Source: a phage. Taken from it: a DNA stretch of 64,000 nt. The notes under the pieces were generated by a model. The model saw only the letters and a list, made by a program, of their open reading frames with translations. It was not told where the DNA came from and made no database searches. The stretch is taken from sequence record PZ338878.1; one strand, written 5' to 3'. A program made the translations under genes and the position numbers. Below are positions 1 through 64,000 of this stretch, piece by piece. How positions within the stretch are numbered: position 1 is the stretch's first letter; each line of letters begins with the position of its first letter.

Positions 1-1692
1 GAAGAAACTACCTGCTGCACCAGTCTCTGAGAACTCACGGTTCTTTAGAATGTAGCAATATGTGCGGTTACGTTCCATAGGATCTTCAGCTTGTTTATCA
101 CGCTCCAGCGCAATTGTGATACCAGCACCTTTAGCAAGGAAGCTACTACCCATTGCATCATCTTCTACAATATGTTCATTACTATTGTTAGAAGACTTTT
201 TAACGTGTGAAATTACAACAATGGTAATTGCGTACTCTTTCATAATGCGTTTGAGCCACGTCGCAAGTTCCTCTTGTTGTGACACGTCCATACCAGAAAG
301 CAAGTCAGAATAAGGGTCGATAACAAGAATGGTTACTCCGAAATAAATAATCATTTCCAGAACCTTCTCTTTAATCACATCTACGTTAGCTCCACGATCA
401 TCACAAACATAGAAACGTGGTGTTCCATCTTCTCGTTCGTAAAAATCACGAATCTTTTCTTCATTATCTTTTAAAATCTTTTCCTTCTCTTCTTTTGTTT
501 TACGGTGAAGAGGGATGTGCAAGAATGAAGACAGTAAGTTACGAGAATACTTCTTATACGTTGCCTCCAAAGATAAAATACCAAGAGTATGTTCTGGGTG
601 TGCAAGAATAATGTGCTTTGTAATCTCGTTAACCAACAGTGTTTTACCGATACTTGTTTTTGCAAGTATAACAGTAATTTCTTCTTCTACCAAGCCTCCA
701 CCTAACATATTAGAAGCAACACGCATGAATGGAGGAAGGGTGATCATTTTAGCTTCCAGGCATTCCAAGGCTGCTTCATACAGTACGTTAGAAGCATAAA
801 CACCAGCAGGTGTGTACAGTTTAGCTTTGAAAAAGCGATCAAGAAAGTGATCAATTTTTCCTTCTACTAGTGCCTGGTTAGGATCTTTAACATCCGTTAG
901 TTCCATCACGTAAACTTTATTACGTGGTAAGATTTTAACACATTTCTCAACTGCTGCACGTCCAGCTTCATCATTATCCATACACAGAACAATCTTTTTA
1001 AATTGATCTAAGAATTTATAACGATGTTGAAGCTGCTTATGCAGAGATGTTTCGCCACAAGTACCAGATACTACAGCAGGAACAGGGTATTTACCGCCCT
1101 TGTTATAGTCTTTTAGCATCTGTGTTGCAGCCAGCATATCGTGTTCACCACCAACGATTAGAATAGTACCGCTGTGGTTACGATATTTAAACTCACCAAA
1201 AAGATCACAATCCTTTCCTGTTTCACCAATAGGATGCGAAAAATCTTTTGGATCGATACGTTGTTTATACCCAGCAATATTGTAATCTTTAGTTGTAGGG
1301 TATAATGTTGAAATTACTTCGCCAGTAGCTTCATCGTACATATAGCGTACACCGAAAGGTTTAGAGATATCTTCACGAATACCGCGATAACCTTTTGGAT
1401 TAGTTCCAGTGCTGGCTTTTAGTTTATCATGTACTTCTGGATTAAACTCACTACCCAAGATATCCTCCTCTTCAATTTCTTCGCCGTGTGCATTTAACCA
1501 TTTTTGATCAGGGATAGTAAAGCCACAAGAAAAACAATGTGCGCCTCGATGGTCTTCATCGGCATCTAAGCCATATACCATCAAATTGTTTTGTGATCGA
1601 TCACGCCCTCCTTTCATACAACGAGGACACCCAGTATGTCCTTCTTGACTTAGATCAATGTTATACCCATATTTATTTACAACATAAGACAC
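1..1692 (-). CDS. Bifunctional DNA primase-helicase (T7 gp4-like), C-terminus beyond window edge
   Basis: Minus-strand frame open from GTG at 1692 (GGAG 6 nt upstream, in-frame stop just upstream) to position 1; N-terminal zinc ribbon GCPRC...CFSC, TOPRIM motif IVLCMDNDEAG (about 970-1000), Walker A GGGLVEEEITVILAKTSIGKT (about 640-700). Absent from ORF track because there is no stop inside the window. Confidence 0.75.
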   Translation of the reverse strand, partial: MSYVVNKYGYNIDLSQEGHTGCPRCMKGGRDRSQNNLMVYGLDADEDHRGAHCFSCGFTIPDQKWLNAHGEEIEEEDILGSEFNPEVHDKLKASTGTNPKGYRGIREDISKPFGVRYMYDEATGEVISTLYPTTKDYNIAGYKQRIDPKDFSHPIGETGKDCDLFGEFKYRNHSGTILIVGGEHDMLAATQMLKDYNKGGKYPVPAVVSGTCGETSLHKQLQHRYKFLDQFKKIVLCMDNDEAGRAAVEKCVKILPRNKVYVMELTDVKDPNQALVEGKIDHFLDRFFKAKLYTPAGVYASNVLYEAALECLEAKMITLPPFMRVASNMLGGGLVEEEITVILAKTSIGKTLLVNEITKHIILAHPEHTLGILSLEATYKKYSRNLLSSFLHIPLHRKTKEEKEKILKDNEEKIRDFYEREDGTPRFYVCDDRGANVDVIKEKVLEMIIYFGVTILVIDPYSDLLSGMDVSQQEELATWLKRIMKEYAITIVVISHVKKSSNNSNEHIVEDDAMGSSFLAKGAGITIALERDKQAEDPMERNRTYCYILKNREFSETGAAGSFF

Positions 1693-1704
1693 ATGATTCT
1701 CCTA

Positions 1705-1974
1705 CTAAAATGATTCGTTTGTCTCCATAATATATTGCATTTCCAAATCTTCCATATGTTTCTTAAATTGGTAAACAATTTCCGATGGGGAAATATCTAT
1801 ATCAAAAAGTTCTTTTGTACCAGAATAGAACCTAATACCATCAACAATAAGGCCACCATAATAATCCCAATCACTTTCTCGTGAGAAAGGATTAGGTTCT
1901 TCATAATAGTAATCTACTTCAACAATAATAGGTTCTTTATTATCTTGTTTATACTCAAAATCAAAAGTGTTCAT
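1705..1974 (-). CDS. hypothetical protein (89 aa, acidic)
   Basis: ORF track; tightly packed between neighbours; no recognisable motif. Confidence 0.45.
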   Translation of the reverse strand: MNTFDFEYKQDNKEPIIVEVDYYYEEPNPFSRESDWDYYGGLIVDGIRFYSGTKELFDIDISPSEIVYQFKKHMEDLEMQYIMETNESF

Positions 1975-2918
1975 TATAAATCCTCGATAAGCAGTCTGCG
2001 GGTTTCATTTAAATCATCAATATTGTAGTTATCTCTTACATACTTAGCAAGAGCCAATCCTTTCTCAATACAAACATCAGGAGATTCGATTAAGTATTCT
2101 ACAATATCTTTCCACTCTTTAACTGAATCAGCAAAGAAGATTAGATCTTTAAATTCTTCAGTATAGTAGTTCTCTCGTGGAGAACAAACGAGTGGCAAAC
2201 CTTTAGCACCAGCCTCAAGAATTTTTAAATTACTTTTGGCATTATTAAAATGATTATTTACTAACGGAGCTATGGAGATTTGATGACCATCGTATGCTTC
2301 CATATAACACTCATAAGGACGAATACCTTCATAAACACAATCTGGTTGAATATCTTCTTTAATTTGCAACCATTGAGCACTACTTAACTCTTCGTGATCT
2401 CTACGAAATCCACATAAAGTTAAATCTTTACCAAAAGTAGGAAGAATTGCTAAATCATGTTTATGGGTTTCACTTCCAGCCCAAACCAGTGGGCTTTTAG
2501 AATAACGATCTTTAGTAAGAACAAACTGTCCTTCATCAAAAGGTAGTCCGTTAGGCACAATATGTACATTATCATTGTATTGGCTTAATTCAACCTTTAA
2601 TGCTGGAGTTGTTGTAGTTACAAGATCGCTTCTTTCAAGGAACCATTTTAGGTCATCTCGGATTTGATTTTCAAATAATCCTTCCAGCATATGCCCTTCA
2701 GGAATAATTAAAGAATCATCCAAATCCATTACCAATTTAAACCCAAGCTGTTTAAGAGCCAGGAAACCTGGCTTTCCACGAGTTGGTACTCCATTGAATA
2801 CAAAAATATTATGCTTAGGATTAATAGTCAGTTTGCGTTTATATGGCAAAATGATTCTATGAAAGTCACATACACTATACCTTTCATGTCCACGTGTGTC
2901 AAGAATAATATTAGGCAT
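1974..2918 (-). CDS. glycosyltransferase, GT-B fold
   Basis: 314 aa; C-terminal NNAKSNLKILEAGAKGLPLVCS resembles the GT-B donor-binding loop (LEAMAxGxPVV; T4 alpha-glucosyltransferase LELGACGTIPVF); paralog of next gene. Confidence 0.5.
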   Translation of the reverse strand: MPNIILDTRGHERYSVCDFHRIILPYKRKLTINPKHNIFVFNGVPTRGKPGFLALKQLGFKLVMDLDDSLIIPEGHMLEGLFENQIRDDLKWFLERSDLVTTTTPALKVELSQYNDNVHIVPNGLPFDEGQFVLTKDRYSKSPLVWAGSETHKHDLAILPTFGKDLTLCGFRRDHEELSSAQWLQIKEDIQPDCVYEGIRPYECYMEAYDGHQISIAPLVNNHFNNAKSNLKILEAGAKGLPLVCSPRENYYTEEFKDLIFFADSVKEWKDIVEYLIESPDVCIEKGLALAKYVRDNYNIDDLNETRRLLIEDL

Positions 2919-2929
2919 ATGGCTCCTTG

Positions 2930-3904
2930 TTAAAGACTTTCAATAACTTGACGACGCAGTTCATTGGCATCTGCAAGATTATAATTAAGACGAACGTGCT
3001 CTGCAAGCATCATACCACGATCTTCTGTGTATCTAGGGTTCCTCATTAGCTTGACAACTTCATAATGCCAAGATGCTTTAGAGTCTGCATAAATAACAGC
3101 CTTTGCATCTACCGGATTGAAGTACGGCAGCACAGGAGAACAGATAATAGGAAGACCCTTTGCACCTGCTTCCAAAATCTTCAAATTGCTTTTACAGTTG
3201 TTGAAGTCATTATCTACCAGAGGAGCAATTGCAATACTGTGACCGTCATACACAGACATATACTCACCTAAATTTTTAATAGCTGGTTTATACTGTGCAT
3301 TTGGAATTTTACGTTTTACTTTAACCCACTCCGCAGTAGTTAGATACTGACTATTATTTCCAACAGGTGCAGAAGGATACACTTCATACCCTGCAATTGT
3401 CAATAGTGTATCATCAAATGTATTAGCTACAAGAGATAAATCAGGTTCATGGCTTGCTCCTCCAGCCCAAATAATAGGCGTGTCAGAATAACGGTCTTTT
3501 GTCAAAGTAAATTGACCTTCATCGTAAGGTAGTGCGTTTCTAATAACGACAACATTACGATTTAAATGACGAATTTTGTAAGCCAGATATTCTGTTGTTA
3601 CAGTAACAACATCTGCTAACTTAATCATCTCTACAATAGTCTTTGAGTGATTAGTAAACACGCCAGCCATATAATGTTCAGGATTAAGTGAATAAAAGTC
3701 ATCTAAATCAACAATAATCTTAACACCTTGTGCCTTCAGGCGTTTAACTTCGTCTGATCCACGAGAATACACTCTATTAAAAACTAAAACGTCTTTCTTA
3801 GGCTTAAACGTATTTCCCGCAAATGGCATTACAATACGATGGTAATCACAACCACTGCCTAACTTATTATCACACTTAAGTACAGGAGTATTAGGATTTA
3901 CCAT
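2930..3904 (-). CDS. glycosyltransferase, GT-B fold (paralog of 1974..2918)
   Basis: ORF track 2930..3943 trimmed in frame to ATG at 3904 (GAGGAGG upstream; N-terminus then aligns with the paralog: NTPVLKCDNKLGSGCDYHRIVMPF vs PNIILDTRGHERYSVCDFHRIILPY); shared C-terminal NNCKSNLKILEAGAKGLPIICS. Confidence 0.5.
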   Translation of the reverse strand: MVNPNTPVLKCDNKLGSGCDYHRIVMPFAGNTFKPKKDVLVFNRVYSRGSDEVKRLKAQGVKIIVDLDDFYSLNPEHYMAGVFTNHSKTIVEMIKLADVVTVTTEYLAYKIRHLNRNVVVIRNALPYDEGQFTLTKDRYSDTPIIWAGGASHEPDLSLVANTFDDTLLTIAGYEVYPSAPVGNNSQYLTTAEWVKVKRKIPNAQYKPAIKNLGEYMSVYDGHSIAIAPLVDNDFNNCKSNLKILEAGAKGLPIICSPVLPYFNPVDAKAVIYADSKASWHYEVVKLMRNPRYTEDRGMMLAEHVRLNYNLADANELRRQVIESL

Positions 3905-4577
3905 ATTTTTGAGCCTCCTCATAAGAGATAAAAGTTTTACCATTGCGAAGATCCTCCAGTGATTGTTTATATTGTTCCCAGTTTACACCAATCCCCTGTT
4001 CTTTCTCTTCTTTTGACAGATTCGCAAAAGGTAAAGGGTTGTCTCCAAACACATCATCAGGATGGATAAACGCCATAATTCGAATAGGACATGGTACGCC
4101 CTGAATACCTCGGTTCAAACCTGCCAGTGGAACGCGCTGAATCCACTCTGCATCTTCATATCCATAACCGTGGGTGTATGAGCGGAAATAGCCAGCTTTC
4201 TCAATAACTGCACGGGAATACATACCAAACTGGCACATACCTAGTTCCCAAATAACCACTTCACCTTCAATACCTTTTACTTTATCTTTAAAGTATTCAG
4301 GCATACCAAAGAAATCCCAGCCATTTTCCTTAGCCTGTTTTACAAAATATGTTTCCCAACCTGGCACAACCGGATAGCAATCATCATCAAAAATAAACCA
4401 GTAATCATACCCTTCATCATAAAACTTTTTCATCAGTTCATTACGGGCATATGCAACACCTTTTCGTTCCCGATCATACTGTACAACAAAAGTAGCATTA
4501 GGATCAGTCACAAGATAATCTTTAAGAGGACGCTTACCTACAGTAATAACACCAACACCAATTTTTGTATTTTCCAA
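3891..4577 (-). CDS. glycosyltransferase family 2-like (GT-A, DxD)
   Basis: 228 aa; GVAYARNELMKK followed by YWFIFDDDCYP matches the GT2 ARN plus DxD signature. Confidence 0.5.
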   Translation of the reverse strand: MENTKIGVGVITVGKRPLKDYLVTDPNATFVVQYDRERKGVAYARNELMKKFYDEGYDYWFIFDDDCYPVVPGWETYFVKQAKENGWDFFGMPEYFKDKVKGIEGEVVIWELGMCQFGMYSRAVIEKAGYFRSYTHGYGYEDAEWIQRVPLAGLNRGIQGVPCPIRIMAFIHPDDVFGDNPLPFANLSKEEKEQGIGVNWEQYKQSLEDLRNGKTFISYEEAQKYGKS

Positions 4578-4586
4578 AATAACTCC

Positions 4587-5150
4587 TTAAATAATTTTAT
4601 TCATGTCTTGACAATGTAAAAGGTGTGAAACAGCTTTTCTAGGATCATCGTTACCTAAACGGTATGTGTGAAATAAATATAACCCACGTAGTAAACCTAG
4701 CCTTTTATTGTTAGCGTGTAATGCTTTAGAGAAAATTATATCAAACTGTATTGATCTTTCCTCAAAAGGGATTTCATTCCACAGACTCTTACGAAAGAGA
4801 AGAAAGAATCCTGCTAAGATAGCATCTGTAGGTACTTCCTCTATTGAGTTTCCCCATTCTAGATGTGCTCTTTTTGCAATCTCAATGTGGTGTAATATAT
4901 TTGGATCTTCACTTCTTTCATTATTAAATAATTGATATGTTGATCCCAATCTATTACAAGATGCACCAAGAACATCAAAATCAGGATTTGAACGGACTAT
5001 TGATTCCAACCAAGCAGGTTGTTCTGGAAGAAGAAACATTGTATCAATGTCTCTTAGGCAAATCCAACTATCTTCTGGTAAGACACTTATTGTGTCATTG
5101 ATACCTTTTCCAATATCTCCAGAAAGATAGGGAGTTATGTGAAATATCAT
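4587..5150 (-). CDS. hypothetical protein, possibly nucleotide-sugar transferase-like
   Basis: 187 aa; SWICLRDIDTMF is a weak DxD-like stretch; call is tentative. Confidence 0.25.
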   Translation of the reverse strand: MIFHITPYLSGDIGKGINDTISVLPEDSWICLRDIDTMFLLPEQPAWLESIVRSNPDFDVLGASCNRLGSTYQLFNNERSEDPNILHHIEIAKRAHLEWGNSIEEVPTDAILAGFFLLFRKSLWNEIPFEERSIQFDIIFSKALHANNKRLGLLRGLYLFHTYRLGNDDPRKAVSHLLHCQDMNKII

Positions 5151-5207
5151 ACTCCCTCCGTATTATTACTTTAGCATTTTTAGACTAAAAAGTCCAAATG
5201 GTTTTAC

Positions 5208-5402
5208 CTATTGATTACGTTTTGCGAGTTCCATCTGGATAGCTAAACTGTGATCTCGTGCTTCCATATACTCTTTATATGTTTCATTAAGATGATCACG
5301 ACAAACATCACGCAGTTTAATCAGTTTATCTGTAGGGATACCACTAAGATCATCCCAAGACTTTACAACTTCACCAGTATCATTGATCCCAATGGTTTTC
5401 AT
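5208..5402 (-). CDS. hypothetical protein (64 aa)
   Basis: ORF track; no motif. Confidence 0.4.
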   Translation of the reverse strand: MKTIGINDTGEVVKSWDDLSGIPTDKLIKLRDVCRDHLNETYKEYMEARDHSLAIQMELAKRNQ

Positions 5403-5610
5403 CTACAACCTCCTTAATTGCTACAGCACAGTTTTTGCAGATACACTGCCCTTTACCTTTAGAAATCTGGATGTAAGGTTCATTTTCATTTTCGCCCTTA
5501 CGTGAGTCATATATTACAGAATTGAAGCACACAACGCAAATATTTTTTAAGATTGTATACTTATCAACTTTCTTTTTTGTTTTAAAGTTAACTTCAATAA
5601 CATCAGCCAT
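5380..5610 (-). CDS. hypothetical zinc-ribbon protein (76 aa)
   Basis: Two Cys pairs (CVVCF...CICKNC); track ORF 5380..5658 trimmed in frame to ATG at 5610 (MADVIEV), which abuts the upstream stop. Confidence 0.4.
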   Translation of the reverse strand: MADVIEVNFKTKKKVDKYTILKNICVVCFNSVIYDSRKGENENEPYIQISKGKGQCICKNCAVAIKEVVDENHWDQ

Positions 5611-5888
5611 CAGTGTAACACTCCCAGTATGTTGTTTTGTGACATAACCATAGAACATTCAACATTATCGTGACTACGTGAAAAACGTTCCCAAACATCT
5701 TCATCGACTCGTAAAGCTATACAAGGATAGACGTTATCATTGATCATTTCAATTGAATAAACATCCACATTGTCTTCGTCTTCGATGAACATCATTGCAA
5801 ACTGTTCTAAATGTTTCCTAATGTAATGTACATCCTCTTCTGTAAGACCAATAACAAGATAACTTGCAACGATAACGCCATCTTTCAT
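5610..5888 (-). CDS. hypothetical protein (92 aa)
   Basis: ORF track; no motif. Confidence 0.4.
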   Translation of the reverse strand: MKDGVIVASYLVIGLTEEDVHYIRKHLEQFAMMFIEDEDNVDVYSIEMINDNVYPCIALRVDEDVWERFSRSHDNVECSMVMSQNNILGVLH

Positions 5889-5898
5889 CTATATCTCC

Positions 5899-6408
5899 TT
5901 AGCGATAGAATTGATGTTCTTTGTAGCGGTACACTAGAACCATATCTTTTTCCCAGTGTGCTCTTATTGTAGATTTTTTAAAGTATAATGCTCCTTTTGT
6001 AATATCTAATGCAATTCGTAATTCTGGAAAATGGTTATCGAGATAAAGTAGACGTTCTGCTATAGCTTTAGCGTCTTTCCACTTATCGTGTTCCATAACG
6101 TTGAATGTCTTCGTGTAAGAGAATTGTCCTTTTTGAAACAAAACTTCTTTTATAGTATCAGGGAAATATGAATCTCTCGCCCTATTCAATACTACATTAC
6201 CAACAGCAGACATACCGCGCTTTCCTTGATTACGACTTTCTGCATAGATTGCACAAGCTAATAGATTTTCTTTACTATCACGCTTTGTACACTTGTGAAC
6301 TACTTTAGCAGTTTTTACGTTTGCAGCTTCGGCTTGCGCCACAACAGGTGTAAATGTAAAAGCAGTTAAGGATAGTAACGCAATTGCGACAAAGGTTTTT
6401 ATTGACAA
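5899..6408 (-). CDS. secreted cell-wall hydrolase, SleB/CwlJ-like; candidate endolysin
   Basis: 169 aa; signal-peptide-like N-terminus MSIKTFVAIALLSLTAFTFTPVVAQA; LACAIYAESRNQGKRGMSAVGNVVLNRA matches the SleB-type hydrolase motif. Confidence 0.55.
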   Translation of the reverse strand: MSIKTFVAIALLSLTAFTFTPVVAQAEAANVKTAKVVHKCTKRDSKENLLACAIYAESRNQGKRGMSAVGNVVLNRARDSYFPDTIKEVLFQKGQFSYTKTFNVMEHDKWKDAKAIAERLLYLDNHFPELRIALDITKGALYFKKSTIRAHWEKDMVLVYRYKEHQFYR

Positions 6409-6500
6409 ACTTGCCTCCTATTTTGTTAAACGAACTTTTATTGTAACACAGAAGAGGCTATTTTGCAAGTGGAGGGGGATAATCCCCCTCTTACACTCTG

Positions 6501-7103
6501 TTAGATATTGTAAACCTTTGTATGAGTTACTACACCATCTTCTACAAAATCAATACGTTCTTGATCCGTAACTAGTGCAGACAACACTTTAAATTTAATT
6601 TTTACACGTTCAAAAGCTGGTTGACCATCTTTAAGATAATTATGTTCAGTTGTCACTGTCTTGTTTACAAAATCAACTTTTGCTTTACCGTTCTCGCGTA
6701 AGTGGAATGTTTTTCCTGCTTTATACACAATTTCAACATTACCTTCGAGAGTAATTCCTTCAAAAAGTTCACCCTCTTCTTCATTTTCTTCACTTTTGAA
6801 CAGACGACGAAACTCTTCCATATCAAGATAAACAACATCTTCAGAATAACTATCAGTAAGATATGTCTTACCCTCCATTAACCCGAAATATTGCCAGATT
6901 GCCGAATAAACATCACTAGATGATCCAAGGGTTTCTCTGAGTTTAGTTCCACGGATTACTTCATAAACTTCAAAATTGAAACCAGACTGCAAAGCATCAA
7001 ACAGCACATCACTAACTTCTAAAGCATAATCTTCATTGTTGTCAATATCTACAAGAAAATTGCCGCTACGAATAAGTTTTTGACCTTCTAAAGTAATACT
7101 CAT
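6501..7103 (-). CDS. hypothetical protein (200 aa, acidic)
   Basis: ORF track; SD AAGAGGAG upstream; no motif. Confidence 0.45.
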   Translation of the reverse strand: MSITLEGQKLIRSGNFLVDIDNNEDYALEVSDVLFDALQSGFNFEVYEVIRGTKLRETLGSSSDVYSAIWQYFGLMEGKTYLTDSYSEDVVYLDMEEFRRLFKSEENEEEGELFEGITLEGNVEIVYKAGKTFHLRENGKAKVDFVNKTVTTEHNYLKDGQPAFERVKIKFKVLSALVTDQERIDFVEDGVVTHTKVYNI

Positions 7104-7120
7104 TGTTTTCTCCTCTTTTA

Positions 7121-7146
7121 TTTCAAATATGCGCCCCGAAGGGCGC
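7121..7146 (-). terminator. putative intrinsic terminator or attenuator after TerD gene
   Basis: GC hairpin gcgccc-cgaa-gggcgc followed on the minus strand by a U-rich stretch, then the SD of the next gene. Confidence 0.35.
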
Positions 7147-7167
7147 TATGATTTATTACTTGATGTA

Positions 7168-7764
7168 TTACTCGAACCAATCGTCGCCAGCGCCAAACGC
7201 TTTAACTACATCGTAAATGTCAAGCCCAGCTTTACCTACACCATATGCTTTCAGTTTCCATTCGCTATCTTCTCGCACCAGGGAGGCAACGTGGCAAATG
7301 GTGTTACCTGCAAGTTCTGGAGCCAAGAAGTCAAAGTCCAGCAGTTCAACATTACGTTCATCATCGAAGATTTTAAGGAAACCTTCGGTAGCGTGACCAA
7401 GGCGTTTCTTACCCGTTTCGTCATCAATAGTAATTACGAATGCAATTTCCTGTGCTTCAGCAGAGATATTATCCAGTGTAACATCAATCTGCTCCATCTG
7501 TCCTACACCATCACGAACATCTTCACCTGCAAAAGTAGAACGTTCAGGATCAAATTTCTGTGCGTAGCACACCAGGTGACGAGGAGACAACAGTTCCGGC
7601 AGACCAGATGCATTGTGTCGGCAAATCAGAGCACTAACATCCAGATCCAGTTTTTCGTTAGATTTCCAAGAGAATTCCAGACGAATGCGTTTCAGTGCTG
7701 GTGCGATCTTTTTCAGAGAAACTTTTTCGCTAGAACCTTTTTTCAGGGAAATTTTCTGAGTCAT
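7168..7764 (-). CDS. TerD-family protein
   Basis: 198 aa; DLDVSALICR, GEDVRDGVGQMEQIDVTL, ITIDDETGKK, LVREDSEWKLKAYGVG are canonical TerD-domain motifs; SD AAGGAG. Confidence 0.8.
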   Translation of the reverse strand: MTQKISLKKGSSEKVSLKKIAPALKRIRLEFSWKSNEKLDLDVSALICRHNASGLPELLSPRHLVCYAQKFDPERSTFAGEDVRDGVGQMEQIDVTLDNISAEAQEIAFVITIDDETGKKRLGHATEGFLKIFDDERNVELLDFDFLAPELAGNTICHVASLVREDSEWKLKAYGVGKAGLDIYDVVKAFGAGDDWFE

Positions 7765-7837
7765 AATTTATTATCTCCTTTGTTGTTAATTTACGTTGTC
7801 TATTTTACTAATCTTTTCTACAAAGTCAAGCGTTTTT

Positions 7838-8632
7838 TTACGCTTTTGCTCCGAATTTTTTAACCCACTCACCAAACTCTTCAGATAACAATTTATCGTA
7901 AAGTTCTTCATCAGACAAGGACAAATCTGCAATACCGATAAAATCAACATTATCGTACTCTTTTGCCAAGTCTTTCAGGAATTTAAAGTTTGCATTACCT
8001 ACACCAACCATAAACCAGTAAACAGGCGTATTGCGGTGTTTGTTCAGTAAGCTACGTACTGCTGAAGTATCCATGTTTTCCCCGTCAGTTTGGAAGAAAA
8101 TCATTGCAGGAGTACGATCAACTTGTGCATCAGTATCTACAACCTGTTCTACAACAGTACGTGTTACTTCTACAAGTTCTTTTTTACCAGTTAGTTTAGC
8201 AAGGAAACCCTTAGCTGGGACTTCTTCATACTCAACGACTTCGCGTGTAATATTTTTCATAGGTACACTACCGAAGTATGTATCATAGATCTCCTGCATT
8301 ACTGGAGCATAAGCAGTACCACCATTGATGCAAACATTAGACATGCAAGAGCCGACATAATCATCATACACATCAGCCGTTGCAGGAGGCAGTTCAAAAG
8401 AAGAACTATTGAAAGCCCACATGTCAATCTGTGCATTGTCATCAAACTTCATACCAAACGGCAGCAGTTTACCTACAAAATCACTAACAGTGCCATCACG
8501 ATACAGCTCACACATACTACCCGAAATATCTAAGGCGCTACCGACACGAAGAACAACATCGTTAATCTTTTTCTTACGCAGAGATACAGTAAGAGTTTCT
8601 TGACGTTTTTTAAGACTGATTTTATTGGACAT
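7838..8632 (-). CDS. von Willebrand factor A (vWA) domain protein, TerY/TerF-like
   Basis: 264 aa; MIDAS motif DISGSM, then GGT, FFQTDGE, MVGVG; N-terminus ISLKKRQETLTVSLRKK echoes the TerD N-terminus ISLKKGSSEKVSLKK. Confidence 0.6.
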   Translation of the reverse strand: MSNKISLKKRQETLTVSLRKKKINDVVLRVGSALDISGSMCELYRDGTVSDFVGKLLPFGMKFDDNAQIDMWAFNSSSFELPPATADVYDDYVGSCMSNVCINGGTAYAPVMQEIYDTYFGSVPMKNITREVVEYEEVPAKGFLAKLTGKKELVEVTRTVVEQVVDTDAQVDRTPAMIFFQTDGENMDTSAVRSLLNKHRNTPVYWFMVGVGNANFKFLKDLAKEYDNVDFIGIADLSLSDEELYDKLLSEEFGEWVKKFGAKA

Positions 8633-8633
8633 A

Positions 8634-8903
8634 TTATTTCTCCTTTCTGAGTGTAATGTTAGTAACTTCTAAATCCACTTCTACCATTTCTGTATCATAT
8701 GAAATACAGCTAAGTTGACCTCTTTGTGAACCGTTCAGACACATTGCTTGGTTTGTATTAACTTTAATAAACACTAAGTTTCTGAACGTATCTAAACCAG
8801 AATCTTGATACGCAACATAATATACGAATGTATCACCTGCGTCAAGTTCTCCAAAACATTTAGGTTCATCTGATTTATCGTCTTTGATATTAAATTTAAG
8901 CAC
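8634..8903 (-). CDS. hypothetical protein (89 aa)
   Basis: ORF track; no motif. Confidence 0.4.
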   Translation of the reverse strand: MLKFNIKDDKSDEPKCFGELDAGDTFVYYVAYQDSGLDTFRNLVFIKVNTNQAMCLNGSQRGQLSCISYDTEMVEVDLEVTNITLRKEK

Positions 8904-9459
8904 TGTCTTCTCCTTTACCTGCCCTCCAGCCTAAATAGAAAGCCTCTCTGGTGATCTTTTGCAACTCGTTTAAAGAGATAGTTACAACTAAATTATCTTC
9001 AATTTCTAGCTTTGAGTCTTCTTCTGTCTCAATGCAAGTATTATGCACTTTGTGGTAAGGATTGTCAACACGTTTAAATTTATTATTTTCAGTGCTGAAG
9101 AAGCAATCTGGATCTTCTTCTCCATCACCCCAACCCTGGTTAGGGTCTTCTTCAGATCTTTCTGTTGGGATCTCACCTGTAAAGTGCTCTTCTAATACCA
9201 TAGCGATACCATCTCCAAGATCGGAAGAGAACATCAAATTACAAACTTCTTCCCAAGGCATAGACCACTTAAATCTTTTACGATTACCATGTTTATCTTC
9301 TTCGTTAGAGAAAACACTACCATAGCTATCATAATTGCCATACATCTCTTCAACAACTTTACCACCTTTCAAAAGAAATAGGTAGCAAGGAGAACCATCG
9401 AAAGAGGTAGAAAGAGCAGCATTGCCAGACTCTTTGCACAAGAAACTAAAACACCCCAT
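8896..9459 (-). CDS. hypothetical protein (187 aa, acidic)
   Basis: ORF track; no motif. Confidence 0.4.
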   Translation of the reverse strand: MGCFSFLCKESGNAALSTSFDGSPCYLFLLKGGKVVEEMYGNYDSYGSVFSNEEDKHGNRKRFKWSMPWEEVCNLMFSSDLGDGIAMVLEEHFTGEIPTERSEEDPNQGWGDGEEDPDCFFSTENNKFKRVDNPYHKVHNTCIETEEDSKLEIEDNLVVTISLNELQKITREAFYLGWRAGKGEDSA

Positions 9460-9659
9460 TATACACCAGCCTTAAGATCAATTAAAGCCAAAGTTGTTTC
9501 AGAATGTGTTTGCTCGTCTACAGGTGCAGTCATATGATAATACAAAAAGTCTTCGGCATCATACCAATCTGATTCTTGACCTTGTTTCCAACCATCAATG
9601 AAAGCATCCTCCATAATGGTTTGTAATTCTTCACGAGTTAAGTGAATATCTTTATTCAT
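9459..9659 (-). CDS. hypothetical protein (66 aa)
   Basis: ORF track; no motif. Confidence 0.35.
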   Translation of the reverse strand: MNKDIHLTREELQTIMEDAFIDGWKQGQESDWYDAEDFLYYHMTAPVDEQTHSETTLALIDLKAGV

Positions 9660-9865
9660 TACACATTCTCCTCTTTTACCAATTCCATCGTTGAACTATC
9701 AAAACCATCTTTAGAAGAATAGGTATAGACAGAACGTAGTTCTCGCAGGACAGTAAATACATTAGGATCATCTAACCAAGCATCCTGGAGGAGAACATAA
9801 CGATCTTCATTGTCATACTGGACAGCAATCATAGAACCAGACAGTTTGTAAATTTTAATATTCAT
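9659..9865 (-). CDS. hypothetical protein (68 aa)
   Basis: Track ORF 9659..9892 trimmed in frame to ATG at 9865, preceded by AAGGAG. Confidence 0.4.
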   Translation of the reverse strand: MNIKIYKLSGSMIAVQYDNEDRYVLLQDAWLDDPNVFTVLRELRSVYTYSSKDGFDSSTMELVKEENV

Positions 9866-9878
9866 AATATATTTCTCC

Positions 9879-10982
9879 TTAAAGTAGACCACGTTTAACA
9901 GTTTGAATCATACCATCTTCAAGAGATTGCACTTCTTGAATGTAATCAATACGAGCAGCACGGGCTTCAGTGTTGATTCGGTTAGTTTCTTCCAACATTT
10001 TAACTAAGTTTTCTTGATCGCGACGTAATGTTTCAATATCCAATACTTGACGATTAGCAAGTTGCGTAGCTTCAATTTGGTTTTGTGCAGCCAGATCACT
10101 ACCCATTGCAATAGCAGCATTAAATTCATTCAGTACATTGTTCTGTGTATCGGCTGCTTTCTTCTGGCGTAGACTTTCAATATACATAGAAAAGTTTGCA
10201 GAGTAAGCAGGAATAACATTATTCACAATATTACGGGCTGATCGCATCAAACTTGCAGATACTTTCTGCATACTTTGTACACGTGGCCCCATCTGAACAC
10301 ACAGTAAACGCAAGGCTTTCAGGTCTGCAATACGAATTTCAAGCAGATCCATAGTATCACGAGTACGTTGACGCTCTTCTACTTCATTTTCAGGTAGTGT
10401 ATTAAGGCGAACTTCTTCTTTTTCATAAGTAGCTGTTAGAAGCTCTATATCCCTGTTTAAGCTAAGAGCATATTTTGCAATAGCCTCTTCTAAACGTTGC
10501 AGATATCGTAAAGAATCTTCTTCTTTTTTCAAGTCTGTTTGGAGTGTCTTTACCAAACCTTCAATACGATTATTGATGGTGTCAAATTCACCAAACAAAT
10601 CTTCTTTCATACCTAATACTTTCTTAACTAGTTTACCTAAGCCTTTAGATTGTTTAATAGAATTAGGATCAAGTTGCTTTGCTTGCTTAATAAGTGCAGT
10701 TAAACGCTCACTCATTTCATCTCCCTGAGATGAACGCTGGTGTTTAAGCACTTCCGCATTAAGGTTACGAAGAGTAAGTCCTGCATCAGCACCAACCTGT
10801 TCAATCTCTTCACGAGACATTGGAGGCAGCATTTGTACAGGTCGTGCAACAGCAGGGGCATATACAGGGCTTGCATCCATAGCAGTTGGAGCAAACAAAG
10901 ACTTACTTTTTTCTGTTGTTGCCGTGAATACACTCATTTCAGACGGTTTGCTTTTTACGGCACTGATAAAAGGACTGGACAT
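9879..10982 (-). CDS. TelA-like protein (toxic-anion-resistance / KlaA family)
   Basis: 367 aa; long helical coiled-coil body and N-terminal region resembling TelA; call rests on overall pattern rather than one motif; SD GGAGGA. Confidence 0.5.
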   Translation of the reverse strand: MSSPFISAVKSKPSEMSVFTATTEKSKSLFAPTAMDASPVYAPAVARPVQMLPPMSREEIEQVGADAGLTLRNLNAEVLKHQRSSQGDEMSERLTALIKQAKQLDPNSIKQSKGLGKLVKKVLGMKEDLFGEFDTINNRIEGLVKTLQTDLKKEEDSLRYLQRLEEAIAKYALSLNRDIELLTATYEKEEVRLNTLPENEVEERQRTRDTMDLLEIRIADLKALRLLCVQMGPRVQSMQKVSASLMRSARNIVNNVIPAYSANFSMYIESLRQKKAADTQNNVLNEFNAAIAMGSDLAAQNQIEATQLANRQVLDIETLRRDQENLVKMLEETNRINTEARAARIDYIQEVQSLEDGMIQTVKRGLL

Positions 10983-11050
10983 TCAATTTCCTCCATATTC
11001 TTTAGTAGATGGTGATACCTCTGTACCACCATCATAACACAAATTAAGTA

Positions 11051-11902
11051 TTAAACAAACATATCTAAATAATTTGTAGTAATAAATGCTCCATCTGCTT
11101 CCAGATTAACATAACCAGTAGCATTAGTGGTTAAGAAATCCAGATCGAAGGACTCTTTAACACCCCGTACCTCAACACGAGAGATATCGAATACAGGTAG
11201 TGTAACAGCCTCTTCGTGCAATACCGTACCTTTGTAGGTTGCCTTAATGATAAACTTGATATTACCCGTTCCCGCATCATACAAAACACTTTCAAAGCCT
11301 TTGAGAGTATACTTATCACCAGAGGTGAAGTGCAAAGTTGCTTTGTTTACAGTACGTTTTTTACGAGGAGTTCCTTTCACACGTTTATGATCACTACGTT
11401 TTTTGTATTTAGGAATGAATACAAACGATACACTCTCAAGAAAAGTATCAACATCAAGGATTTTAATATCCTCTGTTGCAGCAAATTTTGAAGTCGTTGC
11501 ATCAAAATGCTTTGCTCTGCGATCATACATAAAGATATCAAACCGATCTTCTAAATCAAACAAATTGTGTATCTTAATTTCAGAATGCTTGCACATTGCA
11601 GCAACCTTAAACTCTTCAAAACGTGGGTGTTCTACAAGCTCTTCAAGTTTTACACCAAAGACAGTATATTGTTTCGAAGTTTTTTCTGGCGTTGGCATTA
11701 CAGAAGCATAATCACCGATTGCGCTTTTAAAGCAAAATTGTTCTTGACCTGTATTTTTACCAACGAATTTACAGTATTCGTCATCGTGCATACTTTCTTT
11801 GGTAGTACCAACAAACTCAAAACCATCTTTATTCTTCTCAAGAATTTCTTGATTAAAGATCCAACCTTCCAGGCGATACACTTTACCAACTTCTAGTTTC
11901 AT
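11051..11902 (-). CDS. hypothetical protein (283 aa)
   Basis: ORF track; no motif. Confidence 0.4.
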   Translation of the reverse strand: MKLEVGKVYRLEGWIFNQEILEKNKDGFEFVGTTKESMHDDEYCKFVGKNTGQEQFCFKSAIGDYASVMPTPEKTSKQYTVFGVKLEELVEHPRFEEFKVAAMCKHSEIKIHNLFDLEDRFDIFMYDRRAKHFDATTSKFAATEDIKILDVDTFLESVSFVFIPKYKKRSDHKRVKGTPRKKRTVNKATLHFTSGDKYTLKGFESVLYDAGTGNIKFIIKATYKGTVLHEEAVTLPVFDISRVEVRGVKESFDLDFLTTNATGYVNLEADGAFITTNYLDMFV

Positions 11903-11937
11903 CTGTTTCTCCTTCTTATTTAATCTGTATTAAATTA

Positions 11938-12528
11938 TTAACGACGACGTGAGCTACTAAAACTACGTTTCGACGAAGAATAACTTTTCGAAGACTTACT
12001 ATAAGAGCTAATAGGGCTTGAGTAAGACTTACGAGCAGAGTAATCACTATTCACTTTTGTTGTTGATGGGCGTGAATACGTTTGTACACTTTGCTGCTTA
12101 ATTGTGTTTTGTTTAGTTGTTGTATATGTATTCCCTTGTTTATCATAAAAACTATGCTTTTGTGTTGTATATGATTTACTGTTAGTTGTAGGAGCAGCGT
12201 TGTTATTAATAATTGTTGTATTGCTACCGCCATCTCTATAACCACCACCGCCACTATTACCACTCAACATATGACCAAGAAGCATACCTGTAGCAAATTC
12301 ACCTACACCAGAAGAACCACTGCCGCCTCCTTGCACAACAACTGTTGAAGGCTGTGCAGGTGCTGCTTGAACAACTTGAGGTGCAGGTTGATTTACATAT
12401 TGTTCATCTACCATCTGATTTGGTGTCTGTTGGTAACGTTGGTTTTGTACATTTTCAGAATCATCACAACCTACCAGCAATGCACTACCTAAAACAACTG
12501 CAACAATAAAAGATTTAATGTTTTTCAT
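11938..12528 (-). CDS. lipoprotein with glycine zipper and low-complexity Ser/Tyr/Lys tail
   Basis: Trimmed in frame to ATG 12528 (MKNIKSF, AGAGGG upstream); lipobox LLVGC; GGGSGSSGVGEFATGMLLGHMLSG. Confidence 0.5.
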   Translation of the reverse strand: MKNIKSFIVAVVLGSALLVGCDDSENVQNQRYQQTPNQMVDEQYVNQPAPQVVQAAPAQPSTVVVQGGGSGSSGVGEFATGMLLGHMLSGNSGGGGYRDGGSNTTIINNNAAPTTNSKSYTTQKHSFYDKQGNTYTTTKQNTIKQQSVQTYSRPSTTKVNSDYSARKSYSSPISSYSKSSKSYSSSKRSFSSSRRR

Positions 12529-12721
12529 TTGTAACCCTCTCATTTAAAGTCTCGACACAATTTTTAAAATCTCTAGAGAAACAATACATCTGTTCTCCGT
12601 TCCTGTTGATAGTAATTGTATGGTTATCAACATATGTTGTCAAGATAAAAATCAAACAAAATAACCCTAAAGCAAAACAAATATTTTCAAACAGAATCCA
12701 AAGAACACGTAAAACCACCAT
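12515..12721 (-). CDS. small hydrophobic protein (68 aa)
   Basis: ORF track; predicted TM segment; weak. Confidence 0.3.
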   Translation of the reverse strand: MVVLRVLWILFENICFALGLFCLIFILTTYVDNHTITINRNGEQMYCFSRDFKNCVETLNERVTNEKH

Positions 12722-12730
12722 CAGATCACC

Positions 12731-12754
12731 TCAATAAAGCCCCCGAAGGGGCTT
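12731..12754 (-). terminator. putative intrinsic terminator after TerC gene
   Basis: GC hairpin aagcccc-cgaa-ggggctt followed by a short U-rich tract on the minus strand. Confidence 0.35.
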
Positions 12755-12760
12755 AATAAA

Positions 12761-13738
12761 TTAAGCAACAGACTGGTCTTCTTTTTCAGGGAAGATTAAA
12801 CTTGCAATAACACCCAGCCCCAGAGTACCTAACACAATATACATACTGATCGTCGGATCAATGTGTGCTGGCAGGAAACTCACTTTTGCGTGCAGAGTTT
12901 CTGCAAACGGGTGATACATCAGTTTTACACCCACAAATACCAGGACTACGATAACTGCTTTCTCCAGATGAACCAAATATTTCAGTGCAACACTAAGGAC
13001 AAAGAACAGAGCACGCAGACCTAAAATTGCACACAGCATTGAAGAAAATACAAGCAGAGGTTCTTGTGTCACTGCAATTACTGCTGGAACAGAGTCTACT
13101 GCAAAAATTACGTCAACCATTTCCATTACAAATACACAAACCAATGCAGGAGTTGCTACACGAACACCATTTTTGATTGTGAAGAACTTCTCACCATCCA
13201 TCTGATCAGATACAGGGAACAGCTTACGAACAATGCGAGTAGCCCAGTGCTTAGAGTAATCAACTTCTGCGTCATTATCTCCAGCAAATACCATTTTAGC
13301 TGCACAGAAAAGGATGACCGCACCGAAGAAGATATTAACATACCAACCCAAACTCAACAAGTAAGTGCCTACTGCTACAAACACACCTCGGAAGACAATC
13401 GCACCTGCAATACCCCAAAGTAGAATCTTGTGTTGCAAGTGTGTGCTTTTAATACCAAAACTTGCGAATACTGCCACAAATACTACTAAGTTATCTACAG
13501 AAAGAGATTTCTCCAACACATACCCACTCAAAAACAAGCTCGCAAAATCAGCACCGTGTTGGAAGTATACAAAACCATAGTAGGCTAACGATACCCCAAT
13601 CCAGAAAATTGACCAGCCAATTGCAGATTTAAATGAAATTTCTTTGTTTTCTCTGTGTCCAAAGAAATCAATACAAATCGACAAGACTAAAATACCCACT
13701 AAAACAACCACATCAATAATTGGGAAACCCAGTTGCAT
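12761..13738 (-). CDS. TerC-family integral membrane protein
   Basis: 325 aa, multi-pass hydrophobic; YVLEKSLSVDNLVVFVAVF is the TerC signature; SD AGAGGAG. Confidence 0.8.
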   Translation of the reverse strand: MQLGFPIIDVVVLVGILVLSICIDFFGHRENKEISFKSAIGWSIFWIGVSLAYYGFVYFQHGADFASLFLSGYVLEKSLSVDNLVVFVAVFASFGIKSTHLQHKILLWGIAGAIVFRGVFVAVGTYLLSLGWYVNIFFGAVILFCAAKMVFAGDNDAEVDYSKHWATRIVRKLFPVSDQMDGEKFFTIKNGVRVATPALVCVFVMEMVDVIFAVDSVPAVIAVTQEPLLVFSSMLCAILGLRALFFVLSVALKYLVHLEKAVIVVLVFVGVKLMYHPFAETLHAKVSFLPAHIDPTISMYIVLGTLGLGVIASLIFPEKEDQSVA

Positions 13739-13757
13739 TCTTTTCTCCTCTTTAATG

Positions 13758-13776
13758 CGGAGGACAATCCTCCGCT
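13758..13776 (-). promoter_or_regulatory. stem-loop in 5-prime UTR of TerC gene
   Basis: gcggagg-acaat-cctccgc perfect 7-bp stem, about 15 nt upstream of the TerC SD. Confidence 0.35.
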
Positions 13777-13815
13777 CTATGTCGTATACTATAAACTGTT
13801 TTTAAAGAAAGTCAA

Positions 13816-14064
13816 CTAGTTCAGTTCTGTAATTTTAAGTTTATCTTCTTTGTTAATGATAGGGAAAGCTACAGCATCACCTACATCATCAATAAAGCAA
13901 ACAGCAAGACCACCTTCCACTTTGCTAACCTGACCATTAAAGGCGTGATACGGGGCAGGAACAATATCTCCATCTTCAAGGAGAATAGCCTCATAAACCT
14001 TACCAATAGTACAATCACGAGTGTTTTTAAATTTTTCAAGCACTTCAACATTTACTTTACGCAT
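13816..14064 (-). CDS. hypothetical protein (82 aa)
   Basis: ORF track; no motif. Confidence 0.4.
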   Translation of the reverse strand: MRKVNVEVLEKFKNTRDCTIGKVYEAILLEDGDIVPAPYHAFNGQVSKVEGGLAVCFIDDVGDAVAFPIINKEDKLKITELN

Positions 14065-14078
14065 ATAAAGATCCTCTC

Positions 14079-14285
14079 TTATTTGTTAGATTGAAAGATA
14101 CCACGAAGTACCGCAAGAATGAACGTCACACAGACTACACTCCAAAACGTTACAGGAACATGATGCCAGTCTAAGCCGATAATGTCAATCATATAGTTGT
14201 ATGCTAAAAGCAGTAGCCAACTAGGGATTAACACAATCAAGAACACAACAATAAAACAACCTAATACTGCTAAAACACCTGCCAT
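14079..14285 (-). CDS. small membrane protein (68 aa)
   Basis: ORF track; two hydrophobic segments. Confidence 0.4.
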   Translation of the reverse strand: MAGVLAVLGCFIVVFLIVLIPSWLLLLAYNYMIDIIGLDWHHVPVTFWSVVCVTFILAVLRGIFQSNK

Positions 14286-14294
14286 ACTTTCTCC

Positions 14295-15011
14295 TTATTT
14301 CAGTTTGTAAACAATTACATTTAAACCTTTGTTCACTAGAGTTTCTTCGATCATAAGTTTTACAATATTCCAAGAACCTCCAGCCAAACCACAACCAAGC
14401 ATTGGTAAACCTACAATTTTACCGCCTGAAGATACAACATCGTCTCCCATACTATCTAACGCATTGTAGATAGCTTCATAATTCAGGTCACGCTTACCTT
14501 CCTCACGACGACTATAACCATATTGTCCATATAAATTATAAATTGTCAAATTGTTTTCTGTATACTTAGTAAACGTACCTAATTTTTTATAATCACCACG
14601 TTTAGTGGCACAATCTGCTTTAAACGCACCAGGCCACTTGCTTTTAATTTTTGGTGCAATACCACTACCCATAGTGCAAAAACAGTTACAGCAGTGTGCT
14701 ATAGCGTCTATATCGCCTCTCTCTGCTGCTGCTAAAAGATCACCGTATACCTCAATGATACCTGGTGGATAACTTGTTACAATTTCATCTTCCCAGTACA
14801 TTTGCTCTACACCACCGATCAGTGCAAAGTTTTGTGTGATGCGATCATCAATATAATTAAGACCTGAAACATACACAGCATATTCATCCTGTGCTGTAAT
14901 GCCTTGTACACGAATTCTTAAGACACCATCTTTATCTGTTGCTACACGCCCAAAATCTTTTTCTGTAATATTGGTGATAGGATCTCCGAAAGTCGTCACT
15001 TTATTAGACAT
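14295..15011 (-). CDS. macro-domain protein, TARG1/DarG-like (putative ADP-ribose hydrolase)
   Basis: Track TTG start replaced by in-frame ATG 15011 (AAGGGG upstream); AIAHCCNCFCTMGSGIAPKIKSKW and GLPMLGCGLAGGSWNIVKLMIEE parallel the TARG1 motifs as recalled (HC...C.MG.GIA and IGCGL...W..V); about 100-aa N-terminal extension of unknown function. Confidence 0.55.
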   Translation of the reverse strand: MSNKVTTFGDPITNITEKDFGRVATDKDGVLRIRVQGITAQDEYAVYVSGLNYIDDRITQNFALIGGVEQMYWEDEIVTSYPPGIIEVYGDLLAAAERGDIDAIAHCCNCFCTMGSGIAPKIKSKWPGAFKADCATKRGDYKKLGTFTKYTENNLTIYNLYGQYGYSRREEGKRDLNYEAIYNALDSMGDDVVSSGGKIVGLPMLGCGLAGGSWNIVKLMIEETLVNKGLNVIVYKLK

Positions 15012-15073
15012 AATAATCCCCTTTAACATTAGATTTGTTGATAATGTTGCTTTCAAAAAATTGACGCAGGAAA

Positions 15074-15862
15074 TCAAAGTTCTCTTTGTATTTTTTCAAT
15101 ATTATTGTAACCTTCTGCAAGGCAACCAAAGAACAGTTGTTCTACATAATACAAAGGAAGTTGTGAAAGTGCAATTTTAAAATCAACTTCGCTTTGACTC
15201 ATTAGATACTTAATAGGACGAACCAAACATTTAGCATCAGTTTCTTGCTTAATCATTTTAATAAAAGCTGCCAAGTTATTGATATAGTTGAAGTTAAGTG
15301 CAGCTTCGGTGTTGGCTTCTGTACCTTCATACTTTGCAAAGTACAGGAAAAACGTATCGTTTTCAACACCTTCTTTGTCTAAAATTTCAATAAGTTTTTC
15401 TTCGTGTGTTCCTGTAATATTAACATCATCAATGAAAATCAGAGTTTTATTACCCCAGAAATCACGATTGATAGAGAAAGTGTCACCATCGATCAAAGCC
15501 TTACGATCTTCTTTGCTAAGAAATCCATAATCATTGATATAACTCACTTTACGATGAACGATATCCCACTCTACTGCTTTACCTCCTTTGATAGAGATTA
15601 GGTAGTTGAGGTGATCTACAAAATGCTCAGATAACACTGTAGCTGCATTTTTCACATAGTTATATGGAGATGGAATAACAACAAAACTTTCATTTGCCAG
15701 TCGTTCTTCATACTTAGAAAAGAAACTTTCAGCCAAAATGCGCCCCATTCTTTTTGCTGCCTGGTTACTACCAAACTTTAGTTTGGAATAATCTGCAATA
15801 TTAAATTTTGCTTCCTTCAGGTTAGTAAAAGTATTAGCAAAATGTTGAATTTGATTACGCAT
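15074..15862 (-). CDS. phosphoribosyltransferase (type I PRTase) domain protein
   Basis: 262 aa; TLIFIDDVNITGTHEEKL is the PRPP-binding signature; SD AGAGGAA. Confidence 0.55.
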   Translation of the reverse strand: MRNQIQHFANTFTNLKEAKFNIADYSKLKFGSNQAAKRMGRILAESFFSKYEERLANESFVVIPSPYNYVKNAATVLSEHFVDHLNYLISIKGGKAVEWDIVHRKVSYINDYGFLSKEDRKALIDGDTFSINRDFWGNKTLIFIDDVNITGTHEEKLIEILDKEGVENDTFFLYFAKYEGTEANTEAALNFNYINNLAAFIKMIKQETDAKCLVRPIKYLMSQSEVDFKIALSQLPLYYVEQLFFGCLAEGYNNIEKIQREL

Positions 15863-16511
15863 TAATAAGTTCCTCTTTTTTAAGTTTAGCCAACAAGTCT
15901 TCTGGATTAATAATATGACAGAACTTCATCCCTATGTCAACAGCTTTTCCATCATAAATCAAACTATCTCCAACGTGTAAAATCTCCTCTGGTGCGAGAT
16001 CAAACGTTACCATTTCATCAAAAGAGAGTTTAAAAAACCTAGGATCTGGTTTACACAAGCAAAACTCATCAGAAAAATGCATAAAGTCAAATGGTAATTT
16101 TGTTAAGCCAGAATATACAGCTAAGAAACTACCTGGTACAAAATTAGTATTGCTCTTAATACTCAAAGAATAGATTGAACTCAGCTCTTCCAATTTCTTG
16201 CAAAGCTCAGGGTTCAATATTGGAGGATGTTTTATAAACATTGCTAAACAGTCTCTTTTTAACCCATCCACTTTATCAAGATCAATGTTCAAACGAGTAG
16301 AAAGTGTTTCCCAAGCATTCCTAGACGTTCCACAAATGCCTTTTTCTGCTTTTAAATCCAGGAGAGTTTTTACCTCTTTATATACGGTAGCTGCTTCTGC
16401 CTCAGAACAAGAGGCATACTCGGCAATAACCTTGTTGCGTTCTTCTGCATACAAAGGATTAGCAGTAATAAGAGTATTCCATACATCAAAAGAAATATGC
16501 TTAACAGTCAT
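15855..16511 (-). CDS. HAD-superfamily hydrolase (haloacid dehalogenase-like)
   Basis: Trimmed in frame to ATG 16511 (MTVKH, GGAGGA upstream); motif I ISFDVWNTL near the N-terminus, C-terminal GDSLIYDGKAVD. Confidence 0.5.
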   Translation of the reverse strand: MTVKHISFDVWNTLITANPLYAEERNKVIAEYASCSEAEAATVYKEVKTLLDLKAEKGICGTSRNAWETLSTRLNIDLDKVDGLKRDCLAMFIKHPPILNPELCKKLEELSSIYSLSIKSNTNFVPGSFLAVYSGLTKLPFDFMHFSDEFCLCKPDPRFFKLSFDEMVTFDLAPEEILHVGDSLIYDGKAVDIGMKFCHIINPEDLLAKLKKEELINA

Positions 16512-16513
16512 TT

Positions 16514-16669
16514 TTAATCCTCCGTCCAAAAGAATATCATCTGCTTAATTTTATTGATCTCTTGATGTAGTAACTTTCCAGCATGTGATTGATCTTTAAT
16601 ATTGACAGCAAGAATTTCAAGCTCCGTTAGTTTTTCCTGAATAGCTTTATATTCATCATCTGTAAGCAT
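16514..16669 (-). CDS. hypothetical small protein (51 aa)
   Basis: Manual translation MLTDDEYKAIQEKLTELEILAVNIKDQ...; AGGGGAAG upstream; its stop overlaps the SD of the HAD gene. Confidence 0.3.
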   Translation of the reverse strand: MLTDDEYKAIQEKLTELEILAVNIKDQSHAGKLLHQEINKIKQMIFFWTED

Positions 16670-16680
16670 TTTCTTCCCCT

Positions 16681-16872
16681 TTAGAATGGTAATCTTTGTA
16701 TGTCACTTATCCCCACACCCAGAAGTCTAGCAATATCCTTATCTAAAAGCAACTCTTTTTGTTCTAAAATGTTAATCAAATCTCCTAATACTTCTTTAAT
16801 GTCACGATCATTTTTAGCAACGTGACCACCTGCGGTATCAACTTTATCTTTAAAAACAAAATAATGATCCAT
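16681..16872 (-). CDS. hypothetical protein (63 aa), possible helix-turn-helix
   Basis: Trimmed to ATG 16872 (MDHYF, GGAGGG upstream); the first track ATG sits immediately after a terminator. Confidence 0.35.
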   Translation of the reverse strand: MDHYFVFKDKVDTAGGHVAKNDRDIKEVLGDLINILEQKELLLDKDIARLLGVGISDIQRLPF

Positions 16873-16884
16873 AATACCCTCCAT

Positions 16885-16909
16885 ATAAATAAAGGAGGCT
16901 TTCGCCTCC
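16885..16909 (-). terminator. intrinsic terminator after ATPase gene
   Basis: ggaggc-tttc-gcctcc hairpin followed by UUUAUUU on the minus strand. Confidence 0.55.
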
Positions 16910-16918
16910 TTTTATCAC

Positions 16919-18079
16919 TTAGTAAGAACGACCACCAAACACATACTCTGTGTAGTTTTTACGTTCTTTGTTTTTAATAACAACTTCAATGTTGTTACCT
17001 TTATCATCGGTGAACATAAAGTGATAACCGTCACCACCCATTGTACGAATGTGTTTTTCATCATACGTTAGCAAGATACGGTCTACACCCCAGTAGTAGT
17101 CACCTTCTTCATCTTTATCTTCTACGGTAACAATCCCTTCCATTTCAGGAAGATGCTCTTCTCCTGACTTATGATCTACAGCTACAACATAACGATTACC
17201 GCTAAACAAACCTTGTGCTGTCATACCGTCAATATCGGTATCTGACGAAACATCTGCTGTACGATCTACACCATTAACTTTCAGAAGTTTAACTTCTTTT
17301 GCAGCATAGCGGTGTTCAGTAATACTGATACCCATTAATGCAAGTGCATCAGAGAATTTGTCATTAGGATAACGGTTAAGTTCTTCTACTAATGATTGAA
17401 CAATATCAAAGTTCAAATCCACGGAGAGATTATAAAGCGTTTCAAAATCTGGTAAGAAGGCTTTGTTCTCCAGATTTTTAGCCAGATAATCATCCATAGT
17501 AGCTTTAGGTAGTTTCTTATAGCTAAAACTGTAGAAAATACGGCTAGGACGATTACGCAAAAATTCTGATACATAACCATCATTTTTAGTCAATACAAAC
17601 AGCTTGTCATAACCACCAACACCATCCAGCAGGGTAAGCAAACCATCTTGTGCATCTTTTTCAGCATACAGTTTATCAAATTCATCGATCATAATCATCA
17701 CAGGTTGTGTGATTTTAGACATAAAGTTGATAAAGCCTTCACCATTAAAAGCACTACCGATAGAAATAGTAGGAATACCCATTTCACGAAGAGCAGAAGA
17801 CAGCATTTTAGCTTGCAAAGTTTTACCGCTACCTTTCGTACCCTCAAGGAGAACACCTGTGTTTTTACCTTTGCGGCTAAGGAACGTCTTGATAATACGT
17901 TCTGATTTATCATCAGTATCACCGTATGTTACTGAAGGTACTTCCATATCATTTTTAGGATACAGGAAGAACTCACCACTTTGAGTAACACCTACACCAA
18001 AAGTTCCTGCTGGAATTTCTTCAATATCTGTACCAGACTTCTGACGCAGGAAGATTTGATTGCCGAATACTGTAAACAT
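16919..18079 (-). CDS. P-loop ATPase (AAA-like), paralog of 33096..34223
   Basis: 386 aa; Walker A GTKGSGKT, Walker B VMIMIDEFDK, LLTLLDG; roughly half the residues identical to the plus-strand paralog over the first 250 aa (by eye). Confidence 0.6.
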   Translation of the reverse strand: MFTVFGNQIFLRQKSGTDIEEIPAGTFGVGVTQSGEFFLYPKNDMEVPSVTYGDTDDKSERIIKTFLSRKGKNTGVLLEGTKGSGKTLQAKMLSSALREMGIPTISIGSAFNGEGFINFMSKITQPVMIMIDEFDKLYAEKDAQDGLLTLLDGVGGYDKLFVLTKNDGYVSEFLRNRPSRIFYSFSYKKLPKATMDDYLAKNLENKAFLPDFETLYNLSVDLNFDIVQSLVEELNRYPNDKFSDALALMGISITEHRYAAKEVKLLKVNGVDRTADVSSDTDIDGMTAQGLFSGNRYVVAVDHKSGEEHLPEMEGIVTVEDKDEEGDYYWGVDRILLTYDEKHIRTMGGDGYHFMFTDDKGNNIEVVIKNKERKNYTEYVFGGRSY

Positions 18080-18099
18080 AGTTTTCTCCTCTATTTAAT

Positions 18100-18570
18100 T
18101 TAGTCAGATTCCCAAATGTTGTCTTTCTTAACCCACATTCGTTGATTATCTGAACCTCTATAACGTTTCGTTGTTGGTTGATTCATATCATACTTACCAT
18201 CTATCACTATGTCAACCAGTTTTTTAATTTTTTCTGGAATTTCTTCAAAAAGATATCCTGTATATAAGACAATATCTTTTTTGTTTCCAAAACAATCTCT
18301 TACCTTCTCAAGAACATACTCTACAGTGTCAATGTTCTCTTTGTCAAGAGGTTCACCACCTAAAACTGTTAATCCTTTAATGAAAGGTCGAGATAAATCT
18401 TCCAAGATAAGATCTAATGTTTCAACAGTGAACTCTTGTCCGTAATTATACGACCAGGCTTTCTGGTTAAAGCAGCCACGGCAACCGTGGCTACAACCGC
18501 TCACCCACAAAGAGCATCTTACACCGTCACCGTTGAGCATGTCAACAGGTTCATATCCGGCGTAATTCAA
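18100..18570 (-). CDS. nrdG: anaerobic ribonucleotide reductase activating protein (radical SAM)
   Basis: 156 aa; CSHGCRGC is a CxxxCxxC cluster; 4-nt overlap with nrdD. Confidence 0.85.
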   Translation of the reverse strand: MNYAGYEPVDMLNGDGVRCSLWVSGCSHGCRGCFNQKAWSYNYGQEFTVETLDLILEDLSRPFIKGLTVLGGEPLDKENIDTVEYVLEKVRDCFGNKKDIVLYTGYLFEEIPEKIKKLVDIVIDGKYDMNQPTTKRYRGSDNQRMWVKKDNIWESD

Positions 18571-20366
18571 AAATGTTTCTCCCTTTCTAGTACCTCTTGC
18601 ATTTTACCTTTGTTATAAGGGCGAGAGTTAGGGGCAGAAAGGTATCCTGACACTCTTCTGATCACAGATATGGATTCTTCTTCATGATTACCGCAACTTG
18701 GACACTCGAAGCCTTTAGCCGTTGCTTTAAATTCACCATGAAAACCACATTTGAAACACTGATCTACAGGTTGGTTCACGCCAAAATAAGGAATTTTATT
18801 GTAGGCATAATCTACAAGAGTTTCCAGTGCTTGCAAGTTATTTTTAAGGTTTGGTGTTTCTACATAACCTATGTTCCCACCATTACTAATTTGTGCAAAA
18901 CCTTCCTCATAATCCCATTTTTGGAACGGGGTAGTGTGCATCCATACAGGTTGATGGAAAGAGTTTGTCAAGTAGTCACGATCAATAGAACCAGGATAGC
19001 GATCATTTAATGCTTTGGCAAATTTATAGCACAAGGATTCTGCTGGTGTTCCATACAAACTAAAAGCTAAACCAGAACGTTCTTTAAATGTGCAACAGAT
19101 ATCCTTCATATATTGAAGGATGTTTTTACCCATTGCTTTTGGATTGGTGTTATTTGGGTATAAAATCTCCATAGCTTCTGCTAAACCTACATAACCGATA
19201 CTAATAGAGGCATAGCCACCTTCAAATAGTTTACCAATCTCTTCATTAGCTTCTAATCGAGCTAAAGCCCCTTCCATAAACAATGTAGGGTTTTGAGATG
19301 CTTTGGTATGTCTAATACGGTTAACACGTAGCATATGTGCCTTATACGCCATCTCCATATGTTGTTCCAACAGTTCAGTAAATAAGATGCCCTTTTCACG
19401 GGACTCTGCTGCAATGATAGGTAAGTTTAAAGAAACTACGCCTAAGTTGAAACGACCATCATATTTTTCACCTTGCTCTGTTGCATAGTATGACAAGAAA
19501 CTACGGCAACCCATGCTTGTGACGCGACCATCTGAAGATCCTGTAACTTCTTTGTTTAAAGGTACAGAGATAAAATCAGGATAAATGCGTTCAGCACAAC
19601 ACTCCATTGCCAGTTGCTTCAAATCATAGTTTGGATCACCAGCTTTCATGTTAACACCATCTTCCAAGAAGAAGATAACTTTAGGAAACACAGGAGTTAC
19701 CCTATCTTTTCCTAATCCTTGTTTGTGCACCATTAGGTAGTTTTTAGTGATCATTCTACCAAAAGCAGAGGTATCCAAACCTAAACTAATTGTTATAAAA
19801 GGTGACTGACCATTTACACTCATTAGGGTGTTCACCTGGTAGATTAAAGTTTGCATTGCATCATAGACCTGTTTATCTACCATACGCATAGCAATATCAT
19901 AATCGCCAACATCGGCATATATTTTATTAAAACTTGCTTTAACGTATTGACTAAGCCCAGTATCAATATGTGCACAAGTTTGTCCACCATATTGGCTAGA
20001 AGCTACTGCTTGAATAATTTGAGTTAGAACAGTAGTTGCTACACCGATAGATTTTGGTTTTTCAATATGTGCATTACCAATACGGAAACCGTTCTCAAGC
20101 ATATCTTGGTAATTTACCAGGCAACAATTAGTTAAAGGTGAGAGTAAATAATCTAAATCGTGAATGTGACCATACCCGCTTTTATGCCATTCTGCTAGAT
20201 CTTCCGGTAAAATATGGGTCATTGCCATGTGCTTGCTCAGGATACCTGCTAGTAAGTCTCGGTGAGTATTAACAATCATTGCAGGTTTGTTTGCATTTTC
20301 ACGAGTAAATTCTTCGGATGTTTGTTCGAGGAATCCGATTACATCCTCATATAGTTTTTGGGTCAT
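18567..20366 (-). CDS. nrdD: anaerobic ribonucleoside-triphosphate reductase (class III)
   Basis: Trimmed in frame to ATG 20366 (GGAGGA upstream); C-terminal zinc ribbon CFKCG...CPSCG and glycyl-radical motif RVSGY. Confidence 0.85.
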   Translation of the reverse strand: MTQKLYEDVIGFLEQTSEEFTRENANKPAMIVNTHRDLLAGILSKHMAMTHILPEDLAEWHKSGYGHIHDLDYLLSPLTNCCLVNYQDMLENGFRIGNAHIEKPKSIGVATTVLTQIIQAVASSQYGGQTCAHIDTGLSQYVKASFNKIYADVGDYDIAMRMVDKQVYDAMQTLIYQVNTLMSVNGQSPFITISLGLDTSAFGRMITKNYLMVHKQGLGKDRVTPVFPKVIFFLEDGVNMKAGDPNYDLKQLAMECCAERIYPDFISVPLNKEVTGSSDGRVTSMGCRSFLSYYATEQGEKYDGRFNLGVVSLNLPIIAAESREKGILFTELLEQHMEMAYKAHMLRVNRIRHTKASQNPTLFMEGALARLEANEEIGKLFEGGYASISIGYVGLAEAMEILYPNNTNPKAMGKNILQYMKDICCTFKERSGLAFSLYGTPAESLCYKFAKALNDRYPGSIDRDYLTNSFHQPVWMHTTPFQKWDYEEGFAQISNGGNIGYVETPNLKNNLQALETLVDYAYNKIPYFGVNQPVDQCFKCGFHGEFKATAKGFECPSCGNHEEESISVIRRVSGYLSAPNSRPYNKGKMQEVLEREKHF

Positions 20367-20379
20367 TAATCCTCCGTGG

Positions 20380-20406
20380 AAAATAAAAGCCAGCATTAAG
20401 CTGGCT
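20380..20406 (-). terminator. intrinsic terminator upstream of nrdD
   Basis: agccagc-attaa-gctggct hairpin followed by UUUUAUUU on the minus strand. Confidence 0.55.
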
Positions 20407-20455
20407 TTAGGGTGGATCTTTATTTTAAATCTTTTTCGTAAGATTGTCCTTGATC

Positions 20456-21406
20456 TTAGTCAAGGTTTTTGGTAATACGTGTACAACCATCAGAAGTCAA
20501 ACCGTCAACTTGAGTTTCCCAAGTACCATGAATATTTCGGAACAATGTTGTTACACCTTTTGGTTCATTAATAATGATTGCCATAACAAGTTTAGGATCG
20601 ATAACAGACATAATCTTTTCCTCAATACCCTCTGTAATAACATTATTGCGCACAATATTAATTGCATCTTCTTGTACAGTAAGAACACTTACGTTCTTAA
20701 GAGTATATACCTGCTGTGTAGTGTAAATGATACGAACATAACTTACAGAACGAGTAGGCACAGGTTTACGCGGTCGGCGAAAACGTGGTTTTGGTGAAGA
20801 TTCAGTTTTACTTTCATCTTTTGAATAATACTCCTCAAACAGTTTAGTAAATGTTTTTACATCAACTACAAACCGATCTTTCCGATATGGAGAATTCTTA
20901 TGTGCACCATTAATACCACTGTTTTCATCGAAGAAAGTAATGTTTTCTTCAGTTGAATACATTAGATAATGATCTGCATTTTTCCAATGTGGTTGTGGAC
21001 AACGAGGATTACAAACTGAAAGCAGATAACTAATATCTTCTTCCGTGGCATCAGTATCCAGGAAACACGTATTATGCACAGTCAGTTGTACTTTTTCAGC
21101 CATATCTTTTTCTTTATCCTCATTAGCAAGATATTCAGTACGAATAATTTCCAGAAAACCTTCAGGTGTTACTTCCATAAATGTATATTCAGGATGAAGT
21201 TCCATATATTCAAATCCACAACCATCTAACTGCTGTAGAAAGTTAGGGTAGAAGAACAAATCATTAACACTGTGAATCAGATCATTGATTTCTGCTTCAG
21301 TTGTGTAGCCAAAACTCTTGTGAATTGCTTCGTTAAGAATATGCAGGATACCCATCTCTTCTGCTGCTTTTTTAACTTCCAGTTTATTAGCGTAAAATGC
21401 AATCAT
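20456..21406 (-). CDS. hypothetical protein (316 aa)
   Basis: ORF track; no motif. Confidence 0.45.
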   Translation of the reverse strand: MIAFYANKLEVKKAAEEMGILHILNEAIHKSFGYTTEAEINDLIHSVNDLFFYPNFLQQLDGCGFEYMELHPEYTFMEVTPEGFLEIIRTEYLANEDKEKDMAEKVQLTVHNTCFLDTDATEEDISYLLSVCNPRCPQPHWKNADHYLMYSTEENITFFDENSGINGAHKNSPYRKDRFVVDVKTFTKLFEEYYSKDESKTESSPKPRFRRPRKPVPTRSVSYVRIIYTTQQVYTLKNVSVLTVQEDAINIVRNNVITEGIEEKIMSVIDPKLVMAIIINEPKGVTTLFRNIHGTWETQVDGLTSDGCTRITKNLD

Positions 21407-21423
21407 TATGTTCTCCTTCTAAA

Positions 21424-21858
21424 TTAGTTTAAAATTTCTTTTGCAATGGTAGAAGCAAGTTTTCCATCATATTGATTCGGATACTCTGCTTTAAGGTGTT
21501 TCATCATATCTGGCATTTTCTTGCCTGTCAAGGCAAATTCTTCAGCAATAGCTCGAAGATCATCTTCAGATAGCATTTCTGGTAAATATTTTTCCAGAGT
21601 GGTGATATCACGCATAGCTCGCTCACACTTGCTAAGGGAAGCATTAACTTTCTTAAGTGAGTCTAGTTCCTCTTTAGCGTGTGCAATACCAATCTTAACA
21701 ATGTTAATCATAATATCGTCTTCTGATTTGTTTAGATTTGCCTTTTGAGTACGAGCAAGGTCAAACTCACCAATAATATTAGTTAACAAAGCAAAAGCAC
21801 CCTTATCGGTTGTACGTGCTAAGATACGATCTGCTTTCATTTGTGTCACAATAGACAT
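21424..21858 (-). CDS. GatB/YqeY-domain protein
   Basis: 144 aa; LEKYLPEMLSEDDLRAIAEEF...MPDMMKHLKAEYPNQYDGKLASTIAKEIL matches the YqeY C-terminal helices. Confidence 0.55.
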   Translation of the reverse strand: MSIVTQMKADRILARTTDKGAFALLTNIIGEFDLARTQKANLNKSEDDIMINIVKIGIAHAKEELDSLKKVNASLSKCERAMRDITTLEKYLPEMLSEDDLRAIAEEFALTGKKMPDMMKHLKAEYPNQYDGKLASTIAKEILN

Positions 21859-21870
21859 TCTATTCTCCTC

Positions 21871-22443
21871 TTATTTGCTAATGCTTTGAATTTTATTTAC
21901 AACACGGTTTATTGCCAGTGAAGCCCTAGGCTCTGCAATACCTGTTGCATAGATATAAGGATGACCTTTTGGAGACTCCCTCATACCGAATGAACCTAAT
22001 TCTAAACCATATTCATCCTCTACGTCAACCCCAATATTAGTGGGTACTAAATATGTTTTAACTCCATAATAAGTAGAGAAGAAACAGCGCATAGCGTTAG
22101 CATACTCTTCAATTGTAGCATCAGGGTAGAACTCAATCAACTCCAATTTCAAGAAAATATTAAAATGAGTATCATCTAAATTTTCTTCTGTACGGTAACA
22201 TGGTGTTAGTGCCATATACGGATTACCTGCTGCAAATTCAAAACCATCCTTCTCCATTTGCAGGAAAGATTGTTCTGCACTAGCTACATAGTATTTACCG
22301 TTAGGATGCCCTAATGGGCGATCCTCTTTATTTTCTGGTAATGTGTACGCCAGTATATCAGCATCCACGAGATATGGAACTTCTAACATTTGTGCAAATC
22401 GACCATAGTAATCAATAGCTTGAGCTATTACTGCAACATTCAT
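21871..22443 (-). CDS. hypothetical protein with class II aminoacyl-tRNA-synthetase-like motif 2 (tentative)
   Basis: 190 aa; CYRTEENLDDTHFNIFLKLELIEFY resembles class II motif 2; too short for a complete synthetase core. Confidence 0.25.
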   Translation of the reverse strand: MNVAVIAQAIDYYGRFAQMLEVPYLVDADILAYTLPENKEDRPLGHPNGKYYVASAEQSFLQMEKDGFEFAAGNPYMALTPCYRTEENLDDTHFNIFLKLELIEFYPDATIEEYANAMRCFFSTYYGVKTYLVPTNIGVDVEDEYGLELGSFGMRESPKGHPYIYATGIAEPRASLAINRVVNKIQSISK

Positions 22444-22691
22444 GATCGACCTCCGCTGCGGAATGCACGTTTAGTAATGTTTGACATAGTGATCAAATCT
22501 TGAAGCGTCATATCAGGAAAATGCTGTTCAAGAACACCTTCAACAGCGCCTACAATATCTGATAACTCAATAAGTTGCATCAGCTTGCAATCTTGATCAA
22601 TAGCATCTTGAAGTTCATAAAGCTCTTCTTGAATCTTAGCAACAGAACCATATTCCTCTTTACTAATCTCCTTCAAATGATACCCTGCCAC
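22440..22691 (-). CDS. MazG-like nucleotide pyrophosphohydrolase (small)
   Basis: 83 aa; IQEELYELQDAI and ELSDIVGAVEGVLEQ acidic helix pair. Confidence 0.45.
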   Translation of the reverse strand: MAGYHLKEISKEEYGSVAKIQEELYELQDAIDQDCKLMQLIELSDIVGAVEGVLEQHFPDMTLQDLITMSNITKRAFRSGGRS

Positions 22692-22701
22692 TTTAACCCC
22701 C

Positions 22702-25476
22702 TTAGTTTACCAGTTTATTTATGTCTGGTAAAAGATTTATTTCACCTAAAAAATCACCTTCACCTTCCTCTAGCCAACTCTCATATGCTTGTGCATGATT
22801 ATAGTTACCATCAAAAGAATCTGCAACAAATTTTTCTACAGTTTTTCGAGATGTGCCAGCGCCAAATACACCAAGTTTAATACCATTGATCGGTAAAGTA
22901 GGGCTTGTTGGTACTTTCTCTGTTGCAACACGGTTGATATCTATAATCTCTTGTACAGTTGTATTCCATTGTAAGCATTTAACACAACGGGTATGCGCTA
23001 CATACAGTAAGTTTCGCTCTGCCTCTTCTAGTCCTACCCATTCACCAGTCTTTTTATCATAGTTGGAAGGAAAATCATTAGCAACAATAACCTGATCCCA
23101 CTCCAAACCTTTAGACTTATGTGCTGTAGTCAGTGTGACTTTTGCTGTAGGAGAATTTCTATGCGTTCTAAGTGTATGTGCTATAGTGTTTGCCTTGCCA
23201 GAAACTACGATGTTTAACAAGCGTTTAGCATCTGGATCAGCCTCTGCACACTCAACAAATTCATTCCAGTCTGCGTAAGGTAATACAGTTTCATGTTTTA
23301 CTTTCTCAATATCCCCTCTCCGAAGAGCATTAACACTATCCACCATAGAGATAAAATCCCTGGTATCTACGTTAATAATAATTTCTTCCCCATCTGCAAT
23401 ACGATCCATTGCCTCCATAAGCAAGGTTAAATTCTTGCGAAAGATGATAGTGTAAGGTTTTGTATAGTCTACAACATCTGATTTGTAGCTACCTACTACA
23501 GTATCAAAGCCTTTACCAACCAAAGGATGACGCAAAGGTTCTTTATCACTTAAAATCATATTCGCAATGTTTGCCACTTTGGGGCCAAAACGGAAGCAAG
23601 CAGTTAATGGAAGCTCTGCCCCATACTTAGCTGTTTCAATCATCATATTAGAGCTACCTCTAAATTGATAAATGCAGTTGTGGCTAAGAATTTCATTGCC
23701 AAAAAAGTTAGCAGTATCTTCTACTTCAATATCATAATAGATACCCTCACTATCTACAATGTCCACAATCTCTTCTGCCGTTACAGTATCACCATCTTTT
23801 ACTAACACAGACATGCCTTTAAACAAACCCGCTGCCGGAATTAAATTATATTTGGGAGTGTTCACAGAGGACATGCATTCTTTTAAAGATGCAAACGGAA
23901 CTATTTCAAGGATCTTTTGTGCAAAACTCAATGCTTCACGATAAGAATTGAAATATTTACGTACACGGTAACGACCTTCCAATTTAGCAACACTTACGCT
24001 TACACCTGCTTCAATGAGTGAGGCATAGATTGGCATTTCACTTTCTGTCCACTCAAAGCTAACTTGTGTTCCTTTACAACCTTGTGCTCGCAAAGTCACT
24101 GTTAACATTTTTCTTGCATCTACTGCACAATTGATGCTGTGCCAATGTGGATAAGCAAAATGATAGTCTTTATCCTCTAAAAGTTTAAAACCATTTTGTC
24201 CGAATTGTTCAAAGATATTGTTGATCCTTTCTTGATTAATACCGCGTGAACTTGCTTCAAATACACAAGTAGGAATGCCATATTGTAAACTGTATGCCAT
24301 TTCTTTTTCCATAGCAGCTTCACGGTTTTCAACAATATCCAACACCCACAACTTCTGTGCTTTTTCAGAACGTGTACGTTGCCCCAGTTTAGAAAAACCT
24401 TCTTTATCATCGAATTTGTTAGTGATCCCTACTCGGAAACCTAAATCTTTTCTCCACATTAGGTATACCACCATCTGATCATCTTTCAGAACATAAGGTG
24501 AAGCCCAAATACGATGGTTATGTGTCATATCTAAAGTCTTACCTTTAGCAGTAATAATATTCCTACCTTTTGTACGTGTAGATAAAGTCTTATTTGTTAC
24601 TTTTCTAAATGTAACTTTACCGTTAGAATAAGACTCTACCTTATCACCGATTTGCAGGTCTTTCATTGTAACCTGACCATTTTCGGTATTAAGTACCGTG
24701 TTTTCTGACACACATTGGAATTCATCACCAACTACCACAATTTGTTTGGCAGATTTAGCATTCCGCAGAATAGACAAGAATGCAGGGTTAACATCCTGGA
24801 ATTCATCCCCAAAAATAATGTCATAACCAAGATCAGCACCAGACAATTCAAACAATTTTACATAGGTGTCATGCGTCATCAAAGTATCTGTGTTAGGATC
24901 AATGCGCTCTCGCCACAATTGTTTTGCATACTTAACTACTTCTGTAATTAGTTTGTGTTCGTTAATACCTTTTCTTTTAATATCTGCAAGATGTACACCA
25001 GGAAAATGTTTACGGCTGATAAAAGGATCATCCGAAAATTCAAACTTACCTACGGTTTGCTTGATCATTAAACCAATCATAGCACGAGTTAAAAGTGTTT
25101 TCCCTCGTTTATCAATAAGATTATTAATCTTAAATTTCTTTGCTATCTCACTACCTGTACCTGCAACGTTAACATACTGTCCTTCTGGTCGTGACAGTTT
25201 TGCACGTAAACGATGATCCAGGAATTGATAGCAAATGGAATGCAATGTACGGCATTCTACATTTGGTGGCATCTTACGCCGTGCTTCTTCTGCCATGCTT
25301 TTATTGAAAGCTAAGTAAAGAATGCGATCTTCTGTACTGTTAGCCAGCAAATAAAGTGTTGACGTTTTTCCTGATCCAGATTTAGCTTGGATAGTTAAAA
25401 ACCGATGATCTGGAAAAGCCTCCTTAATAGCTGTTTGCTCTTCTGTTGGAGTAAAACTCAACTCTTTCTTAGCCAT
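22702..25476 (-). CDS. UvrD/Rep-like superfamily 1 DNA helicase interrupted by an intein
   Basis: Trimmed in frame to ATG 25476 (GAGAGG upstream, abuts upstream stop); Walker A AKSGSGKT, motif II FGDEFQD, motif III split as VVVGDEFQ / intein / CIYQFRGS. Confidence 0.7.
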   Translation of the reverse strand: MAKKELSFTPTEEQTAIKEAFPDHRFLTIQAKSGSGKTSTLYLLANSTEDRILYLAFNKSMAEEARRKMPPNVECRTLHSICYQFLDHRLRAKLSRPEGQYVNVAGTGSEIAKKFKINNLIDKRGKTLLTRAMIGLMIKQTVGKFEFSDDPFISRKHFPGVHLADIKRKGINEHKLITEVVKYAKQLWRERIDPNTDTLMTHDTYVKLFELSGADLGYDIIFGDEFQDVNPAFLSILRNAKSAKQIVVVGDEFQCVSENTVLNTENGQVTMKDLQIGDKVESYSNGKVTFRKVTNKTLSTRTKGRNIITAKGKTLDMTHNHRIWASPYVLKDDQMVVYLMWRKDLGFRVGITNKFDDKEGFSKLGQRTRSEKAQKLWVLDIVENREAAMEKEMAYSLQYGIPTCVFEASSRGINQERINNIFEQFGQNGFKLLEDKDYHFAYPHWHSINCAVDARKMLTVTLRAQGCKGTQVSFEWTESEMPIYASLIEAGVSVSVAKLEGRYRVRKYFNSYREALSFAQKILEIVPFASLKECMSSVNTPKYNLIPAAGLFKGMSVLVKDGDTVTAEEIVDIVDSEGIYYDIEVEDTANFFGNEILSHNCIYQFRGSSNMMIETAKYGAELPLTACFRFGPKVANIANMILSDKEPLRHPLVGKGFDTVVGSYKSDVVDYTKPYTIIFRKNLTLLMEAMDRIADGEEIIINVDTRDFISMVDSVNALRRGDIEKVKHETVLPYADWNEFVECAEADPDAKRLLNIVVSGKANTIAHTLRTHRNSPTAKVTLTTAHKSKGLEWDQVIVANDFPSNYDKKTGEWVGLEEAERNLLYVAHTRCVKCLQWNTTVQEIIDINRVATEKVPTSPTLPINGIKLGVFGAGTSRKTVEKFVADSFDGNYNHAQAYESWLEEGEGDFLGEINLLPDINKLVN
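23677..24714 (-). mobile_element. intein (about 346 aa) inserted in helicase motif III
   Basis: Insert begins CVSENTVLNT (Cys1) and ends FFGNEILSHN followed by extein Cys; removal restores VGDEFQ-CIYQFRG; coordinates from residue counting, good to a few nt. Confidence 0.6.
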
Positions 25477-25477
25477 T

Positions 25478-25954
25478 TCAACCTCTCTTAATTTGTTTAA
25501 CAAGCATAGGAACAAAATCTCGTTTTAAAATTTGTTCAATAATATGATCAGGTAGCTGTTGGAAATTATAATTAAATGCTACTGTCTCACCTTTAGGTGT
25601 TTCTACCCGCACATATAGCATGTTACGAAGTTTATCCACTTGTGCTGTATATTCTAAACCACGTAATTGATGCATTGCAAACATCAAATCATCAGTTTCA
25701 GTTTGGAATCTATCCCTTGTTTGCATCAAGGATAAGGCAAAAGGTAGATTTTCCCTAAGAGCCACCTTCTTAGGCACTAATGAAGGGAAATACTCCCCAA
25801 TAACTTCCTGTGTAAGCTGAATACACTCTTTTTCAAGCTGGTTTTGTTCCTTGAGTTCACAAACACTTTTTTGTAAAGTGTTAACCTCTTTTTGCAAAGC
25901 TGCTAGTTGAGTATTTAACTTTCTTTTTTGATTACGACCAAAACGTTTAGACAT
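25478..25954 (-). CDS. hypothetical protein (158 aa)
   Basis: ORF track; no motif. Confidence 0.45.
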   Translation of the reverse strand: MSKRFGRNQKRKLNTQLAALQKEVNTLQKSVCELKEQNQLEKECIQLTQEVIGEYFPSLVPKKVALRENLPFALSLMQTRDRFQTETDDLMFAMHQLRGLEYTAQVDKLRNMLYVRVETPKGETVAFNYNFQQLPDHIIEQILKRDFVPMLVKQIKRG

Positions 25955-25962
25955 ATCTCCCC

Positions 25963-26478
25963 CTAGTAAAACCCCTTAACAATTTGTATTAACTCGGCAC
26001 AACGGTTGACCAACTTTTCATCGTACAATACACGTTGTGGCATATGTTGTATAATATACTCCATTTGCTCATGCCATGTCCACTTTTCTTTTTTGTCTGG
26101 GATAACATCACTAGCACGAGAATTATCTTTTAATGTTTGTATAATCCAATTGCTTGGAAAGTGCTCTCCACCTTTCTTAAATGGTTTATAGTGGCCTAGA
26201 GTGAATTGAGAATCCCCTGTTAGAGCACCCAATTTATTTAGATGGATAATCAAACTACGAAACACGTAGTATTCATAGATGTTATCCACCGTATAGCAAG
26301 CATAATATTTCAAGATGCCCTTATCTCGCGGATACTTACCAACATCCAGATTACACCAGTTGACATTTTCTGGATCATAGTTGTGTTCCTTAAGCCATAT
26401 TTCTCTTTCATCAAAGTCTGGGTATATTACCGCCCTGCTTACAGAGTCAACAAGTGGAGATTGAGCATCAAAAAACAT
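25963..26478 (-). CDS. hypothetical protein (171 aa)
   Basis: ORF track; no motif. Confidence 0.45.
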   Translation of the reverse strand: MFFDAQSPLVDSVSRAVIYPDFDEREIWLKEHNYDPENVNWCNLDVGKYPRDKGILKYYACYTVDNIYEYYVFRSLIIHLNKLGALTGDSQFTLGHYKPFKKGGEHFPSNWIIQTLKDNSRASDVIPDKKEKWTWHEQMEYIIQHMPQRVLYDEKLVNRCAELIQIVKGFY

Positions 26479-26499
26479 TATATTTTCCTTATTGGTTTA

Positions 26500-26865
26500 T
26501 TAAACGTTTTCTAAATCTTTTAAGGCATTACCCAACGTTAGAACAATAACATCGTTTGCTGCCTCTTCCCCATTGATATTGGTGAAATTTGGTGTGACAA
26601 AAGTAACCATATAAAACTCGTCCACCTGGAAGACAGCAATAACACCGTCCATCTTAACATCTTGACGAAAGGAAAAACCAATCATCTTCTCTTGCAAAGG
26701 CATATCCCCTTCCTTCATTACTGCCAGGGAGTTTTCAGGAATGTTATATTTATCTGCTCCGATGTAGATGTACGTAATGTTATCTTTATCGTGATGATAC
26801 AGGGTTGCTTTTTCCATATCTAAACCTGACAGATCAAATACGTTAATTTCTTGTGTAGTCTTCAT
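26500..26865 (-). CDS. hypothetical protein (121 aa)
   Basis: Trimmed in frame to ATG 26865 (MKTTQEIN, GGGAGGA upstream). Confidence 0.4.
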   Translation of the reverse strand: MKTTQEINVFDLSGLDMEKATLYHHDKDNITYIYIGADKYNIPENSLAVMKEGDMPLQEKMIGFSFRQDVKMDGVIAVFQVDEFYMVTFVTPNFTNINGEEAANDVIVLTLGNALKDLENV

Positions 26866-27229
26866 AAATATCCTCCCAAATCCAATAATCATCTGTGTAA
26901 GTAGGATGCCTTTTATCCCACTCTGTTCTAGCCCAAGCAACCGCTGCTACCAACACATCACCATGACAAGGTTGAGGTGAGCAGAAGCAAACTAAGTCTT
27001 TCCCTTCTAATTCTAACAAATCTTCAAGAGTGATTTTACCACAACGAATTTGTTCCCACAACCACTCTTTATATCTTTGTATAGTTGATCCTCGTGGTTC
27101 ATCATCCTTTAACTTAAAAGGATTTGCAAACTTTGAGGCTTTTAACCCCATATGAGGCATAGCTCTGCCAATGTACACTGCACCTTCAGGTATTACTTTA
27201 CCTAAATGGTAGAAATTTAATACTTTCAT
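26843..27229 (-). CDS. DUF4326-family protein
   Basis: Trimmed to ATG 27229 (MKVLNF); NPFKL, RYKEWLW, GKDLVCFCSPQPCHGDVL pattern typical of DUF4326. Confidence 0.5.
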   Translation of the reverse strand: MKVLNFYHLGKVIPEGAVYIGRAMPHMGLKASKFANPFKLKDDEPRGSTIQRYKEWLWEQIRCGKITLEDLLELEGKDLVCFCSPQPCHGDVLVAAVAWARTEWDKRHPTYTDDYWIWEDIYEDYTRN

Positions 27230-27230
27230 A

Positions 27231-27581
27231 TTAACCCAAACACATCTGTGCAATCAAGCCCTGTATAAATTTATTAGCTTCTTTACTGTCGTAATCAGTT
27301 TCTTCTGGATATCCATCTTCATCGTACACAACTGTACCTTCAATATACCCTGCCTCAATTAAGGCACGGATCATATCAAATTGCCAGCATGAGTTACCAA
27401 ATGGACGTTTACCATTAAAACACTCTTCTTCTCTCCATAACGTAGAGAGTAGTTGTCGGAAATATTCCCGTACAGTGACAGTACCAAGATCTGAATCCTC
27501 AAACATAACATCCAGGGCATCAGGATTGCTTTTCTCTACATAAGGAATATATTTAACACCATTAATAGTTACATCAAGCAT
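27231..27581 (-). CDS. hypothetical protein (116 aa)
   Basis: ORF track; no motif. Confidence 0.4.
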   Translation of the reverse strand: MLDVTINGVKYIPYVEKSNPDALDVMFEDSDLGTVTVREYFRQLLSTLWREEECFNGKRPFGNSCWQFDMIRALIEAGYIEGTVVYDEDGYPEETDYDSKEANKFIQGLIAQMCLG

Positions 27582-27944
27582 TTATTTCTCCTTATCATCA
27601 TATTCTAGGAACATATCTGCACGATATGCTTTACGCTCTTCAAACTTAGCAGGATCTACAACAATAAGCAATACAAGGTTAACATCTAAATACTTCTTAA
27701 CAAATAGAAATAAATCTTTTCCACAGTTAAAACCTACACCAGTATAGGCATCCCCATATTGATCTACTGATTTAATCTTCTTACTAACCGTACATTCTAT
27801 GCTATTCTTTTCTTCTTGGTATAAGGCTTTCCCACCCCAATATGTAAAGAATTTAGTACCGTCAGCACCAAGTTTAAAACCTTCTGTTGCATGTCCAGCA
27901 AATGAAAGTAAACATAACCAAGTGATCATCAGGTACTTTAGCAT
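27582..27944 (-). CDS. secreted or periplasmic protein (signal peptide)
   Basis: Trimmed in frame to ATG 27944; N-terminus MLKYLMITWLCLLSFAGHA. Confidence 0.4.
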   Translation of the reverse strand: MLKYLMITWLCLLSFAGHATEGFKLGADGTKFFTYWGGKALYQEEKNSIECTVSKKIKSVDQYGDAYTGVGFNCGKDLFLFVKKYLDVNLVLLIVVDPAKFEERKAYRADMFLEYDDKEK

Positions 27945-27945
27945 T

Positions 27946-28428
27946 TTAACCACCCAATTGCAAATGTTTAGAAAGAACAATATCCCACTGATCACCACAA
28001 CCGTTATCTATGCGGAACATAATGTACGTATCATCTTCTTCTACAACATATAACACCTCATAGGAATTACAACAGCCTTCCCAATTTTTAACAGCCTCTG
28101 GTGTATCATGTGTAAAAATTTCATTACCATCATACGACCAAAACAAAGGGGTGAGGTTTTCGAAGGTCAGTGAAGTAGGGTTCACTTCATCTTTAACTGC
28201 TTCCTCATACTCCTTATGCGTTTGTACTGCTTTAGTTAGTGTACTCATGTCTATCTCCTTTTCTCCTTCTTGACTATGGAGGATAGCGAACTCTCTAAAC
28301 TCCACTTCACGCCATGTTTTTAAGTAGTGCTTTATAATTTTATCAACATCTGCCTGTTCAACATTACTTTTCAAGCAATAGTAATCATGGTCTTCGCCCA
28401 TTCTACCCCATATGCTATACCTTGTCAT
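27946..28428 (-). CDS. hypothetical protein (160 aa)
   Basis: ORF track; no motif. Confidence 0.4.
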   Translation of the reverse strand: MTRYSIWGRMGEDHDYYCLKSNVEQADVDKIIKHYLKTWREVEFREFAILHSQEGEKEIDMSTLTKAVQTHKEYEEAVKDEVNPTSLTFENLTPLFWSYDGNEIFTHDTPEAVKNWEGCCNSYEVLYVVEEDDTYIMFRIDNGCGDQWDIVLSKHLQLGG

Positions 28429-28696
28429 CTGATTGATCCTTTACATTGCTCTTGGTATACACAGGAATAACATCGTCGTGATCTTTATTACTTTCATCTG
28501 TTAAAGCCCAAAACAACTTACCTGCTGGATGTTTAAAGATGTAGGCAATAGGTTCCTCTTCCTGTGCTTCTTTGCTACGGATACCATCCCGCCAGGCAAG
28601 CCAAGTGTAGATCATCACTTCTTGACGTTCTTCTTCGTTAGGCCACATATGTGGTGGGAAGGTTTTATCAAACCATTGCTTAAATTCTTCGGTCAT
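28415..28696 (-). CDS. hypothetical protein (93 aa)
   Basis: ORF track; SD GGAG. Confidence 0.4.
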   Translation of the reverse strand: MTEEFKQWFDKTFPPHMWPNEEERQEVMIYTWLAWRDGIRSKEAQEEEPIAYIFKHPAGKLFWALTDESNKDHDDVIPVYTKSNVKDQSDDKV

Positions 28697-28706
28697 AATC
28701 TACTCC

Positions 28707-28871
28707 TTAACGTACAAAGTTAACCTCTGCTTCTTTCAGCTTTGACACTTCTACATAACCACCATGATCATCTTTAATCCATTCTTTTCCTTTACGGATG
28801 ATAACAGGGTATGTAGAGTGAGTAAGTTTAGGTACAGATCTTTTTGTTTTAGTGATAGAAATGTTTTGCAT
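28707..28871 (-). CDS. hypothetical small protein (54 aa)
   Basis: Manual translation MQNISITKTKRSVPKLTHSTYPVIIRKGKEW...; GGAGAC upstream; below the track length cutoff. Confidence 0.3.
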   Translation of the reverse strand: MQNISITKTKRSVPKLTHSTYPVIIRKGKEWIKDDHGGYVEVSKLKEAEVNFVR

Positions 28872-28931
28872 AGTAGTCTCCTTAGTAAATTTTACATAGA
28901 GTCTAGATTATTTAGTAGATAGAGTCAATAA

Positions 28932-29198
28932 CTAATTACTGTTAGATCTGTATTCTGTCTTCCATTCACAATGGTAAACTTCAACAGGTTCTAACTTCCA
29001 GTGTTCAGGAACTAATTCAGGGCAATATCTACAAAAGAGAAATAGATAGATAATTAAGACAGGTATTAAATAGTAAAATGGTATACGATCATAACCATAC
29101 TTACGAGATAACATGTAGACATATAGATAGGGTATAACAATTAATCCTATAACTATAAGTAAGAAGAGAAGTATAAACCTTAGTGTAGTAACATCCAT
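28932..29198 (-). CDS. membrane protein (88 aa)
   Basis: ORF track; two hydrophobic helices. Confidence 0.4.
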   Translation of the reverse strand: MDVTTLRFILLFLLIVIGLIVIPYLYVYMLSRKYGYDRIPFYYLIPVLIIYLFLFCRYCPELVPEHWKLEPVEVYHCEWKTEYRSNSN

Positions 29199-29269
29199 AG
29201 TATTCTCCTATACAGTAATATACTCTGTTCCTGCCCCTCCATGAGTGGCAGGAACAATATCTATAGAGA

Positions 29270-29330
29270 ATACTAACTCGCTTCGCTCGTCACCTTTCAG
29301 GTTTAGGGTAGCATGTTTTTCTGAAAAAGT
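29270..29330 (+). repeat. copy A of a dispersed conserved element (core TTAGGGTAGCATGTTTTT)
   Basis: Identical 18-mer at 29303-29320 and 56465-56483, with similar flanks (ctcgcttcgctcg ... gaaaaagtcaa). Confidence 0.5.
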
Positions 29331-29362
29331 CAATACTCTCCACAAAACTTTACAAAATACTT

Positions 29363-29635
29363 TTACATAGGTACAACAGAGTCTGTTTTGAAGTCGTACA
29401 TATGATTTACACCTGTGATTTTTGACATAGAGATTGCACGTTTAACACCTGCAATTACCTGGTCTGTCTTCTTAATCTCTTCACGGAACTTACGTACAGT
29501 TAGAGAGAAGAAACGATGATCCATCCATTGACGGTTAACACGATCACGTTTGAAGTGACGGAAATCTTCAATCTGTCTGTTACGCAAACGGCGCAGTACA
29601 TATAATAATTCATAGTAAGGGTGTTTATTTTTCAT
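29363..29635 (-). CDS. hypothetical basic protein (90 aa)
   Basis: ORF track; no motif. Confidence 0.4.
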   Translation of the reverse strand: MKNKHPYYELLYVLRRLRNRQIEDFRHFKRDRVNRQWMDHRFFSLTVRKFREEIKKTDQVIAGVKRAISMSKITGVNHMYDFKTDSVVPM

Positions 29636-29638
29636 AAT

Positions 29639-30067
29639 TTATTCTCCAAATCGAAAATCGTCAATATCATCAAACCATACACAATGGCGAGTCCTTTCTT
29701 TTTCTGTTGCAGACATTGTTTCAACAGCTTTAGGACTAAGCACAACAGGAATGTAACGAACAGGTCGTTCATAATAGTAGCCATACTTTTCTGTATTAGC
29801 TGCCTCAAAGACTTTACGGCGTTCTTCAAGATCTTCTATGGTGAATCCTACCATATAACCATCATGTTTGCTACCCCATCCTTCCTCACTTTCAACAATC
29901 GGGATATAAAAGCCGTTACGCGTCCCTGACGCTGGTTTTTCTTGAGCCTGAAGGCAAGCCTCCCATCCTGCTTTAAAGACGTTATAGAGCGATTTACGCA
30001 CGTTATGAGTGCCGCTTTCGCTTGCTGGATAGATTTCATTAAACTTGTCTTGGATTTGTTGTGTCAT
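29639..30067 (-). CDS. hypothetical protein (142 aa)
   Basis: ORF track; AAGGGGCGGG upstream. Confidence 0.4.
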   Translation of the reverse strand: MTQQIQDKFNEIYPASESGTHNVRKSLYNVFKAGWEACLQAQEKPASGTRNGFYIPIVESEEGWGSKHDGYMVGFTIEDLEERRKVFEAANTEKYGYYYERPVRYIPVVLSPKAVETMSATEKERTRHCVWFDDIDDFRFGE

Positions 30068-30210
30068 ACCCGCCCCTTAGTGATTATTTGACCAGCTAAA
30101 CAAATAGCTTGTAGTACAATAAAGAAGTAGCCTAATTTTACACTACCCAATACCCAGAATGCAATGTTTGCAAACAAACAAAAAGCAATATTAAGTCTAA
30201 AGAATAACAT
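30064..30210 (-). CDS. small membrane protein (48 aa)
   Basis: Manual translation MLFFRLNIAFCLFANIAFWVLGSVKLGYFF...; stop overlaps the downstream ATG. Confidence 0.3.
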   Translation of the reverse strand: MLFFRLNIAFCLFANIAFWVLGSVKLGYFFIVLQAICLAGQIITKGRV

Positions 30211-30411
30211 TTAATCCCCTTCATATTTAGGTAAAGGCATATATGCCACAATAGGAGGGTAATCAAAGTGAAAATGATGGTTCACCACAATAATCTTACC
30301 AGACATACTTTTATGCACTTCACAATACCCTTTTCCACCATCTTCCATTACCACCACATACTCACCTAGTGGGATATCGTATGGATCTTCTACTTTTACC
30401 CATTCTGTCAT
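30211..30411 (-). CDS. hypothetical protein (66 aa)
   Basis: Trimmed in frame to ATG 30411 (MTEWVKV), preceded by GAGGAG. Confidence 0.4.
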   Translation of the reverse strand: MTEWVKVEDPYDIPLGEYVVVMEDGGKGYCEVHKSMSGKIIVVNHHFHFDYPPIVAYMPLPKYEGD

Positions 30412-30575
30412 TTTGTAAACTCCTCGTAGTAAGGTAAAGCCTTGATCAGTTGTTCTGAAGTGCCATTTTGCACCCACGTAACACCATTGTCAACAGAAAC
30501 ATACCCTTTTTTGTCAATAAATTTACGCAGACAGCCAGTGAACTTATTTTTGTAGATAACCATCTTTACTCCTTG

Positions 30576-30929
30576 TTACATCCACAGGTTATGAAAATAC
30601 TTAGCAAATAAAATGCGACCTTCTAAACGATCTTGCCGCTGTTTTTCATTAACTTCTTCTGGTGGAGTTGAGTCCTTAAAAGAAGACTCCATTTTTTCAA
30701 GAATTTCTAACCAGTGTTCTGCTGCTCGTTCTTCCATATAAGGTAGATAGTCACCTTTAGCGTGTGGGTACATCCGACGAAGTAACCCACTAGGAATTTT
30801 AACATTGTTTGTGGCTATCACTTTTGCACGATACGCAGAAAGTGCATTGTAGATCAGTTTACTTAGTGTCACATCCAGATCAAGAAGATCACTCTCTTCA
30901 AATTGAATTTCATCGTGTACAATTTTCAT
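30576..30929 (-). CDS. hypothetical protein (117 aa)
   Basis: ORF track; no motif. Confidence 0.4.
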   Translation of the reverse strand: MKIVHDEIQFEESDLLDLDVTLSKLIYNALSAYRAKVIATNNVKIPSGLLRRMYPHAKGDYLPYMEERAAEHWLEILEKMESSFKDSTPPEEVNEKQRQDRLEGRILFAKYFHNLWM

Positions 30930-31213
30930 CGTGCCTTCTCCCGATCTGCATCTAATTTCAACAAGAAAGCTGTATACTCTTCCGAACCTTGGTGTAAAAA
31001 CATGTGATAAGAGCTTACCAGTTTCTTCGTTGTCGTATAACGTTCCATTTCCCCAACAACACCTCCACCTAGTGTGTAGAGCACAATACCTTCAACTCCA
31101 ACATAGTTTACTACTTCAACCAAGTCTGTGTTATCCCAATAGTAGTTAGGTGACACAATAAGATCGCCCACTGCCAGTTTAATGTTTGCTACTTCGTCTT
31201 GTGAATAATACAT
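30926..31213 (-). CDS. hypothetical protein (95 aa)
   Basis: ORF track; no motif. Confidence 0.4.
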   Translation of the reverse strand: MYYSQDEVANIKLAVGDLIVSPNYYWDNTDLVEVVNYVGVEGIVLYTLGGGVVGEMERYTTTKKLVSSYHMFLHQGSEEYTAFLLKLDADREKAR

Positions 31214-31225
31214 TTGGTTCTCCTC

Positions 31226-31519
31226 TCACATTAAGACACGTTTTGTGTTGATGGGTGCATTATCAAACATGTTAAGAACATTATCAAGCAGTTTTACTAA
31301 TTCATTTGTAATTTGTTCCCTTGAACGGGAGGAAGTGAGCACTTTGCTTTCACCAACAATATGCATAACTTTTATAGGAGCGTCTAAAATGATGTTGTGC
31401 TGATGATCCTCTTCAAAAGAAGCCAACCATTTCTCATTGTTACCGTGCAAGGCTACAATCACACCAAAACCGTTAATTGTTTCAGAAATATTCTTAGTTG
31501 CTAAAGTAATGTTCATCAT
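31226..31519 (-). CDS. hypothetical protein (97 aa)
   Basis: ORF track; first gene of the leftward operon. Confidence 0.4.
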   Translation of the reverse strand: MMNITLATKNISETINGFGVIVALHGNNEKWLASFEEDHQHNIILDAPIKVMHIVGESKVLTSSRSREQITNELVKLLDNVLNMFDNAPINTKRVLM

Positions 31520-31575
31520 CTACCTCTTTTGTTACGATACACACAGAGTACCAGAAACTAATTTCAGATCAAGTA

Positions 31576-31603
31576 TTGACATACTGTTTTATTGTGCTAA
31601 TCT
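31576..31603 (+). promoter_or_regulatory. sigma70-like promoter for rightward operon
   Basis: TTGACA, about 16 nt spacer, TAATCT, about 30 nt before the SD of the gene at 31636; sits in the divergent intergenic region. Confidence 0.45.
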
Positions 31604-31635
31604 TAATGCATACACAAATGAGAGGAGATAAACGA

Positions 31636-32187
31636 ATGCAAAACACCGATCTGACTTGGGTAGAAGCCAAAGAAGCAATGTTAAAAGGCAAACGTGTTAA
31701 ACATAAATACTTTTGCGAAGGGGAATGGTTTGAAATGCGTAACCGATCCCTTGTAGACGAAAAAGGAAATAACATGGAACAATGGTTCAAAAATGAAATT
31801 TGGCAGGGAACAGGTTGGTCTATAGTTGAAGATCAGCCTAGCTCAAGCGCACTGTTTAGCCCTATTATGTATCGCGTCATCGGTGCTTTAGTTGTTGATC
31901 ACGGAATTGCAGTGGAAAAAGAATGCTGGGAAGAGGTATCTTTTTTCAACCTGGCTTCTTATGCAAAAAGCCATATGCACTTGTTTGAAGAAGGTGATGA
32001 ATTTGTTCTTCGTATGCGATATGGCAAAGAATTCAGATTACCACTTGATAATGATGTAGACACTGTTGTAAAATGGTTAGCAGAGCATTATGCTTACGAT
32101 GCAATTTGTGGTCGCAGCTTCGGCAACGAACGCTGGGACATGATTTGTGAAAAATATGATTTTGAGCCGGAATACGGAGTTTTATAA
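31636..32187 (+). CDS. hypothetical protein (183 aa)
   Basis: Trimmed in frame to ATG 31636 (MQNTDL, GAGAGGAG upstream). Confidence 0.45.
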   Translation: MQNTDLTWVEAKEAMLKGKRVKHKYFCEGEWFEMRNRSLVDEKGNNMEQWFKNEIWQGTGWSIVEDQPSSSALFSPIMYRVIGALVVDHGIAVEKECWEEVSFFNLASYAKSHMHLFEEGDEFVLRMRYGKEFRLPLDNDVDTVVKWLAEHYAYDAICGRSFGNERWDMICEKYDFEPEYGVL

Positions 32188-32438
32188 TGTTAAGTATCAA
32201 ACCTAAAATGATAACAGCAGATGAAGCAGACTTTATTTTCAAATGTGGACGTGTATGGAGAGAATTCACAAAAGGGAATGAAGTGGTTGTTGTTGTCGAA
32301 CACAAGATATCTATCCAGGATCTGTTTGGACAATATGTTGATGTTATTAAATTAGGTATTGACAAGGGTTTAGTTGAGGTGTTAACATTAGATCAAGTTG
32401 AAGCAGAGCACCTCGATAAAGTGGTGGTTGAATTTTAA
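32187..32438 (+). CDS. hypothetical protein (83 aa)
   Basis: ORF track; no motif. Confidence 0.4.
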   Translation: MLSIKPKMITADEADFIFKCGRVWREFTKGNEVVVVVEHKISIQDLFGQYVDVIKLGIDKGLVEVLTLDQVEAEHLDKVVVEF

Positions 32439-32458
32439 AATACAGACGGGAGAAAGGT

Positions 32459-32632
32459 ATGAGTTTCTTTGTTACAGTATTTATGGCTATCTGGATTGTA
32501 GTCTCACTCGTTCTTTTCCTGGTGGGTTGTCTGGAAGAGATTAAGAAAGCGGTTATTTGCGGTTTCTTTGGTTTTATTATCTCTCCTGCCTGGATGTGGT
32601 TCTTCATTATGATTGGTTTCCTTAAAAGGTAA
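32459..32632 (+). CDS. small membrane protein (57 aa)
   Basis: Manual translation MSFFVTVFMAIWIVVSLVLFLVGCLEE...; GGGAGAAAGG upstream. Confidence 0.35.
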   Translation: MSFFVTVFMAIWIVVSLVLFLVGCLEEIKKAVICGFFGFIISPAWMWFFIMIGFLKR

Positions 32633-32646
32633 GTGAGGAATAAAGA

Positions 32647-33084
32647 ATGAGTAAAACAAACGCAATCGCAGATAAAGCAACGGATGTACTTCTGAACATG
32701 GTTAACGTCACTATTCAAACAATGAGTGATGTTGTGGAGTTTGGAAAACAACAAATTCCAGAAGTAATCCATCAATTATTAGTGTGGAAAGCAGTATCCG
32801 CAGGTTTATGGCAACTTTTTAGTATTTGCTTTATGCTTATTACTTTTATTGCTGTGCGGAACATCGTAAAAGCAATTAAAGATAAAGAATGCCTGTGGTC
32901 ACGAGATCGTTATGGTGAAGTATCTGCTTTACCTATTGTTGGTCTTGTTGTCTGTGCTTTCTTTTTCTTTTTAGGGTTTGTTATTTTCTTTTCGAATTTT
33001 GATTGGCTAAAAATCATTATTGCACCAAAAGTGTATCTGATTGAATTTGCTGCTGATTTAATTCGTTCATCTCAACAAAAATAA
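32647..33084 (+). CDS. membrane protein (145 aa)
   Basis: ORF track; several hydrophobic segments. Confidence 0.45.
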   Translation: MSKTNAIADKATDVLLNMVNVTIQTMSDVVEFGKQQIPEVIHQLLVWKAVSAGLWQLFSICFMLITFIAVRNIVKAIKDKECLWSRDRYGEVSALPIVGLVVCAFFFFLGFVIFFSNFDWLKIIIAPKVYLIEFAADLIRSSQQK

Positions 33085-33095
33085 AAGGGGTTAAA

Positions 33096-34223
33096 ATGAA
33101 ATACACGATTTATGGTGATATTGTAAGTGTAAATAAAGATATGGGCGTGGAATCTAACTACCTTCCACCTGGATTCTATACTGTTAGTCGTGATCCCCTT
33201 GGCAATTACTTTTTAAGCCGTGGTAATCTAACAGGTGTACCGGATGTTCTGTATGGTGAAACAGAAAAACGAGCAAATCACGTTATTCGTACATTCCATC
33301 GCCGTAGTGCACAAGGTAAAAACACAGGCTTGCTTCTGACAGGAACTAAGGGCAGTGGTAAAACTATGTTAGCCAAACTCATTAGTCGTGACCTTGTAGA
33401 AGAAGGTATTCCAACTATTATGGTTACTCAAGCCTACAGCGATGCTAATTTCATTGAACTTATTAGCAAGATCACCGACAAAGCAGTGATTATTTTTGAC
33501 GAGTTTGATAAAGTGTATGAGAAGAAACAAGATCAAGAAGCACTTCTCACTTTGTTAGATGGTACTGGCAGTGGTAATAAACTGTTTATTCTGACTAAAA
33601 ACAGTGGTTTTATCTCTGAATTCTTTTTAAATCGTCCTAGTCGTGTGTTTTATAATTTTAATTATGATAAAATCTCACTAGAAACTATGATTGACTACTT
33701 AGATAAAAACCTGGATAACAAAGCACACTTTGATAATTTCCAAAGACTTTGGGATGTAAGTTTAGAGTTGTCCTTTGATGTGATCCAAGGTATAGTAGAA
33801 GAACTTAATTTCTACCCTGATTTATCCTTTAAAGAATGCATCTCTATGATGGGCGTTTCTTTAGGTGGTGGTAATAAATGGGATATCAGCAGCGTTGTTA
33901 TTAATGGAAAACTTCAGAAAGTTAGCTGGGTATCTAGTTGGCATAACTTCACACCTGCAATCTTTTTAGGTGGTTCGTGCACACTAGACGTGTACTTGTC
34001 ATCTCCAAGTGATGCAGACTCTAAAGAAGCCCTTGCTAATAGCTCTTACGTGGTTTTTGATGATGAAGGAGATGCTCGAATTCCATTGAATGCGACAAAA
34101 ATGAAAGCAGATCTTATTACAGGCGGTAAAATCGTTGTGTTTAGTGACGATCCAGAAGATTCTTTCCGTATTGTTCTGGAACCAACTATCACCAATGGTG
34201 CAACTTTGGCAAGTGTGTTTTAA
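33096..34223 (+). CDS. P-loop ATPase (AAA-like), paralog of 16919..18079
   Basis: 375 aa; Walker A GTKGSGKT, Walker B VIIFDEFDK, LLTLLDG. Confidence 0.6.
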   Translation: MKYTIYGDIVSVNKDMGVESNYLPPGFYTVSRDPLGNYFLSRGNLTGVPDVLYGETEKRANHVIRTFHRRSAQGKNTGLLLTGTKGSGKTMLAKLISRDLVEEGIPTIMVTQAYSDANFIELISKITDKAVIIFDEFDKVYEKKQDQEALLTLLDGTGSGNKLFILTKNSGFISEFFLNRPSRVFYNFNYDKISLETMIDYLDKNLDNKAHFDNFQRLWDVSLELSFDVIQGIVEELNFYPDLSFKECISMMGVSLGGGNKWDISSVVINGKLQKVSWVSSWHNFTPAIFLGGSCTLDVYLSSPSDADSKEALANSSYVVFDDEGDARIPLNATKMKADLITGGKIVVFSDDPEDSFRIVLEPTITNGATLASVF

Positions 34224-34240
34224 GTAAGCTAGCAAATAAA

Positions 34241-34264
34241 AACCCGCTCCGGCGGGTTTTCTTG
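34241..34264 (+). terminator. intrinsic terminator
   Basis: acccgc-tccg-gcgggt hairpin followed by TTTTCTTG; near-identical copy at 60040-60066. Confidence 0.65.
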
Positions 34265-34297
34265 TATTGATGCCAGATTTAATAAGAGGAGTAATAG

Positions 34298-35695
34298 ATG
34301 ACAGCACCAAAATCATGGGAACAATATAAAGAAGAATTAACACCCCTTGCTAAAAATCACAATATTCAAATCCTGGGTTATGTTGGGGAATGGAAAGGGA
34401 GCAAGACTAAACTTAAACTATCTTGCCCTGATCATGGAGAGTGGGAAAGTACCGTAATCACTAACTTTAAAACTAGAGGCGGTAAATGTTGCCCCGATTG
34501 CAATGGTCATAGAAAAGTAACAGAAGAAAAGGAATGTATTTCCCTTGTTGATGTTGCTAAAGAAAGAGGGTTTACTTTTATAGGTCTTGCCGAGGAGTGG
34601 CGAGGTGTACGAACAAAAATTCGCATAATTTGCCCTAAACATGGAGAGTGGAACACCACAAATATTATTAGTTTTAGGAATGGACATGGTTGTCCGACAT
34701 GTGCAAGTAATAAGCCGTTAACATGGGAAACAGAATTACCGATCTTGGAAGAGATAGCACAGAAGAAGGGGTATCAAGTGTTAGGGTACGTTGGAGAATG
34801 GAAAAGAAATAAAACAAAACTTGATTTGTTGTGTCATTGTGGTTATAAATGGGATACTACAAGTATTAACAGTTTTAAACGTGGTAGTGGTTGTCCTTTA
34901 TGTGGGTATAAGAATACAGGTAAGTCACAAACAATATCCGACGATCAACATATTGCAGATTTCTTTTCTACTGGTGTCTTCCCTGAAGGCACTATCTTCA
35001 CTAACACAGGAGCACGGGGGAAAGGATGTGGGCATATTATCTGGATGGTTGAATGTCCTGTTTGCTCTCATGATGAATATGTTCAAGCAGGTGTTTGCAA
35101 TGGTAAATTTTACTCTAAAGGATATAACCTTAAACGAGGACACATGCCGTGTCGTTGTGGAAACTATCATTATACAGAAGACCAGATCACCTACAAAGTG
35201 AGAAAGGAAGTAGAGAGTAAAGGGTATATTTGGGTAGGATGGATCAGTAAACCTAGTGCAAAAGGCAAGTTTAAATATTGGTGCAATAAACACGGGGAAC
35301 AAATTGGAAATGCTGATAGTTTGATACATAGGGGAGCTGGGTGTCCACAGTGTGCTGGTCATAGTCAACAGCAATTATATATTAATATTGTTAAAGATAA
35401 TGATATTATAGTTGCTCTTAAGTTTGGTATAGCTAAAGATAGCGATAGACGATTAAACCGTCAAAATAACCATAATATGTTTTTTATGGAGCGTATTTGT
35501 TTATATGATTTTAGCACAGTGAAACAATGTAAGGCTGCTGAAAGAGCTATAAAGAAAAAATTAAAAACTGGTATTTTAACGGAAAGAGAGTTGAAAGACG
35601 GTTATACAGAAACAGTAAGTGTTTCTGATTTGGAAAATCTTCAAAAAATTATTACACAATATGGTGGCAAGTTAGTATACAGTAAGGAGGTGTAA
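34298..35695 (+). CDS. multi-zinc-ribbon protein with C-terminal GIY-YIG/T5orf172-like region (putative nuclease-like)
   Basis: 465 aa; at least four tandem modules of the form GEW...CP.HGEW..T.I..F..G.GCP.C; C-terminal LYINIVKDNDIIVALKFGIAKDSDRRLNRQNNH. Confidence 0.4.
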   Translation: MTAPKSWEQYKEELTPLAKNHNIQILGYVGEWKGSKTKLKLSCPDHGEWESTVITNFKTRGGKCCPDCNGHRKVTEEKECISLVDVAKERGFTFIGLAEEWRGVRTKIRIICPKHGEWNTTNIISFRNGHGCPTCASNKPLTWETELPILEEIAQKKGYQVLGYVGEWKRNKTKLDLLCHCGYKWDTTSINSFKRGSGCPLCGYKNTGKSQTISDDQHIADFFSTGVFPEGTIFTNTGARGKGCGHIIWMVECPVCSHDEYVQAGVCNGKFYSKGYNLKRGHMPCRCGNYHYTEDQITYKVRKEVESKGYIWVGWISKPSAKGKFKYWCNKHGEQIGNADSLIHRGAGCPQCAGHSQQQLYINIVKDNDIIVALKFGIAKDSDRRLNRQNNHNMFFMERICLYDFSTVKQCKAAERAIKKKLKTGILTERELKDGYTETVSVSDLENLQKIITQYGGKLVYSKEV

Positions 35696-36247
35696 ATGCG
35701 GATTACTGATAAGTATGTGTTCTTCTTCTCGGCAAAAGATGAATTTAGCAACTGGTATCTATCATCTTTTATTGAACCTTTAGCTCCCAAGTATAATAAT
35801 TCTATTACAAGTTCTGTTGAATTTACTTGTGTGGAACAATATATGATGTGGAGAAAAGCATGTTTGTTTTATGATTACAACATTGCATCTTCTATTTTAA
35901 CCGGAGATCTAAGATATACAGGAGAAAAAGAACAGGCATATTATAAGCGACTAGGTAGATTAGTTAAAGATTACGATGAAGCTACTTGGACTTCTTTACG
36001 GGAGAAGATTGTCAAGCGTGGTTTGTATCTTAAATACACACAAAATGAAGATCTCAAAAATAAACTTATCGCTTACGCAGATAAGGAGTTCGTAGAGGCA
36101 AGCCCTTATGATTCTATTTATGGTATCAAAATGGGGATGTGGGATCGTGATGTTGAAAACAAGGATCGTTGGAAAGGACAAAATCTTTTAGGAAAATGGC
36201 ATACAGACCTTGCTGTTTATCTAAAAACACAATCTGATATTTCCTGA
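35696..36247 (+). CDS. NADAR (YbiA-like) domain protein
   Basis: 183 aa; FFFSAKDEFSNWYLSSF, EQYMMWRKA, VEASPYDSIYGIKMG, WKGQNLLGKW follow the NADAR/YbiA motif order. Confidence 0.7.
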   Translation: MRITDKYVFFFSAKDEFSNWYLSSFIEPLAPKYNNSITSSVEFTCVEQYMMWRKACLFYDYNIASSILTGDLRYTGEKEQAYYKRLGRLVKDYDEATWTSLREKIVKRGLYLKYTQNEDLKNKLIAYADKEFVEASPYDSIYGIKMGMWDRDVENKDRWKGQNLLGKWHTDLAVYLKTQSDIS

Positions 36248-36465
36248 TATTTTGAAAATTTTTATTTTTATAAAAAGGGGTGTGGGTTTCATGTACGGAA
36301 ATCCACCCTCTGAATAATATATCCAGAGTAAATATTATTCTGTACTCTGTTAATAAAGTATTTAATTTGTTTGTTGGACTATGGTATCTGATCTTTAAAA
36401 GACATACTATCTCTTAACTACTACTTATAACAGAACAGTAAAATCATTTTTATAAAAAGGACAAA

Positions 36466-36665
36466 ATTATTTAAAGTTTTTACAGATTTTTGGCTACAAA
36501 TTTTGAAAATGAAAAGTTCAAGTTTGGTCAAAATTATTTAAAGTTTTTGTATGTATTTCTATCCAGATTTTGAAAATGAAAACTTCAATTTTTTAAAAAT
36601 TCCCCAGTTTATTTAAAGTTTTTTTGCCTTTTTCCGTAGAAAAATCAAAAATGAAAAGTTCAATT
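36466..36665 (+). repeat. three tandem direct repeats of about 67-73 bp
   Basis: Each unit has ATTATTTAAAGTTTTT ... TTTGAAAATGAAAAGTTCAA; units start near 36466, 36533 and 36605. Confidence 0.7.
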
Positions 36666-36686
36666 TCGTGTTTTTATAGGTGTGTT

Positions 36687-36799
36687 AATGAGAATCATTT
36701 TCGTTTGTAAATGAGAATCATTATCATTTAACTATGTAAGTGATAATCATTCTCAGTAAGAGAATGAGAATCATTAGCAAATGAGAATTTTTCTCATTT
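36687..36799 (+). promoter_or_regulatory. cluster of five Fur-box-like palindromes (AATGAGAATCATT core)
   Basis: Copies at 36687-36699, 36710-36722, about 36741-36755 (GTGATAATCATTCTC), 36763-36775, and AATGAGAAtttTTCTCATT at 36779-36799. Confidence 0.5.
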
Positions 36800-37039
36800 A
36801 CAGAATAACGCGCAGGGGCGGTGTTTGTCTCGCGCTCCCGTGTCCCCTCGCCATACAATAAGAATAGCATAACCAACAACAAAAGCAAGCGATTATTTTT
36901 ATCTTTACATTTCTTTACAAATTTATTTTAGACGAGCTACCGGCGATCAACCTTCCAACCAGGGCCGCCTGGTATGTTAGCCCCGCCTTTACGCCGTGGG
37001 GGTGGCGTTTCCTCTTCTGTATGTAAAACAGTATAAGCC

Positions 37040-37085
37040 CGATCCCTGGGCTTGTCAATATTATTTTTTGTTTTCTTGCCAGGAT
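37040..37085 (+). terminator. possible bidirectional terminator-like hairpin
   Basis: aagccc-gatccct-gggctt followed by a T-rich run; lies just past the stop of the minus-strand ORF 37061..37327. Confidence 0.3.
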
Positions 37086-37327
37086 AGGACACCTAACCAA
37101 AAATACATGTCGCCCCGCGCCCCTGGCGGGATCTTGCTTTCCCCGCCGCCACTGCAAGCCCATAAATAACCGTCAGCGAACGGATCAAAGTGATCTATCT
37201 CTTCCACCTTATGATCGCCCAGGTTGAGAACGGTTTCAACCTTTAAGCCCGTTGCGCTTGCTACCTGGTGCACCGTGCCGCCTTGCCAGCCCAATGATTG
37301 CATGAGATGTAAAGGAGTATTTGTCAT
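37061..37327 (-). CDS. hypothetical protein (88 aa) in GC-rich island
   Basis: ORF track; SD GAAAGGG; GC-rich codons (CTG, GGC, CAG) unlike the rest of the window. Confidence 0.35.
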   Translation of the reverse strand: MTNTPLHLMQSLGWQGGTVHQVASATGLKVETVLNLGDHKVEEIDHFDPFADGYLWACSGGGESKIPPGARGDMYFWLGVLSWQENKK

Positions 37328-37438
37328 GGTATCGCCCTTTCTTTGATGTGCGCCCTGGTTGGCGCGGTAGAAAGATAATAGCCGTTTCTTTTATAGATAG
37401 CAAGCAAAAAAGAAATGAAAAAAAGATTAAAAAAACGG

Positions 37439-37499
37439 TTGACGTTCCTCACCTGGTAGCGTAGTATTCATCTTGTCGAGGGGCGGCAATAGTGCCGCT
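37439..37499 (+). promoter_or_regulatory. sigma70-like promoter + 5-prime UTR stem-loop (variant)
   Basis: TTGACG, 17 nt, TAGTAT, then hairpin gcggca-at-ag-tgccgc at about 37482-37499, then SD and ATG at 37523. Confidence 0.5.
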
Positions 37500-37522
37500 C
37501 ATAACAGAAGAGAGAAATAATC

Positions 37523-37795
37523 ATGGCATCATATAGCGCATCAATGATCGTAATGGGTATCACTGGTAAACCTATGCGCGGTGGCGGATCTTTCGCTAAC
37601 ATCAACATTGACGGGCGTTTATCCCTGGACGCAGCGATCACAGTGGCACGGGAAACATTTAAAAAAGAATGTAATTTCAATAAACAAGATTATCTCGGTT
37701 TTGCTATTGAAAAAACCGCGCGCTTTGTGGATTATAAAAGCCCGAAAATGATCGACACTACACTAAAAGCGCAAGATGTAGCGTTTTTGCTTTAA
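37523..37795 (+). CDS. hypothetical protein (90 aa)
   Basis: ORF track; promoter and hairpin upstream. Confidence 0.5.
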   Translation: MASYSASMIVMGITGKPMRGGGSFANINIDGRLSLDAAITVARETFKKECNFNKQDYLGFAIEKTARFVDYKSPKMIDTTLKAQDVAFLL

Positions 37796-37798
37796 GGT

Positions 37799-37860
37799 TT
37801 GACACTGAAAAATAATTGGGTAATATATACGACATAAGGCGGGGAAATGGTTTCCCCGCC
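37799..37860 (+). promoter_or_regulatory. sigma70-like promoter + conserved 5-prime UTR stem-loop
   Basis: TTGACA, 17 nt, AATATA, then GGCGGGGAAA-tgg-TTTCCCCGCC (10-bp stem) at 37838-37860. Confidence 0.6.
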
Positions 37861-37882
37861 AAATCAAAGAAAGGGTAATGCA

Positions 37883-38245
37883 ATGAGCAAGCAAATCAAT
37901 ACTATCATGTTTAATCTGGTATCTTTCCGCGATGACGTGAAAAATCTTTCGCGTGATGCAGTGGATGCACGGATCGAAAGCTATCGCACACAGATCGCAA
38001 CGTTACCGCTGAAACGTGATCAACATGCCGCTAATATGATGCTTGATGCTATGATTAAAAAGATGATTCAATGTGATCTTACCCTGGCTTATGAATATGC
38101 TGGCGATCTCTTTGTAACATACAGCAAGCCCGTACCAGGCATGAGCACCACGGAAGAATTGCATGCCTTAAATCTGCGACAAGATGCATGGGATAACATG
38201 CGCCGTGTTATGGTATGGGTAGAAAGCGGTAAAATTTACGAATAA
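37883..38245 (+). CDS. hypothetical protein (120 aa)
   Basis: Trimmed in frame to ATG 37883 (MSKQIN); the track start lies inside the hairpin loop. Confidence 0.5.
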   Translation: MSKQINTIMFNLVSFRDDVKNLSRDAVDARIESYRTQIATLPLKRDQHAANMMLDAMIKKMIQCDLTLAYEYAGDLFVTYSKPVPGMSTTEELHALNLRQDAWDNMRRVMVWVESGKIYE

Positions 38246-38251
38246 AAACGG

Positions 38252-38305
38252 TTGACATTGCACTAAAACCTGATAAGCTATCTTAAAGCGGGAATTGTTC
38301 CCGCT
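38252..38305 (+). promoter_or_regulatory. sigma70-like promoter + 5-prime UTR stem-loop
   Basis: TTGACA, 16 nt, TAAGCT, then agcggga-attgt-tcccgct at 38287-38305. Confidence 0.55.
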
Positions 38306-38323
38306 TATATAGGATAAAACTTT

Positions 38324-38470
38324 ATGAAACAATATGTAATGAGTATTCATACCAAAAACGGCGCTACTGTTACGACTCCGGCACGGTTTGCACTTGTAAA
38401 CCGTTGCAAGAGACTAAAACGAGAGCTAAAAAATAACCGTGCAACGGGCTTTAAACGCTGGGGAGGATAA
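38324..38470 (+). CDS. small basic protein (48 aa)
   Basis: Manual translation MKQYVMSIHTKNGATVTTPARFALVNRCKRLKRELKNNR... Confidence 0.35.
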   Translation: MKQYVMSIHTKNGATVTTPARFALVNRCKRLKRELKNNRATGFKRWGG

Positions 38471-38472
38471 TC

Positions 38473-38733
38473 TTGTTTTTTCTAAAAGTTTTTGATAATG
38501 TGATCGCTTTTGAACATGCTACAACGTTCGACCTGGCGAGATACGCTATCAGGTTTAAAGATAATGTTTATCCCCGTGCTGGCGGCGGTTACACTATTTT
38601 TAATCATCGCAACGCGCAACTGACTGATGTAACTAATCCAGATCCTGGAGTGTATCGGATAGGCTGGCTACCGTCAAAAGACGCTGCAAGCATGTTTAAG
38701 GTATGTAAACTACTAACAGAAGAGGCGAACTAA
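38473..38733 (+). CDS. hypothetical protein (86 aa), TTG start
   Basis: ORF track; GGGAGGA 5 nt upstream of the TTG. Confidence 0.4.
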   Translation: MFFLKVFDNVIAFEHATTFDLARYAIRFKDNVYPRAGGGYTIFNHRNAQLTDVTNPDPGVYRIGWLPSKDAASMFKVCKLLTEEAN

Positions 38734-38734
38734 C

Positions 38735-39289
38735 ATGGGGCGTGAATATGTGATCCAGTCCTGGGTAAAGCATGATGTAAATGATCCGCGCATAATACCA
38801 GATGACATGATCGATCACATGGTAGGGTATAGCGGGGAGCAGATAGGAAATCGAGCGGCAAAGAGCAACGGCAACACCAGGACGCGATCCGTTCGCCCTG
38901 GATGGCTGGCGAATGGTAACGCTGACATTGCAAGCGCCGCAGATCCAAGCGATGACGCTAAAAATAATCCCTTATACAACATTGATCCGGCTTTTAAGGT
39001 ATTGGAAGAGTATCCCGCTAAATTAGCCGCACTAGATAAGGCATACGAAGAAAAGCGCATGGCCTGGACTGTATACAACACCGCTAAAATGGTGCTAGAT
39101 GCAAAACTAATTAAAGCCCAGGAGAAGATCAATAAACTTGTTACCATAGCGCAAGAGGAAGACCAGGGCGACCAGGAGGAAGAGGAAGAAATCATGCCTA
39201 CTCTGGAAGAGGAAGAGATCCAGCCATACATGCCGACGGAAGAGGAAAAAAGACAAGCCTTAAAAAATTATGAAAATTGCATTGTGTAA
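38735..39289 (+). CDS. hypothetical protein (184 aa) with acidic Glu-rich tail
   Basis: ORF track; SD AGAAGAGG. Confidence 0.5.
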   Translation: MGREYVIQSWVKHDVNDPRIIPDDMIDHMVGYSGEQIGNRAAKSNGNTRTRSVRPGWLANGNADIASAADPSDDAKNNPLYNIDPAFKVLEEYPAKLAALDKAYEEKRMAWTVYNTAKMVLDAKLIKAQEKINKLVTIAQEEDQGDQEEEEEIMPTLEEEEIQPYMPTEEEKRQALKNYENCIV

Positions 39290-39292
39290 GGG

Positions 39293-39321
39293 TTGACATA
39301 TGCAAACAAGCCCCGTAATAT
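39293..39321 (+). promoter_or_regulatory. sigma70-like promoter
   Basis: TTGACA, 17 nt, TAATAT. Confidence 0.45.
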
Positions 39322-39369
39322 GTACCACATAGAGCGGGGCAACTTCTCAAAGGTGAAATAAAAAATCAG

Positions 39370-39397
39370 TTGACACCTGAAATCAGTAAGCTATAAT
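39370..39397 (+). promoter_or_regulatory. sigma70-like promoter (near-consensus)
   Basis: TTGACA, 16 nt, TATAAT, upstream of the ATG at 39435. Confidence 0.6.
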
Positions 39398-39434
39398 GCT
39401 TATATAGATTGAAACATTACTAAGGAATAAAAGC

Positions 39435-39614
39435 ATGGCTATTATTGCAAAAACTGAGATCGTAGGTTTAGATTCTATCCTCCTGGCATATGAGGAAGCT
39501 ATAGAAATGTATGTGGTTTCCTATGGTGATTATATCCGTGAATATAATTCTATTGATCTAGCTTTTGAATGCTATATTCGCCAGGTAAATAAAGCATACG
39601 ATGATTATCGTTAA
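39435..39614 (+). CDS. hypothetical protein (59 aa)
   Basis: Manual translation MAIIAKTEIVGLDSILLAYEEAIEMYVVSYGDYIREYNS...; SD AAGGAA. Confidence 0.4.
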   Translation: MAIIAKTEIVGLDSILLAYEEAIEMYVVSYGDYIREYNSIDLAFECYIRQVNKAYDDYR

Positions 39615-39633
39615 AAGTTTTAGTCTTGTGCTA

Positions 39634-39663
39634 TTGACAACGAACGATAGTACAAGCATAATA
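39634..39663 (+). promoter_or_regulatory. sigma70-like promoter
   Basis: TTGACA, 17 nt, CATAAT; no GC hairpin downstream. Confidence 0.45.
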
Positions 39664-39709
39664 ACTTTTATCGGGAACACTCCTAACTAATCAAAAGAGA
39701 TTAAAGATT

Positions 39710-40075
39710 ATGGCTAAAAATATCAATGTTTCTGCTTATGCTACCCTGGCTAACACTGCTAAAATTGAACTATCCAGCATTGAAGCGGTACATATTAGCG
39801 CCCGTCGCTGGTTTCAAAAGTCTTATGGTAATACTTATTTCTCTTTGATCGTTGACGTTGAGATCGGCGGTAAACTGATTGAAGTCGTTAACGTTCCGTT
39901 TCAATATGGTTATGGTGATCATTTTGATACCGTTGCCCTGGAAGAGTTTAGCAAGGTTATCAACCTGGAAGGTAAAGAGTTTTCAAATTATGCCTACCTT
40001 TCCCGTTTTTGCCGTGATAATGGGATCGCTGTATACAGTCATGCAAGCGATGTTAAACGCAAAAAAGATTTATAA
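39710..40075 (+). CDS. hypothetical protein (121 aa)
   Basis: ORF track. Confidence 0.5.
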   Translation: MAKNINVSAYATLANTAKIELSSIEAVHISARRWFQKSYGNTYFSLIVDVEIGGKLIEVVNVPFQYGYGDHFDTVALEEFSKVINLEGKEFSNYAYLSRFCRDNGIAVYSHASDVKRKKDL

Positions 40076-40080
40076 AAGTA

Positions 40081-40142
40081 TTGACAGCACGAATAAAAAG
40101 AGTAAAATGTTTCATATCAGGACGGGGGAATGGTTCCCCGCC
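40081..40142 (+). promoter_or_regulatory. sigma70-like promoter + 5-prime UTR stem-loop
   Basis: TTGACA, 16 nt, TAAAAT, then gacgggggaa-tgg-ttccccgcc at 40121-40142. Confidence 0.55.
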
Positions 40143-40161
40143 TATAACTAGGTATAATAAA

Positions 40162-40392
40162 ATGGCTAATATGTATATGACCGAAGTTAAAACCGTAAAA
40201 GATACTACTACCAATAAAACTACTTACTTACAGCGGATCTGCGGTGTATGGCAACGTATTAGTAAAGCAAAGTATTATAAATTAACATCATATGCTAATC
40301 GTTCGGATTCATTCCGTACTGAAATAAAAGGTAATAAAGTACACCAATACGGCACTTATTATTATTATAGCCTAGACGCGATTGCAATCTAA
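40162..40392 (+). CDS. hypothetical protein (76 aa)
   Basis: Trimmed in frame to ATG 40162 (MANMYMTEVK); the track start lies upstream of the promoter -10. Confidence 0.45.
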   Translation: MANMYMTEVKTVKDTTTNKTTYLQRICGVWQRISKAKYYKLTSYANRSDSFRTEIKGNKVHQYGTYYYYSLDAIAI

Positions 40393-40411
40393 GCATATTT
40401 TTAAAAAGCAC

Positions 40412-40470
40412 TTGCAAACTAGGTTTAAAGGCGTATAATGTTTTGCATAGAGAGCGGGAATAGTTCCCGC
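40412..40470 (+). promoter_or_regulatory. sigma70-like promoter + 5-prime UTR stem-loop
   Basis: TTGCAA, 16 nt, TATAAT, then gcgggaa-tag-ttcccgc at 40454-40470. Confidence 0.6.
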
Positions 40471-40494
40471 CTCACTGAAAAAGAGATTAACATC

Positions 40495-40734
40495 ATGGCT
40501 AAATCTAAAATGTACAACGGTCACAAAAACAAAACTCATTGGAATGTAAGCCTTTGGATTAATAACGATCCAGGTTTTTATAATATGGCAAAAGAATTTA
40601 TAGCCGTGAACAACAATAAAGATAACGCCGCGCGTGAAATGATGGCACTACTTAACGAAATGGGCCAAAATACTACGCCAGATGGCTATAAATTCAGTAA
40701 AACCAGTATCCGCGCCGCTATGGTAGGAATGTAA
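40495..40734 (+). CDS. hypothetical protein (79 aa)
   Basis: Trimmed in frame to ATG 40495 (MAKSKMYNG). Confidence 0.45.
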   Translation: MAKSKMYNGHKNKTHWNVSLWINNDPGFYNMAKEFIAVNNNKDNAAREMMALLNEMGQNTTPDGYKFSKTSIRAAMVGM

Positions 40735-40743
40735 TAAAAACAG

Positions 40744-40803
40744 TTGACAACGTTTTTTAATCTGATAAGATGTATCACATAGGGCGGGAAATGGTTTCCC
40801 GCC
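40744..40803 (+). promoter_or_regulatory. sigma70-like promoter + conserved 5-prime UTR stem-loop
   Basis: TTGACA, 16 nt, TAAGAT, then GGCGGGAAA-tgg-TTTCCCGCC at 40783-40803. Confidence 0.6.
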
Positions 40804-40825
40804 AAATCAAAGAAAGGTTAACATT

Positions 40826-41053
40826 ATGGCTATCGTTATTGTTCGCGTATCCGGAACGGTTGGAATCTCCCAGGTAGTAGCAGTTATCACAGAAAAGAAA
40901 GGGGATGATCTTCACTCCTCCTTGAATAGCTGGGCGGTCGCTAACTTTGGGCAATGGTCGAGCGTTGAGTACATCGAATCCTACCAGGTGCCAACGATTA
41001 GCCTAACCGATCTAAATGTTGATCGCTTGTTGTGCCTGGATCAATTAAACTAA
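40826..41053 (+). CDS. hypothetical protein (75 aa)
   Basis: ORF track; UTR between hairpin and ATG nearly identical to that of the gene at 37883. Confidence 0.45.
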   Translation: MAIVIVRVSGTVGISQVVAVITEKKGDDLHSSLNSWAVANFGQWSSVEYIESYQVPTISLTDLNVDRLLCLDQLN

Positions 41054-41061
41054 AAATAATA

Positions 41062-41119
41062 TTGACAAGATAACTAAAATCAGTAAAATGTAATGCATAG
41101 GGCGGCAATAGTGCCGCCC
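41062..41119 (+). promoter_or_regulatory. sigma70-like promoter + 5-prime UTR stem-loop
   Basis: TTGACA, 16 nt, TAAAAT, then gggcggca-atag-tgccgccc at 41100-41119. Confidence 0.6.
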
Positions 41120-41140
41120 CTAGTGAGAGAGATTATCAAA

Positions 41141-41356
41141 ATGGCTAATATCCGCACACTGTTAAAAAATGCAAGTCAAGTTTTATTTTCAGATGACGAG
41201 TATTTCAACAAAGACATTACAGGCGTGAAAAATTTAAAAGACGTGAAGGATGTTATCGGTATCCGTGGATCTTTACGTAAAGGTGACATATACGGTAACA
41301 AGGTGCAATATAAATTGTCAAAAGATTATGATTTTACTTTGACAATTATTTCATAA
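41141..41356 (+). CDS. hypothetical protein (71 aa)
   Basis: Trimmed in frame to ATG 41141 (MANIRTLL). Confidence 0.45.
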   Translation: MANIRTLLKNASQVLFSDDEYFNKDITGVKNLKDVKDVIGIRGSLRKGDIYGNKVQYKLSKDYDFTLTIIS

Positions 41357-41362
41357 AACTAC

Positions 41363-41423
41363 TTGCAAACCTGGTAAAATAAAGTAAACTATATTCATTA
41401 AGGCGGTGGAATAGCCCACCGCC
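41363..41423 (+). promoter_or_regulatory. sigma70-like promoter + 5-prime UTR stem-loop
   Basis: TTGCAA, 16 nt, TAAACT, then ggcggtgg-aatag-cccaccgcc at 41402-41423. Confidence 0.55.
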
Positions 41424-41446
41424 TAACAAAGAGAAGAGGAAACATC

Positions 41447-41617
41447 ATGATCACTTTCGCCACCCGTGAAGCCGCTCGCAACGTTGCACGTAAAGTTAAC
41501 GCCGCCAACCTGGGCGCTACGCTTAAAGCCCCGGTAAAAGATGAATCAGGAAAATGGATCTTTCCTGGTCTGCGTCACGCTGATAAGCTGGGAACATTAA
41601 CGTTAAAAAACAAATAA
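41447..41617 (+). CDS. hypothetical protein (56 aa)
   Basis: Manual translation MITFATREAARNVARKVNAANLGATLKAPVKDESGKW...; SD AGAGGAAA. Confidence 0.4.
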   Translation: MITFATREAARNVARKVNAANLGATLKAPVKDESGKWIFPGLRHADKLGTLTLKNK

Positions 41618-41623
41618 TATCCG

Positions 41624-41682
41624 TTGACAGTAGCATCATTTATAAGTAAAGTAACAACAACGGCGGGAAATGGTTTCCCGCC
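41624..41682 (+). promoter_or_regulatory. sigma70-like promoter + conserved 5-prime UTR stem-loop
   Basis: TTGACA, 17 nt, TAAAGT, then GGCGGGAAA-tgg-TTTCCCGCC at 41662-41682. Confidence 0.55.
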
Positions 41683-41702
41683 ATCAATAAAGAGATAAGA
41701 TT

Positions 41703-42062
41703 ATGAAATCAGTAAAAGCAATTAAAACTTACATTGTGTCGGCTATTTCTTTTGATGGTACTACAACCGAAAAAGAAAAGATCACCGAACTGATGCGCCG
41801 TTTTAACTCTGAATACTGGTATCCCGATAATCAAAAACGTTACAATCATAACATGACCAAGGCGATAGCCTCATGGTTACAAGGTTTACCGTCAGAAGTC
41901 AATATTGCTTTTGATTATAATGAGATCGATCACTTGTTAATTGAATGGAAGTGCATAAAAGAAACAAGCAAAGAAACAACCGTTACCCGTGAGCGGGAAA
42001 ATTATTGGTTATATATTGCAAGCATGATCGTAATCCTGGCAAAACAGCATAACGTGGCGTAA
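41703..42062 (+). CDS. hypothetical protein (119 aa)
   Basis: ORF track. Confidence 0.5.
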   Translation: MKSVKAIKTYIVSAISFDGTTTEKEKITELMRRFNSEYWYPDNQKRYNHNMTKAIASWLQGLPSEVNIAFDYNEIDHLLIEWKCIKETSKETTVTRERENYWLYIASMIVILAKQHNVA

Positions 42063-42076
42063 TTAAGAGGAAAAAC

Positions 42077-42214
42077 ATGAACGCATCACAGCAGATCGAA
42101 AAATTCAACCGCAGCAAGGCGCGTAAAAATTGGAACGAAGAGATCACCAAAAAAGGCGATAAGCGGAACAAAACAAAAAGAGATCGCAGTACAAAAAGAC
42201 ACTGGAACGAATAA
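42077..42214 (+). CDS. small basic protein (45 aa)
   Basis: Manual translation MNASQQIEKFNRSKARKNWNEEITKKGDKRNKTKRDR...; SD AAGAGGAAAAA. Confidence 0.35.
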   Translation: MNASQQIEKFNRSKARKNWNEEITKKGDKRNKTKRDRSTKRHWNE

Positions 42215-42218
42215 CAAA

Positions 42219-42243
42219 AAGGGCGCAATAAGCGCCCTTTTAG
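42219..42243 (+). terminator. intrinsic terminator
   Basis: agggcgc-aataa-gcgccct hairpin followed by TTTTA. Confidence 0.55.
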
Positions 42244-42332
42244 CTTATATAGAGGCTTGTTACCCATAGGCAATGGTAACGCCAGGGCAAGCCTATAAAT
42301 CAACGTTAGACAGCTTTACAGGAGCTTTAAAA

Positions 42333-42515
42333 ATGAAATTAAACGAAATAAGCAAGGCACTAGCCCAGGGTCAAAGGTTATGCGCCCGATATCGTGATCA
42401 ATATGGCTTCATGACTAGCGGCGTGATCCTGGGGATTGAAGGTAATAAAATTTTTATTGACACGTTGAAAAACGTTGTATATAGTGACAATATAATCTCA
42501 ATAAAACATATATGA
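42333..42515 (+). CDS. hypothetical protein (60 aa)
   Basis: Trimmed in frame to ATG 42333 (MKLNEISK, AGGAG upstream). Confidence 0.4.
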   Translation: MKLNEISKALAQGQRLCARYRDQYGFMTSGVILGIEGNKIFIDTLKNVVYSDNIISIKHI

Positions 42516-42523
42516 GGCAAGAA

Positions 42524-42925
42524 ATGAAAAAATTATTGATCGCTGGTTTAATCTCTTTTGGCATGGTTGGAACATCTAGCGCGGCGATATCCTCCACAGT
42601 AGCAGAATTAAGCGCCGTTGATGCAATGGAAAACGTCATGATCATTAATAACGCGATCCCCGATGAAATCATGGAGGATTCTCACATGATCGCTTATGGT
42701 GCTGTTACACAATTAACGGCAAAAATAGATAAATCTATTGTTAATGGCTTAAATGAAGATGTACCATGTGAAATTATTACCAGTGTGCTAACGACTCAAA
42801 ATTTTACGCCGTGGCTAAAAAGTATTCAAAAGGTACACAGCACCGCCGCAGATCGTAGCAATGAAAAACTAGTGTCAGCACTTGCAACGTATACCCTAGC
42901 AAAATGCACCGAAATAAAAGATTGA
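42524..42925 (+). CDS. secreted protein (signal peptide)
   Basis: Trimmed in frame to ATG 42524 (MKKLLIAGLISFGMVGTSSAA; GAGG 6 nt upstream). Confidence 0.45.
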   Translation: MKKLLIAGLISFGMVGTSSAAISSTVAELSAVDAMENVMIINNAIPDEIMEDSHMIAYGAVTQLTAKIDKSIVNGLNEDVPCEIITSVLTTQNFTPWLKSIQKVHSTAADRSNEKLVSALATYTLAKCTEIKD

Positions 42926-42972
42926 CAACATAGAAAGCACGTTATAAGATACACACAACAAAGGAGAACTAC

Positions 42973-43275
42973 ATGAACGGCATAGCTAAAACGTTTTTTC
43001 TTTTTTCTGGTGTAAATGATCCATCAATAAAAGTCGATAGCGTAAAAGAAAACAATACTATCACCGCTAAATTGTTTCAAGATGAAACAAATAACGTGCT
43101 AATCATTAATCTTAAAGAAATAACGAAAGGTTATTATACTATTGCTTACCATGCGATCTATCATGCTGGTACTAGCGAGGAAGTGCAAACAAGCAACAAC
43201 GAAAGCGCGGCGCTACCTGGTGATCTGGTGCTGGGCGTTATCAGTTTAATTGTCAATGATTTTTTTAAGGAGTAA
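42973..43275 (+). CDS. hypothetical protein (100 aa)
   Basis: ORF track; SD AAGGAG. Confidence 0.45.
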   Translation: MNGIAKTFFLFSGVNDPSIKVDSVKENNTITAKLFQDETNNVLIINLKEITKGYYTIAYHAIYHAGTSEEVQTSNNESAALPGDLVLGVISLIVNDFFKE

Positions 43276-43279
43276 AACC

Positions 43280-43375
43280 ATGCCCTATTTACATTTATTT
43301 TTCGGGATCTTATTGTCAGGATCTTTTTTCTTCTGTATACTTGTTTCTATTGTAAACCACGTTTTAAGACATTAA
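43280..43375 (+). CDS. small hydrophobic peptide (31 aa)
   Basis: Manual translation MPYLHLFFGILLSGSFFFCILVSIVNHVLRH; AAGGAG upstream. Confidence 0.25.
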   Translation: MPYLHLFFGILLSGSFFFCILVSIVNHVLRH

Positions 43376-43384
43376 GGAAACAGC

Positions 43385-43504
43385 ATGAAAATTATTCCCG
43401 TACAGTATAGCGTAATAAATCCAGCATATGAGGAAGGAAGGAAAACAAGCATGGCTTTATGTTGTATTACTACTATAGCCATGTTATTATATATTGTGTT
43501 TTAA
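43385..43504 (+). CDS. small membrane peptide (39 aa)
   Basis: Manual translation MKIIPVQYSVINPAYEEGRKTSMALCCITTIAMLLYIVF; AAGGAAA upstream. Confidence 0.25.
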   Translation: MKIIPVQYSVINPAYEEGRKTSMALCCITTIAMLLYIVF

Positions 43505-43533
43505 TAGGTTTTATAGTTGTACGCTTTAAAGGC

Positions 43534-43561
43534 TTTACAATTTTTTGTTATGCTTTAAAAT
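43534..43561 (+). promoter_or_regulatory. sigma70-like promoter
   Basis: TTTACA, about 16 nt, TAAAAT, upstream of the gene at 43605. Confidence 0.4.
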
Positions 43562-43604
43562 ATATCTTGAAAACGGCAAAGGCCGCAAACAAAAGGGTAA
43601 AATT

Positions 43605-43928
43605 ATGAAATCTGTGATCGGTGTTTATTTGGATAACTCTGATTTTTTCTATCATCGTGCGCGTTTCCTTGATGCGATTGAAATGATAGAATCAGGCTTT
43701 AAAGAGTATCGCCTTGCACATGATGACCTGGAAGCATTACAGGGTAATAGTGTTTTTACATTGCAAGCTAAAGCACTATGCAAAAGCCGGATCGACATTG
43801 CAAGCAAAAAGATAGAACGCGGCATGTCCTGGTTGCGCACCGCAGAAATCAACATGGGGCAATGGTACGGCGAAAACTTAGAAAATAAACTCACTTTTGT
43901 AAATGTAGAAAATATTAAAGATTATTGA
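43605..43928 (+). CDS. hypothetical protein (107 aa)
   Basis: Trimmed in frame to ATG 43605 (MKSVIGVY). Confidence 0.45.
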   Translation: MKSVIGVYLDNSDFFYHRARFLDAIEMIESGFKEYRLAHDDLEALQGNSVFTLQAKALCKSRIDIASKKIERGMSWLRTAEINMGQWYGENLENKLTFVNVENIKDY

Positions 43929-43990
43929 TTGACAGCACACCTGATAAGTAATATATTGTATCTCATAGAGCGGGGAAATGGTTTCCCCGC
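43929..43990 (+). promoter_or_regulatory. sigma70-like promoter + conserved 5-prime UTR stem-loop
   Basis: TTGACA, 17 nt, TATATT, then GCGGGGAAA-tgg-TTTCCCCGC at 43970-43990. Confidence 0.6.
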
Positions 43991-44010
43991 CTTAACAGAA
44001 GAGATAAGAT

Positions 44011-44295
44011 ATGAAAATCACAAAAGCACTTTTCAACTATGCAGCACGTCGCGGATTATGCTTATCCGTTGAAAATTTAGGAAAAGAAGATTTTTTGTGC
44101 TTTTGGGAGCTTGAGAATGATAATGAGTGGATCTTCTCTTATTCTATCTGCAAAGATCAAAACGGTTGCTTGTTAACCTGGCGCGGTAATATCTATTTGC
44201 CGGAAGAAATAAAACAAGAATTACCAGGCACGATCATGACTGAGAAACAGCTTAAGGAAGTGATCAATTTTGTAGGGCAAAACATTAAAAAATAA
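44011..44295 (+). CDS. hypothetical protein (94 aa)
   Basis: ORF track. Confidence 0.45.
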   Translation: MKITKALFNYAARRGLCLSVENLGKEDFLCFWELENDNEWIFSYSICKDQNGCLLTWRGNIYLPEEIKQELPGTIMTEKQLKEVINFVGQNIKK

Positions 44296-44296
44296 T

Positions 44297-44357
44297 TTGA
44301 CAGTAGGCAAACAACGTAGTAAAGTTTATCACATAGGGCGGGAAATGGTTTCCCGCT
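44297..44357 (+). promoter_or_regulatory. sigma70-like promoter + conserved 5-prime UTR stem-loop
   Basis: TTGACA, 17 nt, TAAAGT, then GGGCGGGAAA-tgg-TTTCCCGC at about 44336-44357. Confidence 0.55.
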
Positions 44358-44379
44358 CACAGCAGAAGAGAAACAAATC

Positions 44380-44550
44380 ATGATCCCGACTATGTTTTAC
44401 GTATCGCGCAAAGGTCACAATATTTTTTGGTCTGAAGATTTAAATGAAGCCATGACGTTTGCCCGTGATCGTGTTGCTATCGGTGGCGTTAATATTACCG
44501 TAACCGATGAAAACGGCATTGAATACTATAACGGCGACGATGAAGAGTAA
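44380..44550 (+). CDS. hypothetical protein (56 aa)
   Basis: Manual translation MIPTMFYVSRKGHNIFWSEDLNEAMTFARDRVAIGG... Confidence 0.4.
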   Translation: MIPTMFYVSRKGHNIFWSEDLNEAMTFARDRVAIGGVNITVTDENGIEYYNGDDEE

Positions 44551-44557
44551 TTAATAA

Positions 44558-44579
44558 GGCGGGGGGAGTATTCCCCGCC
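44558..44579 (+). promoter_or_regulatory. 5-prime UTR stem-loop (variant) without obvious promoter
   Basis: ggcgggg-ggagtat-tccccgcc directly after the preceding stop and before the gene at 44609. Confidence 0.45.
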
Positions 44580-44608
44580 ATCAATTCACAACTAAAAGAG
44601 AAATCATC

Positions 44609-44803
44609 ATGGCGCTTAAAAAACTAACAAGCAATACTCGTTGGGATGAAATTGACGGGGAAGTATACATTTTCGCCCGTAAACCAGGTGATCAAAAATG
44701 GTCAAAGGCTTTTACTTGTCACCCTGCAACAATAGATCTAATAAAAAGTAAAGGTTTACGTGAAGCAGTAGCGAGAAGTTTACTGATCCCTTGTAAAAAA
44801 TAG
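44609..44803 (+). CDS. hypothetical protein (64 aa)
   Basis: ORF track. Confidence 0.45.
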   Translation: MALKKLTSNTRWDEIDGEVYIFARKPGDQKWSKAFTCHPATIDLIKSKGLREAVARSLLIPCKK

Positions 44804-44804
44804 T

Positions 44805-44864
44805 TTGACAATATGCGGTTATCTGGTAATATATACCACGTAGGGCGGGAAATGGTTTCCCGCC
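44805..44864 (+). promoter_or_regulatory. sigma70-like promoter + conserved 5-prime UTR stem-loop
   Basis: TTGACA, 16 nt, TAATAT, then GGCGGGAAA-tgg-TTTCCCGCC at 44844-44864. Confidence 0.6.
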
Positions 44865-44882
44865 AGAATAGAGAGAACTAAA

Positions 44883-44987
44883 ATGATTATTCTTACCATG
44901 ATGTGCGCGGCGGTTATTATTCCTTTGATAACGCTTATTGTTTCTGAGATCGATGATCTTCTCTTTGAAAGAAGTTTAAAAAAGTGA
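44883..44987 (+). CDS. small membrane peptide (34 aa)
   Basis: Manual translation MIILTMMCAAVIIPLITLIVSEIDDLLFERSLKK. Confidence 0.3.
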   Translation: MIILTMMCAAVIIPLITLIVSEIDDLLFERSLKK

Positions 44988-45049
44988 TTGACAACGGCTA
45001 ATAAGCTGATAATATGTATCACATAGGGCGGGGCAATAAGGCAACGCCC
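44988..45049 (+). promoter_or_regulatory. sigma70-like promoter + 5-prime UTR stem-loop (variant)
   Basis: TTGACA, 16 nt, TAATAT, then gggcg-gggcaataaggcaa-cgccc at 45026-45049. Confidence 0.5.
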
Positions 45050-45067
45050 ACTAATGAGGGTAGCATC

Positions 45068-45172
45068 ATGTTAGAGAAAATTTTCACGGTTGTAATAGTG
45101 GGCCTGGCGTTATCGGTTGGAGTGATTGCAACTATGGCTAACATGATTCTATCTTCCCACGGTATCGGCTAA
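45068..45172 (+). CDS. small membrane peptide (34 aa)
   Basis: Manual translation MLEKIFTVVIVGLALSVGVIATMANMILSSHGIG. Confidence 0.3.
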   Translation: MLEKIFTVVIVGLALSVGVIATMANMILSSHGIG

Positions 45173-45173
45173 G

Positions 45174-45398
45174 GTGAAACAAGTGATCACGAATAAGACA
45201 GGTAAAACAGAATTTTTACGTAACTTGCAGATCGGCAAGCCTGAGATCTGGTATTGCACTAAAACACCACGTGACGAAATGAAAGATTTTACCGCTACTT
45301 TACAACGTGTTAAAATATCTATCACACAGAAAAAAGCCTTGATAGTTGCAGAAAACGAGATCCCGCAAACTATTATCATTGTTGAGCGTACAGCATGA
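45174..45398 (+). CDS. hypothetical protein (74 aa), GTG start
   Basis: ORF track; alternative GTG at 45183 has AAGGTGA upstream. Confidence 0.35.
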   Translation: MKQVITNKTGKTEFLRNLQIGKPEIWYCTKTPRDEMKDFTATLQRVKISITQKKALIVAENEIPQTIIIVERTA

Positions 45399-45781
45399 AA
45401 ACAGAAAACATTAACGAAATGATCAACGGCTATAAAGAAGCCTTTATTTTTGCCGAACCAGCGACGGATCACAATGGGGAATATATTGAGAATCTAGACG
45501 ATTATGATTTTTCTTCTAGCGCCCTGGAACGTATTACCAGCGATGTGACCGCCTTTTGTAGTGCCAATGTTGCCGCTATCTCTGAGGCAATGAGCGACGG
45601 CGCTACAGCAAACCAGATCGGGAATGATTTACATTTCACCCGCAACGGGCACGGCGTAGGCTTTTGGGATCGCCCTGAAATATACACCACTAACACGGCG
45701 AACCGCCTAACAAATGCCGCTAAATTAATGCCATCGGTGCATGCTTACATTGGTGAAGATAATTTGATTTATATTGAATAA
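45395..45781 (+). CDS. hypothetical protein (128 aa)
   Basis: ORF track; ATGA overlap with upstream gene. Confidence 0.45.
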   Translation: MKTENINEMINGYKEAFIFAEPATDHNGEYIENLDDYDFSSSALERITSDVTAFCSANVAAISEAMSDGATANQIGNDLHFTRNGHGVGFWDRPEIYTTNTANRLTNAAKLMPSVHAYIGEDNLIYIE

Positions 45782-45787
45782 AAAGTA

Positions 45788-45846
45788 TTGACACCGATCC
45801 CCAATATGGTATTATTTACCACGTAGGCGGGAAATGGTTTCCCGCC
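45788..45846 (+). promoter_or_regulatory. sigma70-like promoter + conserved 5-prime UTR stem-loop
   Basis: TTGACA, 17 nt, ATTATT, then GGCGGGAAA-tgg-TTTCCCGCC at 45826-45846. Confidence 0.6.
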
Positions 45847-45869
45847 AGGTAATCAAAAAGGTAAATACT

Positions 45870-46259
45870 ATGCGCAACCTGGTTTCTGTTTCTAACGTTG
45901 AAAAATTCCAATCCTTGCAGGGTATCGTTAACAACGTAGCGCCTTTTTTAGTCAATGGCTTGATTGCAAAGATGAAGAATAAGCATCATGCGGCATGGTC
46001 TGCTTACTGCTTTGATAATGATGAAAAAGCGGCTGAAATGATGTTAGATATGCTGTTAGACAGTGTTGAATCATCTTTACCGGAAAACATCGCAGAAGAG
46101 ATCACCTATCGTTATAATATGGCGATCACTTACCAGGAGGTTGCGCAATTTAATATGATGGACGATGACGAACAACAGGATCAAGAAATGTTTTGGGAGT
46201 ATGCTGATCGTCAATCGGCTTTTGATGAAAAATTAGCGATGTATTATAACGAATATTAA
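45870..46259 (+). CDS. hypothetical acidic protein (129 aa)
   Basis: Trimmed in frame to ATG 45870 (MRNLVSV); the track start lies inside the hairpin. Confidence 0.5.
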   Translation: MRNLVSVSNVEKFQSLQGIVNNVAPFLVNGLIAKMKNKHHAAWSAYCFDNDEKAAEMMLDMLLDSVESSLPENIAEEITYRYNMAITYQEVAQFNMMDDDEQQDQEMFWEYADRQSAFDEKLAMYYNEY

Positions 46260-46273
46260 TACACGGTAAAAGA

Positions 46274-46300
46274 AAGGGGCGCACTAAGCGCCCTTTTTTG
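46274..46300 (+). terminator. intrinsic terminator
   Basis: gggcgc-actaa-gcgccc hairpin followed by TTTTTTG. Confidence 0.65.
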
Positions 46301-46644
46301 TATTCTTTTTTCACGATGGAAACAACACGTAAAGAATAGGCGTAAAGGTGGCGTAAAACCAGCTAAAACCGATTGTAACCGTTTAAACAAGGTAGGGATG
46401 ATTAATCACCTTACCAGGATGAAAAAGCCGTTATAAAGCTATTTAGAGCGTTTAAAGCACACAGGAAATAATTTGCTTTTTATCTTGCCTTTTATTCTGC
46501 TTTTGATTATTATTATGGAACGGGCGGCACCTGGGGACAGGGGAAGATAATCACCGGACGACCCCGCTATATATTGATAGCTAATAACTATCAAACAACA
46601 AAACATCAAAGGAATAAACTATCAAATCTTTACAATTCTACCTA

Positions 46645-46673
46645 TTGACCGATAAATCATAACAGTTTAATAT
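46645..46673 (+). promoter_or_regulatory. sigma70-like promoter
   Basis: TTGACC, 17 nt, TAATAT, upstream of the gene at 46722. Confidence 0.45.
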
Positions 46674-46721
46674 TGTTTTTAGAGGGTAGAACATACCCAA
46701 AACGAAAACAGGAAAAAGAAG

Positions 46722-46958
46722 ATGAAAGAAGTCATGATCCTCAAAAAATCACCTATTTTACGTGGTGGCTTTATCGCTTACTCTGATGATCTGTTAATTG
46801 CAACGGTTGCAAAAATACTAAAATCAGAAGAGGATAGTAAAAACGGCGTTTATCGTATCTGTTTCACCCGTGGAAAATTACAAGGCAAGATCGCTTATGC
46901 TTTTGATTTACAAGATGTAAATGATAAAATCTGCGCTGTTATTGATTATGCAAAATAA
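46722..46958 (+). CDS. hypothetical protein (78 aa)
   Basis: ORF track. Confidence 0.45.
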   Translation: MKEVMILKKSPILRGGFIAYSDDLLIATVAKILKSEEDSKNGVYRICFTRGKLQGKIAYAFDLQDVNDKICAVIDYAK

Positions 46959-46970
46959 TTAACTTTCTTA

Positions 46971-46999
46971 TTGACACCGGATCACGCTTACATTATTAT
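46971..46999 (+). promoter_or_regulatory. sigma70-like promoter
   Basis: TTGACA, 17 nt, TATTAT; no GC hairpin downstream. Confidence 0.5.
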
Positions 47000-47045
47000 T
47001 TATCACGTAGGGCAAATCATTTTAAACGGTAAACGAGGAAACACC

Positions 47046-47429
47046 ATGAGCAATATCATCAACCTGGCGGCTACTGTAAACGGCAAAGACTTTAACGGCG
47101 CTGTAGACCGTGATCCTATGTGGTGCTTATCAGTGTTCAAAGGTGACTTGGTTGAAGTTAGAACAACCGAAGGTTATAGCGACGATTATAAATGCGAGAT
47201 CCATTTACATAACTGGTACACGGGTAAAACTTATGCGCTGAATCACGCGTTTATCGGGAAAATTGAATATCGCGAAATGATCGACGAAGAAACGGGGCAA
47301 GATTTTAGCGATTATGTTTATATTCGTTCCGAAACATTAGCCGAACGGTTGATCGAGAAAATGAAAGCAAAAAATAAAATTAATTTAGCTCATTGGCTTG
47401 ATATAACAAACGATCCAGCTTATAAGTAA
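47046..47429 (+). CDS. hypothetical protein (127 aa)
   Basis: Trimmed in frame to ATG 47046 (MSNIINLAA, GAGGAA upstream); the track start overlaps the promoter. Confidence 0.5.
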   Translation: MSNIINLAATVNGKDFNGAVDRDPMWCLSVFKGDLVEVRTTEGYSDDYKCEIHLHNWYTGKTYALNHAFIGKIEYREMIDEETGQDFSDYVYIRSETLAERLIEKMKAKNKINLAHWLDITNDPAYK

Positions 47430-47443
47430 ATAACATTTCACAC

Positions 47444-47472
47444 CAGGGCGCACAAAGCGCCCTTTCTTTTTA
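47444..47472 (+). terminator. intrinsic terminator ending the small-gene array
   Basis: agggcgc-acaaa-gcgccct hairpin followed by TTCTTTTT. Confidence 0.65.
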
Positions 47473-47676
47473 CCTAAATAAAGATGATAGCTTTTACCTA
47501 TCAAAAACGTTCACCGAAAAAAGTGAATAGATCGCGGTATCGAGCTAATCAAGGAGCAGATGAACAACCATACCATGAAGATCATAAGGCGTTTACAACG
47601 TGTTTTAGACCGCTTATTTTTAATTTCTCCATGTAACTATCTGGCAAAAACAGCCTTTTTCTTGTCTTTCCTCTTA

Positions 47677-47751
47677 AATGATAATCATTCTTATTTATAG
47701 CTGATTATTTATGCAATAAACTGCATAATGCAATAATGATAATCATTCTTA
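47677..47751 (+). promoter_or_regulatory. two copies of the palindrome AATGATAATCATT (Fur-box-like core) with identical flanks
   Basis: AATGATAATCATTCTTA at 47677-47693 and 47735-47751. Confidence 0.5.
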
Positions 47752-48110
47752 ACTTATGACCATCTAACCTATAAAATAATAAGCTATCTAACTAAATTAA
47801 AACTAATTATCTCACCTTTATTTATAATTTACTGTTATTATCTCATTGATAACCTTATATTAAACAACAATAACTAATATAAATCATTACTAAGCTAAAT
47901 ATAATCTATCTAACCTTTAAAACTATAACTATAATCTATCGAATTGTTGCACAAAGTAACTATTAAATTGTTAGTAACATTACTAAATAATTAATATCCT
48001 ATCTATTTATGATCTAATCTTTACCTTACTATCTATTACCTAAATAATCATTTCATACCGTAATAATTTCATATAATAATTATAACAAGAAATATAATTA
48101 GCAAGCGTAT

Positions 48111-48290
48111 CATTAGCAGCCTATGCCGGACACATAGGCGGCTAATAATAACGCAACTACACACCTCACATAATAACTATCACCGATAGTTATTATCTGT
48201 GCTTATGTAGCTTGCAACAATTGCAAGCGCAACAATATACATGGTATATTGTATTCCCTTACATTGTTGCGGTGCGTTATTATTAGCTAA
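48111..48290 (+). repeat. nested inverted repeats / palindromes in AT-rich non-coding region
   Basis: Perfect 15-bp arms GCTAATAATAACGCA (48141-48155) and TGCGTTATTATTAGC (48273-48287); palindromes ttagcagcctatg...cataggcggctaa, ataactatc-acc-gatagttat, cttgcaa-caa-ttgcaag. Confidence 0.6.
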
Positions 48291-48662
48291 TGTTTGGAAC
48301 ATTGGCTATAATATAAGCTACCCAATAATAAGTTATGCAATAATAAACATAGTGAATAATTACCCTGATGATCATAATGCGCCACCTTCCAGGGGCGCTA
48401 TGTGAACACAAAGAAATCTTTCTTGTCAAGAAAAATATTACCATTATTGCGCAAAATTATTTATATATGAATAGACGGTTTTTCATACTATTGCCCCCCC
48501 CAAATTATGCCCCTTTTGTTGGGTACAACTATCCCTATTTGTTGCAATGTATACCTTATTTGTTGAGCATAGTTATAGCCTATTTGTTGAGCCTACTTTC
48601 TTAAAAGCGCAATAAATTAGAATTATCTTGATTTTTAGGGCGTTTTATAGTATAGAAAATAT

Positions 48663-48681
48663 GCAAATGATAATCATTATC
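48663..48681 (+). promoter_or_regulatory. Fur-box-like site (17 of 19 matches to GATAATGATAATCATTATC as recalled)
   Basis: gcAAATGATAATCATTATC read directly; further degenerate copies at about 48848-48878. Confidence 0.5.
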
Positions 48682-48933
48682 AGCTATCTTCCACGGGTAG
48701 CACTATTTCACGCAGGATCATTTCATTTGGCAAGGTGTATATAGATGTTTAGAAATGCCAAGCCATTGATTTGCTTAGAATTTATCTGTTTTGTTGGGAA
48801 TAGTGCCTTTATTGTCCAGAAAATAATCAAAAGTCTTATAAGTCATTGAATGATAATGCAAATGATAATAATTCTCATTGATATTTGAGGGGGACGGTCG
48901 GCAGAAATCGGGGGGCGCTGAAAATCGCGTTAA

Positions 48934-49000
48934 NNNNNNNNNNNNNNNNNNNNNNNNNNNNNNNNNNNNNNNNNNNNNNNNNNNNNNNNNNNNNNNNNNN
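48934..49000. other. 67-nt run of N (assembly gap or masked sequence)
   Basis: Literal n characters; flanks are GC-rich (gggggacggtcggcag / agggggtgtgtcg) unlike the surrounding AT-rich DNA. Confidence 0.95.
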
Positions 49001-49318
49001 AGGGGGTGTGTCGAAATAAATCGGGTATACCGGAAAATTTTTGTGGCATAGATATTTATTTGTCTATATTATGTACAAAGGGGTGTGTTAAAAATAATAG
49101 GTATATATAGAATAATTGATAGGGAAATCCTATACTAAATCCTTCATTAATGATGTTTCTATGTGGCTGTCCTTGTAACAGATGAAAAGACGCTGTATGA
49201 TGTGTGAAAGACAGAATCAAAGATGCAAATAATACTTGCATTGAATAGAAATGTCTGTACACTGTGTTCCATATAATATGCAATACCGCGCATAACAAAC
49301 TACTAATGAGAGGTGTAA

Positions 49319-49777
49319 ATGAAAACTGTATCTTTGTATCTTGCTAACACGGAGCGTGTACATAATCTGGTAAAAGAATGCGGTGTGAGTGTTCAATTTA
49401 ACACAGGAAAGCCTTCCGTGGTGACAGGCAGCGAGATGTGTGTTATTGATTTCATCAATGAATATTTTCGTGGAAAACCTATCGCTCGGCACTTCATTCA
49501 AGAAATGCGAGATGTAGAGCAGGATTATGAATTCTACCCAGAAATTTGTGAACGTTATGAAACAATTCTTAGTTCTGTAGAAGATCCAGATACTAGTGAA
49601 ACAGGTGCTTCCCACTTACTGTGGATGTTGAGTGAAATTCAGGATGGGTGTAATGGTATGTCTGAAACCAAACGCCATCGTTGGTTAGGCTATATTCAGG
49701 GTGTTATGGTTATGAAAAACCTTATTACAGTGAACGATGAACGTAATGCTACACGCCCCGTCTTTAATGGAGCATAA
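49319..49777 (+). CDS. hypothetical protein (152 aa)
   Basis: ORF track; SD GAGAGGTG. Confidence 0.45.
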   Translation: MKTVSLYLANTERVHNLVKECGVSVQFNTGKPSVVTGSEMCVIDFINEYFRGKPIARHFIQEMRDVEQDYEFYPEICERYETILSSVEDPDTSETGASHLLWMLSEIQDGCNGMSETKRHRWLGYIQGVMVMKNLITVNDERNATRPVFNGA

Positions 49778-49778
49778 C

Positions 49779-49994
49779 ATGAAAAGCATTAGGGTGTGTA
49801 TTGAAAATAATTGTGGCTATCTGGGGTTGACACACGTCACTTTCCCTCTTATATTAGATGCCGATATAGCTTACAGCGGAGTTGCTTATGTGTCATTCAA
49901 GACAATGAGCCAAGTACCTGGCTGGAATTGGGAAGTGGTTGATGTTGTTGAAGGAGAAGATTATGTTTTCCTTCCACACGAATATACTGTTTAA
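49779..49994 (+). CDS. hypothetical protein (71 aa)
   Basis: Trimmed in frame to ATG 49779 (MKSIRV, GGAG upstream). Confidence 0.4.
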   Translation: MKSIRVCIENNCGYLGLTHVTFPLILDADIAYSGVAYVSFKTMSQVPGWNWEVVDVVEGEDYVFLPHEYTV

Positions 49995-50008
49995 AAGAGG
50001 AAAAGAAT

Positions 50009-50185
50009 ATGGATAAACAAACTACTGTGTACTTAGTAACAAAGAATACCCCAGGCTGGAGCCAATGCAGCACTGTTCCTTACAAGATCTGTGCAACACT
50101 CGAACTAGCACAACGTGCAGAAGCAGAAGTGAATGCCATGCAATACAGCTATGGTGAGATCATTCCTTTTACTCTTGAACAATAA
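50009..50185 (+). CDS. hypothetical protein (58 aa)
   Basis: Manual translation MDKQTTVYLVTKNTPGWSQCSTVPYKICATLELAQRAE... Confidence 0.35.
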   Translation: MDKQTTVYLVTKNTPGWSQCSTVPYKICATLELAQRAEAEVNAMQYSYGEIIPFTLEQ

Positions 50186-50196
50186 GGAGTTGTGTA

Positions 50197-50649
50197 ATGT
50201 TTGAAATTGGTAAAGTGTATCGTTTTAAAAACGCATCTTATATCCGTAAGTTTGGTAATGTGTCTGAGTGCAATAGCAAGATTGCTTTTTTCTTAGGTGA
50301 TTCCTGTTTTCGTGTATTAGATGTGGATGACTGGTATGGTGTCACTTCTTTGCAATCCTTAGCAGGAGAACAAGAAATTATCACTCAAAACGAAGGCGAT
50401 TTTCGTCAGTGTTACACATTGCTTGCAAAAAGTGAGTTTGAATACTTTGTAGAAGTAGTAGAGGAAGCACCAAAAAGTAAACATGAAGAGAAATACCTGC
50501 TCGTAGTGGACGGAGTTCCAATCATGGAAACCATCTACCGTGAGGAAGTTGAAAAAGAGGCAAAACGTTACAAGCTGGATCGTACACAGAGTGTAGTTGA
50601 AGTATATTCTCTTATTGGTGTTGCAGATATTCATGTAAACATTGTATAA
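50197..50649 (+). CDS. hypothetical protein (150 aa)
   Basis: ORF track; SD AAGGAG. Confidence 0.45.
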   Translation: MFEIGKVYRFKNASYIRKFGNVSECNSKIAFFLGDSCFRVLDVDDWYGVTSLQSLAGEQEIITQNEGDFRQCYTLLAKSEFEYFVEVVEEAPKSKHEEKYLLVVDGVPIMETIYREEVEKEAKRYKLDRTQSVVEVYSLIGVADIHVNIV

Positions 50650-50650
50650 T

Positions 50651-50863
50651 ATGTGTAATGATAGATACATTCTTCGTGTATCTGATAAGTCTCCAATGTT
50701 TGACTGGCGGGGCTGGTGGCTACTGGCTCCGATGCAAGGTCTGACAGACGTGGAAAAGGAGGCTTATGTGTATACAAAAGAAGAGATAGAAGATAGCCTT
50801 TATTTGACAGATAACATTAAGAATGGTATCTTTGAGTGTAAATTGAAAGGAGAGGAAGAATGA
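50651..50863 (+). CDS. hypothetical protein (about 70 aa)
   Basis: Track ORF begins with TTG at 50642; first ATG at 50651; no clear SD. Confidence 0.3.
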   Translation: MCNDRYILRVSDKSPMFDWRGWWLLAPMQGLTDVEKEAYVYTKEEIEDSLYLTDNIKNGIFECKLKGEEE

Positions 50864-51159
50864 CTGTTACAGAAAAACTGCGCTGTATTGCAAAGCAAAG
50901 TGGAGAAGGCTTGTGGTTTCCTATTGATGAAGTTATTCAGGATTGTTATGATCAGGCAAAAACTGGCAAATACTCCAAGGCATTTAAACCATCTGTTTTC
51001 GGTTTGGATGACTATCCGACAAATGAACAAGCAAGGAAACGCCAAGTGGATTTGATTGATCTTGCTATGGAAGCACTGCGAGAGCGTGGACTTAGTAAGG
51101 TGTATGCTTTAAACACCAAAGAGGGTTTTGTAGATTCAGTGATCGTAGACTGGCATTAA
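50860..51159 (+). CDS. hypothetical protein (99 aa)
   Basis: ORF track; SD AAAGGAGAGG. Confidence 0.45.
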   Translation: MTVTEKLRCIAKQSGEGLWFPIDEVIQDCYDQAKTGKYSKAFKPSVFGLDDYPTNEQARKRQVDLIDLAMEALRERGLSKVYALNTKEGFVDSVIVDWH

Positions 51160-51168
51160 GGATAGATC

Positions 51169-51537
51169 ATGCAAGAGAATAATAAAGTGTGTAACATGAA
51201 AAGCAGCCCCTATTTGCTACAATTTTATGAGTGGTGGTTAGAACAAGAAGATACAAACTTTAGCAAAAAGCATTATGGTCTTTGCACGTGTCTCGTAGAC
51301 TTCTTATACAATATTGCTTGGATAAAAGACGTTGAGAATGTAGCAAACCTTCAAGCCTCTGTACGAGAGGAAATGAAGGAACAGTTTAAGAAAGCGGGTT
51401 TGAACCATTTACACCCATTTAATACAGATTTCTCACACTACTTTACGGAAACAGAGTTAGGCATTGCACACCTTAACAAAGAACGTGTACAATGGGTGAT
51501 TGATCGTATTCGTGATATGGAGGAATACAATGGTTAA
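51169..51537 (+). CDS. hypothetical protein (122 aa), paralog of 52447..53031
   Basis: Shares LLQFYEWW, LHPFN, HLNKERVQWV with the 52447 product (LLQFYVYY, LHPFN, HLNEKRIEWV). Confidence 0.45.
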   Translation: MQENNKVCNMKSSPYLLQFYEWWLEQEDTNFSKKHYGLCTCLVDFLYNIAWIKDVENVANLQASVREEMKEQFKKAGLNHLHPFNTDFSHYFTETELGIAHLNKERVQWVIDRIRDMEEYNG

Positions 51538-51739
51538 GTTTAAAACTTTCTGTGCAATCTCTGTTTGTCTTATTCTTGCATACGTGTTATTCTCTGGTAT
51601 CATTCGTTTAGGTGAGTATATGGCAAGAGAAGCTCGTGAAAGTGAAGCTAAAAAAGAACAGTGTATTGTGTTCAAGCATCAAAGAGATACTGAAAAATTT
51701 CTTGAACAGGATTGTGGGCGCTATGTGAATTATAATTAG
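51530..51739 (+). CDS. small membrane-anchored protein (69 aa), paralog of 55887..56111
   Basis: Trimmed to ATG 51530 (MVKFKTF, GGAGGAA upstream); shared C.I.KH...E.FL...C..YV.Y pattern. Confidence 0.4.
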   Translation: MVKFKTFCAISVCLILAYVLFSGIIRLGEYMAREARESEAKKEQCIVFKHQRDTEKFLEQDCGRYVNYN

Positions 51740-51748
51740 GAGGGAAGT

Positions 51749-51997
51749 ATGTTAGATATTTTTACCTTTGATCGTGTTGGTACACCGATTACCGAAGAAG
51801 AACGTACCAAAATTGAACAAGAATTGGATGCTTTACGTGCGTCTCTTACAGACACAGCCTCACTACAACGTGAAGCTGCACATCTCACAGAGATCACTGG
51901 TATTCAGTGGAGCACGGAGTGGGTTGTAATTACAATTGAAGCGGATATTTGGGGACATGAAGAGACGCTACGTACCGGAGTAGTAACGGTTTGGTGA
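51749..51997 (+). CDS. hypothetical protein (82 aa)
   Basis: ORF track; SD AGGAGGGA. Confidence 0.4.
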   Translation: MLDIFTFDRVGTPITEEERTKIEQELDALRASLTDTASLQREAAHLTEITGIQWSTEWVVITIEADIWGHEETLRTGVVTVW

Positions 51998-52043
51998 TAG
52001 ATGTTATTCTTTTGTGTTTCTTGATATATAAATAGGAGGGTTT

Positions 52044-52268
52044 ATGGTAAAACGTCTGGAATGGGATGCGTGTACTGCTCACGCTTGTCACTGTGATATT
52101 GTGGAAGATCCTAATGGAGAAATGGTGTATTATGAAGATTACGAAGCATTGCACAATGCTGTGATTGCTTTGCTGGATGATATTAGCTCACGCTACCCAG
52201 GACAACAATTCACGTGTCCACATATTCAACTGTTAGCCAAACTTACGGAGTATCCAAGTGTTCCATAA
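52044..52268 (+). CDS. hypothetical protein (74 aa), paralog of 56772..57035
   Basis: ORF track; shared CDIV.DP.G...Y.DY N-terminal pattern. Confidence 0.4.
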   Translation: MVKRLEWDACTAHACHCDIVEDPNGEMVYYEDYEALHNAVIALLDDISSRYPGQQFTCPHIQLLAKLTEYPSVP

Positions 52269-52269
52269 T

Positions 52270-52437
52270 ATGGGCGTCCCTGAACAACTACTCTTTATTG
52301 TAGGATTAGTAGGCTTATTGGCGGCTGGAGCTAAAGCCGCTTCTCACACGCATCACATAATGTTAAGATTTCTATTCCTGCTCCCTTCTATCCTCGTACT
52401 ACTAGTCATACTGATCGATAACATTTTTCACAATTAA
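52270..52437 (+). CDS. small membrane protein (55 aa)
   Basis: Manual translation MGVPEQLLFIVGLVGLLAAGAKAASHTHH...; no SD, so only translational coupling would support it. Confidence 0.25.
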   Translation: MGVPEQLLFIVGLVGLLAAGAKAASHTHHIMLRFLFLLPSILVLLVILIDNIFHN

Positions 52438-52446
52438 GGAGAGGTC

Positions 52447-53031
52447 ATGAGTAAAATTATACCAAGCAGTTATGAATTATTGCAGTTTTATGTATATTAT
52501 ATAGACTGGGTTACTAGATCGAATGTTAAAGACAATGCGATGTTTAGTAAAAGCATCTGTTTAACAGAAAGTATCTTCCGTTATTGGCACACAGGCAGAA
52601 AGTGTACACACAGTGAAGCTATGCGCATTGTAGGTGAATACCTGGAGCAATTGCAAAAAGCAGAACTTCCTGTCCTTCACCCATTCAACGAATCTAAAGA
52701 AGAATTAGAACAAGAGTGCAGGGAAGGTAAGTGCCATTTGAATGAAAAACGTATTGAATGGGTAAGGCAACGTTTAGCCGATGCAGGAAAGCCTCCTAGT
52801 AACTCTGACTACACGTGGTACGATGTAGAGGGTTTAGTTCAGGGTTTTGAGGCTTGTGCTATAGATAATACCAATTTTGCCAAAGTTTTATGTGAGGCTT
52901 ATGATCTGGCAGATAAAATCCGAAAGCAAGGATGGAAACAAGAGCACAAAGAATCATATGAACGTCTTGACAAGATTTTCAAACAGATCTATTCTAACCA
53001 CAAAGAGATGTTCCAAATGGAGGATGTGTAA
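52447..53031 (+). CDS. hypothetical protein (194 aa), paralog of 51169..51537
   Basis: ORF track; SD AAGGAGAGG. Confidence 0.45.
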   Translation: MSKIIPSSYELLQFYVYYIDWVTRSNVKDNAMFSKSICLTESIFRYWHTGRKCTHSEAMRIVGEYLEQLQKAELPVLHPFNESKEELEQECREGKCHLNEKRIEWVRQRLADAGKPPSNSDYTWYDVEGLVQGFEACAIDNTNFAKVLCEAYDLADKIRKQGWKQEHKESYERLDKIFKQIYSNHKEMFQMEDV

Positions 53032-53086
53032 TGAAAGAGATTATGTTTTATTGAATTGCTAAAACACGTTAAATAAGGAGAGTGAT

Positions 53087-53491
53087 ATGTGGTCTGTTAA
53101 AATCAAATATAATGCTCAGTATTATGGTGGAAAACCTTACGAAGTTGTTATTTGTGATTGTATCTCTGAAGAAGTTGCACAGCTTTGTGGCGCTGGTGTT
53201 AGTGAAGCTATGAACAAAATGCATAATTCTACTGTGCGTTTCCTGGATCGGGATATTCCAGAAGATGTAAATGACTATGGTTACGAAGTTATTTACAGTG
53301 AAGGTAAGAAGCTCTCTATTGAAGATGCACTTAAAGCACTACCTGCTATGTGCAACCCGACACCAGAAGCAGTTAAAGAGATTTTACCAGAATCCAACCC
53401 CGATGAATATGCTTCTATGGTTGCTTCAGATATGTGGAATCTCTGTCGAGAAACTATGATTAAAAATCTTGTGGAAATGGCACATGAGTAA
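53087..53491 (+). CDS. hypothetical protein (134 aa)
   Basis: ORF track; SD AAGGAGAG. Confidence 0.45.
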   Translation: MWSVKIKYNAQYYGGKPYEVVICDCISEEVAQLCGAGVSEAMNKMHNSTVRFLDRDIPEDVNDYGYEVIYSEGKKLSIEDALKALPAMCNPTPEAVKEILPESNPDEYASMVASDMWNLCRETMIKNLVEMAHE

Positions 53492-53702
53492 AACGCACTT
53501 TATACATCCGTTTGATCCAAAGAACAAGGCGGTTATACACCGCCGTTGGACTGAAACGCGCATTACAAAATGTCCTGTGCCAGCAGCACAGGAATATAAC
53601 AAAACATATAAAGCAGAATTTGTGGAGTACACCTTTGTGAATAACAAAGGGAAGGAGGTTTATGTTCCAGAATACTGCCTTTGGATAAAATGGGAGGAAT
53701 AA
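53484..53702 (+). CDS. hypothetical protein (72 aa)
   Basis: Trimmed in frame to ATG 53484 (MSKTHF); the track start is TTG. Confidence 0.35.
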   Translation: MSKTHFIHPFDPKNKAVIHRRWTETRITKCPVPAAQEYNKTYKAEFVEYTFVNNKGKEVYVPEYCLWIKWEE

Positions 53703-53869
53703 TGCAAACATTTTTTATCGACAAGTTCAACAAAAATATGAACACGTGGATGGCAACATTCACTATGCAATTTGCGTCATTTAAAGAGGCTCAAGAATGG
53801 TGCGATCAACACAAGGATTTTGATTTTTACTATCAAATTAATACAAATCTTTCTCCAAAGGATAAATAA
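53702..53869 (+). CDS. hypothetical protein (55 aa)
   Basis: Trimmed in frame to ATG 53702 (MQTFFIDKF, GGGAGGAA upstream). Confidence 0.35.
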   Translation: MQTFFIDKFNKNMNTWMATFTMQFASFKEAQEWCDQHKDFDFYYQINTNLSPKDK

Positions 53870-53870
53870 T

Positions 53871-54215
53871 ATGTTGGCTGATATTGAAATCCTTATGTAC
53901 CGACAAGGTATGATCAAAATGTGGCTGGATTCTTTTAGCAACATATACTGCACAGTGCGATCAGCAGAGGAGCGTAAAACGCTTATTTTATCTGCTATTG
54001 TTGATAAACAACGTTTCTTCAAAGAAGTTTTGCAAACAGGCTTCTCCGATGCAGGAGTAGAGATTGCAACTCTTAGTCTTGGGGTGCTGTCTTACTTGGA
54101 GTCCGTTGTTTTATATGTCTTCTCTTTAGAAGAAGACTTGCAATTTGAAGCATTAAAACTTATCTTAGATGCTGCAATTGACATAGAACAAAATCGAATT
54201 GATTCTTTTGAATAA
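53871..54215 (+). CDS. hypothetical protein (114 aa)
   Basis: Trimmed in frame to ATG 53871 (MLADIEIL) directly after the upstream stop. Confidence 0.4.
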   Translation: MLADIEILMYRQGMIKMWLDSFSNIYCTVRSAEERKTLILSAIVDKQRFFKEVLQTGFSDAGVEIATLSLGVLSYLESVVLYVFSLEEDLQFEALKLILDAAIDIEQNRIDSFE

Positions 54216-54231
54216 AAATAAGGAGAAAACT

Positions 54232-54690
54232 ATGCAAGAGGTTAAACATTATCCACATGGTCGTAGTTTTGTAGCTGTATGGCATGTTCCTGCTCGTAAT
54301 GAACTATTTTGTGCATCTTTTCATTACAAAGATGGACAATATTTCACCTATGACGAGACGATGGATGATTTTATCCCAGAGTGCGATCATGGGTATACAC
54401 CAATGTTCTTTAAACGTATGAAAGCTCGTTTCTTCGTTACAGATGTTGATGGTGAACCTACTTGGCACATCGAAGAAGATTGGCAAGATTCTGTAGATAT
54501 TAAAGAAGCCCCAGAATGGGCTACACTGCTGGTACACGTCAAAACCCCTACCCTTGACGTTATGGCGTGGGTTAATCATGATGATACCCATTTCCAATAC
54601 ATAAATAGTAGCACAGAAATTTCTGGCGAGATTATTGGTCGTTGGAAGCCTACGAATCAGGTTGCTATTGTCGGGTATAAGACTGTATAA
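54232..54690 (+). CDS. hypothetical protein (152 aa)
   Basis: Trimmed in frame to ATG 54232 (MQEVKHY, AAGGAGAAAA upstream). Confidence 0.45.
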   Translation: MQEVKHYPHGRSFVAVWHVPARNELFCASFHYKDGQYFTYDETMDDFIPECDHGYTPMFFKRMKARFFVTDVDGEPTWHIEEDWQDSVDIKEAPEWATLLVHVKTPTLDVMAWVNHDDTHFQYINSSTEISGEIIGRWKPTNQVAIVGYKTV

Positions 54691-54691
54691 T

Positions 54692-54886
54692 ATGAAAAAT
54701 AGCGTAGATTGGGATGATTTATCCGATTTTGAAAAATGGTTCTTAGGCAGTGGTTGTTATGCAGATGGGGATCTCGAAAGAGATCCTTCTGGAAACTACA
54801 TTATGCCATTAACCCAAGGTTTTTATGAGTGCTGGTGCGCAGCACAAAACAACGTACTGAATAAGGAGACAACACAATGCAATTAA
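54692..54886 (+). CDS. hypothetical protein (64 aa)
   Basis: Trimmed in frame to ATG 54692 (MKNSVDWDD). Confidence 0.4.
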   Translation: MKNSVDWDDLSDFEKWFLGSGCYADGDLERDPSGNYIMPLTQGFYECWCAAQNNVLNKETTQCN

Positions 54887-55116
54887 ACATCGGACAACCA
54901 ATTTTTGATGAAGATACTGGTCAATATGCAGTGATTGTTGCTCGTATGAGTGGTGATGACTTTATTGTTTCAGAACTACTCGGATCAGATCCGCAACTGC
55001 GCGTAGTTTGTGACCTATATCTTCGAGACGAAAGTGATCGCATTGCACTGAAAGAAGATGGTATGCTCTACTACACCTGGACTAGAGATCCTGGGGTAAC
55101 GGAGGTAGAGGTATAA
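54877..55116 (+). CDS. hypothetical protein (79 aa)
   Basis: ORF track; SD AAGGAGAC. Confidence 0.4.
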   Translation: MQLNIGQPIFDEDTGQYAVIVARMSGDDFIVSELLGSDPQLRVVCDLYLRDESDRIALKEDGMLYYTWTRDPGVTEVEV

Positions 55117-55415
55117 TGGTAAGGAACAGGGGTTTACATAAAAGAAGACACCTTACTTACTGGCATCGTAAAGTACATGAACCTGTATCAAAGAAAGAAT
55201 GGCAATACCTGCCTTATGGAAAGGAGCGAAGAAAGTATTTGTTAGCTCATTTAAGGGTACATGGTTCGCTTCCTGTTAACAGTAAGTGGCAATTGCAAAC
55301 AGCTTATGACGAAGATATGAAATATTTGTTAAAGAGAGGTATTATTTGCCTTGTTAAGATAGGGCGATGGAAATCTCGTCAATCTTATATCGTACTTAAA
55401 CAGGAGAAACGATGA
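55116..55415 (+). CDS. hypothetical basic protein (99 aa)
   Basis: ORF track; SD GGAGG. Confidence 0.4.
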   Translation: MVRNRGLHKRRHLTYWHRKVHEPVSKKEWQYLPYGKERRKYLLAHLRVHGSLPVNSKWQLQTAYDEDMKYLLKRGIICLVKIGRWKSRQSYIVLKQEKR

Positions 55416-55663
55416 ATATCAAAGATGTTGTAGCCTACGTAGAAGATGAAGTTAAAAACCATACAAGTTTACTGAAAGTAATGGTTGTGGTTAAAAATGG
55501 TGTTGGACAAGTAAACGTACAACATGTCTTATCTGACACTGTATATAATGTGTTTGAATGTAAAGAAACACCTCATGGAGTACGTGTGGTTTATATTGAT
55601 AACAATTTCAAAGAATGTGTGAGACATACTTTAGAAAATGAACTAAGGATCACAATCCTATGA
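55412..55663 (+). CDS. hypothetical protein (83 aa)
   Basis: ORF track; SD CAGGAGAAA. Confidence 0.4.
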   Translation: MNIKDVVAYVEDEVKNHTSLLKVMVVVKNGVGQVNVQHVLSDTVYNVFECKETPHGVRVVYIDNNFKECVRHTLENELRITIL

Positions 55664-55833
55664 GTTATTATGTTGTACCTTATGCCAATAAGTGGAGAGT
55701 AAGAGAAACTTGTTTTCTATTCTCCTGGTGGGCTACATTCGGAGATGGTTGTGGAAATGATACAGGAAAGCCTGTAGAGTATGACACAAAAGAAGAATGT
55801 GAACAGTGGATAAAATTAACACAAAGATGTTGA
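55660..55833 (+). CDS. hypothetical protein (57 aa)
   Basis: Manual translation MSYYVVPYANKWRVRETCFLFSWWATFGDGCGND...; ATGA overlap with upstream stop. Confidence 0.3.
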   Translation: MSYYVVPYANKWRVRETCFLFSWWATFGDGCGNDTGKPVEYDTKEECEQWIKLTQRC

Positions 55834-55886
55834 CACGATCTTAACTTCTTGTTAGTATCAATGTGTACTAACGATAAGGAGGGTTC

Positions 55887-56111
55887 ATGAAGTTTGTAAA
55901 CAAGTTGCAACAATTTTTGTTATCAACAGCAATCTTTTTGCTTTTGTTAATTGGTATTCTGTATGGTGCAGCTAACTTATACAAGCTACACAACAATGTA
56001 GAACATAATATAGAGAAGTGCACCATTCTAAAACACAATAAACAAGCAGAAGATTTCTTAAAGAATAAGTGTTACAATTACGTTGATTATGAGGAGACAA
56101 ACAATGATTAA
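55887..56111 (+). CDS. small membrane-anchored protein (74 aa), paralog of 51530..51739
   Basis: ORF track; SD AAGGAGGG. Confidence 0.4.
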   Translation: MKFVNKLQQFLLSTAIFLLLLIGILYGAANLYKLHNNVEHNIEKCTILKHNKQAEDFLKNKCYNYVDYEETNND

Positions 56112-56346
56112 AGAATTAGGCATGCGAGTATACAGTGAGTGGACTCCAAGCAATGGCCCAGGAATTGTTGCAGCTAAGTGTATCAATGGTCGTATTGAGT
56201 ACCTGGAAGGTTATGAAGATAATGAAGAGTTAGTAGATTATGCTAAATCTTTTATTGAAGATGATACAGACTTTATTGTATTATATGATACAGGAGAGTT
56301 AGAGTATGGATATGATGGAGATGGGGATATCTTTGAACTTCAATAA
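56104..56346 (+). CDS. hypothetical protein (80 aa)
   Basis: Trimmed in frame to ATG 56104 (MIKELGMRVY, GAGGAG upstream). Confidence 0.4.
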   Translation: MIKELGMRVYSEWTPSNGPGIVAAKCINGRIEYLEGYEDNEELVDYAKSFIEDDTDFIVLYDTGELEYGYDGDGDIFELQ

Positions 56347-56439
56347 GAGTAGTAAGTAAGATATAAAGAGTATATAGTTAGTTATAGAGTTAGTAACATT
56401 ACATATACTCTTTCCATGTATAACATGGAATATTCTCTA

Positions 56440-56495
56440 CCTCGCTATCGCTCGGTATATAAGATTAGGGTAGCATGTTTTTTACGAAAAGTAAA
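56440..56495 (+). repeat. copy B of dispersed conserved element (core TTAGGGTAGCATGTTTTT)
   Basis: Identical 18-mer to 29303-29320, with similar upstream ctcgctatcgctcgg. Confidence 0.5.
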
Positions 56496-56553
56496 ACTGT
56501 TTGTACCGATTGATAGCAGGTTTTTAATAGATTTCATCTATGAGGAGTAGAAA

Positions 56554-56772
56554 GTGTACAAATTATATAAAGCAAAAGATAAGTTTACGGGTAATACATC
56601 TGGTTTCTATGTAACACCTCGTGGTGTTGCTGTGTTCGATTGGATCTCTGGTACTCCAGATCGTGAAATGATCTCTCTTGTAAAACTGTCGGAACAAGAG
56701 TACACTTACGGTGACATTACAACATTCTATTCTCGTGCAGAAAATCCAAAACTGATCGCGGAGTGGGAATAA
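56554..56772 (+). CDS. hypothetical protein (72 aa), GTG start
   Basis: ORF track; GAGGAG 7 nt upstream of the GTG. Confidence 0.4.
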   Translation: MYKLYKAKDKFTGNTSGFYVTPRGVAVFDWISGTPDREMISLVKLSEQEYTYGDITTFYSRAENPKLIAEWE

Positions 56773-57035
56773 TGGTTACACGATATGGCTTAGAGGTGTA
56801 CAGCCAAGGTGCTGCTGGTCAATGTGATATTGTACCAGATCCAGAAGGGGATTATGTTCTTCTTGCTGATTACAATAAGCTAGAAGAAAGACTTCTGGCT
56901 GTGTATGCTAAAGAGAACAAAACAATCTGCCCTTATTGCAGTGGAATGGGTTGGGTGGTTGCAGATGTTGGACAAATGTACGAATGTGTGCCTTGTAAAA
57001 CCACAGGATTTATTGAAAAGGATACTGACAAATGA
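56772..57035 (+). CDS. hypothetical protein (87 aa), paralog of 52044..52268
   Basis: Trimmed in frame to ATG 56772 (MVTRYGLEVY); Cys-rich C-terminus CPYCSG...CVPCKT. Confidence 0.4.
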   Translation: MVTRYGLEVYSQGAAGQCDIVPDPEGDYVLLADYNKLEERLLAVYAKENKTICPYCSGMGWVVADVGQMYECVPCKTTGFIEKDTDK

Positions 57036-57280
57036 CTGTAGCAGATAAAATGAGAGAACTAGCAGAAAACGCAGAACTTAACAAAGCAAAGGATAGTCTA
57101 CAAAGTATCTACTCGTATATTGAGAGAGCAGCTAAAGATGGAGACAGAGAAGTTGCTATATACACGCTTTATCCAACTTTTGTAAAAGTTAACTTGGATG
57201 CTGAAGGTTTTTCAACTTTTATTGATACAGAAACATCTCATTACGACGAAAACTTTACTCGAATAGTTATTCGATGGTAA
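57032..57280 (+). CDS. hypothetical protein (82 aa)
   Basis: ORF track. Confidence 0.4.
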   Translation: MTVADKMRELAENAELNKAKDSLQSIYSYIERAAKDGDREVAIYTLYPTFVKVNLDAEGFSTFIDTETSHYDENFTRIVIRW

Positions 57281-57385
57281 ATTTCTGATATTTATGCGCC
57301 CTGGCTACCTGGGCGTAATAAATTCAGCTTATATTTGATCCGCGCCTTCGGCGCTTAGGCAAAGCCACGCCACACAGGAGGGTTT

Positions 57386-57796
57386 ATGTTCAAATGGTTA
57401 AAAGGGTTTCTAACATCTTTGGCAGAACCTAAGCAAGATGTTATTAAAAGCTCTATCACAGGAAAACCGCTTGTTATAGTTACAGGCGGCTTTGGTCATG
57501 GGTTTTCTCTTAAACAAACAGATATAGGTTTACAGGGGTGTCTGATTAGCTTTAGAATCACTCAATTAGGAGATAATAGACAAACAATATTAGATCTTTT
57601 CAATGGGGAGTTTGATGATTATTTATCTAAGAGTGATAAAGAACGTCTGATCGAGCATATAAAACACCGCTATGAGCGTGGTGGTTACTATTTAGAGACA
57701 AAACGTAATTCACAAGGTGATCTTGACATAGTTAGCATAGCGTGGGATAATGAATTTAAAACTAAACTTGGTAAACTTCTGGAGGAGTTATGGTAA
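57386..57796 (+). CDS. hypothetical protein (136 aa)
   Basis: ORF track; SD AGGAGGG. Confidence 0.45.
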   Translation: MFKWLKGFLTSLAEPKQDVIKSSITGKPLVIVTGGFGHGFSLKQTDIGLQGCLISFRITQLGDNRQTILDLFNGEFDDYLSKSDKERLIEHIKHRYERGGYYLETKRNSQGDLDIVSIAWDNEFKTKLGKLLEELW

Positions 57797-57972
57797 ATAT
57801 TAAAACAGGTGATATTGTACGTCTTGCCAGCGAAGAAATGTTAATGACTGTAATGGTATCTACTTACGATACTTGCGAAGTGGTGTGGTTTGATGTTAAT
57901 GAGCAACTACAGAAAGCTACATTTGATAAACGTATGCTTCGTAAAGTTGAAGAAGTGAAGGAGGAAGAATAA
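57790..57972 (+). CDS. hypothetical protein (60 aa)
   Basis: ORF track; SD GGAGGAG. Confidence 0.4.
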   Translation: MVNIKTGDIVRLASEEMLMTVMVSTYDTCEVVWFDVNEQLQKATFDKRMLRKVEEVKEEE

Positions 57973-57973
57973 T

Positions 57974-58186
57974 ATGGGAATGTTGCTTCGTGTTTTTGTG
58001 TTTCTTATGTTCTGGATTATCGTTGGTAACGGTATTGTATTTTTGATTTTTCCTGAAGTGATGACAGGTAATGAAAATAAGGCAGTGCCTTACATTATGC
58101 TTATCGGTTACGGTATTGGTACACTTGGACTACTGTTTGCTGATTGGTTAATCAATACTTTGTTCTCTAAGTACAGGAACAACTAA
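57974..58186 (+). CDS. small membrane protein (70 aa)
   Basis: ORF track; hydrophobic; SD GGAGGAAGAA. Confidence 0.4.
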   Translation: MGMLLRVFVFLMFWIIVGNGIVFLIFPEVMTGNENKAVPYIMLIGYGIGTLGLLFADWLINTLFSKYRNN

Positions 58187-58187
58187 T

Positions 58188-58460
58188 ATGTCGGAAAACT
58201 TACCTAATGTTTTCTTTTGTTTTGTAGATTGTGTTACACAAGAAATTATAGTTGACGAAGAAGGTATGTTTACTTATTTTGCATCTGAAGAAGAGGCAAA
58301 ACTATCAGCTATGAAATGTATAAGCCAAATGTCAGTACCTGCTGTCAACAGGTTCGGTATTGCCCAGGTGTATAAAACAGTAACAGAGTTTACACCAGAT
58401 CGAAAACTAACTTTTCTTAACGTTCACTTTGTTTGTAAGTTTAGTGAACTACGACATTAA
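58188..58460 (+). CDS. hypothetical protein (90 aa)
   Basis: ORF track. Confidence 0.4.
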   Translation: MSENLPNVFFCFVDCVTQEIIVDEEGMFTYFASEEEAKLSAMKCISQMSVPAVNRFGIAQVYKTVTEFTPDRKLTFLNVHFVCKFSELRH

Positions 58461-58474
58461 AAGCAGGAGTAAAA

Positions 58475-59074
58475 ATGAAAGAATATTGGAGTGGTGAGAA
58501 GGGCTTGCTAAAGCCAGGGATGCTTTTGCGAGTAAAGAACATGTTGATCACACAAGATTACATAATGCCTAATCCTGGAGCATTAGTAGAATTCCTTACT
58601 GCGCGAGATCAACCTGGGGTTGGTGAAATGTGGATTGTAACGTGGATATCTCTCGATAGTAAATTGCGCGTTGCTCCTATTGACCCAAAACACTTGGAAT
58701 CTCCTTACGCCAGCGTTGATTCTCGGATCATAGATTTGGCTAGAGTTTATAAGGCTAGGACTGGTGTAGAATTAGATGTAGAAATTTTAAATCAATGTAT
58801 TGACTTCTTACCTGAAAAAGTGCATAATGCACAACAAGAAGATAGCGGTTTAGAAGTTATTCTTCTGAATGATGGGATGTTCTCTGGTCTGGCATCTGTA
58901 GATTTTCCAATAACATTAAGATTGTTACCTGGGGAATACGTACTGGATGAAGATACTATTGCTATATCCTCTAAAATTTTAGAACTCATTCCAGGTGCAA
59001 GGTGTGTTGGTGATACATCTTCCTTGCTGTTTACTCTGAATGAAGAAGCCATTATAGTTAAAAAGGAGAAGTAA
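58475..59074 (+). CDS. hypothetical protein (199 aa)
   Basis: ORF track; SD CAGGAG. Confidence 0.45.
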   Translation: MKEYWSGEKGLLKPGMLLRVKNMLITQDYIMPNPGALVEFLTARDQPGVGEMWIVTWISLDSKLRVAPIDPKHLESPYASVDSRIIDLARVYKARTGVELDVEILNQCIDFLPEKVHNAQQEDSGLEVILLNDGMFSGLASVDFPITLRLLPGEYVLDEDTIAISSKILELIPGARCVGDTSSLLFTLNEEAIIVKKEK

Positions 59075-59180
59075 ATGATGACGTTTATTGTTGGTGTTGT
59101 TGTTGGTTATTTTGGTCACAAGTATCAAGATGTTATCATCGCTAAAGTTGACGAAGTAATCGAAAAATTTAAACACTAAT
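59075..59180 (+). CDS. small membrane peptide (34 aa)
   Basis: Manual translation MMTFIVGVVVGYFGHKYQDVIIAKVDEVIEKFKH; AAGGAGAAG upstream. Confidence 0.25.
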
Positions 59181-59230
59181 TTTCTAAAAGGCTGTACTAT
59201 TGTGCAGCCTATCTTTCAAAGGAGAGTAAA

Positions 59231-59404
59231 ATGTTCAAAGATACCAATTATAAATGTGTACATTGTGGTAAATCTTTTGGTGATCACCAAGCTAAGACGT
59301 TCAATTGTCCACGAAAAGGGCGAGGTAGCTTTAAAGGTTTTAATCCATCCCACGTTTATTCTCCCAACTACGAGAAACCAGAAGAAGAAAAATTTGTAAT
59401 CTGA
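59231..59404 (+). CDS. small zinc-ribbon protein (57 aa)
   Basis: Manual translation MFKDTNYKCVHCGKSFGDHQAKTFNCPRKGRGSF...; SD AAAGGAGAG. Confidence 0.35.
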   Translation: MFKDTNYKCVHCGKSFGDHQAKTFNCPRKGRGSFKGFNPSHVYSPNYEKPEEEKFVI

Positions 59405-59413
59405 GGAGGCAAT

Positions 59414-59701
59414 ATGGAACTAGTACAAGAAGTTTATGAAAAACTAAAAGAAGAGAATCTTGATTGGCCTGAACATGCTCTTATTGTCGTCAAAGATACT
59501 AATGGTGAAATAAAATTCTCAAGTGTAAGTGAAGATGATGTTGTTTTAAGTCCTACAGGATATTATATGAGAGGTGTTACGTGTCTATTCAACACCAAAG
59601 TGTATCCTGAAGTTAAACTTAGTTGCGGTGAACCTGATCATCCAGAAATCGTTACACGTAATGAATATGAAAATTATTATTTTGCTCGTGAAAGCAAATA
59701 A
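59414..59701 (+). CDS. hypothetical protein (95 aa)
   Basis: ORF track; SD GAGGAGG. Confidence 0.4.
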   Translation: MELVQEVYEKLKEENLDWPEHALIVVKDTNGEIKFSSVSEDDVVLSPTGYYMRGVTCLFNTKVYPEVKLSCGEPDHPEIVTRNEYENYYFARESK

Positions 59702-59709
59702 GGAAAACT

Positions 59710-60033
59710 ATGCAAAAAATAAACACCGGTTCTCGTCCTAAACAGAAGCAAACAAAAGCAAGGGTATCTTATGTTGATAACTCTTGTTATAATTTCAAAA
59801 ATGTTAAAGAAGTTATCATTGACGAAAAAGAAGGTTTGATTCACATTTCATCTGAACGTTTGAAAGGTAGTGTTACTATTCGTGAGAATGTATCTGTACC
59901 TATGAAAGTCGTGGCTACACTCTGTGTTGATAAACCAGATGTTGTTAACTACTATGTGTTCCGTGATAACTGTATTGCATTACATAATAAGATTTTTAAA
60001 TCTTCGCACGTTAAAACAAAACACATTGTATAA
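59710..60033 (+). CDS. hypothetical protein (107 aa)
   Basis: ORF track; SD AAGGAAAA. Confidence 0.4.
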   Translation: MQKINTGSRPKQKQTKARVSYVDNSCYNFKNVKEVIIDEKEGLIHISSERLKGSVTIRENVSVPMKVVATLCVDKPDVVNYYVFRDNCIALHNKIFKSSHVKTKHIV

Positions 60034-60039
60034 CACATA

Positions 60040-60066
60040 AACCCGCTTCGGCGGGTTTTCTTGTAT
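60040..60066 (+). terminator. intrinsic terminator (duplicate of 34241-34264)
   Basis: acccgc-ttcg-gcgggt hairpin followed by TTTTCTTG. Confidence 0.65.
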
Positions 60067-60118
60067 ATACGCTCTTTATCTGTTATAAACACTTTTACCA
60101 TAAACAATAGGAGGTATT

Positions 60119-60340
60119 ATGTCTGTAGTTGTAGAAGGTAGTATTGGTTTCTTAGTAGATAACCCTCACCCTTTCGTGGTTAAGGTTCATATTCAAGAAA
60201 AGGTAAGCAACAATACGTGGCTGTGCTTGTTAGATAGTAAGATACACTCTTATACAGAGGTTTATCTTCACACTTGGCAAATTGGTACAATAACAGCAGA
60301 GGATGAATTGATAATTGAACTATATGAACGAGATCTATAG
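60119..60340 (+). CDS. hypothetical protein (73 aa)
   Basis: ORF track; SD AGGAGGT. Confidence 0.4.
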   Translation: MSVVVEGSIGFLVDNPHPFVVKVHIQEKVSNNTWLCLLDSKIHSYTEVYLHTWQIGTITAEDELIIELYERDL

Positions 60341-60415
60341 ATGACTTTACTAGAGAGTATTGTAGTGTTAATCATCTTTATCATTATTGTCATAGGATAT
60401 TTTACAGAAGACTAA
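60341..60415 (+). CDS. micro-ORF, hydrophobic peptide (24 aa)
   Basis: Manual translation MTLLESIVVLIIFIIIVIGYFTED; start abuts the upstream stop. Confidence 0.2.
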   Translation: MTLLESIVVLIIFIIIVIGYFTED

Positions 60416-60420
60416 AATAA

Positions 60421-60455
60421 AGCCCCTAGAATCGCTTCTAGGGGCTTTTGTTTGC
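60421..60455 (+). terminator. intrinsic terminator at end of rightward operon
   Basis: gcccctag-aatcgctt-ctaggggc hairpin followed by TTTTGTTT. Confidence 0.6.
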
Positions 60456-60515
60456 ATTAGGTAGGGAAACGTATTACTAAAATAAAAAGTGCGTTAGAAT
60501 GCGTTACAGGAGGTT

Positions 60516-60773
60516 TTAGGAATGCATAAAATCTTCTTCAGGGCAGGTTGAGAGATAAGAGATGCACGTTGGGACAACAACAACATTGTCTTTAAGGTTT
60601 TCAACCAAGCCTTTTGTAATCCCAGCCACTGCCCCGTTAATATCTGCTTGACGGATACCAAAGCCTTGTTGTGCGGATAGGTAACAAAATCCCTCGCCTT
60701 TCTGTTGATTGTTATTGAAGTAATAAACGTAGTGCATCATAAAATGGTCTTTAACGATTTGTTCTGTGGTCAT
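60516..60773 (-). CDS. hypothetical protein (85 aa)
   Basis: ORF track; SD AGGAG. Confidence 0.4.
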   Translation of the reverse strand: MTTEQIVKDHFMMHYVYYFNNNQQKGEGFCYLSAQQGFGIRQADINGAVAGITKGLVENLKDNVVVVPTCISYLSTCPEEDFMHS

Positions 60774-60782
60774 AATATTCTC

Positions 60783-60809
60783 CTATAAGAAAAGGGGCTT
60801 TCGCCCCCT
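60783..60809 (-). terminator. putative intrinsic terminator after Sir2 gene
   Basis: aagggggc-gaaa-gcccctt hairpin followed by a weak U-run on the minus strand. Confidence 0.4.
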
Positions 60810-60817
60810 TGGTTAAG

Positions 60818-61630
60818 TTATTTAGTCAAATGATCTTCTATCATTTTTATGAAAGCAGGATTGCTAAAAGCATCTGCGGCTTTTTCTCGATAAACAAAGA
60901 CTCCTCTATCTTCGTAAAGAAGAGTTTCTTCGTAATTAATTCCTGGGTTAACAACAATCATTTTTGTACCCATATTAAGTGCAGGGAATAATTCCCAATT
61001 AAAATTGATAACTTGGTTTGAACATCCTACTACAACAACCAAATCTTGCATGGTCAAAGTATCAAACAAGTGAGCCATATCTGCATACAAAGGTGCAGCC
61101 TCACCAAAAAATACAACATTAGGCTTCACCCAGTTATAATCATCTATGTTTATGCTGTTGTAACCAATATCTACCAGTGTTTTGTAATCTCCAGGATGCA
61201 TACGGTAAACTACTTCAGGAAGATATCCGTGCACGTGAATAACCGAATCTCTGTCTACACCTGCTCGCTCTAGTAGATCATCAACGTTTGTTGTCAAGTT
61301 TACTACTTGGTTAGGATATTCCTTAAACCACTTTGCTATTTGAATATGTGCAGCATTAGGTTGTACATCTTTAAGCTCAACACGTCTTTTGTTATAAAAT
61401 TCGTGTGTTTTGGCATACAAATCCATACCGTTTTCGTCTACACCACCAACCACTGGAAGATCTGGAGATGTTCTCACACGATAACCTGCTTGGAAAGCTC
61501 CAATATTGCAGACCTCTTCTAAATCATATTCTTCCCATAAAGCACGACCACTATCTGTGTCTGTTCGGAATGTTCGAATCCCACTGTCTGCACTTAAACC
61601 AGCTCCACTAACAAAAATTACTCTTCGCAT
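60818..61630 (-). CDS. Sir2-family protein (sirtuin-like; NAD-dependent deacylase, ADP-ribosyltransferase or NADase)
   Basis: 270 aa; GAGLSADSGIRTFR, TTNVDDL, catalytic VIHVHGYL, VVVGCS; lacks the CxxC zinc-ribbon pairs of canonical sirtuins; SD GAGGA. Confidence 0.75.
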   Translation of the reverse strand: MRRVIFVSGAGLSADSGIRTFRTDTDSGRALWEEYDLEEVCNIGAFQAGYRVRTSPDLPVVGGVDENGMDLYAKTHEFYNKRRVELKDVQPNAAHIQIAKWFKEYPNQVVNLTTNVDDLLERAGVDRDSVIHVHGYLPEVVYRMHPGDYKTLVDIGYNSINIDDYNWVKPNVVFFGEAAPLYADMAHLFDTLTMQDLVVVVGCSNQVINFNWELFPALNMGTKMIVVNPGINYEETLLYEDRGVFVYREKAADAFSNPAFIKMIEDHLTK

Positions 61631-62172
61631 TCAATATCCTCTTCGTAATCATCATACCAAGAAGATGCGTCGTAACGCTCTTCCTCTTCGAAATCCCAAT
61701 TAATTTCTACTCCAAAATCTAAAAACAATTTAACAATGTTTTCTGTAGAATAGTATTTATCATAAGCGTTAGCTAGTTCCCAATACTTATCACTCAATTT
61801 TTTATAATTAGGATCATTGTAATCATGAGCTACTTTATCACCATAATCATACATCTCTTCTTCAGCTTTAAGCATAGCTTCTGGTGTAAGAAGATTAGGG
61901 AACGGACGATTTCTTTCTTTTAACTTAGAAGCAATCCAGTTTGCAACATTCGCCACTTCACCATCTCGATTATCACCTAAACAACTTGCATAATCTCCAT
62001 CTTCGTAAGTGCCTAAATCCCCACTGACTTCATGTACAATAGATGAATACGATCCACACGTTTCACAATCTGAAAAAGTGTCTACTGTTGTAATATCAAT
62101 AGATAAAACTGGTAAAGCCATAGCTTCTTTCACACAAGCCTCCTCATATAATAACATATCATCAAAACCCAT
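61618..62172 (-). CDS. hypothetical acidic protein (184 aa)
   Basis: Track TTG start trimmed in frame to ATG 62172 (MGFDDMLLY, GGAGGA upstream). Confidence 0.4.
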   Translation of the reverse strand: MGFDDMLLYEEACVKEAMALPVLSIDITTVDTFSDCETCGSYSSIVHEVSGDLGTYEDGDYASCLGDNRDGEVANVANWIASKLKERNRPFPNLLTPEAMLKAEEEMYDYGDKVAHDYNDPNYKKLSDKYWELANAYDKYYSTENIVKLFLDFGVEINWDFEEEERYDASSWYDDYEEDIECEE

Positions 62173-62183
62173 ATATCCTCCAG

Positions 62184-62209
62184 ACAAATAAAGCCCCTGG
62201 TTGGGGCTT
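62184..62209 (-). terminator. intrinsic terminator
   Basis: aagcccc-tggtt-ggggctt hairpin followed by UAUUUGU on the minus strand. Confidence 0.5.
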
Positions 62210-62226
62210 TGGTTAAGTTTTACAGA

Positions 62227-62838
62227 TTATACCAGACTTTTAAGGTAGTTGTCAAGTGCTTCTTGATCACCTTGACAAACATAGCAACGGAAGTCTTGAG
62301 CAGAAGGTTCTTTGTCCTCTTCCCAATCCCAATAGACAGTACCTTTATAGCGTGAACCTGGAAACTCGAAGTATGCTACGTGGGTAATATGGTGTGGGCC
62401 ACCCCAAAACTCTGTAAAAGTAAATTGAGGATACGCTGCTTTAACTGTATTTTCAAACCAAGTTTTACGATCTAATGCTTCGTTTATAAAATAAGCATGG
62501 CGTTCCATTTCATCCCAATCTTTCCAAACGCATTTTTCATCCAGAGAAAAAACAAAATTCTCACTGTTAAAATCGTCTGTATCTGATTCCAAAATATCAT
62601 AATCATGTGCGCTAGGTATCCACCATCCAGCTTCTAATAGTGCTTTCGCAGGTACAAAACCTTTTTCAGCGTATTGATCAAATTCTTTTACTCTACGTAC
62701 AGTGCAGTATTCATCTTCACCACCAATGTCCAGCATACAAGCGCCTTTGCGTCTTGCTGCAAGACCATGTGTATCAAAAACTACAACACTACCTTCACCA
62801 TCTTCACGATCTACTTGATATGCCACTTTTTGAGTCAT
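62227..62838 (-). CDS. hypothetical protein (203 aa)
   Basis: ORF track. Confidence 0.45.
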   Translation of the reverse strand: MTQKVAYQVDREDGEGSVVVFDTHGLAARRKGACMLDIGGEDEYCTVRRVKEFDQYAEKGFVPAKALLEAGWWIPSAHDYDILESDTDDFNSENFVFSLDEKCVWKDWDEMERHAYFINEALDRKTWFENTVKAAYPQFTFTEFWGGPHHITHVAYFEFPGSRYKGTVYWDWEEDKEPSAQDFRCYVCQGDQEALDNYLKSLV

Positions 62839-62839
62839 A

Positions 62840-62962
62840 TTACCCCCAATGTATATGGGAAATTAACCAAAAGATAAATTCCCAAAAACACCAACCAAGA
62901 AAAGTTAATGGAATTATAAAAGCTATCAGAGCAGTCTTCCAGCCTTTCCACAATGTTTCCAT
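62840..62962 (-). CDS. small membrane protein (40 aa)
   Basis: Manual translation METLWKGWKTALIAFIIPLTFLGWCFWEFIFWLISHIHWG; start overlaps the methyltransferase stop. Confidence 0.3.
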   Translation of the reverse strand: METLWKGWKTALIAFIIPLTFLGWCFWEFIFWLISHIHWG

Positions 62963-63951
62963 CATTCCTCCATACACTTAAGAATATGTGCAATGACAGG
63001 TATAGTCCAACCATTACCTAACATCTTATATGCTTGTGTGTTACTACTCACTTTAAAGTAATCATCTGGAACACCTTGTAAGCGGCAACACTCTTTAACC
63101 GTTAACTTTCTATAATGCACACCTTCACTCAATTTTTCAAAGGCATCCAGATATCTTCCAGGTGGAATGTAAGCTAATAGTACGTCTTTCGGCACAGTCG
63201 TGAGGCAACGAGTTTTTTCACTGTCCTGAACTTCCAAGCAATGTACCAAACGATCAGTTTTAGATGTACTACGTTTGCCATTTTCATTAATTCTACGCCC
63301 ATATATTGCTGCTGGATAAAAAACCAGTTGTCTGCGACTCTTTTCAAAATACTGTTCTATATTACCACCTTTGGCATAATTTGCATCTATGCAATACGCC
63401 TTGTCCCTGTCTACAATACTATCATCTTCAATAATATCTTGCAACACTTCATTGGTAATATCCCAAGGCTTTATTTCCCAATTGCACCAGTATAAACGTT
63501 GTCTATTCTGTGCCGTGAAATCTGCGGAGTTAATGAATACGGGATCAACACCTAAGTAACTTGTGATCACGTTTTCCCACTCTACCTTCATCTTAACGTT
63601 TTCAAGCATGAACTTAACATTAGGGTTAAACTTTTTAATATGTTCAAGAATTTCAACATATTCAAAGAACAGTTTAGATCGCGGATCTTGAAAGTTCAAA
63701 CCCTTACCAGAAGAAGAGAAGCCTTGGCACGGGCTACCACCTAACAAAAGATCAATTTCTCCCCACGGGATATCCCATTCTCTCCATTTTGTAACATCCC
63801 CTAATTGAATAATGTCTGGAAAATTGGCTTGGCTTTCAGCTATGGCAAATTTGTCCAATTCTGAGGCATAATATTTATCTACTTCAATACCTGCACTTTT
63901 TAGTGCAAGCATTCCTCCTGACATACCATCAAAAAGACTTAAAACTTTCAT
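62962..63951 (-). CDS. DNA (cytosine-5)-methyltransferase
   Basis: 329 aa; motif I LSLFDGMSGG, motif IV GGSPCQGFS, ENV, AQNRQRLYW, MLGNGW; SD AAGGAG. Confidence 0.85.
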   Translation of the reverse strand: MKVLSLFDGMSGGMLALKSAGIEVDKYYASELDKFAIAESQANFPDIIQLGDVTKWREWDIPWGEIDLLLGGSPCQGFSSSGKGLNFQDPRSKLFFEYVEILEHIKKFNPNVKFMLENVKMKVEWENVITSYLGVDPVFINSADFTAQNRQRLYWCNWEIKPWDITNEVLQDIIEDDSIVDRDKAYCIDANYAKGGNIEQYFEKSRRQLVFYPAAIYGRRINENGKRSTSKTDRLVHCLEVQDSEKTRCLTTVPKDVLLAYIPPGRYLDAFEKLSEGVHYRKLTVKECCRLQGVPDDYFKVSSNTQAYKMLGNGWTIPVIAHILKCMEE

Positions 63952-64000
63952 TATTGCTTCTTCTCCTTAACACTAGCTGGTAATTCTGCCTTAAGGCAGA
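63951..64000 (-). CDS. C-terminal fragment of an upstream minus-strand gene (partial)
   Basis: Open frame ...CLKAELPASVKEKKQ ending in TAA that overlaps the methyltransferase ATG; N-terminus beyond window. Confidence 0.3.
   Translation of the reverse strand, partial: CLKAELPASVKEKKQ

Follow-up and report, generated by a model that had tools for sequence, protein, structure and literature searches.

A repeated promoter–stem-loop unit in a phi92-like phage resembles the PeSL cassettes of T4-type phages

Anatomy of the array

The window analyzed here is a 64-kb stretch of DNA from a phi92-like phage whose host is Escherichia coli. Between 37.4 and 45.9 kb, its + strand carries 19 sigma70-consensus promoters, and nearly every open reading frame (ORF) in this block has a promoter of its own. 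A GC-rich stem-loop with a folding energy of −13 to −19 kcal/mol is located downstream of 14 of the 19 promoters. The ~15 promoter-hairpin-ORF units of the original prediction are real: there are 14 clean hairpins (starting at 37481, 37838, 38286, 40121, 40453, 40783, 41100, 41401, 41662, 43969, 44336, 44558, 44844, and 45826), an imperfect one (45027-45048), and the broken remnant of another (39331). The six locations it gave for the sequence GGCGGG(G)AAAtggTTT(C)CCCGCC are all correct, as are the two variants it quoted (41100-41119 and 41401-41424). Thirteen clean hairpins and the imperfect one are preceded by a TTGACA-16/17-TAnnnT promoter matching 9 to 12 of the 12 consensus positions; the hairpin at 44558 alone lacks a promoter. 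Five promoters are without a hairpin: within the block, those at 39370, 39634, 42457, and 42922, and, just beyond it, that at 46971. The features are as follows.

37439..37522, + strand: unit 1; promoter 37439-37467 (TTGACG-17-TAGTAT), hairpin 37481-37500 GGGCGGCA-atag-TGCCGCTC with one G.U pair, Shine-Dalgarno sequence (SD), ATG 37523
37799..37882, + strand: unit 2; promoter 37799-37826, hairpin 37838-37860 (10 bp, −18.8 kcal/mol), ATG 37883
38252..38323, + strand: unit 3; promoter 38252-38279, hairpin 38286-38306 AAGCGGGAA-ttg-TTCCCGCTT, ATG 38324
39293..39345, + strand: decayed unit; promoter 39293-39321, CACATAG, broken hairpin AGCGGGGCAAC..., no ORF directly after
40081..40161, + strand: unit; promoter 40081-40108, hairpin 40121-40142 with imperfect base, ATG 40162
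40412..40494, + strand: unit; promoter 40412-40439 (TTGCAA-16-TATAAT), hairpin 40453-40471, ATG 40495 (DUF7249 protein)
40744..40825, + strand: unit; promoter 40744-40771, canonical hairpin 40783-40803 GGCGGGAAA-tgg-TTTCCCGCC, ATG 40826
41062..41140, + strand: unit; promoter 41062-41089, hairpin 41100-41119 GGGCGGCA-atag-TGCCGCCC, ATG 41141
41363..41446, + strand: unit; TTGCAA 41363-41368 and TAAACT 41385-41390 (promoter coordinates taken by hand from the sequence), hairpin 41401-41424 AGGCGGTGG-aatagc-CCACCGCCT, ATG 41447
41624..41702, + strand: unit; promoter 41624-41652, hairpin 41662-41682, ATG 41703
42217..42241, both strands: bidirectional intrinsic terminator AAAAGGGCGC-aataa-GCGCCCTTTT with T-runs, dividing the block in two
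43929..44010, + strand: unit; promoter 43929-43957, hairpin 43969-43991, ATG 44011
44297..44379, + strand: unit; promoter 44297-44325, hairpin 44336-44358 (10 bp with one G.U pair), ATG 44380
44558..44579, + strand: promoterless hairpin GGCGGGGGG-agta-TTCCCCGCC, 7 nt past the stop codon of the ORF before it, with ATG 44609 following after 29 nt
44805..44882, + strand: unit A; promoter 44805-44832, hairpin 44844-44864, ATG 44883 (34–amino acid ORF)
44988..45067, + strand: unit B; promoter 44988-45015, imperfect hairpin 45027-45048 (GGGCG-GGGCAATAAGGCAA-CGCCC), ATG 45068
45788..45869, + strand: unit; promoter 45788-45815, hairpin 45826-45846, ATG 45870
46271-46299: second terminator, with T-runs
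46971..46999, + strand: truncated unit; promoter, then TCACGTAGGGC, the first bases of the hairpin only, with the break within the 5′ arm
13737..13815, − strand: isolated unit outside the block; −35 element starting at 13815, ACGACATAGA, hairpin 13757-13775 GCGGAGGA-ttg-TCCTCCGC, SD, ATG of a TerC-like membrane protein gene

The distance from the end of the −10 element to the hairpin is 6 to 13 nt (median, 11), and that from the hairpin to the ATG is 17 to 23 nt (29 nt for the promoterless hairpin at 44558); the intergenic regions of the cassettes are 78 to 102 nt long. A CA(C/T)(A/G)TAG sequence precedes most hairpins, in agreement with the frequent cacatag reported originally, and A-rich runs (e.g., aaaaacgg, ataaaaacag, and aaaaaatag) adjoin the upstream side of the −35 element. 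The repeat is the entire ~80-nt promoter-hairpin-SD unit, present in ~15 directly oriented copies. A 21-mer search yielded 9 matches with up to 3 mismatches, compared to 0.00 expected from 100 shuffles, and chance is ruled out as the origin of the array. Across the whole window, the hairpin family is confined to this block and the isolated minus-strand unit (13757-13775).

In E. coli, transcription starts ~7 to 8 nt past the −10 element. Host RNA polymerase starting at this distance would place the stem at about +2 to +6, behind a leader of 2 to 5 nt. The earlier proposal that the hairpin forms at or near the 5′ end thus holds as geometry, while the start position itself rests on the E. coli rule. 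On any read-through RNA, the hairpins also fall between cistrons. This intercistronic placement and the promoterless hairpin were missed in the original prediction, as were the recurrence of the whole 80-nt unit and its likely role as a recombination linker.

Base pairing, loop conservation, and stem length

Each of the 5′ UTRs folds into a single hairpin that leaves the ribosome-binding site unpaired, with z-scores of −2 to −5.5. The covariation analysis called for in the original prediction was run on 56 distinct hairpin copies from nine loci. Pairing was retained in 96.9% of cells, both sides had changed in six of the nine pairs, and 40 cells were compensatory; none of 500 shuffles reached the observed level, and slid controls were 37 to 81% paired. 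All four combinations (G-C, C-G, T-A, and A-T) occur at the first position within the GCGG/CCGC clamp. The inner stem differs entirely among copies (GAAA, CA, TGG, and AGGA) and is compensated, and the gap between the clamp halves ranges from 8 to 13 nt. The pairing of the hairpin is under selection.

Most copies are also perfect DNA palindromes at about +3 to +25, the classic position of an operator, and could therefore be binding sites for a dimeric phage repressor of early promoters or targets of cruciform- or hairpin-directed recombination. Rearrangement junctions located in or beside the palindrome (see below) would suit such a DNA-level element. Sense-strand G.U pairs number 14 and A.C mismatches 8, counts that are not independent and show no clear excess; they do not decisively favor selection at the RNA over the DNA level. 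However, a hairpin tolerates a variable 8- to 13-nt gap and a dimeric operator does not, so the operator reading is disfavored: compensated inner stems between clamp halves at changing distances fit a structure rather than fixed half-site recognition. In addition, one copy (44558) is away from any promoter, and stems of 7 to 10 bp with 3- to 4-nt loops are poor at cruciform extrusion. We therefore regard a DNA-level element as quite improbable.

The length of the stems also bears on RNase III, which was among the functions suggested originally. Hairpins that separate the cistrons, with one in front of each ORF, could be sites at which polycistronic early RNA is cut into monocistronic units, as in T7. 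Yet the substrates of E. coli RNase III, the T7 R sites among them, span about two helical turns, and with stems of only 7 to 10 bp, this role is very improbable. Of the suggested functions, that of a 5′ stabilizer fits best.

The apical AAT(G/A)G is far better conserved than the underlying stem, and it differs from the loops of the phage’s terminators, commonly GAAA or TTCG. This raises the possibility, which we consider unlikely, that the GC clamp and AAUGG/AAUAG apex form an RNA tag for a phage or host RNA-binding protein. Such a protein would co-regulate all the early mRNAs together, e.g., through processing, antitermination, control of translation, or a timed shut-off. The presence of one regulon-like block per genome and the fixed distance to the start codon would be consistent with such a tag. 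On the other hand, recent common descent together with gene conversion among copies could explain the conservation of the loop, and other family members have different loops (TTG, AGTA, TGT, AAC, ACGG, CGGT, and AATCCC). An Rfam search of positions 36000-47500 at E values up to 1 returned two sub-threshold chance matches only. All 10 cassette ORFs tested against PHROGs fell into families of unknown function; their matches were limited to such families and one DUF, with no recognizable domains, and no candidate RNA-binding protein was identified. There is a small chance that the stem-loop is an address label shared by early mRNAs of phi92-, phAPEC8-, and rV5-like phages and read by a dedicated phage or host factor. 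If so, the whole early regulon could be switched through timed decay, translational shut-off, or antitermination, and the genes would make up a post-transcriptional regulon that bears a mobile cis element as its mark, the stem-loop being more than a passive stabilizer.

Distribution in relatives and cassette exchange

The hairpin family is present as one block per genome in phi92-like and phAPEC8-like phages and, more sparsely, in rV5-like phages. Its occurrence in relatives from two subfamilies, together with the covariation, backs the original view of a conserved, functional element, which absence from close relatives was to have refuted. The spacing between the −10 element and the hairpin is kept in the distant phage Tr1 and in an rV5-like phage despite different intervening sequence.

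The phAPEC8 GenBank record (JX561091) flags the same repeat as a putative “PHIRE promoter.” Its annotated 20-mers (e.g., ATAGGGCGGCAATGGTGCCG) take in the hairpin’s 5′ arm and loop together with part of its 3′ arm and lie directly 3′ of a sigma70 promoter. The “PHIRE promoters” are thus the same element as the array hairpins, and the label is a mislabeling; the hairpin, its covariation, and the cassette behavior are absent from the annotation of that record. In the phi92 record, the part covering the block is annotated with ribosome-binding sites only, and in the rV5 paper, promoters and terminators are the only elements listed.

Homology breakpoints among relatives concentrate in the units. 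Of 30 distinct breakpoints, 13 fall inside a unit, where 12.5% would be expected (p = 3e-5), and 8 are no more than 5 nt from a hairpin, where the expectation is 5% (p = 9e-5). Wherever neighboring genes are non-homologous, part of this concentration in conserved intergenic motifs is to be anticipated. Three clean gains or losses of cassettes were found, and in each the junction falls inside a unit, which is chimeric there. Unit 1 (37439..37522) is chimeric when compared with phi92 and alia. The promoterless hairpin at 44558 is itself a junction, at which a 340-bp cassette of alia is missing from the present phage, while the unit A cassette (44805..44882) is missing from alia. At the site of the decayed unit (39293..39345), alia retains a 5-bp stem. 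Judging from these junctions, the ~80-nt unit most likely serves to link gene cassettes for recombination: its ~15 direct repeats would provide a homology patch through which ORF cassettes could be deleted, inserted, and swapped between and within phages.

Possible functions of the stem-loop and comparison with known systems

With modest confidence, we read the region as a hyperplastic early-gene block of portable PeSL-like expression cassettes in which the stem-loop works as an RNA structure and the unit as a recombination linker. Each cassette comprises, in order, an A-rich stretch, a near-consensus sigma70 promoter, a conserved CA(C/T)(A/G)TAG as the predicted initial transcribed sequence, a GC-clamped stem-loop of 7 to 10 bp, an unstructured, purine-rich leader of ~20 nt that holds the SD, and a small ORF of unknown function. 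We infer the transcription start, the early timing, and an effect on RNA stability; literature searches on phages of this group found no transcription start, RNA end, or half-life. 5′ stem-loops are known to stabilize transcripts because RppH and RNase E require single-stranded 5′ ends (PMC3997798), and the array stem-loop may limit the access of both enzymes in the same way. On RNA from upstream promoters, the stem-loop would also lie just 5′ of each ribosome-binding site, where it could stop decay or scanning arriving from upstream, shield the upstream cistron from 3′ exonucleases once the RNA has been cleaved, and hold the ribosome-binding site clear of upstream sequence. The stem-loop thus most likely protects and insulates the message. 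Against a stabilizer, 4 of the 19 block promoters do well without a hairpin and a fifth has only a broken remnant, and an unpaired leader of 2 to 5 nt may still let RppH in.

In Certrevirus relatives, the GC hairpin is located inside the −35/−10 promoter spacer, a placement that the original prediction had missed and that also speaks against a stabilizer. Since it is inside the spacer, it cannot be at the 5′ end of its own transcript, which suggests that placement at the 5′ end is not the sole way in which such hairpins work. Present in upstream transcripts only, this hairpin would suit the original reading of PeSLs, in which the stem-loop is a transcriptional attenuator or terminator that halts or damps upstream transcription and leaves each ORF mainly on its own promoter. 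A PeSL stem-loop of RB49/phi1 placed before lacZ cut expression about as much as rrnB T1 (PMC2839356), and the provision of a separate promoter for nearly every ORF, as well as the promoterless hairpin directly after a stop codon at 44558, would agree with attenuation. However, no family hairpin is followed by a U-tract (T-run) on the + strand or is called as a + strand terminator, so that the hallmark of an intrinsic terminator, a GC-rich hairpin with a direct U-tract, is lacking; the tails 3′ of the hairpins are purine-rich (e.g., AAATCAAAG and ATAACAGAAG), and the real terminators (42217, 46271, and many more) have such tracts. Because the hairpin lies 3′ of the predicted start of its own promoter, an efficient terminator would also abort its own mRNA. 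Attenuation is accordingly an unlikely account of the array.

For the preferred reading, that of a protective and insulating stem-loop, several known systems offer parallels. The phage T7 gene 10 leader has a 5′ stem-loop to which the array hairpin at its predicted 5′ end can be likened. Intercistronic REP stabilizers, such as that of malE-malF, are, like the array hairpins, GC-rich palindromes between cistrons without a U-tract, and they can block 3′ exonucleases, giving parts of an operon differential stability. REPs differ in being host chromosomal, in having another consensus, in often being paired, and in being uncoupled from promoters. The 5′ stem-loops of ompA and papA (Emory, Bouvet, Arnold, Bricker, and Belasco; reviewed in PMC3997798) share with the array a stable hairpin that lies no more than a few nucleotides from the predicted 5′ end and has an open ribosome-binding site after it, and they act by keeping RppH and RNase E off the 5′ end (PMC3997798). 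They are single, unrelated hairpins whose stabilizing effect was demonstrated experimentally, whereas the array is a repeated family on ~15 genes known from sequence.

The closest known systems are the PeSL cassettes of the T4-type phages RB49/phi1, PST, and nt-1 (Arbiol et al. 2010, PMC2839356; Comeau et al. 2014, PMC4122927). PeSLs and the array units alike are intergenic composites of ~70 to 100 nt in which an AT-rich stretch is combined with a consensus sigma70 early promoter, a G/C-rich stem-loop, and an SD. Both occur in many copies in a block of small ORFans, and in both, the motifs form the borders of indels between close relatives and become chimeric there. The array thus shows the near-consensus promoter whose −35 element is preceded by an AT-rich stretch, the stable G/C-rich stem-loop in a conserved intergenic motif (−13 to −19 kcal/mol, with covariation), the clustering in a hyperplastic region beside ORFans (the 8.4-kb block), and the motif-bounded indels or replacements between close relatives (breakpoint enrichment and three junctions) that define PeSLs. 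Termination by the stem-loop and circular excision products (mini-circles) also belong to the PeSL definition, and the missing U-tract of the array argues against intrinsic termination. The array departs from PeSLs in geometry: a PeSL stem-loop is found inside the promoter core, 5′ of it, or shortly ahead of the start, and so acts on upstream transcripts; in RB49/phi1 it lies mostly between the −35 and −10 elements or over the −10 and was interpreted as a terminator, whereas the stem-loop of the array is always 3′ of the −10, extends to about +25, and is therefore predicted to lie in the 5′ UTR of its own transcript. The classical PeSL geometry is seen only in the Certrevirus relatives. Unlike PeSLs, the array copies belong to a single sequence family whose apical AATGG/AATAG is conserved, and they occur in Stephanstirmvirinae and Vequintavirinae rather than in T4-like phages. 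Judged by its sequence features, the array is best read as a counterpart of the T4-type PeSLs, a portable unit placed on ~15 small, probably early genes of unknown function.

Anatomy of the promoter-hairpin units

The 8.5-kb region shares 95 to 97% identity with phi92-group E. coli myophages (genus Justusliebigvirus of the Stephanstirmvirinae; alia, ECGD1, and KKE7M, among others) and has matches in 294 phage records. The window is AT-rich (G+C of 35 to 41%), and its genes switch at ~32 kb from the minus strand to the plus strand, which they occupy to ~60 kb. When the 37.0- to 46.5-kb interval was read through and scanned mechanically for GC-rich stem-loops, all hairpin coordinates quoted in the original prediction were correct. 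Nineteen promoters of the form TTGACA-16/17-TAnnnT, matching the consensus at 9 to 12 of 12 positions, were found in the block of small early genes (37.4 to 45.9 kb, plus strand). A hairpin follows the promoter in 14 cases (13 clean and one imperfect, 45027–45048). The promoter at 39293 is followed only by a broken hairpin remnant, and those at 39370, 39634, 42457, and 42922 in the block and at 46971 just outside it have none. Conversely, one clean hairpin (44558–44579), with a stop codon 7 nt upstream, has no promoter.

The geometry of the unit is regular. The −35 element begins 0 to 19 nt past the upstream stop codon; 6 to 13 nt (median of 11), usually containing CA(C/T)(A/G)TAG, separate the end of the −10 element from the first paired base; the hairpin is 19 to 24 nt long; and the ATG follows 17 to 23 nt past its end, the whole intergenic space being 78 to 102 nt. 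The repeat spans the entire unit, up to 70 nt. The canonical 21-mer, of the hairpin type GGCGGG(G)AAAtggTTT(C)CCCGCC, has nine matches at up to three mismatches, compared to none in 100 shuffles. Each predicted 5′ untranslated region (UTR) folds into a single hairpin of −13 to −19 kcal/mol (z-scores of −2.0 to −5.5 against dinucleotide shuffles), with the Shine-Dalgarno (SD) sequence and start codon unpaired.

Two neighboring regions deserve mention. At the 46971 promoter (46971–47045), TCACGTAGGGC, which comprises the conserved start region and hairpin bases 1 to 4, is kept, and the sequence diverges beyond it; a homology breakpoint with phi92 lies at 46997. Recombination within the 5′ arm appears to have truncated this unit. 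Directly upstream of the block, a noncoding AT-rich stretch (36250–36900) contains three tandem repeats of ~70 nt each (36446–36666) and about six copies, including an inverted pair, of the iteron-like AATGAGAATCATT (36667–36802). Its counterpart in alia is annotated solely as a repeat_region; the stretch may serve as a replication origin or control region.

Selection for pairing and the proposed role of the stem-loop

Within a conserved GCGG...CCGC clamp, the complementary inner stems vary among copies (GAAA/TTTC, CA/TG, GAA/TTC, GGAAA/TTTCC, TGG/CCA, or AGGA/TCCT in the raw stem table), so that the first inner pair is seen as G-C, C-G, T-A, and A-T. A covariance model seeded with eight copies was run on the window and on eight loci of related phages; among its 65 sense-strand matches, 56 were distinct. 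Standard pairs occupied 96.9% of cells in the 56-copy alignment, and two-sided changes occurred in six of nine pairs (40 cells); these counts are biased toward structure, the alignment being fitted to the model, and the raw stem table agrees with them. The observed pairing values were reached by none of 500 column shuffles, and pairing fell to 37 to 81% when the 3′ partner was slid by one to three columns. The fitted alignment replaced MAFFT alignments (A1 and A2) that were gapped in one arm only; RNAalifold returned just four pairs on A1. Model R1 misses or weakly scores the window variants GGGCGGCA and GGCGGTGG, even with filters off, because its seed is narrow. RNA folding and covariation across related phages, proposed earlier as checks, gave stable hairpins whose pairing is kept by two-sided changes. 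Overall, the array of promoter-hairpin units is real, conserved, and structurally selected.

RNA-level and DNA-level selection were compared by strand asymmetry, an A.C mismatch on the sense strand being a would-be G.U on the antisense strand. Sense-strand G.U pairs numbered 14 and A.C mismatches 8 in 60 unique promoter-proximal hairpins, counts that are nonindependent and dominated by a few recurrent variants. That the element serves at the DNA level, as an operator or recombination target, is highly unlikely; a dimeric operator is implausible, since the spacing of the conserved halves varies from 8 to 13 nt and the intervening sequence changes completely.

The best-supported reading, which we consider on balance probable, is that each unit is a portable cassette for early expression and that its stem-loop functions as an RNA structure. 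RppH and RNase E require single-stranded 5′ termini (PMC3997798), and this requirement is the accepted explanation of stabilization by 5′ stem-loops. On read-through RNA, the hairpin would border the ribosome-binding site, 17 to 23 nt ahead of each start codon, and could block decay arriving from upstream, cap the upstream cistron, and keep the ribosome-binding site free of structure. The promoterless hairpin at 44558–44579 fits an intercistronic role. Weak points of the RNA-structure reading are that four block promoters lack any hairpin and a fifth retains just a remnant, and that the strand-asymmetry counts do not decisively favor RNA.

An attenuator or terminator is an unlikely alternative, as no family hairpin has a sense-strand T-run and none was called as a terminator on that strand, whereas the real terminators of the phage have T-runs (for example, 42217–42241 and 46271–46299), with GAAA or TTCG loops being common. 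The conserved AAUGG/AAUAG apex suggests a specific protein-binding tag, a role that we consider doubtful. The RNase III site put forward in the original prediction is barely credible because the stems are only 7 to 10 bp long. An Rfam search of 36 to 47.5 kb at E values up to 1 returned no relevant match, and the hairpin matches no Rfam family. The ATG within the AAATGG loop was rejected as a start codon: of two units checked, only one has it in frame with the open reading frame (ORF) that follows, and its SD spacing is unusable.

Cassette turnover and distribution among phages

BLAST comparison of the 37.0- to 47.5-kb region with alia, a closely related phi92-group phage, and with phi92, tuntematon, and phAPEC8 revealed that homology blocks end at units. 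Of the 30 distinct breakpoints left once blocks were merged, 13 fell within units (12.5% expected, p = 3e-5) and 8 within 5 nt of a hairpin (5% expected, p = 9e-5), and several more were within 15 nt of a −35 element; part of this enrichment is expected because conserved intergenic motifs adjoin nonhomologous genes. Three cassette events were resolved to the nucleotide. The first unit of the window consists of the promoter of one phi92/alia unit and the hairpin of the next, joined at GGGG|CGG, and the intervening ORF, phi92 gp225, is absent. In the window, the promoterless hairpin at 44558 leads directly into sequence that in alia lies past the next hairpin, and a 340-bp cassette (ORF, promoter, and hairpin) present in alia is missing. 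In the third event, a 34–amino acid ORF (44883–44987) lies between two units of the window, and alia has at this place one chimeric unit made of the promoter of the first of them (44805–44882, plus strand) and the hairpin and leader of the second (44988–45067, plus strand). These chimeric junctions are direct evidence of cassette recombination at the units. About 15 direct repeats of the 80-nt unit would provide homology patches for the phage's recombination machinery, which would explain cassette turnover. PHROGs comparison placed each of the 10 cassette ORFs tested in a family of unknown function, and DUF7249 was the sole Pfam match among the ten tested there.

With filters off, the covariance model placed the sense-strand family copies of the 64 kb in the block only, apart from one isolated unit:

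13757–13775 (within 13737–13815), minus strand: hairpin of the isolated unit, which precedes the gene for a TerC-like membrane protein

This unit consists of a promoter, ACGACATAGA, the hairpin GCGGAGGA-ttg-TCCTCCGC, an SD sequence, and the ATG of the TerC-like gene, and is also kept in alia. In the complete alia genome (147 kb), the family likewise forms a single 8.3-kb block, the counterpart of that in the window, plus the isolated minus-strand unit. A 5′ hairpin as a general trait of the phage's sigma70-like promoters was considered and rejected: outside the block, hairpin-bearing promoters are few (13815, minus, and 62255, minus, in the window; 146656, plus, and a few more in alia). Since many promoter-like matches are intragenic and few 5′ hairpins occur elsewhere, the trait is in essence confined to the block. 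Separately, a hairpin at 62189–62211 (minus strand; alia 102690–102712), AAAGCCCC-aacca-GGGGCTTT with a T-run, resembles a bidirectional terminator and lies at about +10 of a sigma70-like minus-strand promoter, just ahead of an SD sequence and ATG; it would be a terminator-type hairpin inside a predicted 5′ UTR.

One unit used as a BLAST query matched 144 phage records, including phi92-like and phAPEC8-like phages, Citrobacter phage Tr1, rV5-like Vequintavirus, and two Certrevirus phages. The absence from close relatives that would have counted against the original prediction is therefore not seen. In promoter-anchored scans, the same architecture was dense in Stephanstirmvirinae loci and sparse in those of Vequintavirinae, and the spacing from the −10 element to the hairpin was ~10 nt even across diverged intervening sequence. 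An exact-match scan of IMG/VR for the canonical 21-mer, from which no wider distribution is drawn, returned only three stretches on two contigs. Several near-identical genomes (MG065639, MG065656, MG065645, and MG065689) are labeled "Campylobacter phage" (A150, C3, A145, and A110a), although they share 96% identity with E. coli phi92-like phages; this host assignment is probably an error or due to contamination.

In the GenBank record of phAPEC8 (JX561091), 20-mers such as ATAGGGCGGCAATGGTGCCG are labeled "putative promoter determined with PHIRE." These features are the hairpin and not promoters; a sigma70 promoter lies directly upstream of each.

phAPEC8 features labeled with PHIRE that correspond to the hairpin repeat
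6813–6832: hairpin repeat
7452–7471: hairpin repeat
8341–8360: hairpin repeat
9357–9376: hairpin repeat
10211–10230: hairpin repeat
10643–10662: hairpin repeat

Ribosome-binding sites are the only regulatory features annotated in the fetched block of the phi92 record. The rV5 genome paper gives promoters and terminators but not the promoter-hairpin element, and no transcriptomics or motif description for Stephanstirmvirinae or rV5-like phages was found in the literature searched, where the element is thus uncharacterized. A 2026 preprint on promoter-terminator coupling deals with terminators located ahead of promoters and is inapplicable here.

Relation to the early stem-loop cassettes of T4-type phages

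Phages like phi92, phAPEC8, and rV5 are common candidates for therapy and biocontrol, and their early regions consist almost wholly of unannotated small ORFs. The proposed reading, if true, would provide a rule to locate early transcription units and correct annotations such as the phAPEC8 "PHIRE promoters," as well as a compact part of natural origin, combining a strong promoter with a 5′ hairpin and an insulated ribosome-binding site, for use in phage engineering. It would also mean that ORFan-shuffling cassettes of promoter and stem-loop are not peculiar to T4-like phages and recur in an unrelated lineage with different geometry, pointing to a general route by which virulent phages turn over host-takeover and anti-defense genes.

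In T4-type phages, ORFan cassettes with promoter-early stem-loops (PeSLs) are excised or inserted by recombination between flanking motifs (PMC2839356, PMC4122927). The three cassette events resolved here follow this pattern. PeSLs and the units described here have in common an AT-rich upstream stretch, a consensus sigma70 promoter, a G/C-rich stem-loop, and an SD sequence; both are clustered with ORFans, and in both, indels are bounded by the motifs. In RB49 and phi1, the PeSL stem-loop is mostly located between the −35 and −10 elements or over the −10 element, and was interpreted as a terminator or attenuator of upstream transcription, with a lacZ assay in support (PMC2839356). In contrast, every copy here lies after the −10 element and reaches about +25, and should therefore belong to its own transcript. 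The predicted geometry thus agrees with the originally proposed location at or near the 5′ end of each early transcript. In the Certrevirus relatives, the hairpin lies in the promoter spacer, which is a further weak point of the RNA-structure reading. Their sigma70 early promoters carry a GC-rich hairpin between the −35 and −10 elements (TTGACA-CCGGGGCC-acct-GGCCCC-ATAAT), the classical T4-type PeSL geometry:

3600–9500, Enterobacter phage vB_ExiM_F4M1E (locus L010): spacer hairpins
5800–7520, Pectobacterium phage PcCB7V (locus L013): spacer hairpins

One Certrevirus unit (about 8969–9030 of L010) combines a hairpin in the spacer with a family hairpin farther downstream. Conceptually, the units described here are a PeSL cassette variant from a phage lineage new to this type of element. 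Their fixed predicted 5′-UTR placement would make the long-standing question of PeSL stem-loop function directly testable, and its consistency suggests a role of the stem-loop other than that in PeSLs.

Follow-up and report, generated by a model that had tools for sequence, protein, structure and literature searches.

What role could sites resembling operators of the host regulator Fur play in the non-coding DNA on either side of an array of small phage genes? Such sites had been reported by a sequence-only reading of the window analyzed here, the 64,000-nt stretch of record PZ338878.1, which is from a phi92-like myophage (Justusliebigvirus). The flagged region proved to be a 1.6-kb non-coding stretch that spans the physical genome terminus. 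Annotation of the direct terminal repeat (DTR) of phi92, blastn, and reading of the sequence place a single, collapsed copy of a 343-bp DTR at 48590 to 48932. In phi92 the repeat is annotated as DTR-R (148270 to 148612) and DTR-L (1 to 343), the physical ends of that genome; in BME3 it is 342 bp long. Three iterons (CCTATTTGTTG, plus strand, 48534 to 48589) directly abut the left DTR boundary, and a 67-nt run of N (48934 to 49000), a mask over what is ordinary sequence in relatives, begins 2 nt past the DTR end. The genes beyond the DTR are small and of function-unknown types, and phi92-like phages encode their terminase away from the repeat.

Four boxes, A to D, lie in this stretch. Sites were judged Fur-box-like when they matched, at the level of proven sites, either the 19-bp consensus GATAATGATAATCATTATC (quoted from Deng et al. 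2015) or the 7-1-7 inverted repeat TGATAATnATTATCA; scoring relied on consensus matching with shuffles and on direct comparison to E. coli operators rather than on a curated Fur weight matrix. The sequence-only reading had placed AATGATAATCATTCTTA at 47677 to 47693 and 47735 to 47751, and GCAAATGATAATCATTATC, agreeing with the consensus at 17 of 19 positions, at 48663 to 48681; all of these coordinates and the score were reproduced. Box A (47674 to 47692; TTAAATGATAATCATTCTT) matches the consensus at 14/19 positions and has a perfect 6-1-6 core at 47677 to 47689, and box B (47732 to 47750; AATAATGATAATCATTCTT) matches at 16/19; between them lies a conserved inverted repeat, TTATGCA-N6-TGCATAA (47709 to 47728). 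Box C is the 17/19 site at 48663 to 48681 and includes a perfect 7-1-7 repeat (14/14), TGATAATCATTATCA, at 48668 to 48682; measured inwards from the left DTR boundary, its 19-mer begins at 73 bp and its 7-1-7 core at 78 bp. The degenerate copies reported further on are likewise present, as overlapping boxes at 48852 to 48882 that score 14, 15, and 14 of 19. Together they form box D (GATAATGCAAATGATAATAATTCTCATTGAT; 15/19), with a 7-1-7 repeat, TGATAATAATTCTCA, at 13/14 (48863 to 48877), the end of which is 55 bp short of the right DTR boundary. Boxes C and D are thus inside the 343-bp DTR, and boxes A and B are ∼0.85 to 0.9 kb upstream of it. A further cluster, U (36684 to 36801), borders the small-gene array on its 5' side and consists of 5 to 6 tandem Fur-like boxes (GTTAATGAGAATCATTTTC, GTAAATGAGAATCATTATC, GTAAGTGATAATCATTCTC, GAGAATGAGAATCATTAGC, and AAATGAGAATTTTTCTCATTT) with scores of 16, 16, 15, and 16 of 19.

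The claim that both sides of the small-gene array carry the same palindrome beyond chance was borne out by counting. The 13-mer core AATGATAATCATT, allowing at most 1 mismatch, occurs 12 times in the window compared with 0.37 expected from dinucleotide shuffles, and all 12 matches are confined to 36687 to 36775 or 47677 to 48873, both non-coding. Under local shuffles, the region from 47640 to 48933 holds 7 matches of at least 14/19 (0.31 expected) and 2 of at least 16/19 (0.004 expected), counts reached in 0 of 2000 shuffles, and the upstream region (36250 to 36910) holds 6 matches against 0.07 expected. An unbiased count of 8-mers in non-coding DNA returned AATGAGAA, ATGAGAAT, GATAATCA, AATGATAA, and ATGATAAT among the most enriched words, all of them pieces of the Fur-like palindrome. 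In the ∼100 kb of phi92 that was scanned, on either side of the interval from 50 to 100 kb, strong matches occur exclusively at the two homologous places and in the second DTR copy.

Direct comparison with proven Fur operators supports the view that, judged by sequence, these boxes resemble a Fur box as closely as the best natural operators do. A 36-nt query taken around box C matches the fepB-entC operator (24/26) in 5406 of 5426 E. coli genomes, and the entC site at the matched coordinate has been footprinted and scores 23.1 bits (Chen et al.). Box C is also identical, at 19/19 positions, to the site upstream of iroB, on a virulence plasmid. Structures of Fur bound to DNA show a guanine read by Arg57, thymines on its flanks, and a minor groove that is narrow and A/T-rich; in the form AATGAtAATCATT, boxes A, B, and C and every box of cluster U have the Arg57-type G and its symmetric C, and box D is without the right-half C (AATAATT). 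The phage sites share with the chromosomal and plasmid operators (entC, iroB) the arrangement of overlapping boxes offset by 6 bp. Unlike those operators, box C does not lie over a −35/−10 promoter, has no iron-related gene nearby, and is found in a virulent phage, inside a terminal repeat.

Related phages keep the sites, whose lack there the sequence-only reading had named, together with a failure to be bound by Fur or any phage protein, as grounds for abandoning its interpretation. Comparison with Phapecoctavirus, with Klebsiella and Citrobacter relatives, and with a Certrevirus, which served as the distant comparison genome in place of rV5, shows the boxes, A among them, as islands of conservation. 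Within the genus, invariant columns make up 82 of 88 in the boxes versus 1079 of 1336 in other non-coding DNA (p = 0.0026). Invariant columns number 18 of 19 in box C (10 relatives) and 30 of 31 in box D, which reaches 17/19 to the consensus in Phapecoctavirus phiWec190. Across genera, deviations from the Fur consensus fall at different positions in each lineage, and every distant lineage is independently enriched, with 3 to 7 matches of at least 14/19 compared with 0.15 to 0.31 expected. The Certrevirus, a member of another subfamily, also has Fur-like boxes, one of them preceded by TGCATAATGC. Cluster U has homologues in Phapecoctavirus tuntematon and in phi92 (136988 to 137083).

Other conserved elements share the region. 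An intrinsic terminator (47445 to 47463, plus strand), the stem of which is conserved across genera, closes the small-gene array. Between boxes B and C lies a conserved structured element (48119 to 48287; z = −7.2) composed of one hairpin and a 15-bp closing stem that encloses three hairpins; compensatory changes affect 10 of its 42 pairs across genera, and it includes a 124-bp blastn island in Phapecoctavirus. A search of the region for a tRNA or a known RNA family found none. A conserved promoter-like sequence, TTGTAA-17-TATGAT (49173 to 49201, plus strand; TATAAT in phage inny), precedes the gp001 homologue (49319 to 49777). Two candidate companions of the boxes were considered and rejected: 0 of the 14 DnaA-box matches in the window fall in either non-coding region, which sets aside T5-like DnaA sites, and the IHF consensus has a single match in the non-coding regions, at 48759, inside the DTR between C and D.

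A box of the same kind lies close to a physical chromosome end in lambda. The perfect TGATAATCATTATCA is found there at 48452 to 48466, 36 bp from the right end, and the lambda-type cos Fur site also lies upstream of nohA in Qin and of nohB in DLP12. The arrangement of TGATAATCATTATCA followed by GGGCGGCGACCT upstream of nohA is a Fur site selected in vivo by FURTA and verified in vitro by gel shift. Box C shares the perfect 15-mer with lambda, and in both phages it lies tens of base pairs from a physical end or terminase cut: the distance of 36 bp in lambda compares with 78 bp (C) and 55 bp (D) here, all within ∼100 bp. The settings differ in that the ends of lambda are cohesive and a single box immediately precedes its terminase genes, whereas the present phage has a 343-bp repeat and several boxes. 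When the cos-type order, in which cosN is followed by genes for the small and large terminase, was sought in the window, neither cosN nor GGGTCCT was found. Among IMG/VR lambda-like cos regions, the order of box, GGGTCCT-like element, and cosN is kept, while flank and box orientation vary. The IMG/VR sample consisted of loci sharing one exact 17-mer; among the matches listed, the box is upstream of TerL in 38 of 42 loci that bear a TerL gene and in 17 of 21 unrelated DNA families (p = 0.0036). Phi92-like phages are unlike these lambda-type and TerL-linked examples in that their terminase genes are not beside the repeat. Boxes are also ∼3-fold enriched within 300 bp of contig ends among the matches listed, an enrichment that could come partly from assemblies breaking at tandem repeats. 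One IMG/VR locus, L086, has at least 14 boxes, of which three match the consensus throughout (19/19). In lambda, the box may fall beyond the limits of the minimal cos site, and we know of no reported need for Fur in the lambda packaging literature.

A second parallel is the injection stop signal (iss) region of T5, which as annotated has tandem AAATGAGAATCATT units directly after its DnaA boxes and contains 4 matches of at least 14/19 against 0.05 expected. A stretch of 22 nt in box U2 recurs unchanged in a T5 iss repeat; for boxes A to D the longest common word is 11 nt. Both phages have tandem repeats of the AAATGAGAATCATT type in a large, conserved, repeat-rich non-coding region in or next to the terminal repeat. 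The shear point calculated for T5, 7.9% along the genome, falls in the iss repeats (Davison's preprint), and cluster U of phi92 lies 7.8% from the right end, where, as in T5, it borders an early-gene module transcribed towards the terminus. T5 differs in pairing its repeats with eight DnaA boxes (TTWTNCACA type), of which the phi92-like non-coding regions have none, in needing A1 and A2, and in the length of its terminal repeat (10 kb, compared with 343 bp here). When T5 dmp, A1, A2, and adjacent T5 proteins were searched by tblastn in the window and in the ∼100 kb of phi92 on either side of its middle 50 kb, all matches were at chance level (E ≥ 0.58).

Five other explanations were weighed, of which the most familiar is a set of classical iron-responsive operators, at which Fe2+-Fur would repress or roadblock transcription that starts in or crosses the non-coding regions, so that early-gene arrays or a non-coding RNA such as 48119 to 48287 would follow host iron status. 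The boxes have the quality of real operators, each cluster is located 5' of an array of plus-strand genes and 3' of further transcription units, and a weak extended −10, TGcAATAAT (47729 to 47737; TATAAT in Phapecoctavirus), overlaps box B. However, the operator over a promoter that the sequence-only reading implied did not materialize: a scan of 36250 to 36910 and 47440 to 49170 found no sigma-70 promoter scoring at least 9.5 in either Fur-box region, compared with ∼20 strong TTGACA-N16/17-TAnnnT promoters in the small-gene array between the clusters. Since no such promoter overlaps any box, a classical operator role is not supported. A second scan gave 17 promoter-like sites in the Fur-box regions versus 12.7 expected, no excess, and its sole match over a box core is a 9/12 site on the minus strand at box D; the promoter-like sequence upstream of the gp001 homologue is ∼300 bp from the nearest Fur-like box. 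The flanking genes encode no iron-related or DNA-binding function, comprising unknown-function families and one NADAR domain, and no known promoter coincides with the counterparts in T5 and lambda. We regard operators of this kind as unlikely. It is quite unlikely, too, that the boxes mark a T5-like boundary of first-step transfer, in which the right-terminal 11.6 kb (7.8% of the genome), a module of small sigma-70-driven genes transcribed towards the terminus, would enter first and Fur-box arrays would delimit or stop entry. The shared iss units, the matching positions of shear point and cluster U, the character of the two non-coding regions, and the transcription of T5 pre-early genes towards the entering end all speak for such a boundary; against it stand the missing DnaA boxes, the lack of A1, A2, or dmp homologues in the window and the ∼100 kb of phi92 searched, the location of boxes A to D, which are at the terminus rather than the 7.8% boundary, and the difficulty that a cytoplasmic protein is no obvious stop to entry.

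The palindrome could also merely resemble or mimic a Fur box, and Fur-like AT-rich palindromes could be read by another protein, for example a phage-encoded early repressor, small terminase, or similar DNA-binding protein. Consistent with a phage protein, the boxes have flanking sequence in common outside the Fur consensus (TGCAAAT precedes B, C, and D; right halves ATTCTC), many genes here are of unknown function, and repeated sites near a terminus are typical of terminase recognition. The motif also occurs, however, in T5-like, lambda-like, and many unrelated phages that have no evident common protein, deviations across lineages scatter around the Fur consensus itself, and the lambda/nohA copy has been bound by Fur experimentally, all of which makes a phage-encoded ligand rather improbable. 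The presence of the same motif in unrelated phages argues instead for a shared host ligand. A different use of that ligand would be as the target of a sponge: 11 to 14 boxes per genome, multiplied by replication, would titrate Fur and derepress the iron-uptake and iron-sparing regulon of the host. Multicopy boxes can derepress the Fur regulon, as in the Fur titration assay, and tandem arrays of strong sites such as U and L086 look like titration devices. A sponge, which we think very unlikely, would nevertheless need none of the conserved positioning of the boxes relative to cis elements and repeat boundaries, and one box at lambda cos is too few for titration. In T5, moreover, host DNA is destroyed within minutes (Davison's preprint), so derepression there would be pointless. 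Finally, the boxes might have no function and be AT-rich repeats, the products of local duplication, that resemble Fur boxes by accident. The region is indeed 69% A+T and filled with repeats, but the enrichment persists under local dinucleotide shuffles and the boxes persist as islands between diverging flanks in different genera and subfamilies, and we consider this account extremely improbable.

The explanation we tentatively prefer, although we would stop a little short of calling it probable, is that A to D are docking sites for host Fur in the chromosome-end region and not promoter operators. Its parts differ in strength. The four boxes are probably selected sites of Fur type; given that, we lean towards Fur itself as their ligand, as their resemblance to proven operators suggests, and we infer that Fur binds them in vivo. 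Terminus processing or packaging is a possible affected step if both hold, packaging being a speculative choice. A to D would then be cis-acting sites for Fe2+-Fur built into the chromosome-end region, with C and D just inside both DTR boundaries, where terminase must cut, and the tandem array U marking the other border of the terminal early-gene module. Abundant holo-Fur, binding as pairs of dimers, could occupy the boxes on replicated concatemers and act as an architectural cofactor or "speed bump" that aids terminase in recognizing and cutting the repeat boundaries, which would couple phage maturation to the iron state of the cell. Such a role would be analogous to that of IHF at lambda cosB, where site I1 likewise places the site of a host protein in a packaging site near the cut. 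The analogy is purely functional: protein and motif are different, IHF is not a metabolic sensor, and the boxes contain no match to the IHF consensus. A cutting cofactor does not account for boxes A and B, 0.85 to 0.9 kb away from the repeat, and least of all for cluster U, whose distance from the end is 11.6 kb.

The lambda, T5, and IMG/VR parallels raise a wider conjecture, which we hold more loosely: Fur boxes may perhaps be a widespread, unrecognised component of phage chromosome ends, with Fur serving as a DNA-end cofactor or iron checkpoint. This conjecture would cover lambda-like cos, the T5-like repeat/iss, the phi92/rV5-like DTR, and terminase-upstream sites in many other phages of Proteobacteria, and the DNA-end transaction concerned could be cleavage by terminase when packaging begins or ends, or the handling of the DNA that enters first. 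Among the papers that our literature search covered, none links Fur with phi92-like, rV5-like, or T5-like phages, with first-step transfer, or with cosQ, and the search likewise turned up no study of expression or infection by phi92-like phages in fur or iron-limited hosts. The familiar function of Fur is to repress iron uptake, and acting structurally or as a checkpoint at the ends of viral chromosomes would, if true, be a new job for it. Maturation or establishment of the phage would become tied to the iron state of its host, and this dependence, new in kind, would extend to phi92-like and T5-like therapy candidates in iron-poor sites. The proposal also bears on two old puzzles, namely, the ligand of the conserved T5 injection-stop repeats and the use by lambda-type cos of a host factor besides IHF. 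Because predicted high-affinity Fur sites lie in the terminal repeat, every infecting and every replicated genome would carry sites for a global regulator; even on a minimal reading, these predicted sites should be weighed when iron-dependent infection phenotypes are interpreted.

One observation concerns the far end of the small-gene array itself. Of its last two genes, the second occurs in 28 records, rV5 not among them, and the first encodes a T4 30.8-like protein present in ∼1000 T-even records.

The sequence-only reading had proposed that Fur-box-like, operator-like palindromes flank the small-gene array beyond chance. Its coordinates were all correct, and so was its judgment of chance. 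Allowing at most one mismatch, we counted 12 copies of the 13-mer core versus 0.37 expected, all of them at 36687-36775 or 47677-48873. These intervals hold cluster U (five to six tandem boxes at the 5' border of the array, 36684-36801) and boxes A to D on its other side (47674-47692, 47732-47750, 48663-48681, and 48852-48882). The excess persisted against dinucleotide shuffles of the local region, which is 69% A+T around boxes A to D: 7 matches to GATAATGATAATCATTATC at 14 or more of 19 positions (0.31 expected), 2 at 16 or more (0.004 expected), and, in the cluster U region, 6 matches (0.07 expected). An 8-mer count that used no motif model likewise ranked pieces of the palindrome among the words most overrepresented in the non-coding DNA. 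In about 100 kb of phage phi92 scanned, strong boxes were confined to the two homologous regions and the second copy of the direct terminal repeat (DTR).

By their sequence, we regard these palindromes as Fur boxes. Cluster U repeats AATGAGAATCATT, which we take to be the core of the aerobactin (iucA) operator. Box C contains a perfect 7-1-7 repeat, TGATAATCATTATCA (two 7-nt half-sites around 1 nt), and the 36 nt around it have a single intergenic match by blastn in 5406 of 5426 complete Escherichia coli genomes: the fepB-entC operator, 31-54 nt before entC, with 24/26 identity. The same query found a site before iroB on a virulence plasmid that is identical to box C over 19 nt. At the coordinate of the box C match, the entC site has been footprinted and scores 23.1 bits (Chen et al., PMC2189734). 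In Fur-DNA crystal structures, Arg57 reads a guanine, and a 19-bp box takes two dimers (PMC4506495); the G and symmetric C retained in the core of boxes A, B, C, and U correspond to that guanine, whereas box D lacks the C of the right half.

Megablast with 47400-48930 matched 67 phage records at 90-97% identity, nearly all from Justusliebigvirus (phi92-like myophages of the Stephanstirmvirinae), and in phi92, UAB_1, and BME3 the match extends to the very end of the record. The phi92 annotation gives a 343-bp DTR at 1-343 and 148270-148612; its start, AGCCTACTTTCTTAAAAGCG, lies at 48590 onward in the window and its last bases, ...AAAATCGCGTTA, end at 48932. A 342-bp DTR was reported independently for BME3. 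Since the DTR maps as a single stretch in the window, the assembly has both copies collapsed into one. Boxes A to D are located in a non-coding stretch of ∼1.6 kb that spans the physical terminus, between the phi92 gp248 homologue (ending at 47429), which is the last gene of the right-terminal small-gene array and is followed by a terminator (47445-47463), and the gp001 homologue (starting at 49319). The 7-1-7 core of box C starts 78 bp inside the left DTR boundary, and that of box D ends 55 bp short of the right one. Four to five GenBank records labeled "Campylobacter phage" (A145, A110a, A150, and C3 among them) are ∼94% identical to this part of the phi92-like genome; the host given is probably erroneous, or the phages are contaminants.

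Among ten Justusliebigvirus genomes, the boxes were invariant in 82 of 88 columns and the rest of the non-coding DNA in 1079 of 1336 (Fisher p = 0.0026). A stronger test of constraint than this within-genus count is alignment with Phapecoctavirus (phiWec190 and tuntematon), Klebsiella phage KP2025, and Citrobacter phage Tr1, because there the flanks have diverged to ∼50-60% identity. Boxes A to D stand out as conserved islands at homologous positions, and deviations from the Fur consensus fall on different bases in each lineage (for box A, TGATAATCATTCTTA in the window versus TGATAACCATTATCA in Phapecoctavirus), the scatter that would be expected if the maintained optimum were the Fur consensus itself. 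Taken separately, the region of each lineage holds 3-7 matches at 14 or more of 19 positions versus 0.15-0.31 expected. Cluster U is likewise present in Phapecoctavirus, where it marks the corresponding border of the early array, and a Certrevirus phage (Vequintavirinae) carries a cluster of GATAATGATTCTCAT-type boxes in a non-coding region of ∼50% G+C, one of them preceded by TGCATAATGC, as is box B. Conservation in relatives, which the earlier reading had named as a check, thus extends across genera, and the alignments indicate that the boxes are under selection.

A sigma-70 scan of the whole window identified about 20 strong, near-consensus TTGACA-N16/17-TAnnnT promoters with a perfect TTGACA, roughly one ahead of each small gene, at 37.8-47 kb and all on the plus strand, which fits the host-polymerase promoters reported for rV5. 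The stretch at 37800-47000 is a dense early module driven by the host polymerase; it takes up the right-terminal 11.6 kb. Neither Fur-box region held a promoter scoring 9.5 or more, and a separate scan of these regions revealed no excess of promoter-like sites (17 versus 12.7 expected). The boxes were accordingly rejected as promoter operators, and the role over a promoter implied by their description as operator-like was not supported. The flanking genes have no recognizable function apart from a NADAR domain, and no tRNA, Rfam family, or DnaA box was found in the region of the boxes. Around cluster U we also observed a strong minus-strand promoter directed towards it (TTGACA-17-TATACT, 37058-37030), three ∼60-bp repeats upstream (ATTTTGAAAATGAAAAGTTCAA...AAATTATTTAAAGTTTTT, 36440-36660), and a G+C-rich element downstream (36810-36850) that is conserved in Phapecoctavirus too.

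Similar arrays occur in T5, where the DnaA boxes of the annotated injection stop signal (NC_005859, 9140-10149) are immediately followed by tandem AAATGAGAATCATT units (9552-9725). The signal has 4 matches at 14 or more of 19 positions versus 0.05 expected, and the array has 22 identical nt in common with window box U2. Measured from the repeat's inner boundary, the array is ∼0.4-0.7 kb away, and so equally far from the right physical end; a further T5 box (16/19) lies 228 bp from the left end (record L143, 228-252). In the T5-like Salmonella phage SP01, the box array is within the terminal repeat. The T5 injection stop signal repeats are on this comparison tandem Fur-like boxes; a preprint whose calculated first-step-transfer shear point (7.9%) falls within them does not mention Fur (Davison, 10.1101/866236).

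Scanning IMG/VR for AATGATAATCATTATCA returned at least 120 loci; among the 120 matches listed, only 4 were T5-like or phi92-like, and many had several boxes. One contig distantly related to Acinetobacter siphophages (IMGVR_UViG_3300033068_002045) carries an array of at least 14 Fur boxes at its end (10762-11325), including three perfect ones (19/19); the array adjoins GGTGCTAAGTCCCAGG iterons and lies upstream of the large terminase gene (TerL) by ∼2 kb. Five boxes fall within 230 bp of 53% G+C DNA in each of loci L021 and L034. In IMGVR_UViG_2222084004_000002 (1195-1471), four DnaA boxes (TGTGGATAA) are flanked by Fur boxes, the pairing of host-factor sites seen in T5. With ten PHROGs-verified TerL genes as tblastn queries, TerL was found in 42 of the 120 listed loci, with the box upstream in 38, mostly by 0.45-2.1 kb; after collapsing to 21 DNA families, still among the matches listed, the box was upstream in 17 and not in 4 (p = 0.0036). 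Within 300 bp of contig ends, boxes in the listed loci were ∼3-fold more frequent than expected (15/120 versus 4.6), which may partly reflect assembly breaks at repeats.

The largest class among the listed matches is lambda-type cos. Lambda itself (NC_001416) shares the perfect 7-1-7 TGATAATCATTATCA with box C, at 48452-48466, 36 bp from the right end and 6 nt before GGGTCCT, presumably cosQ. Diverged lambda-like cos regions preserve the order of box, GGGTCCT-like element, and cosN despite changes in the upstream flank and even in box orientation. Upstream of nohA, the Nu1 homologue of the E. coli K-12 Qin prophage, the identical TGATAATCATTATCA recurs with GGGCGGCGACCT after it (record L144, 5993-6017). 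An in vivo Fur titration selection recovered this nohA site, which was also gel-shifted and scores 22.3 bits; nohB, its DLP12 counterpart, scores 25.3 bits (Chen et al., PMC2189734).

At the level of sequence, then, the boxes have Fur-box identity, are under selection, occupy a terminal position without overlapping any promoter, and recur in unrelated phages, at their chromosome ends and packaging regions. We infer that their ligand is host Fur, because a shared host protein explains the motif in phages with no evident common protein and because the lambda/nohA sequence is proven to bind Fur. A reader encoded by the phage itself is accordingly improbable. Speculatively, and with somewhat less than even confidence, we favor a role for the boxes in terminus processing. 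Holo-Fur would occupy the boxes just inside the DTR boundaries and act as an architectural cofactor or a roadblock for terminase, modeled on IHF at lambda cosB, a host factor that aids terminase. Lambda cosQ mutants are suppressed by slower packaging, which would fit a roadblock just ahead of the termination cut.

Terminus processing does not account for boxes A and B, and least of all for cluster U. Control of transcription through the box region in response to iron seems unlikely; the one conserved promoter-like site upstream of gp001 (49173-49201) lies ∼300 bp from box D. We give slightly less credence to a T5-like first-step-transfer boundary, in whose favor the 11.6-kb early module makes up 7.8% of the genome, close to the T5 shear point, and, as with the T5 pre-early genes, its transcription runs towards the end. 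That the boxes act as a Fur sponge is less likely still, and boxes so conserved are very hard to regard as functionless. Fur boxes and the nohA Fur site are already known; among the papers searched we found none on conserved Fur boxes in the phi92/rV5-like DTR region, on their equation with the T5 injection stop signal repeats, or on a general association of Fur boxes with phage DNA ends. Each step of this reading is testable with standard tools.

The boxes share the terminus with further conserved cis elements. Between boxes A and B, an inverted repeat, TTATGCA-N6-TGCATAA (47709-47728), is conserved in all genera compared and may be the site of a second factor; TGCATAA-type words recur in the Certrevirus non-coding region. 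A cloverleaf-like element at 48119-48287 (hairpin GCCTATG-N7-CATAGGC plus a 15-bp closing stem enclosing three hairpins) folds as RNA at -72.2 kcal/mol (z = -7.2); it is shared between genera, among which 10 of its 42 pairs show compensatory changes. It matched no Rfam family or tRNA and may be either a non-coding RNA or a structure acting at the DNA level, in an origin or in packaging. Three CCTATTTGTTG iterons (48534-48589) follow, the last terminating exactly at the left DTR boundary. Both boundaries (within 48534-48592 and 48926-48936) read GTTR/AGC, with TGTTG/AGCC and CGTTA/AGCA in relatives; this may be the context in which terminase cuts. Two nt past the DTR begins a stretch of 67 N (48934-49000), in place of which relatives have ordinary sequence (GCACCTCTCGCAAGCGAGCAGT...TTGATATTATTGAC...) and no Fur-like box. 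Just beyond it are GGGGTGTGT(C/T)-type direct repeats (49003-49024 and 49080-49101), conserved in relatives, and a related word, GGGGGACGGTCGG, lies inside the DTR at 48890.

Follow-up and report, generated by a model that had tools for sequence, protein, structure and literature searches.

The window, by which we mean the whole 64,000-nucleotide stretch of record PZ338878.1 that was analysed, comes from a phi92-like myovirus (Justusliebigvirus). Phage phi92 is syntenic with it across the entire neighbourhood discussed here, and about 60 Justusliebigvirus genomes (phi92, BME3, UAB_1, PaulScherrer and others) show 91–97% identity over the 1.5 kb around the element described below. The last of the right-end genes, which encodes a gp30.8-like product (47046–47429), is followed by a gene-free stretch of approximately 1.9 kb (47430–49318, including a run of Ns) in which the longest ORF does not exceed 78 amino acids, in agreement with the initial annotation, where an AT-rich region lacking any convincing ORF had been described. 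The gp30.8-like gene is a widespread T4-type small gene and proved uninformative as an anchor for distant relatives. An intrinsic terminator on the + strand (47445–47463) stands at the start of the non-coding stretch, and terminators are annotated at the equivalent place in the records of Paula, phAPEC8 and Schickermooser.

Within this stretch, positions 47650–48100 form a 450-nt AT-rich and G-poor tract (18–26% GC on the + strand) with a strongly negative GC skew. It carries CTATCTA-type repeats in a single orientation at 47784, 47906, 47999 and 48029; the short repeats listed earlier were found at 47784 and 47906 (ctatctaac) and at 47902 and 47932 (taatctatc). The tract may possibly be an unwinding or iteron region. 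It cannot be aligned between genera, and no cross-genus similarity was found for 47792–48093. The corresponding DNA upstream of the element is A-rich in Schickermooser (approximately 30% GC) and weakly AT-rich in LL12.

Directly 3′ of the tract lies the element itself (48119–48287), a branched hairpin or "cloverleaf" of approximately 170 bases composed of a GC-rich hairpin (H1) and then a three-armed junction closed by a 15-bp perfect inverted repeat. All features are given on the + strand. The element is preceded by a 5′ flank, ATCATTAGCA (48109–48118), which is nearly invariant in alignments; its ATTAGC has an alternative partner in the bases at the start of the outer stem, a pairing which would lengthen H1. 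Hairpin H1 (48119–48139; GCCTATG and CATAGGC around the loop CCGGACA) is situated directly 5′ of the outer stem and is present in the minimum-energy folds. The outer stem, P1, is made of GCTAATAATAACGCA (48141–48155) and its exact reverse complement TGCGTTATTATTAGC (48273–48287), 117 nt apart, exactly where the initial annotation had placed a perfect inverted repeat. Arm A (48157–48210) consists of a base helix, CTACA/TGTAG (48157–48161 and 48206–48210), an internal loop, and a long hairpin capped by a 3-nt loop, CACATAATAACTATC-ACC-GATAGTTATTATCTG (48167–48181 and 48185–48199), whose 15-nt arms are 93% complementary. Arm B (CTTGCAA-CAA-TTGCAAG, 48211–48227) occurs at one site only in the window. 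The palindromes of arms A and B were those already recognized, while H1 and arm C were not in the earlier list. Arm C (48228–48271) pairs CGCAACAAT (48228–48236) with ATTGTTGCG (48263–48271) and has a variable apical insert, which is shorter or missing in most Phapecoctavirus-like and Klebsiella-phage relatives. The immediate flanks of the element are GGCG and TAAT.

Such an arrangement is not expected by chance. First-order Markov simulations predict 0.03 perfect 15-bp inverted repeats with a gap of 3–200 nt per 64-kb window, and 0.004 of the same class per 1.5 kb of this AT-rich DNA. Secondary-structure prediction, which the initial annotation had put forward as a check, gave z-scores of −8.0 (RNA, + strand), −7.75 (RNA, − strand) and −8.04 (DNA) for a 201-nt stretch measured against dinucleotide shuffles, none of which matched the native fold.

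Several familiar identities were tried and rejected. No tRNA or tmRNA genes were found by ARAGORN in the whole window. With respect to a coding ORF, including the 40-amino-acid ORF annotated on the − strand in some records, no frame is conserved among eight relatives, and the alignment contains indels of many different lengths, which also counts against a coding gene. The only terminator-like site in 47400–49400 is that at 47445–47463, outside the element. A miniature inverted-repeat transposable element does not fit a single syntenic copy whose flanks, GGCG and TAAT, contain no target-site duplication. There is no second or flipped copy in the genome, opposite-strand matches being echoes of the palindromes. 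A bacterial or prophage origin was likewise discarded, since 185,579 bacterial and archaeal genomes (596 Gb) yielded nothing beyond one probable chance match. GCAAGCG showed no enrichment as a primosome-like motif, and TAACTAT, considered as a promoter-like motif, recurs in no consistent context. The PhageMaP paper was set aside as a source of relevant data, its Bas63 being a Felixounavirus.

With sensitive BLAST settings the element was detected in 133 phage records, with 95–100% identity within Justusliebigvirus and 73–81% in Phapecoctavirus and the Klebsiella-infecting Stephanstirmvirinae. Scans of metagenomes and IMG/VR contributed 12 more. Of 47 metagenome pattern matches only 12 had flanking outer-stem arms, and the remainder were treated as chance. 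Between genera the non-coding stretch offers few alignable islands, and the element is the highest-scoring one. In phage ECGD1 it is 100% identical versus 93% for the flanks.

In both phi92-like and rV5-like phages each stem has been preserved through changes on one side which are matched on the other. When 26 distinct sequences were aligned with MAFFT without regard to structure, 12 of 43 pairs show double changes and 97% of cells are paired, compared with 20–47% in slid controls; the observed covariation score lies above that of every shuffle, a control which ignores phylogeny, and the counts are of sequences rather than of independent events. When the alignment was refitted to a covariance model (R1) with 25 distinct Stephanstirmvirinae sequences, these values became 14 of 49 pairs and 98% of cells (slid controls, 21–48%). 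The refit is biased towards the model, so that the MAFFT figures are the conservative set. By helix, H1 shows double changes in three of its seven pairs with 100% of cells paired, and all 15 pairs of P1 are formed in 25/25 distinct sequences, three of them with double changes. Compensatory double changes affect six of the nine apical pairs of arm A and two pairs of arm C, in which 97% of cells are paired after the refit. The stem of arm B is invariant across the Stephanstirmvirinae (6/7 pairs never vary) and its 3-nt loop is variable; a stem which never varies is silent on pairing, but argues for sequence-specific recognition. Unpaired loop and junction bases are also conserved.

The same architecture, a perfect 18–19-bp outer stem with nested hairpins, is found in phages rV5, LL12, PVP-SE1, GAP31 and Av-05 of the Vequintavirinae. 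In rV5 the covariance model matches (37 bits, E = 4e-8) inside a 2.6-kb box labelled 'non-coding'. Here the outer stem, GACATAATATAAAAGCAG, is a perfect repeat of 18 bp whose arms are separated by 149 nt and have nested palindromes between them; a GC-rich hairpin, CGCGAC-GGA-GTCGCG, stands ahead of the repeat as the equivalent of H1, and folding as DNA gives a z-score of −9.5. The element is present in about 120 Vequintavirus records, with invariant stems, variable loops and flanks which are 80–88% identical. In PVP-SE1 and GAP31 (Seunavirus) and Av-05 (Avunavirus) there is in each case a perfect 18–19-bp repeat with arms 173–188 nt apart and nested perfect repeats, situated in the equivalent non-coding gap. 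Av-05 also scores 22.5 bits with model R1. The model detects the element in four of the five genera examined, PVP-SE1 and GAP31 having been found through their perfect inverted repeats. The outer stem exists in eight lineage-specific sequence variants, and 8/8 are perfectly complementary to their own 3′ arm; the 5′ arms are related (…AATAACGCA…, …ACAATAAC…). Architecture, single copy per genome, position and orientation are kept across five genera of two subfamilies.

Could the palindromes nonetheless be functionless? Hairpin-templated (template-switch) repair might keep quasi-palindromes perfect in a gene-free spacer, and both-sided changes which lack G-U intermediates and include CG-to-GC swaps are what templated correction is expected to produce. 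We regard this as extremely unlikely. Invariant Vequintavirus stems between diverging flanks, an element which is the best-conserved island across genera, an architecture held in place over two subfamilies, and the conservation of unpaired junction and loop bases all speak against it. As a separate matter, the perfection of the arms might in part reflect template-switch repair instead of selection.

The kind of pairs which the element retains bears on whether it acts as DNA or as RNA. P1-type stems of 15–19 bp are perfectly Watson-Crick in eight lineages; the changes are nearly always from one Watson-Crick pair to another, CG-to-GC swaps among them, and there are almost no G-U intermediates; two of the arms end in 3-nt loops, and the two strands score alike against shuffles. 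These properties fit a structure at the DNA level better than a typical RNA. Of the non-Watson-Crick events on the + strand, approximately six or seven are A-C versus one G-T. Since an A-C on the + strand is a G-U or G-T on the − strand, this favours the − strand, and it is equally compatible with a − strand RNA. The raw minimum free energy is lower for the − strand in 34/34 sequences, an advantage which is mostly compositional, the loops of the + strand being C-rich. The minimum-energy fold of the + strand recovers slightly more of the consensus, and P1 is always formed by both strands. The tests of strand thus conflict. We infer that the element probably acts as DNA, with RNA as a live alternative.

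The converse reading is that the element is a gene for a structured non-coding RNA of approximately 150–220 nt, transcribed from either strand and processed from a longer transcript, with possible regulatory, anti-defence or packaging roles. The compensatory changes, which occur in four helices, are a classic hallmark of structured RNA; the loops and the junction are conserved in sequence, and the excess of A-C events, which we count as independent, would be G-U in a − strand transcript. A parallel exists in the pRNA of phage phi29, a structured molecule of approximately 170 nt which is encoded near a genome end and is needed for packaging. The resemblance is in size, structure and location; phi29, unlike these phages, has protein-primed ends and a dedicated promoter. 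In a scan of 46000–50000 with E values up to 1 no Rfam family matched the element, the only hit being a sub-threshold SraG at 46179–46298, outside it. As for sigma-70 promoters, 16 promoter-like sites were counted against 12.6 expected; neither promoters nor terminators are in excess, and on neither side of the element is any of them conserved between genera. The terminator at 47445 would block read-through on the + strand from upstream, and no transcriptome for these phages was found in the open-access literature. Together with the long stems essentially devoid of G-U, the triloops and the equal behaviour of the two strands, this makes an RNA gene a distinctly unlikely explanation.

The position of the element relative to the genome ends is informative. 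In phi92, positions 1–343 are repeated at 148270–148612, the two copies carrying the annotations of left and right terminal repeat; UAB_1 is annotated alike, and the record of BME3 begins at the same point, with a direct terminal repeat (DTR) of 342 bp called by PhageTerm. By homology with these three phages the DTR of the window lies at 48590–48932 on the + strand, present in the record as one collapsed copy (94.5% identity to phi92 1–344). The run of Ns (48934–49000, 67 nt) begins one base past the DTR and replaces approximately 69 nt found in phi92 at 345–413. It starts 646 nt after 48287, close to the 650 nt which had been estimated. By the position of the DTR, the palindromes end some 645 nt before the right physical end of the genome.

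From the end of P1 to the left DTR boundary there are 302 nt in the window (DTR by homology with phi92), 251 nt in phi92 (annotated 343-bp repeat), 208 nt in Schickermooser (an exact 329-bp repeat found in this analysis) and 211 nt in LL12 (459-bp DTR by PhageTerm). The order, element, then 208–302 nt, then DTR, in the same orientation, is thus common to all three genera with mapped ends, and in two further genera the element occupies the equivalent non-coding gap. Given this spacing, the genome ends are nearby and not at the palindromes. Of the suggestions made in the initial annotation (replication origin, packaging site or recombination hotspot), what survives is a cis-element which is strongly conserved, non-random and linked to the ends of the genome. 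The palindromes themselves are not the site of the termini, and a recombination hotspot finds no support, the element having the same orientation in every genome examined. The condition which had been named as refuting, with termini mapping to another place and weak conservation, does not hold: the DTR lies a short distance from a strongly conserved element.

The boundary of the DTR has features of its own. The left DTR boundary coincides exactly with the end of four tandem copies of CCYTATTTGTTG (48505–48589, + strand), and this array is likely to be a cleavage or recognition array. Short tandem motifs adjoin the boundary in both subfamilies (TTTGTTG units in the window, GTGTCA units in LL12), and the 3′ ends of the DTRs of phi92-like and phAPEC8-like phages alike read GAAAAT(T)CGCGTTA. 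In LL12 an 11-mer from the 3′ arm of P1 recurs in the boundary array (0 of 300 shuffles), and in PVP-SE1 and Av-05 a heptamer from the end of an arm is repeated 47–90 nt downstream. In the window TTGTTG is clustered in arm C and in the boundary array; the sharing of motifs between element and array reaches significance in LL12, but in neither the window nor phi92.

One might suppose that the element is the core of the general, or primary, replication origin, with the tract at 47650–48100 unwinding and the fold loading or priming the helicase-primase; its nearness to the terminal repeat would then be incidental or serve concatemer formation only. The low GC content and skew of the tract directly 5′ of the element, the common orientation of its repeats, the enrichment in AT or in A upstream of the element in Schickermooser and, less markedly, in LL12, and the single copy per genome would all suit an origin. 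The authors of the rV5 genome paper failed to locate an origin by skew analysis (PMC3606486), and PhiOR of T7 is a precedent for an origin just inside the right repeat. A DnaA-dependent origin was rejected: the AT-rich tract is present, but TTATCCACA with up to one mismatch has no match in 43636–50008, DnaA boxes thus being absent from 47.4–49.3 kb. The sequence of the tract is not conserved between genera, no initiator gene adjoins the element, and in the window cumulative GC skew turns with the change of gene orientation and not at the element. Nor would a general origin account for the constant distance and direction of the element with respect to the repeat. We consider this reading unlikely.

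A conserved, gene-free region of repeats and palindromes at a terminal-repeat boundary also calls to mind the injection stop signal (iss) of phage T5. The T5 iss, or Repeat Region 3, is an untranslated region of 1.2–1.7 kb at the inner boundary of the long terminal repeat, with direct and inverted repeats and nested palindromes; it is better conserved than neighbouring genes and carries eight ordered DnaA boxes. Davison reports a DnaA-box array as a shared feature of the iss regions in 25 T5-like phages. Most of the T5 region falls within a repeat of approximately 10 kb, whereas the element here lies outside a 343-bp repeat, and the DnaA-box array is absent. If the element were nevertheless a signal for DNA entry or early regulation, it might act as an iss-like stop or anchor, or as a set of palindromic operators for dimeric duplex-binding proteins which would control early transcription near the genome ends. 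Fur-box-like sites flanking the element to left and right and present within the DTR, and the resemblance of arm A to a 9+3+9 operator, would be in keeping with this. The element is present at the right end only, and would enter last if injection proceeds left end first, as the direction of the genes suggests; four or five different palindromes would each require a protein of their own, and a covarying long-range stem with arms 98–188 nt apart is unlike operator geometry. We therefore hold such a role to be very doubtful. Unlike for T5, we know of no two-step injection in these phages.

Other structured elements of viral genomes provide partial parallels. The inverted terminal repeat of the parvovirus AAV is a T-shaped hairpin of approximately 145 nt. 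It too has an outer stem around small perfect palindromic arms, but it is terminal and present in two copies, whereas the element lies approximately 645–815 nt from the physical end in a double-stranded genome, in one copy, and shows no flip/flop, every genome having the same orientation. Rolling-hairpin replication, as cited in the literature, is the parvovirus mode. The single-strand initiation signals, such as the complementary-strand origin of phage G4, the primosome assembly sites of phiX174 and ColE1 and the ssDNA promoter of the F plasmid, are clusters of hairpins of approximately 100–300 nt, active only when the DNA is single-stranded, with stems kept by complementarity. The element shares with them the hairpin cluster and the complementarity-kept stems; those signals, unlike it, serve ssDNA replicons or transfer intermediates, and we know of no sequence relationship between them.

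The closest positional parallel is with the right end of T7, where a cis-acting non-coding element is likewise situated some hundreds of bp inward of the right-hand copy of a short direct terminal repeat, and where short tandem motif arrays flank the repeat boundary as they do in these phages. PhiOR is annotated at 39229 of 39937 in T7. The terminal repeat of T7 is 160 bp, and its packaging signal is described as comprising the concatemer junction together with PhiOR, the right-end origin (bioRxiv 10.1101/2024.04.20.590424). A hairpin end, that is, fold-back DNA, has been proposed as a processing intermediate in T7 (Chung, Nardone and Hinkle 1990, as cited in PMC11482910). There is also a related replication module, for rV5 encodes a primase-helicase like T7 gp4 (PMC3606486). 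With model R1, however, T7 38700–39937 scores no more than 7.2 bits and contains only imperfect 10–12-nt inverted repeats, so that the precedent is one of position only; furthermore, T7 relies on a promoter for its own RNA polymerase, and none is evident here. The element, then, resembles known cis-acting structured DNA near the ends of phage and viral genomes, yet in sequence or in defining features it does not match the T7 signal, the T5 iss or the parvovirus inverted terminal repeats.

Judged by these sequence comparisons, the most likely reading of the element is a hitherto undescribed DNA signal by which the right genome end is made or copied. More specifically, and tentatively, we propose that it may be a cis-acting DNA structure on the right-hand side of the concatemer junction of phi92-like and rV5-like phages, used in the processing of that junction. 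The arguments for this are its fixed spacing and orientation, its deep conservation, its DNA-like stems, and the sharing of motifs with the boundary in LL12, PVP-SE1 and Av-05, to which the T7 precedent and the gp4-like primase-helicase of rV5 add further support. The 200–300 nt which separate it from the cut site count against the proposal, as does the lack of significant motif sharing in the window and phi92.

Concatemer-junction processing might proceed as follows. The duplex would be opened by replication, supercoiling or the packaging machinery, whereupon one strand, or both as a cruciform, would fold into the hairpin and the three-armed junction closed by the perfect 15-bp stem. This fold and its invariant parts (arm B and the junction bases) would be recognized by the end-processing machinery of the phage; we infer a role at the junction and, as candidate readers, the terminase and/or the T7-gp4-like primase-helicase replisome. 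Recognition would set up a local event, be it priming, replication through the junction or assembly of a cutting complex, as a result of which the 343-bp terminal repeat 302 nt downstream would be duplicated and then cut at the tandem-motif array. It is also conceivable, though somewhat unlikely, that the element provides the whole rV5/phi92 group with a dedicated single-stranded component which, folded as a DNA cloverleaf or as an RNA of the packaging type, marks each concatemer junction and triggers duplication of the terminal repeat.

None of the records examined annotates the element, save for tiny hypothetical ORFs. The rV5 genome paper (PMC3606486) labels the region as 'non-coding' only, and among the open-access genome papers on these phages the DTR is mentioned and the element is not. 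A search of the open-access literature for palindromes or origins in Stephanstirmvirinae found nothing useful. Several records call spurious ORFs across the element, which its recognition should help to correct, and there may be practical uses in the choice of genome start points, in phage engineering and in transducing plasmids.

The element bears on the question of how short-DTR phages recognize the junction and turn one copy of the repeat into two. For the rV5/phi92 group, which is large and includes many candidate phages for therapy, a discrete covarying cis-element of 150–220 nt, with exact coordinates and a covariance model, offers a handle on this question. Should it prove to be a dedicated folded component marking each junction, it would represent a new class of signal for terminal-repeat generation with its own structure-specific reader protein.

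Ahead of the element, a branched palindrome at 48119–48287, the genes end, before the non-coding stretch, with a homologue of T4 gene 30.8 (47046–47429). It is a small, widely shared gene located at the right end of the genome; the 1049 phage records that contain it are mostly those of T4-like phages, and identity is approximately 40%. Between this gene and the element lies a 450-nt AT-rich tract (47650–48100, 18–26% GC) in which GC skew is strongly negative (about −0.3 to −0.7), the + strand being nearly free of G, and in which the CTATCTA-type repeats all share one orientation. The sequence of this tract is not kept between genera.

Several deposited genomes (locus L068 and others) carry strings of 30–40-aa "hypothetical proteins" annotated over the palindromes and the spacer that separates the element from the direct terminal repeat (DTR); UAB1_gp257 of the phi92-like phage UAB_1 (locus L002, 4781–4903) is one example. 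Since no reading frame is conserved, these small ORFs are probably spurious. GenBank records MG065635–MG065676 are named "Campylobacter phage" with C. jejuni given as the host. In the element region they share 85–99% identity with phi92-like or rV5-like phages of E. coli, and their host labels look doubtful.

One base past the right DTR boundary the window contains a run of 67 N (48934–49000). It stands in place of some 69 nt present in phi92 (345–413), within which there is a small hairpin (CTCGC-AA-GCGAG). The run is masked or unresolved sequence rather than a junction of unrelated sequences.

Sequences which nearly match the E. coli Fur-box consensus GATAATGATAATCATTATC occur at 36684–36778, 47676–47752, 48663–48681 and 48860–48880. 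At five sites the number of mismatches is no higher than three, where chance would give 0.04 such sites, and weaker copies are also present. The DTR contains two of the Fur-box-like sites; the DTRs of Schickermooser and of the rV5-like phage LL12 have similar boxes. Such sites may represent iron-regulated early promoters or, alternatively, be recognized by a phage protein.

The left DTR boundary is marked by tandem arrays. In the window four units of CCYTATTTGTTG occupy 48505–48589, the last stopping exactly at the boundary, as does an array of GTGTCA-type units in LL12 (locus L072, 1915–1971). The LL12 array repeats an 11-mer from the 3′ arm of the element's outer stem. That phage also possesses a 20-nt direct repeat, ATGCAAACGAATGGCATGGC, with one copy (L072, 1544–1563) just 5′ of the Vequintavirus element and the second (L072, 1837–1856) in the spacer ahead of the DTR. 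At the right end, the DTRs of phi92-like and phAPEC8-like phages have the motif GAAAAT(T)CGCGTTA in common. The boundary arrays and the right-end motif are likely to be signals for terminase cleavage or recognition.
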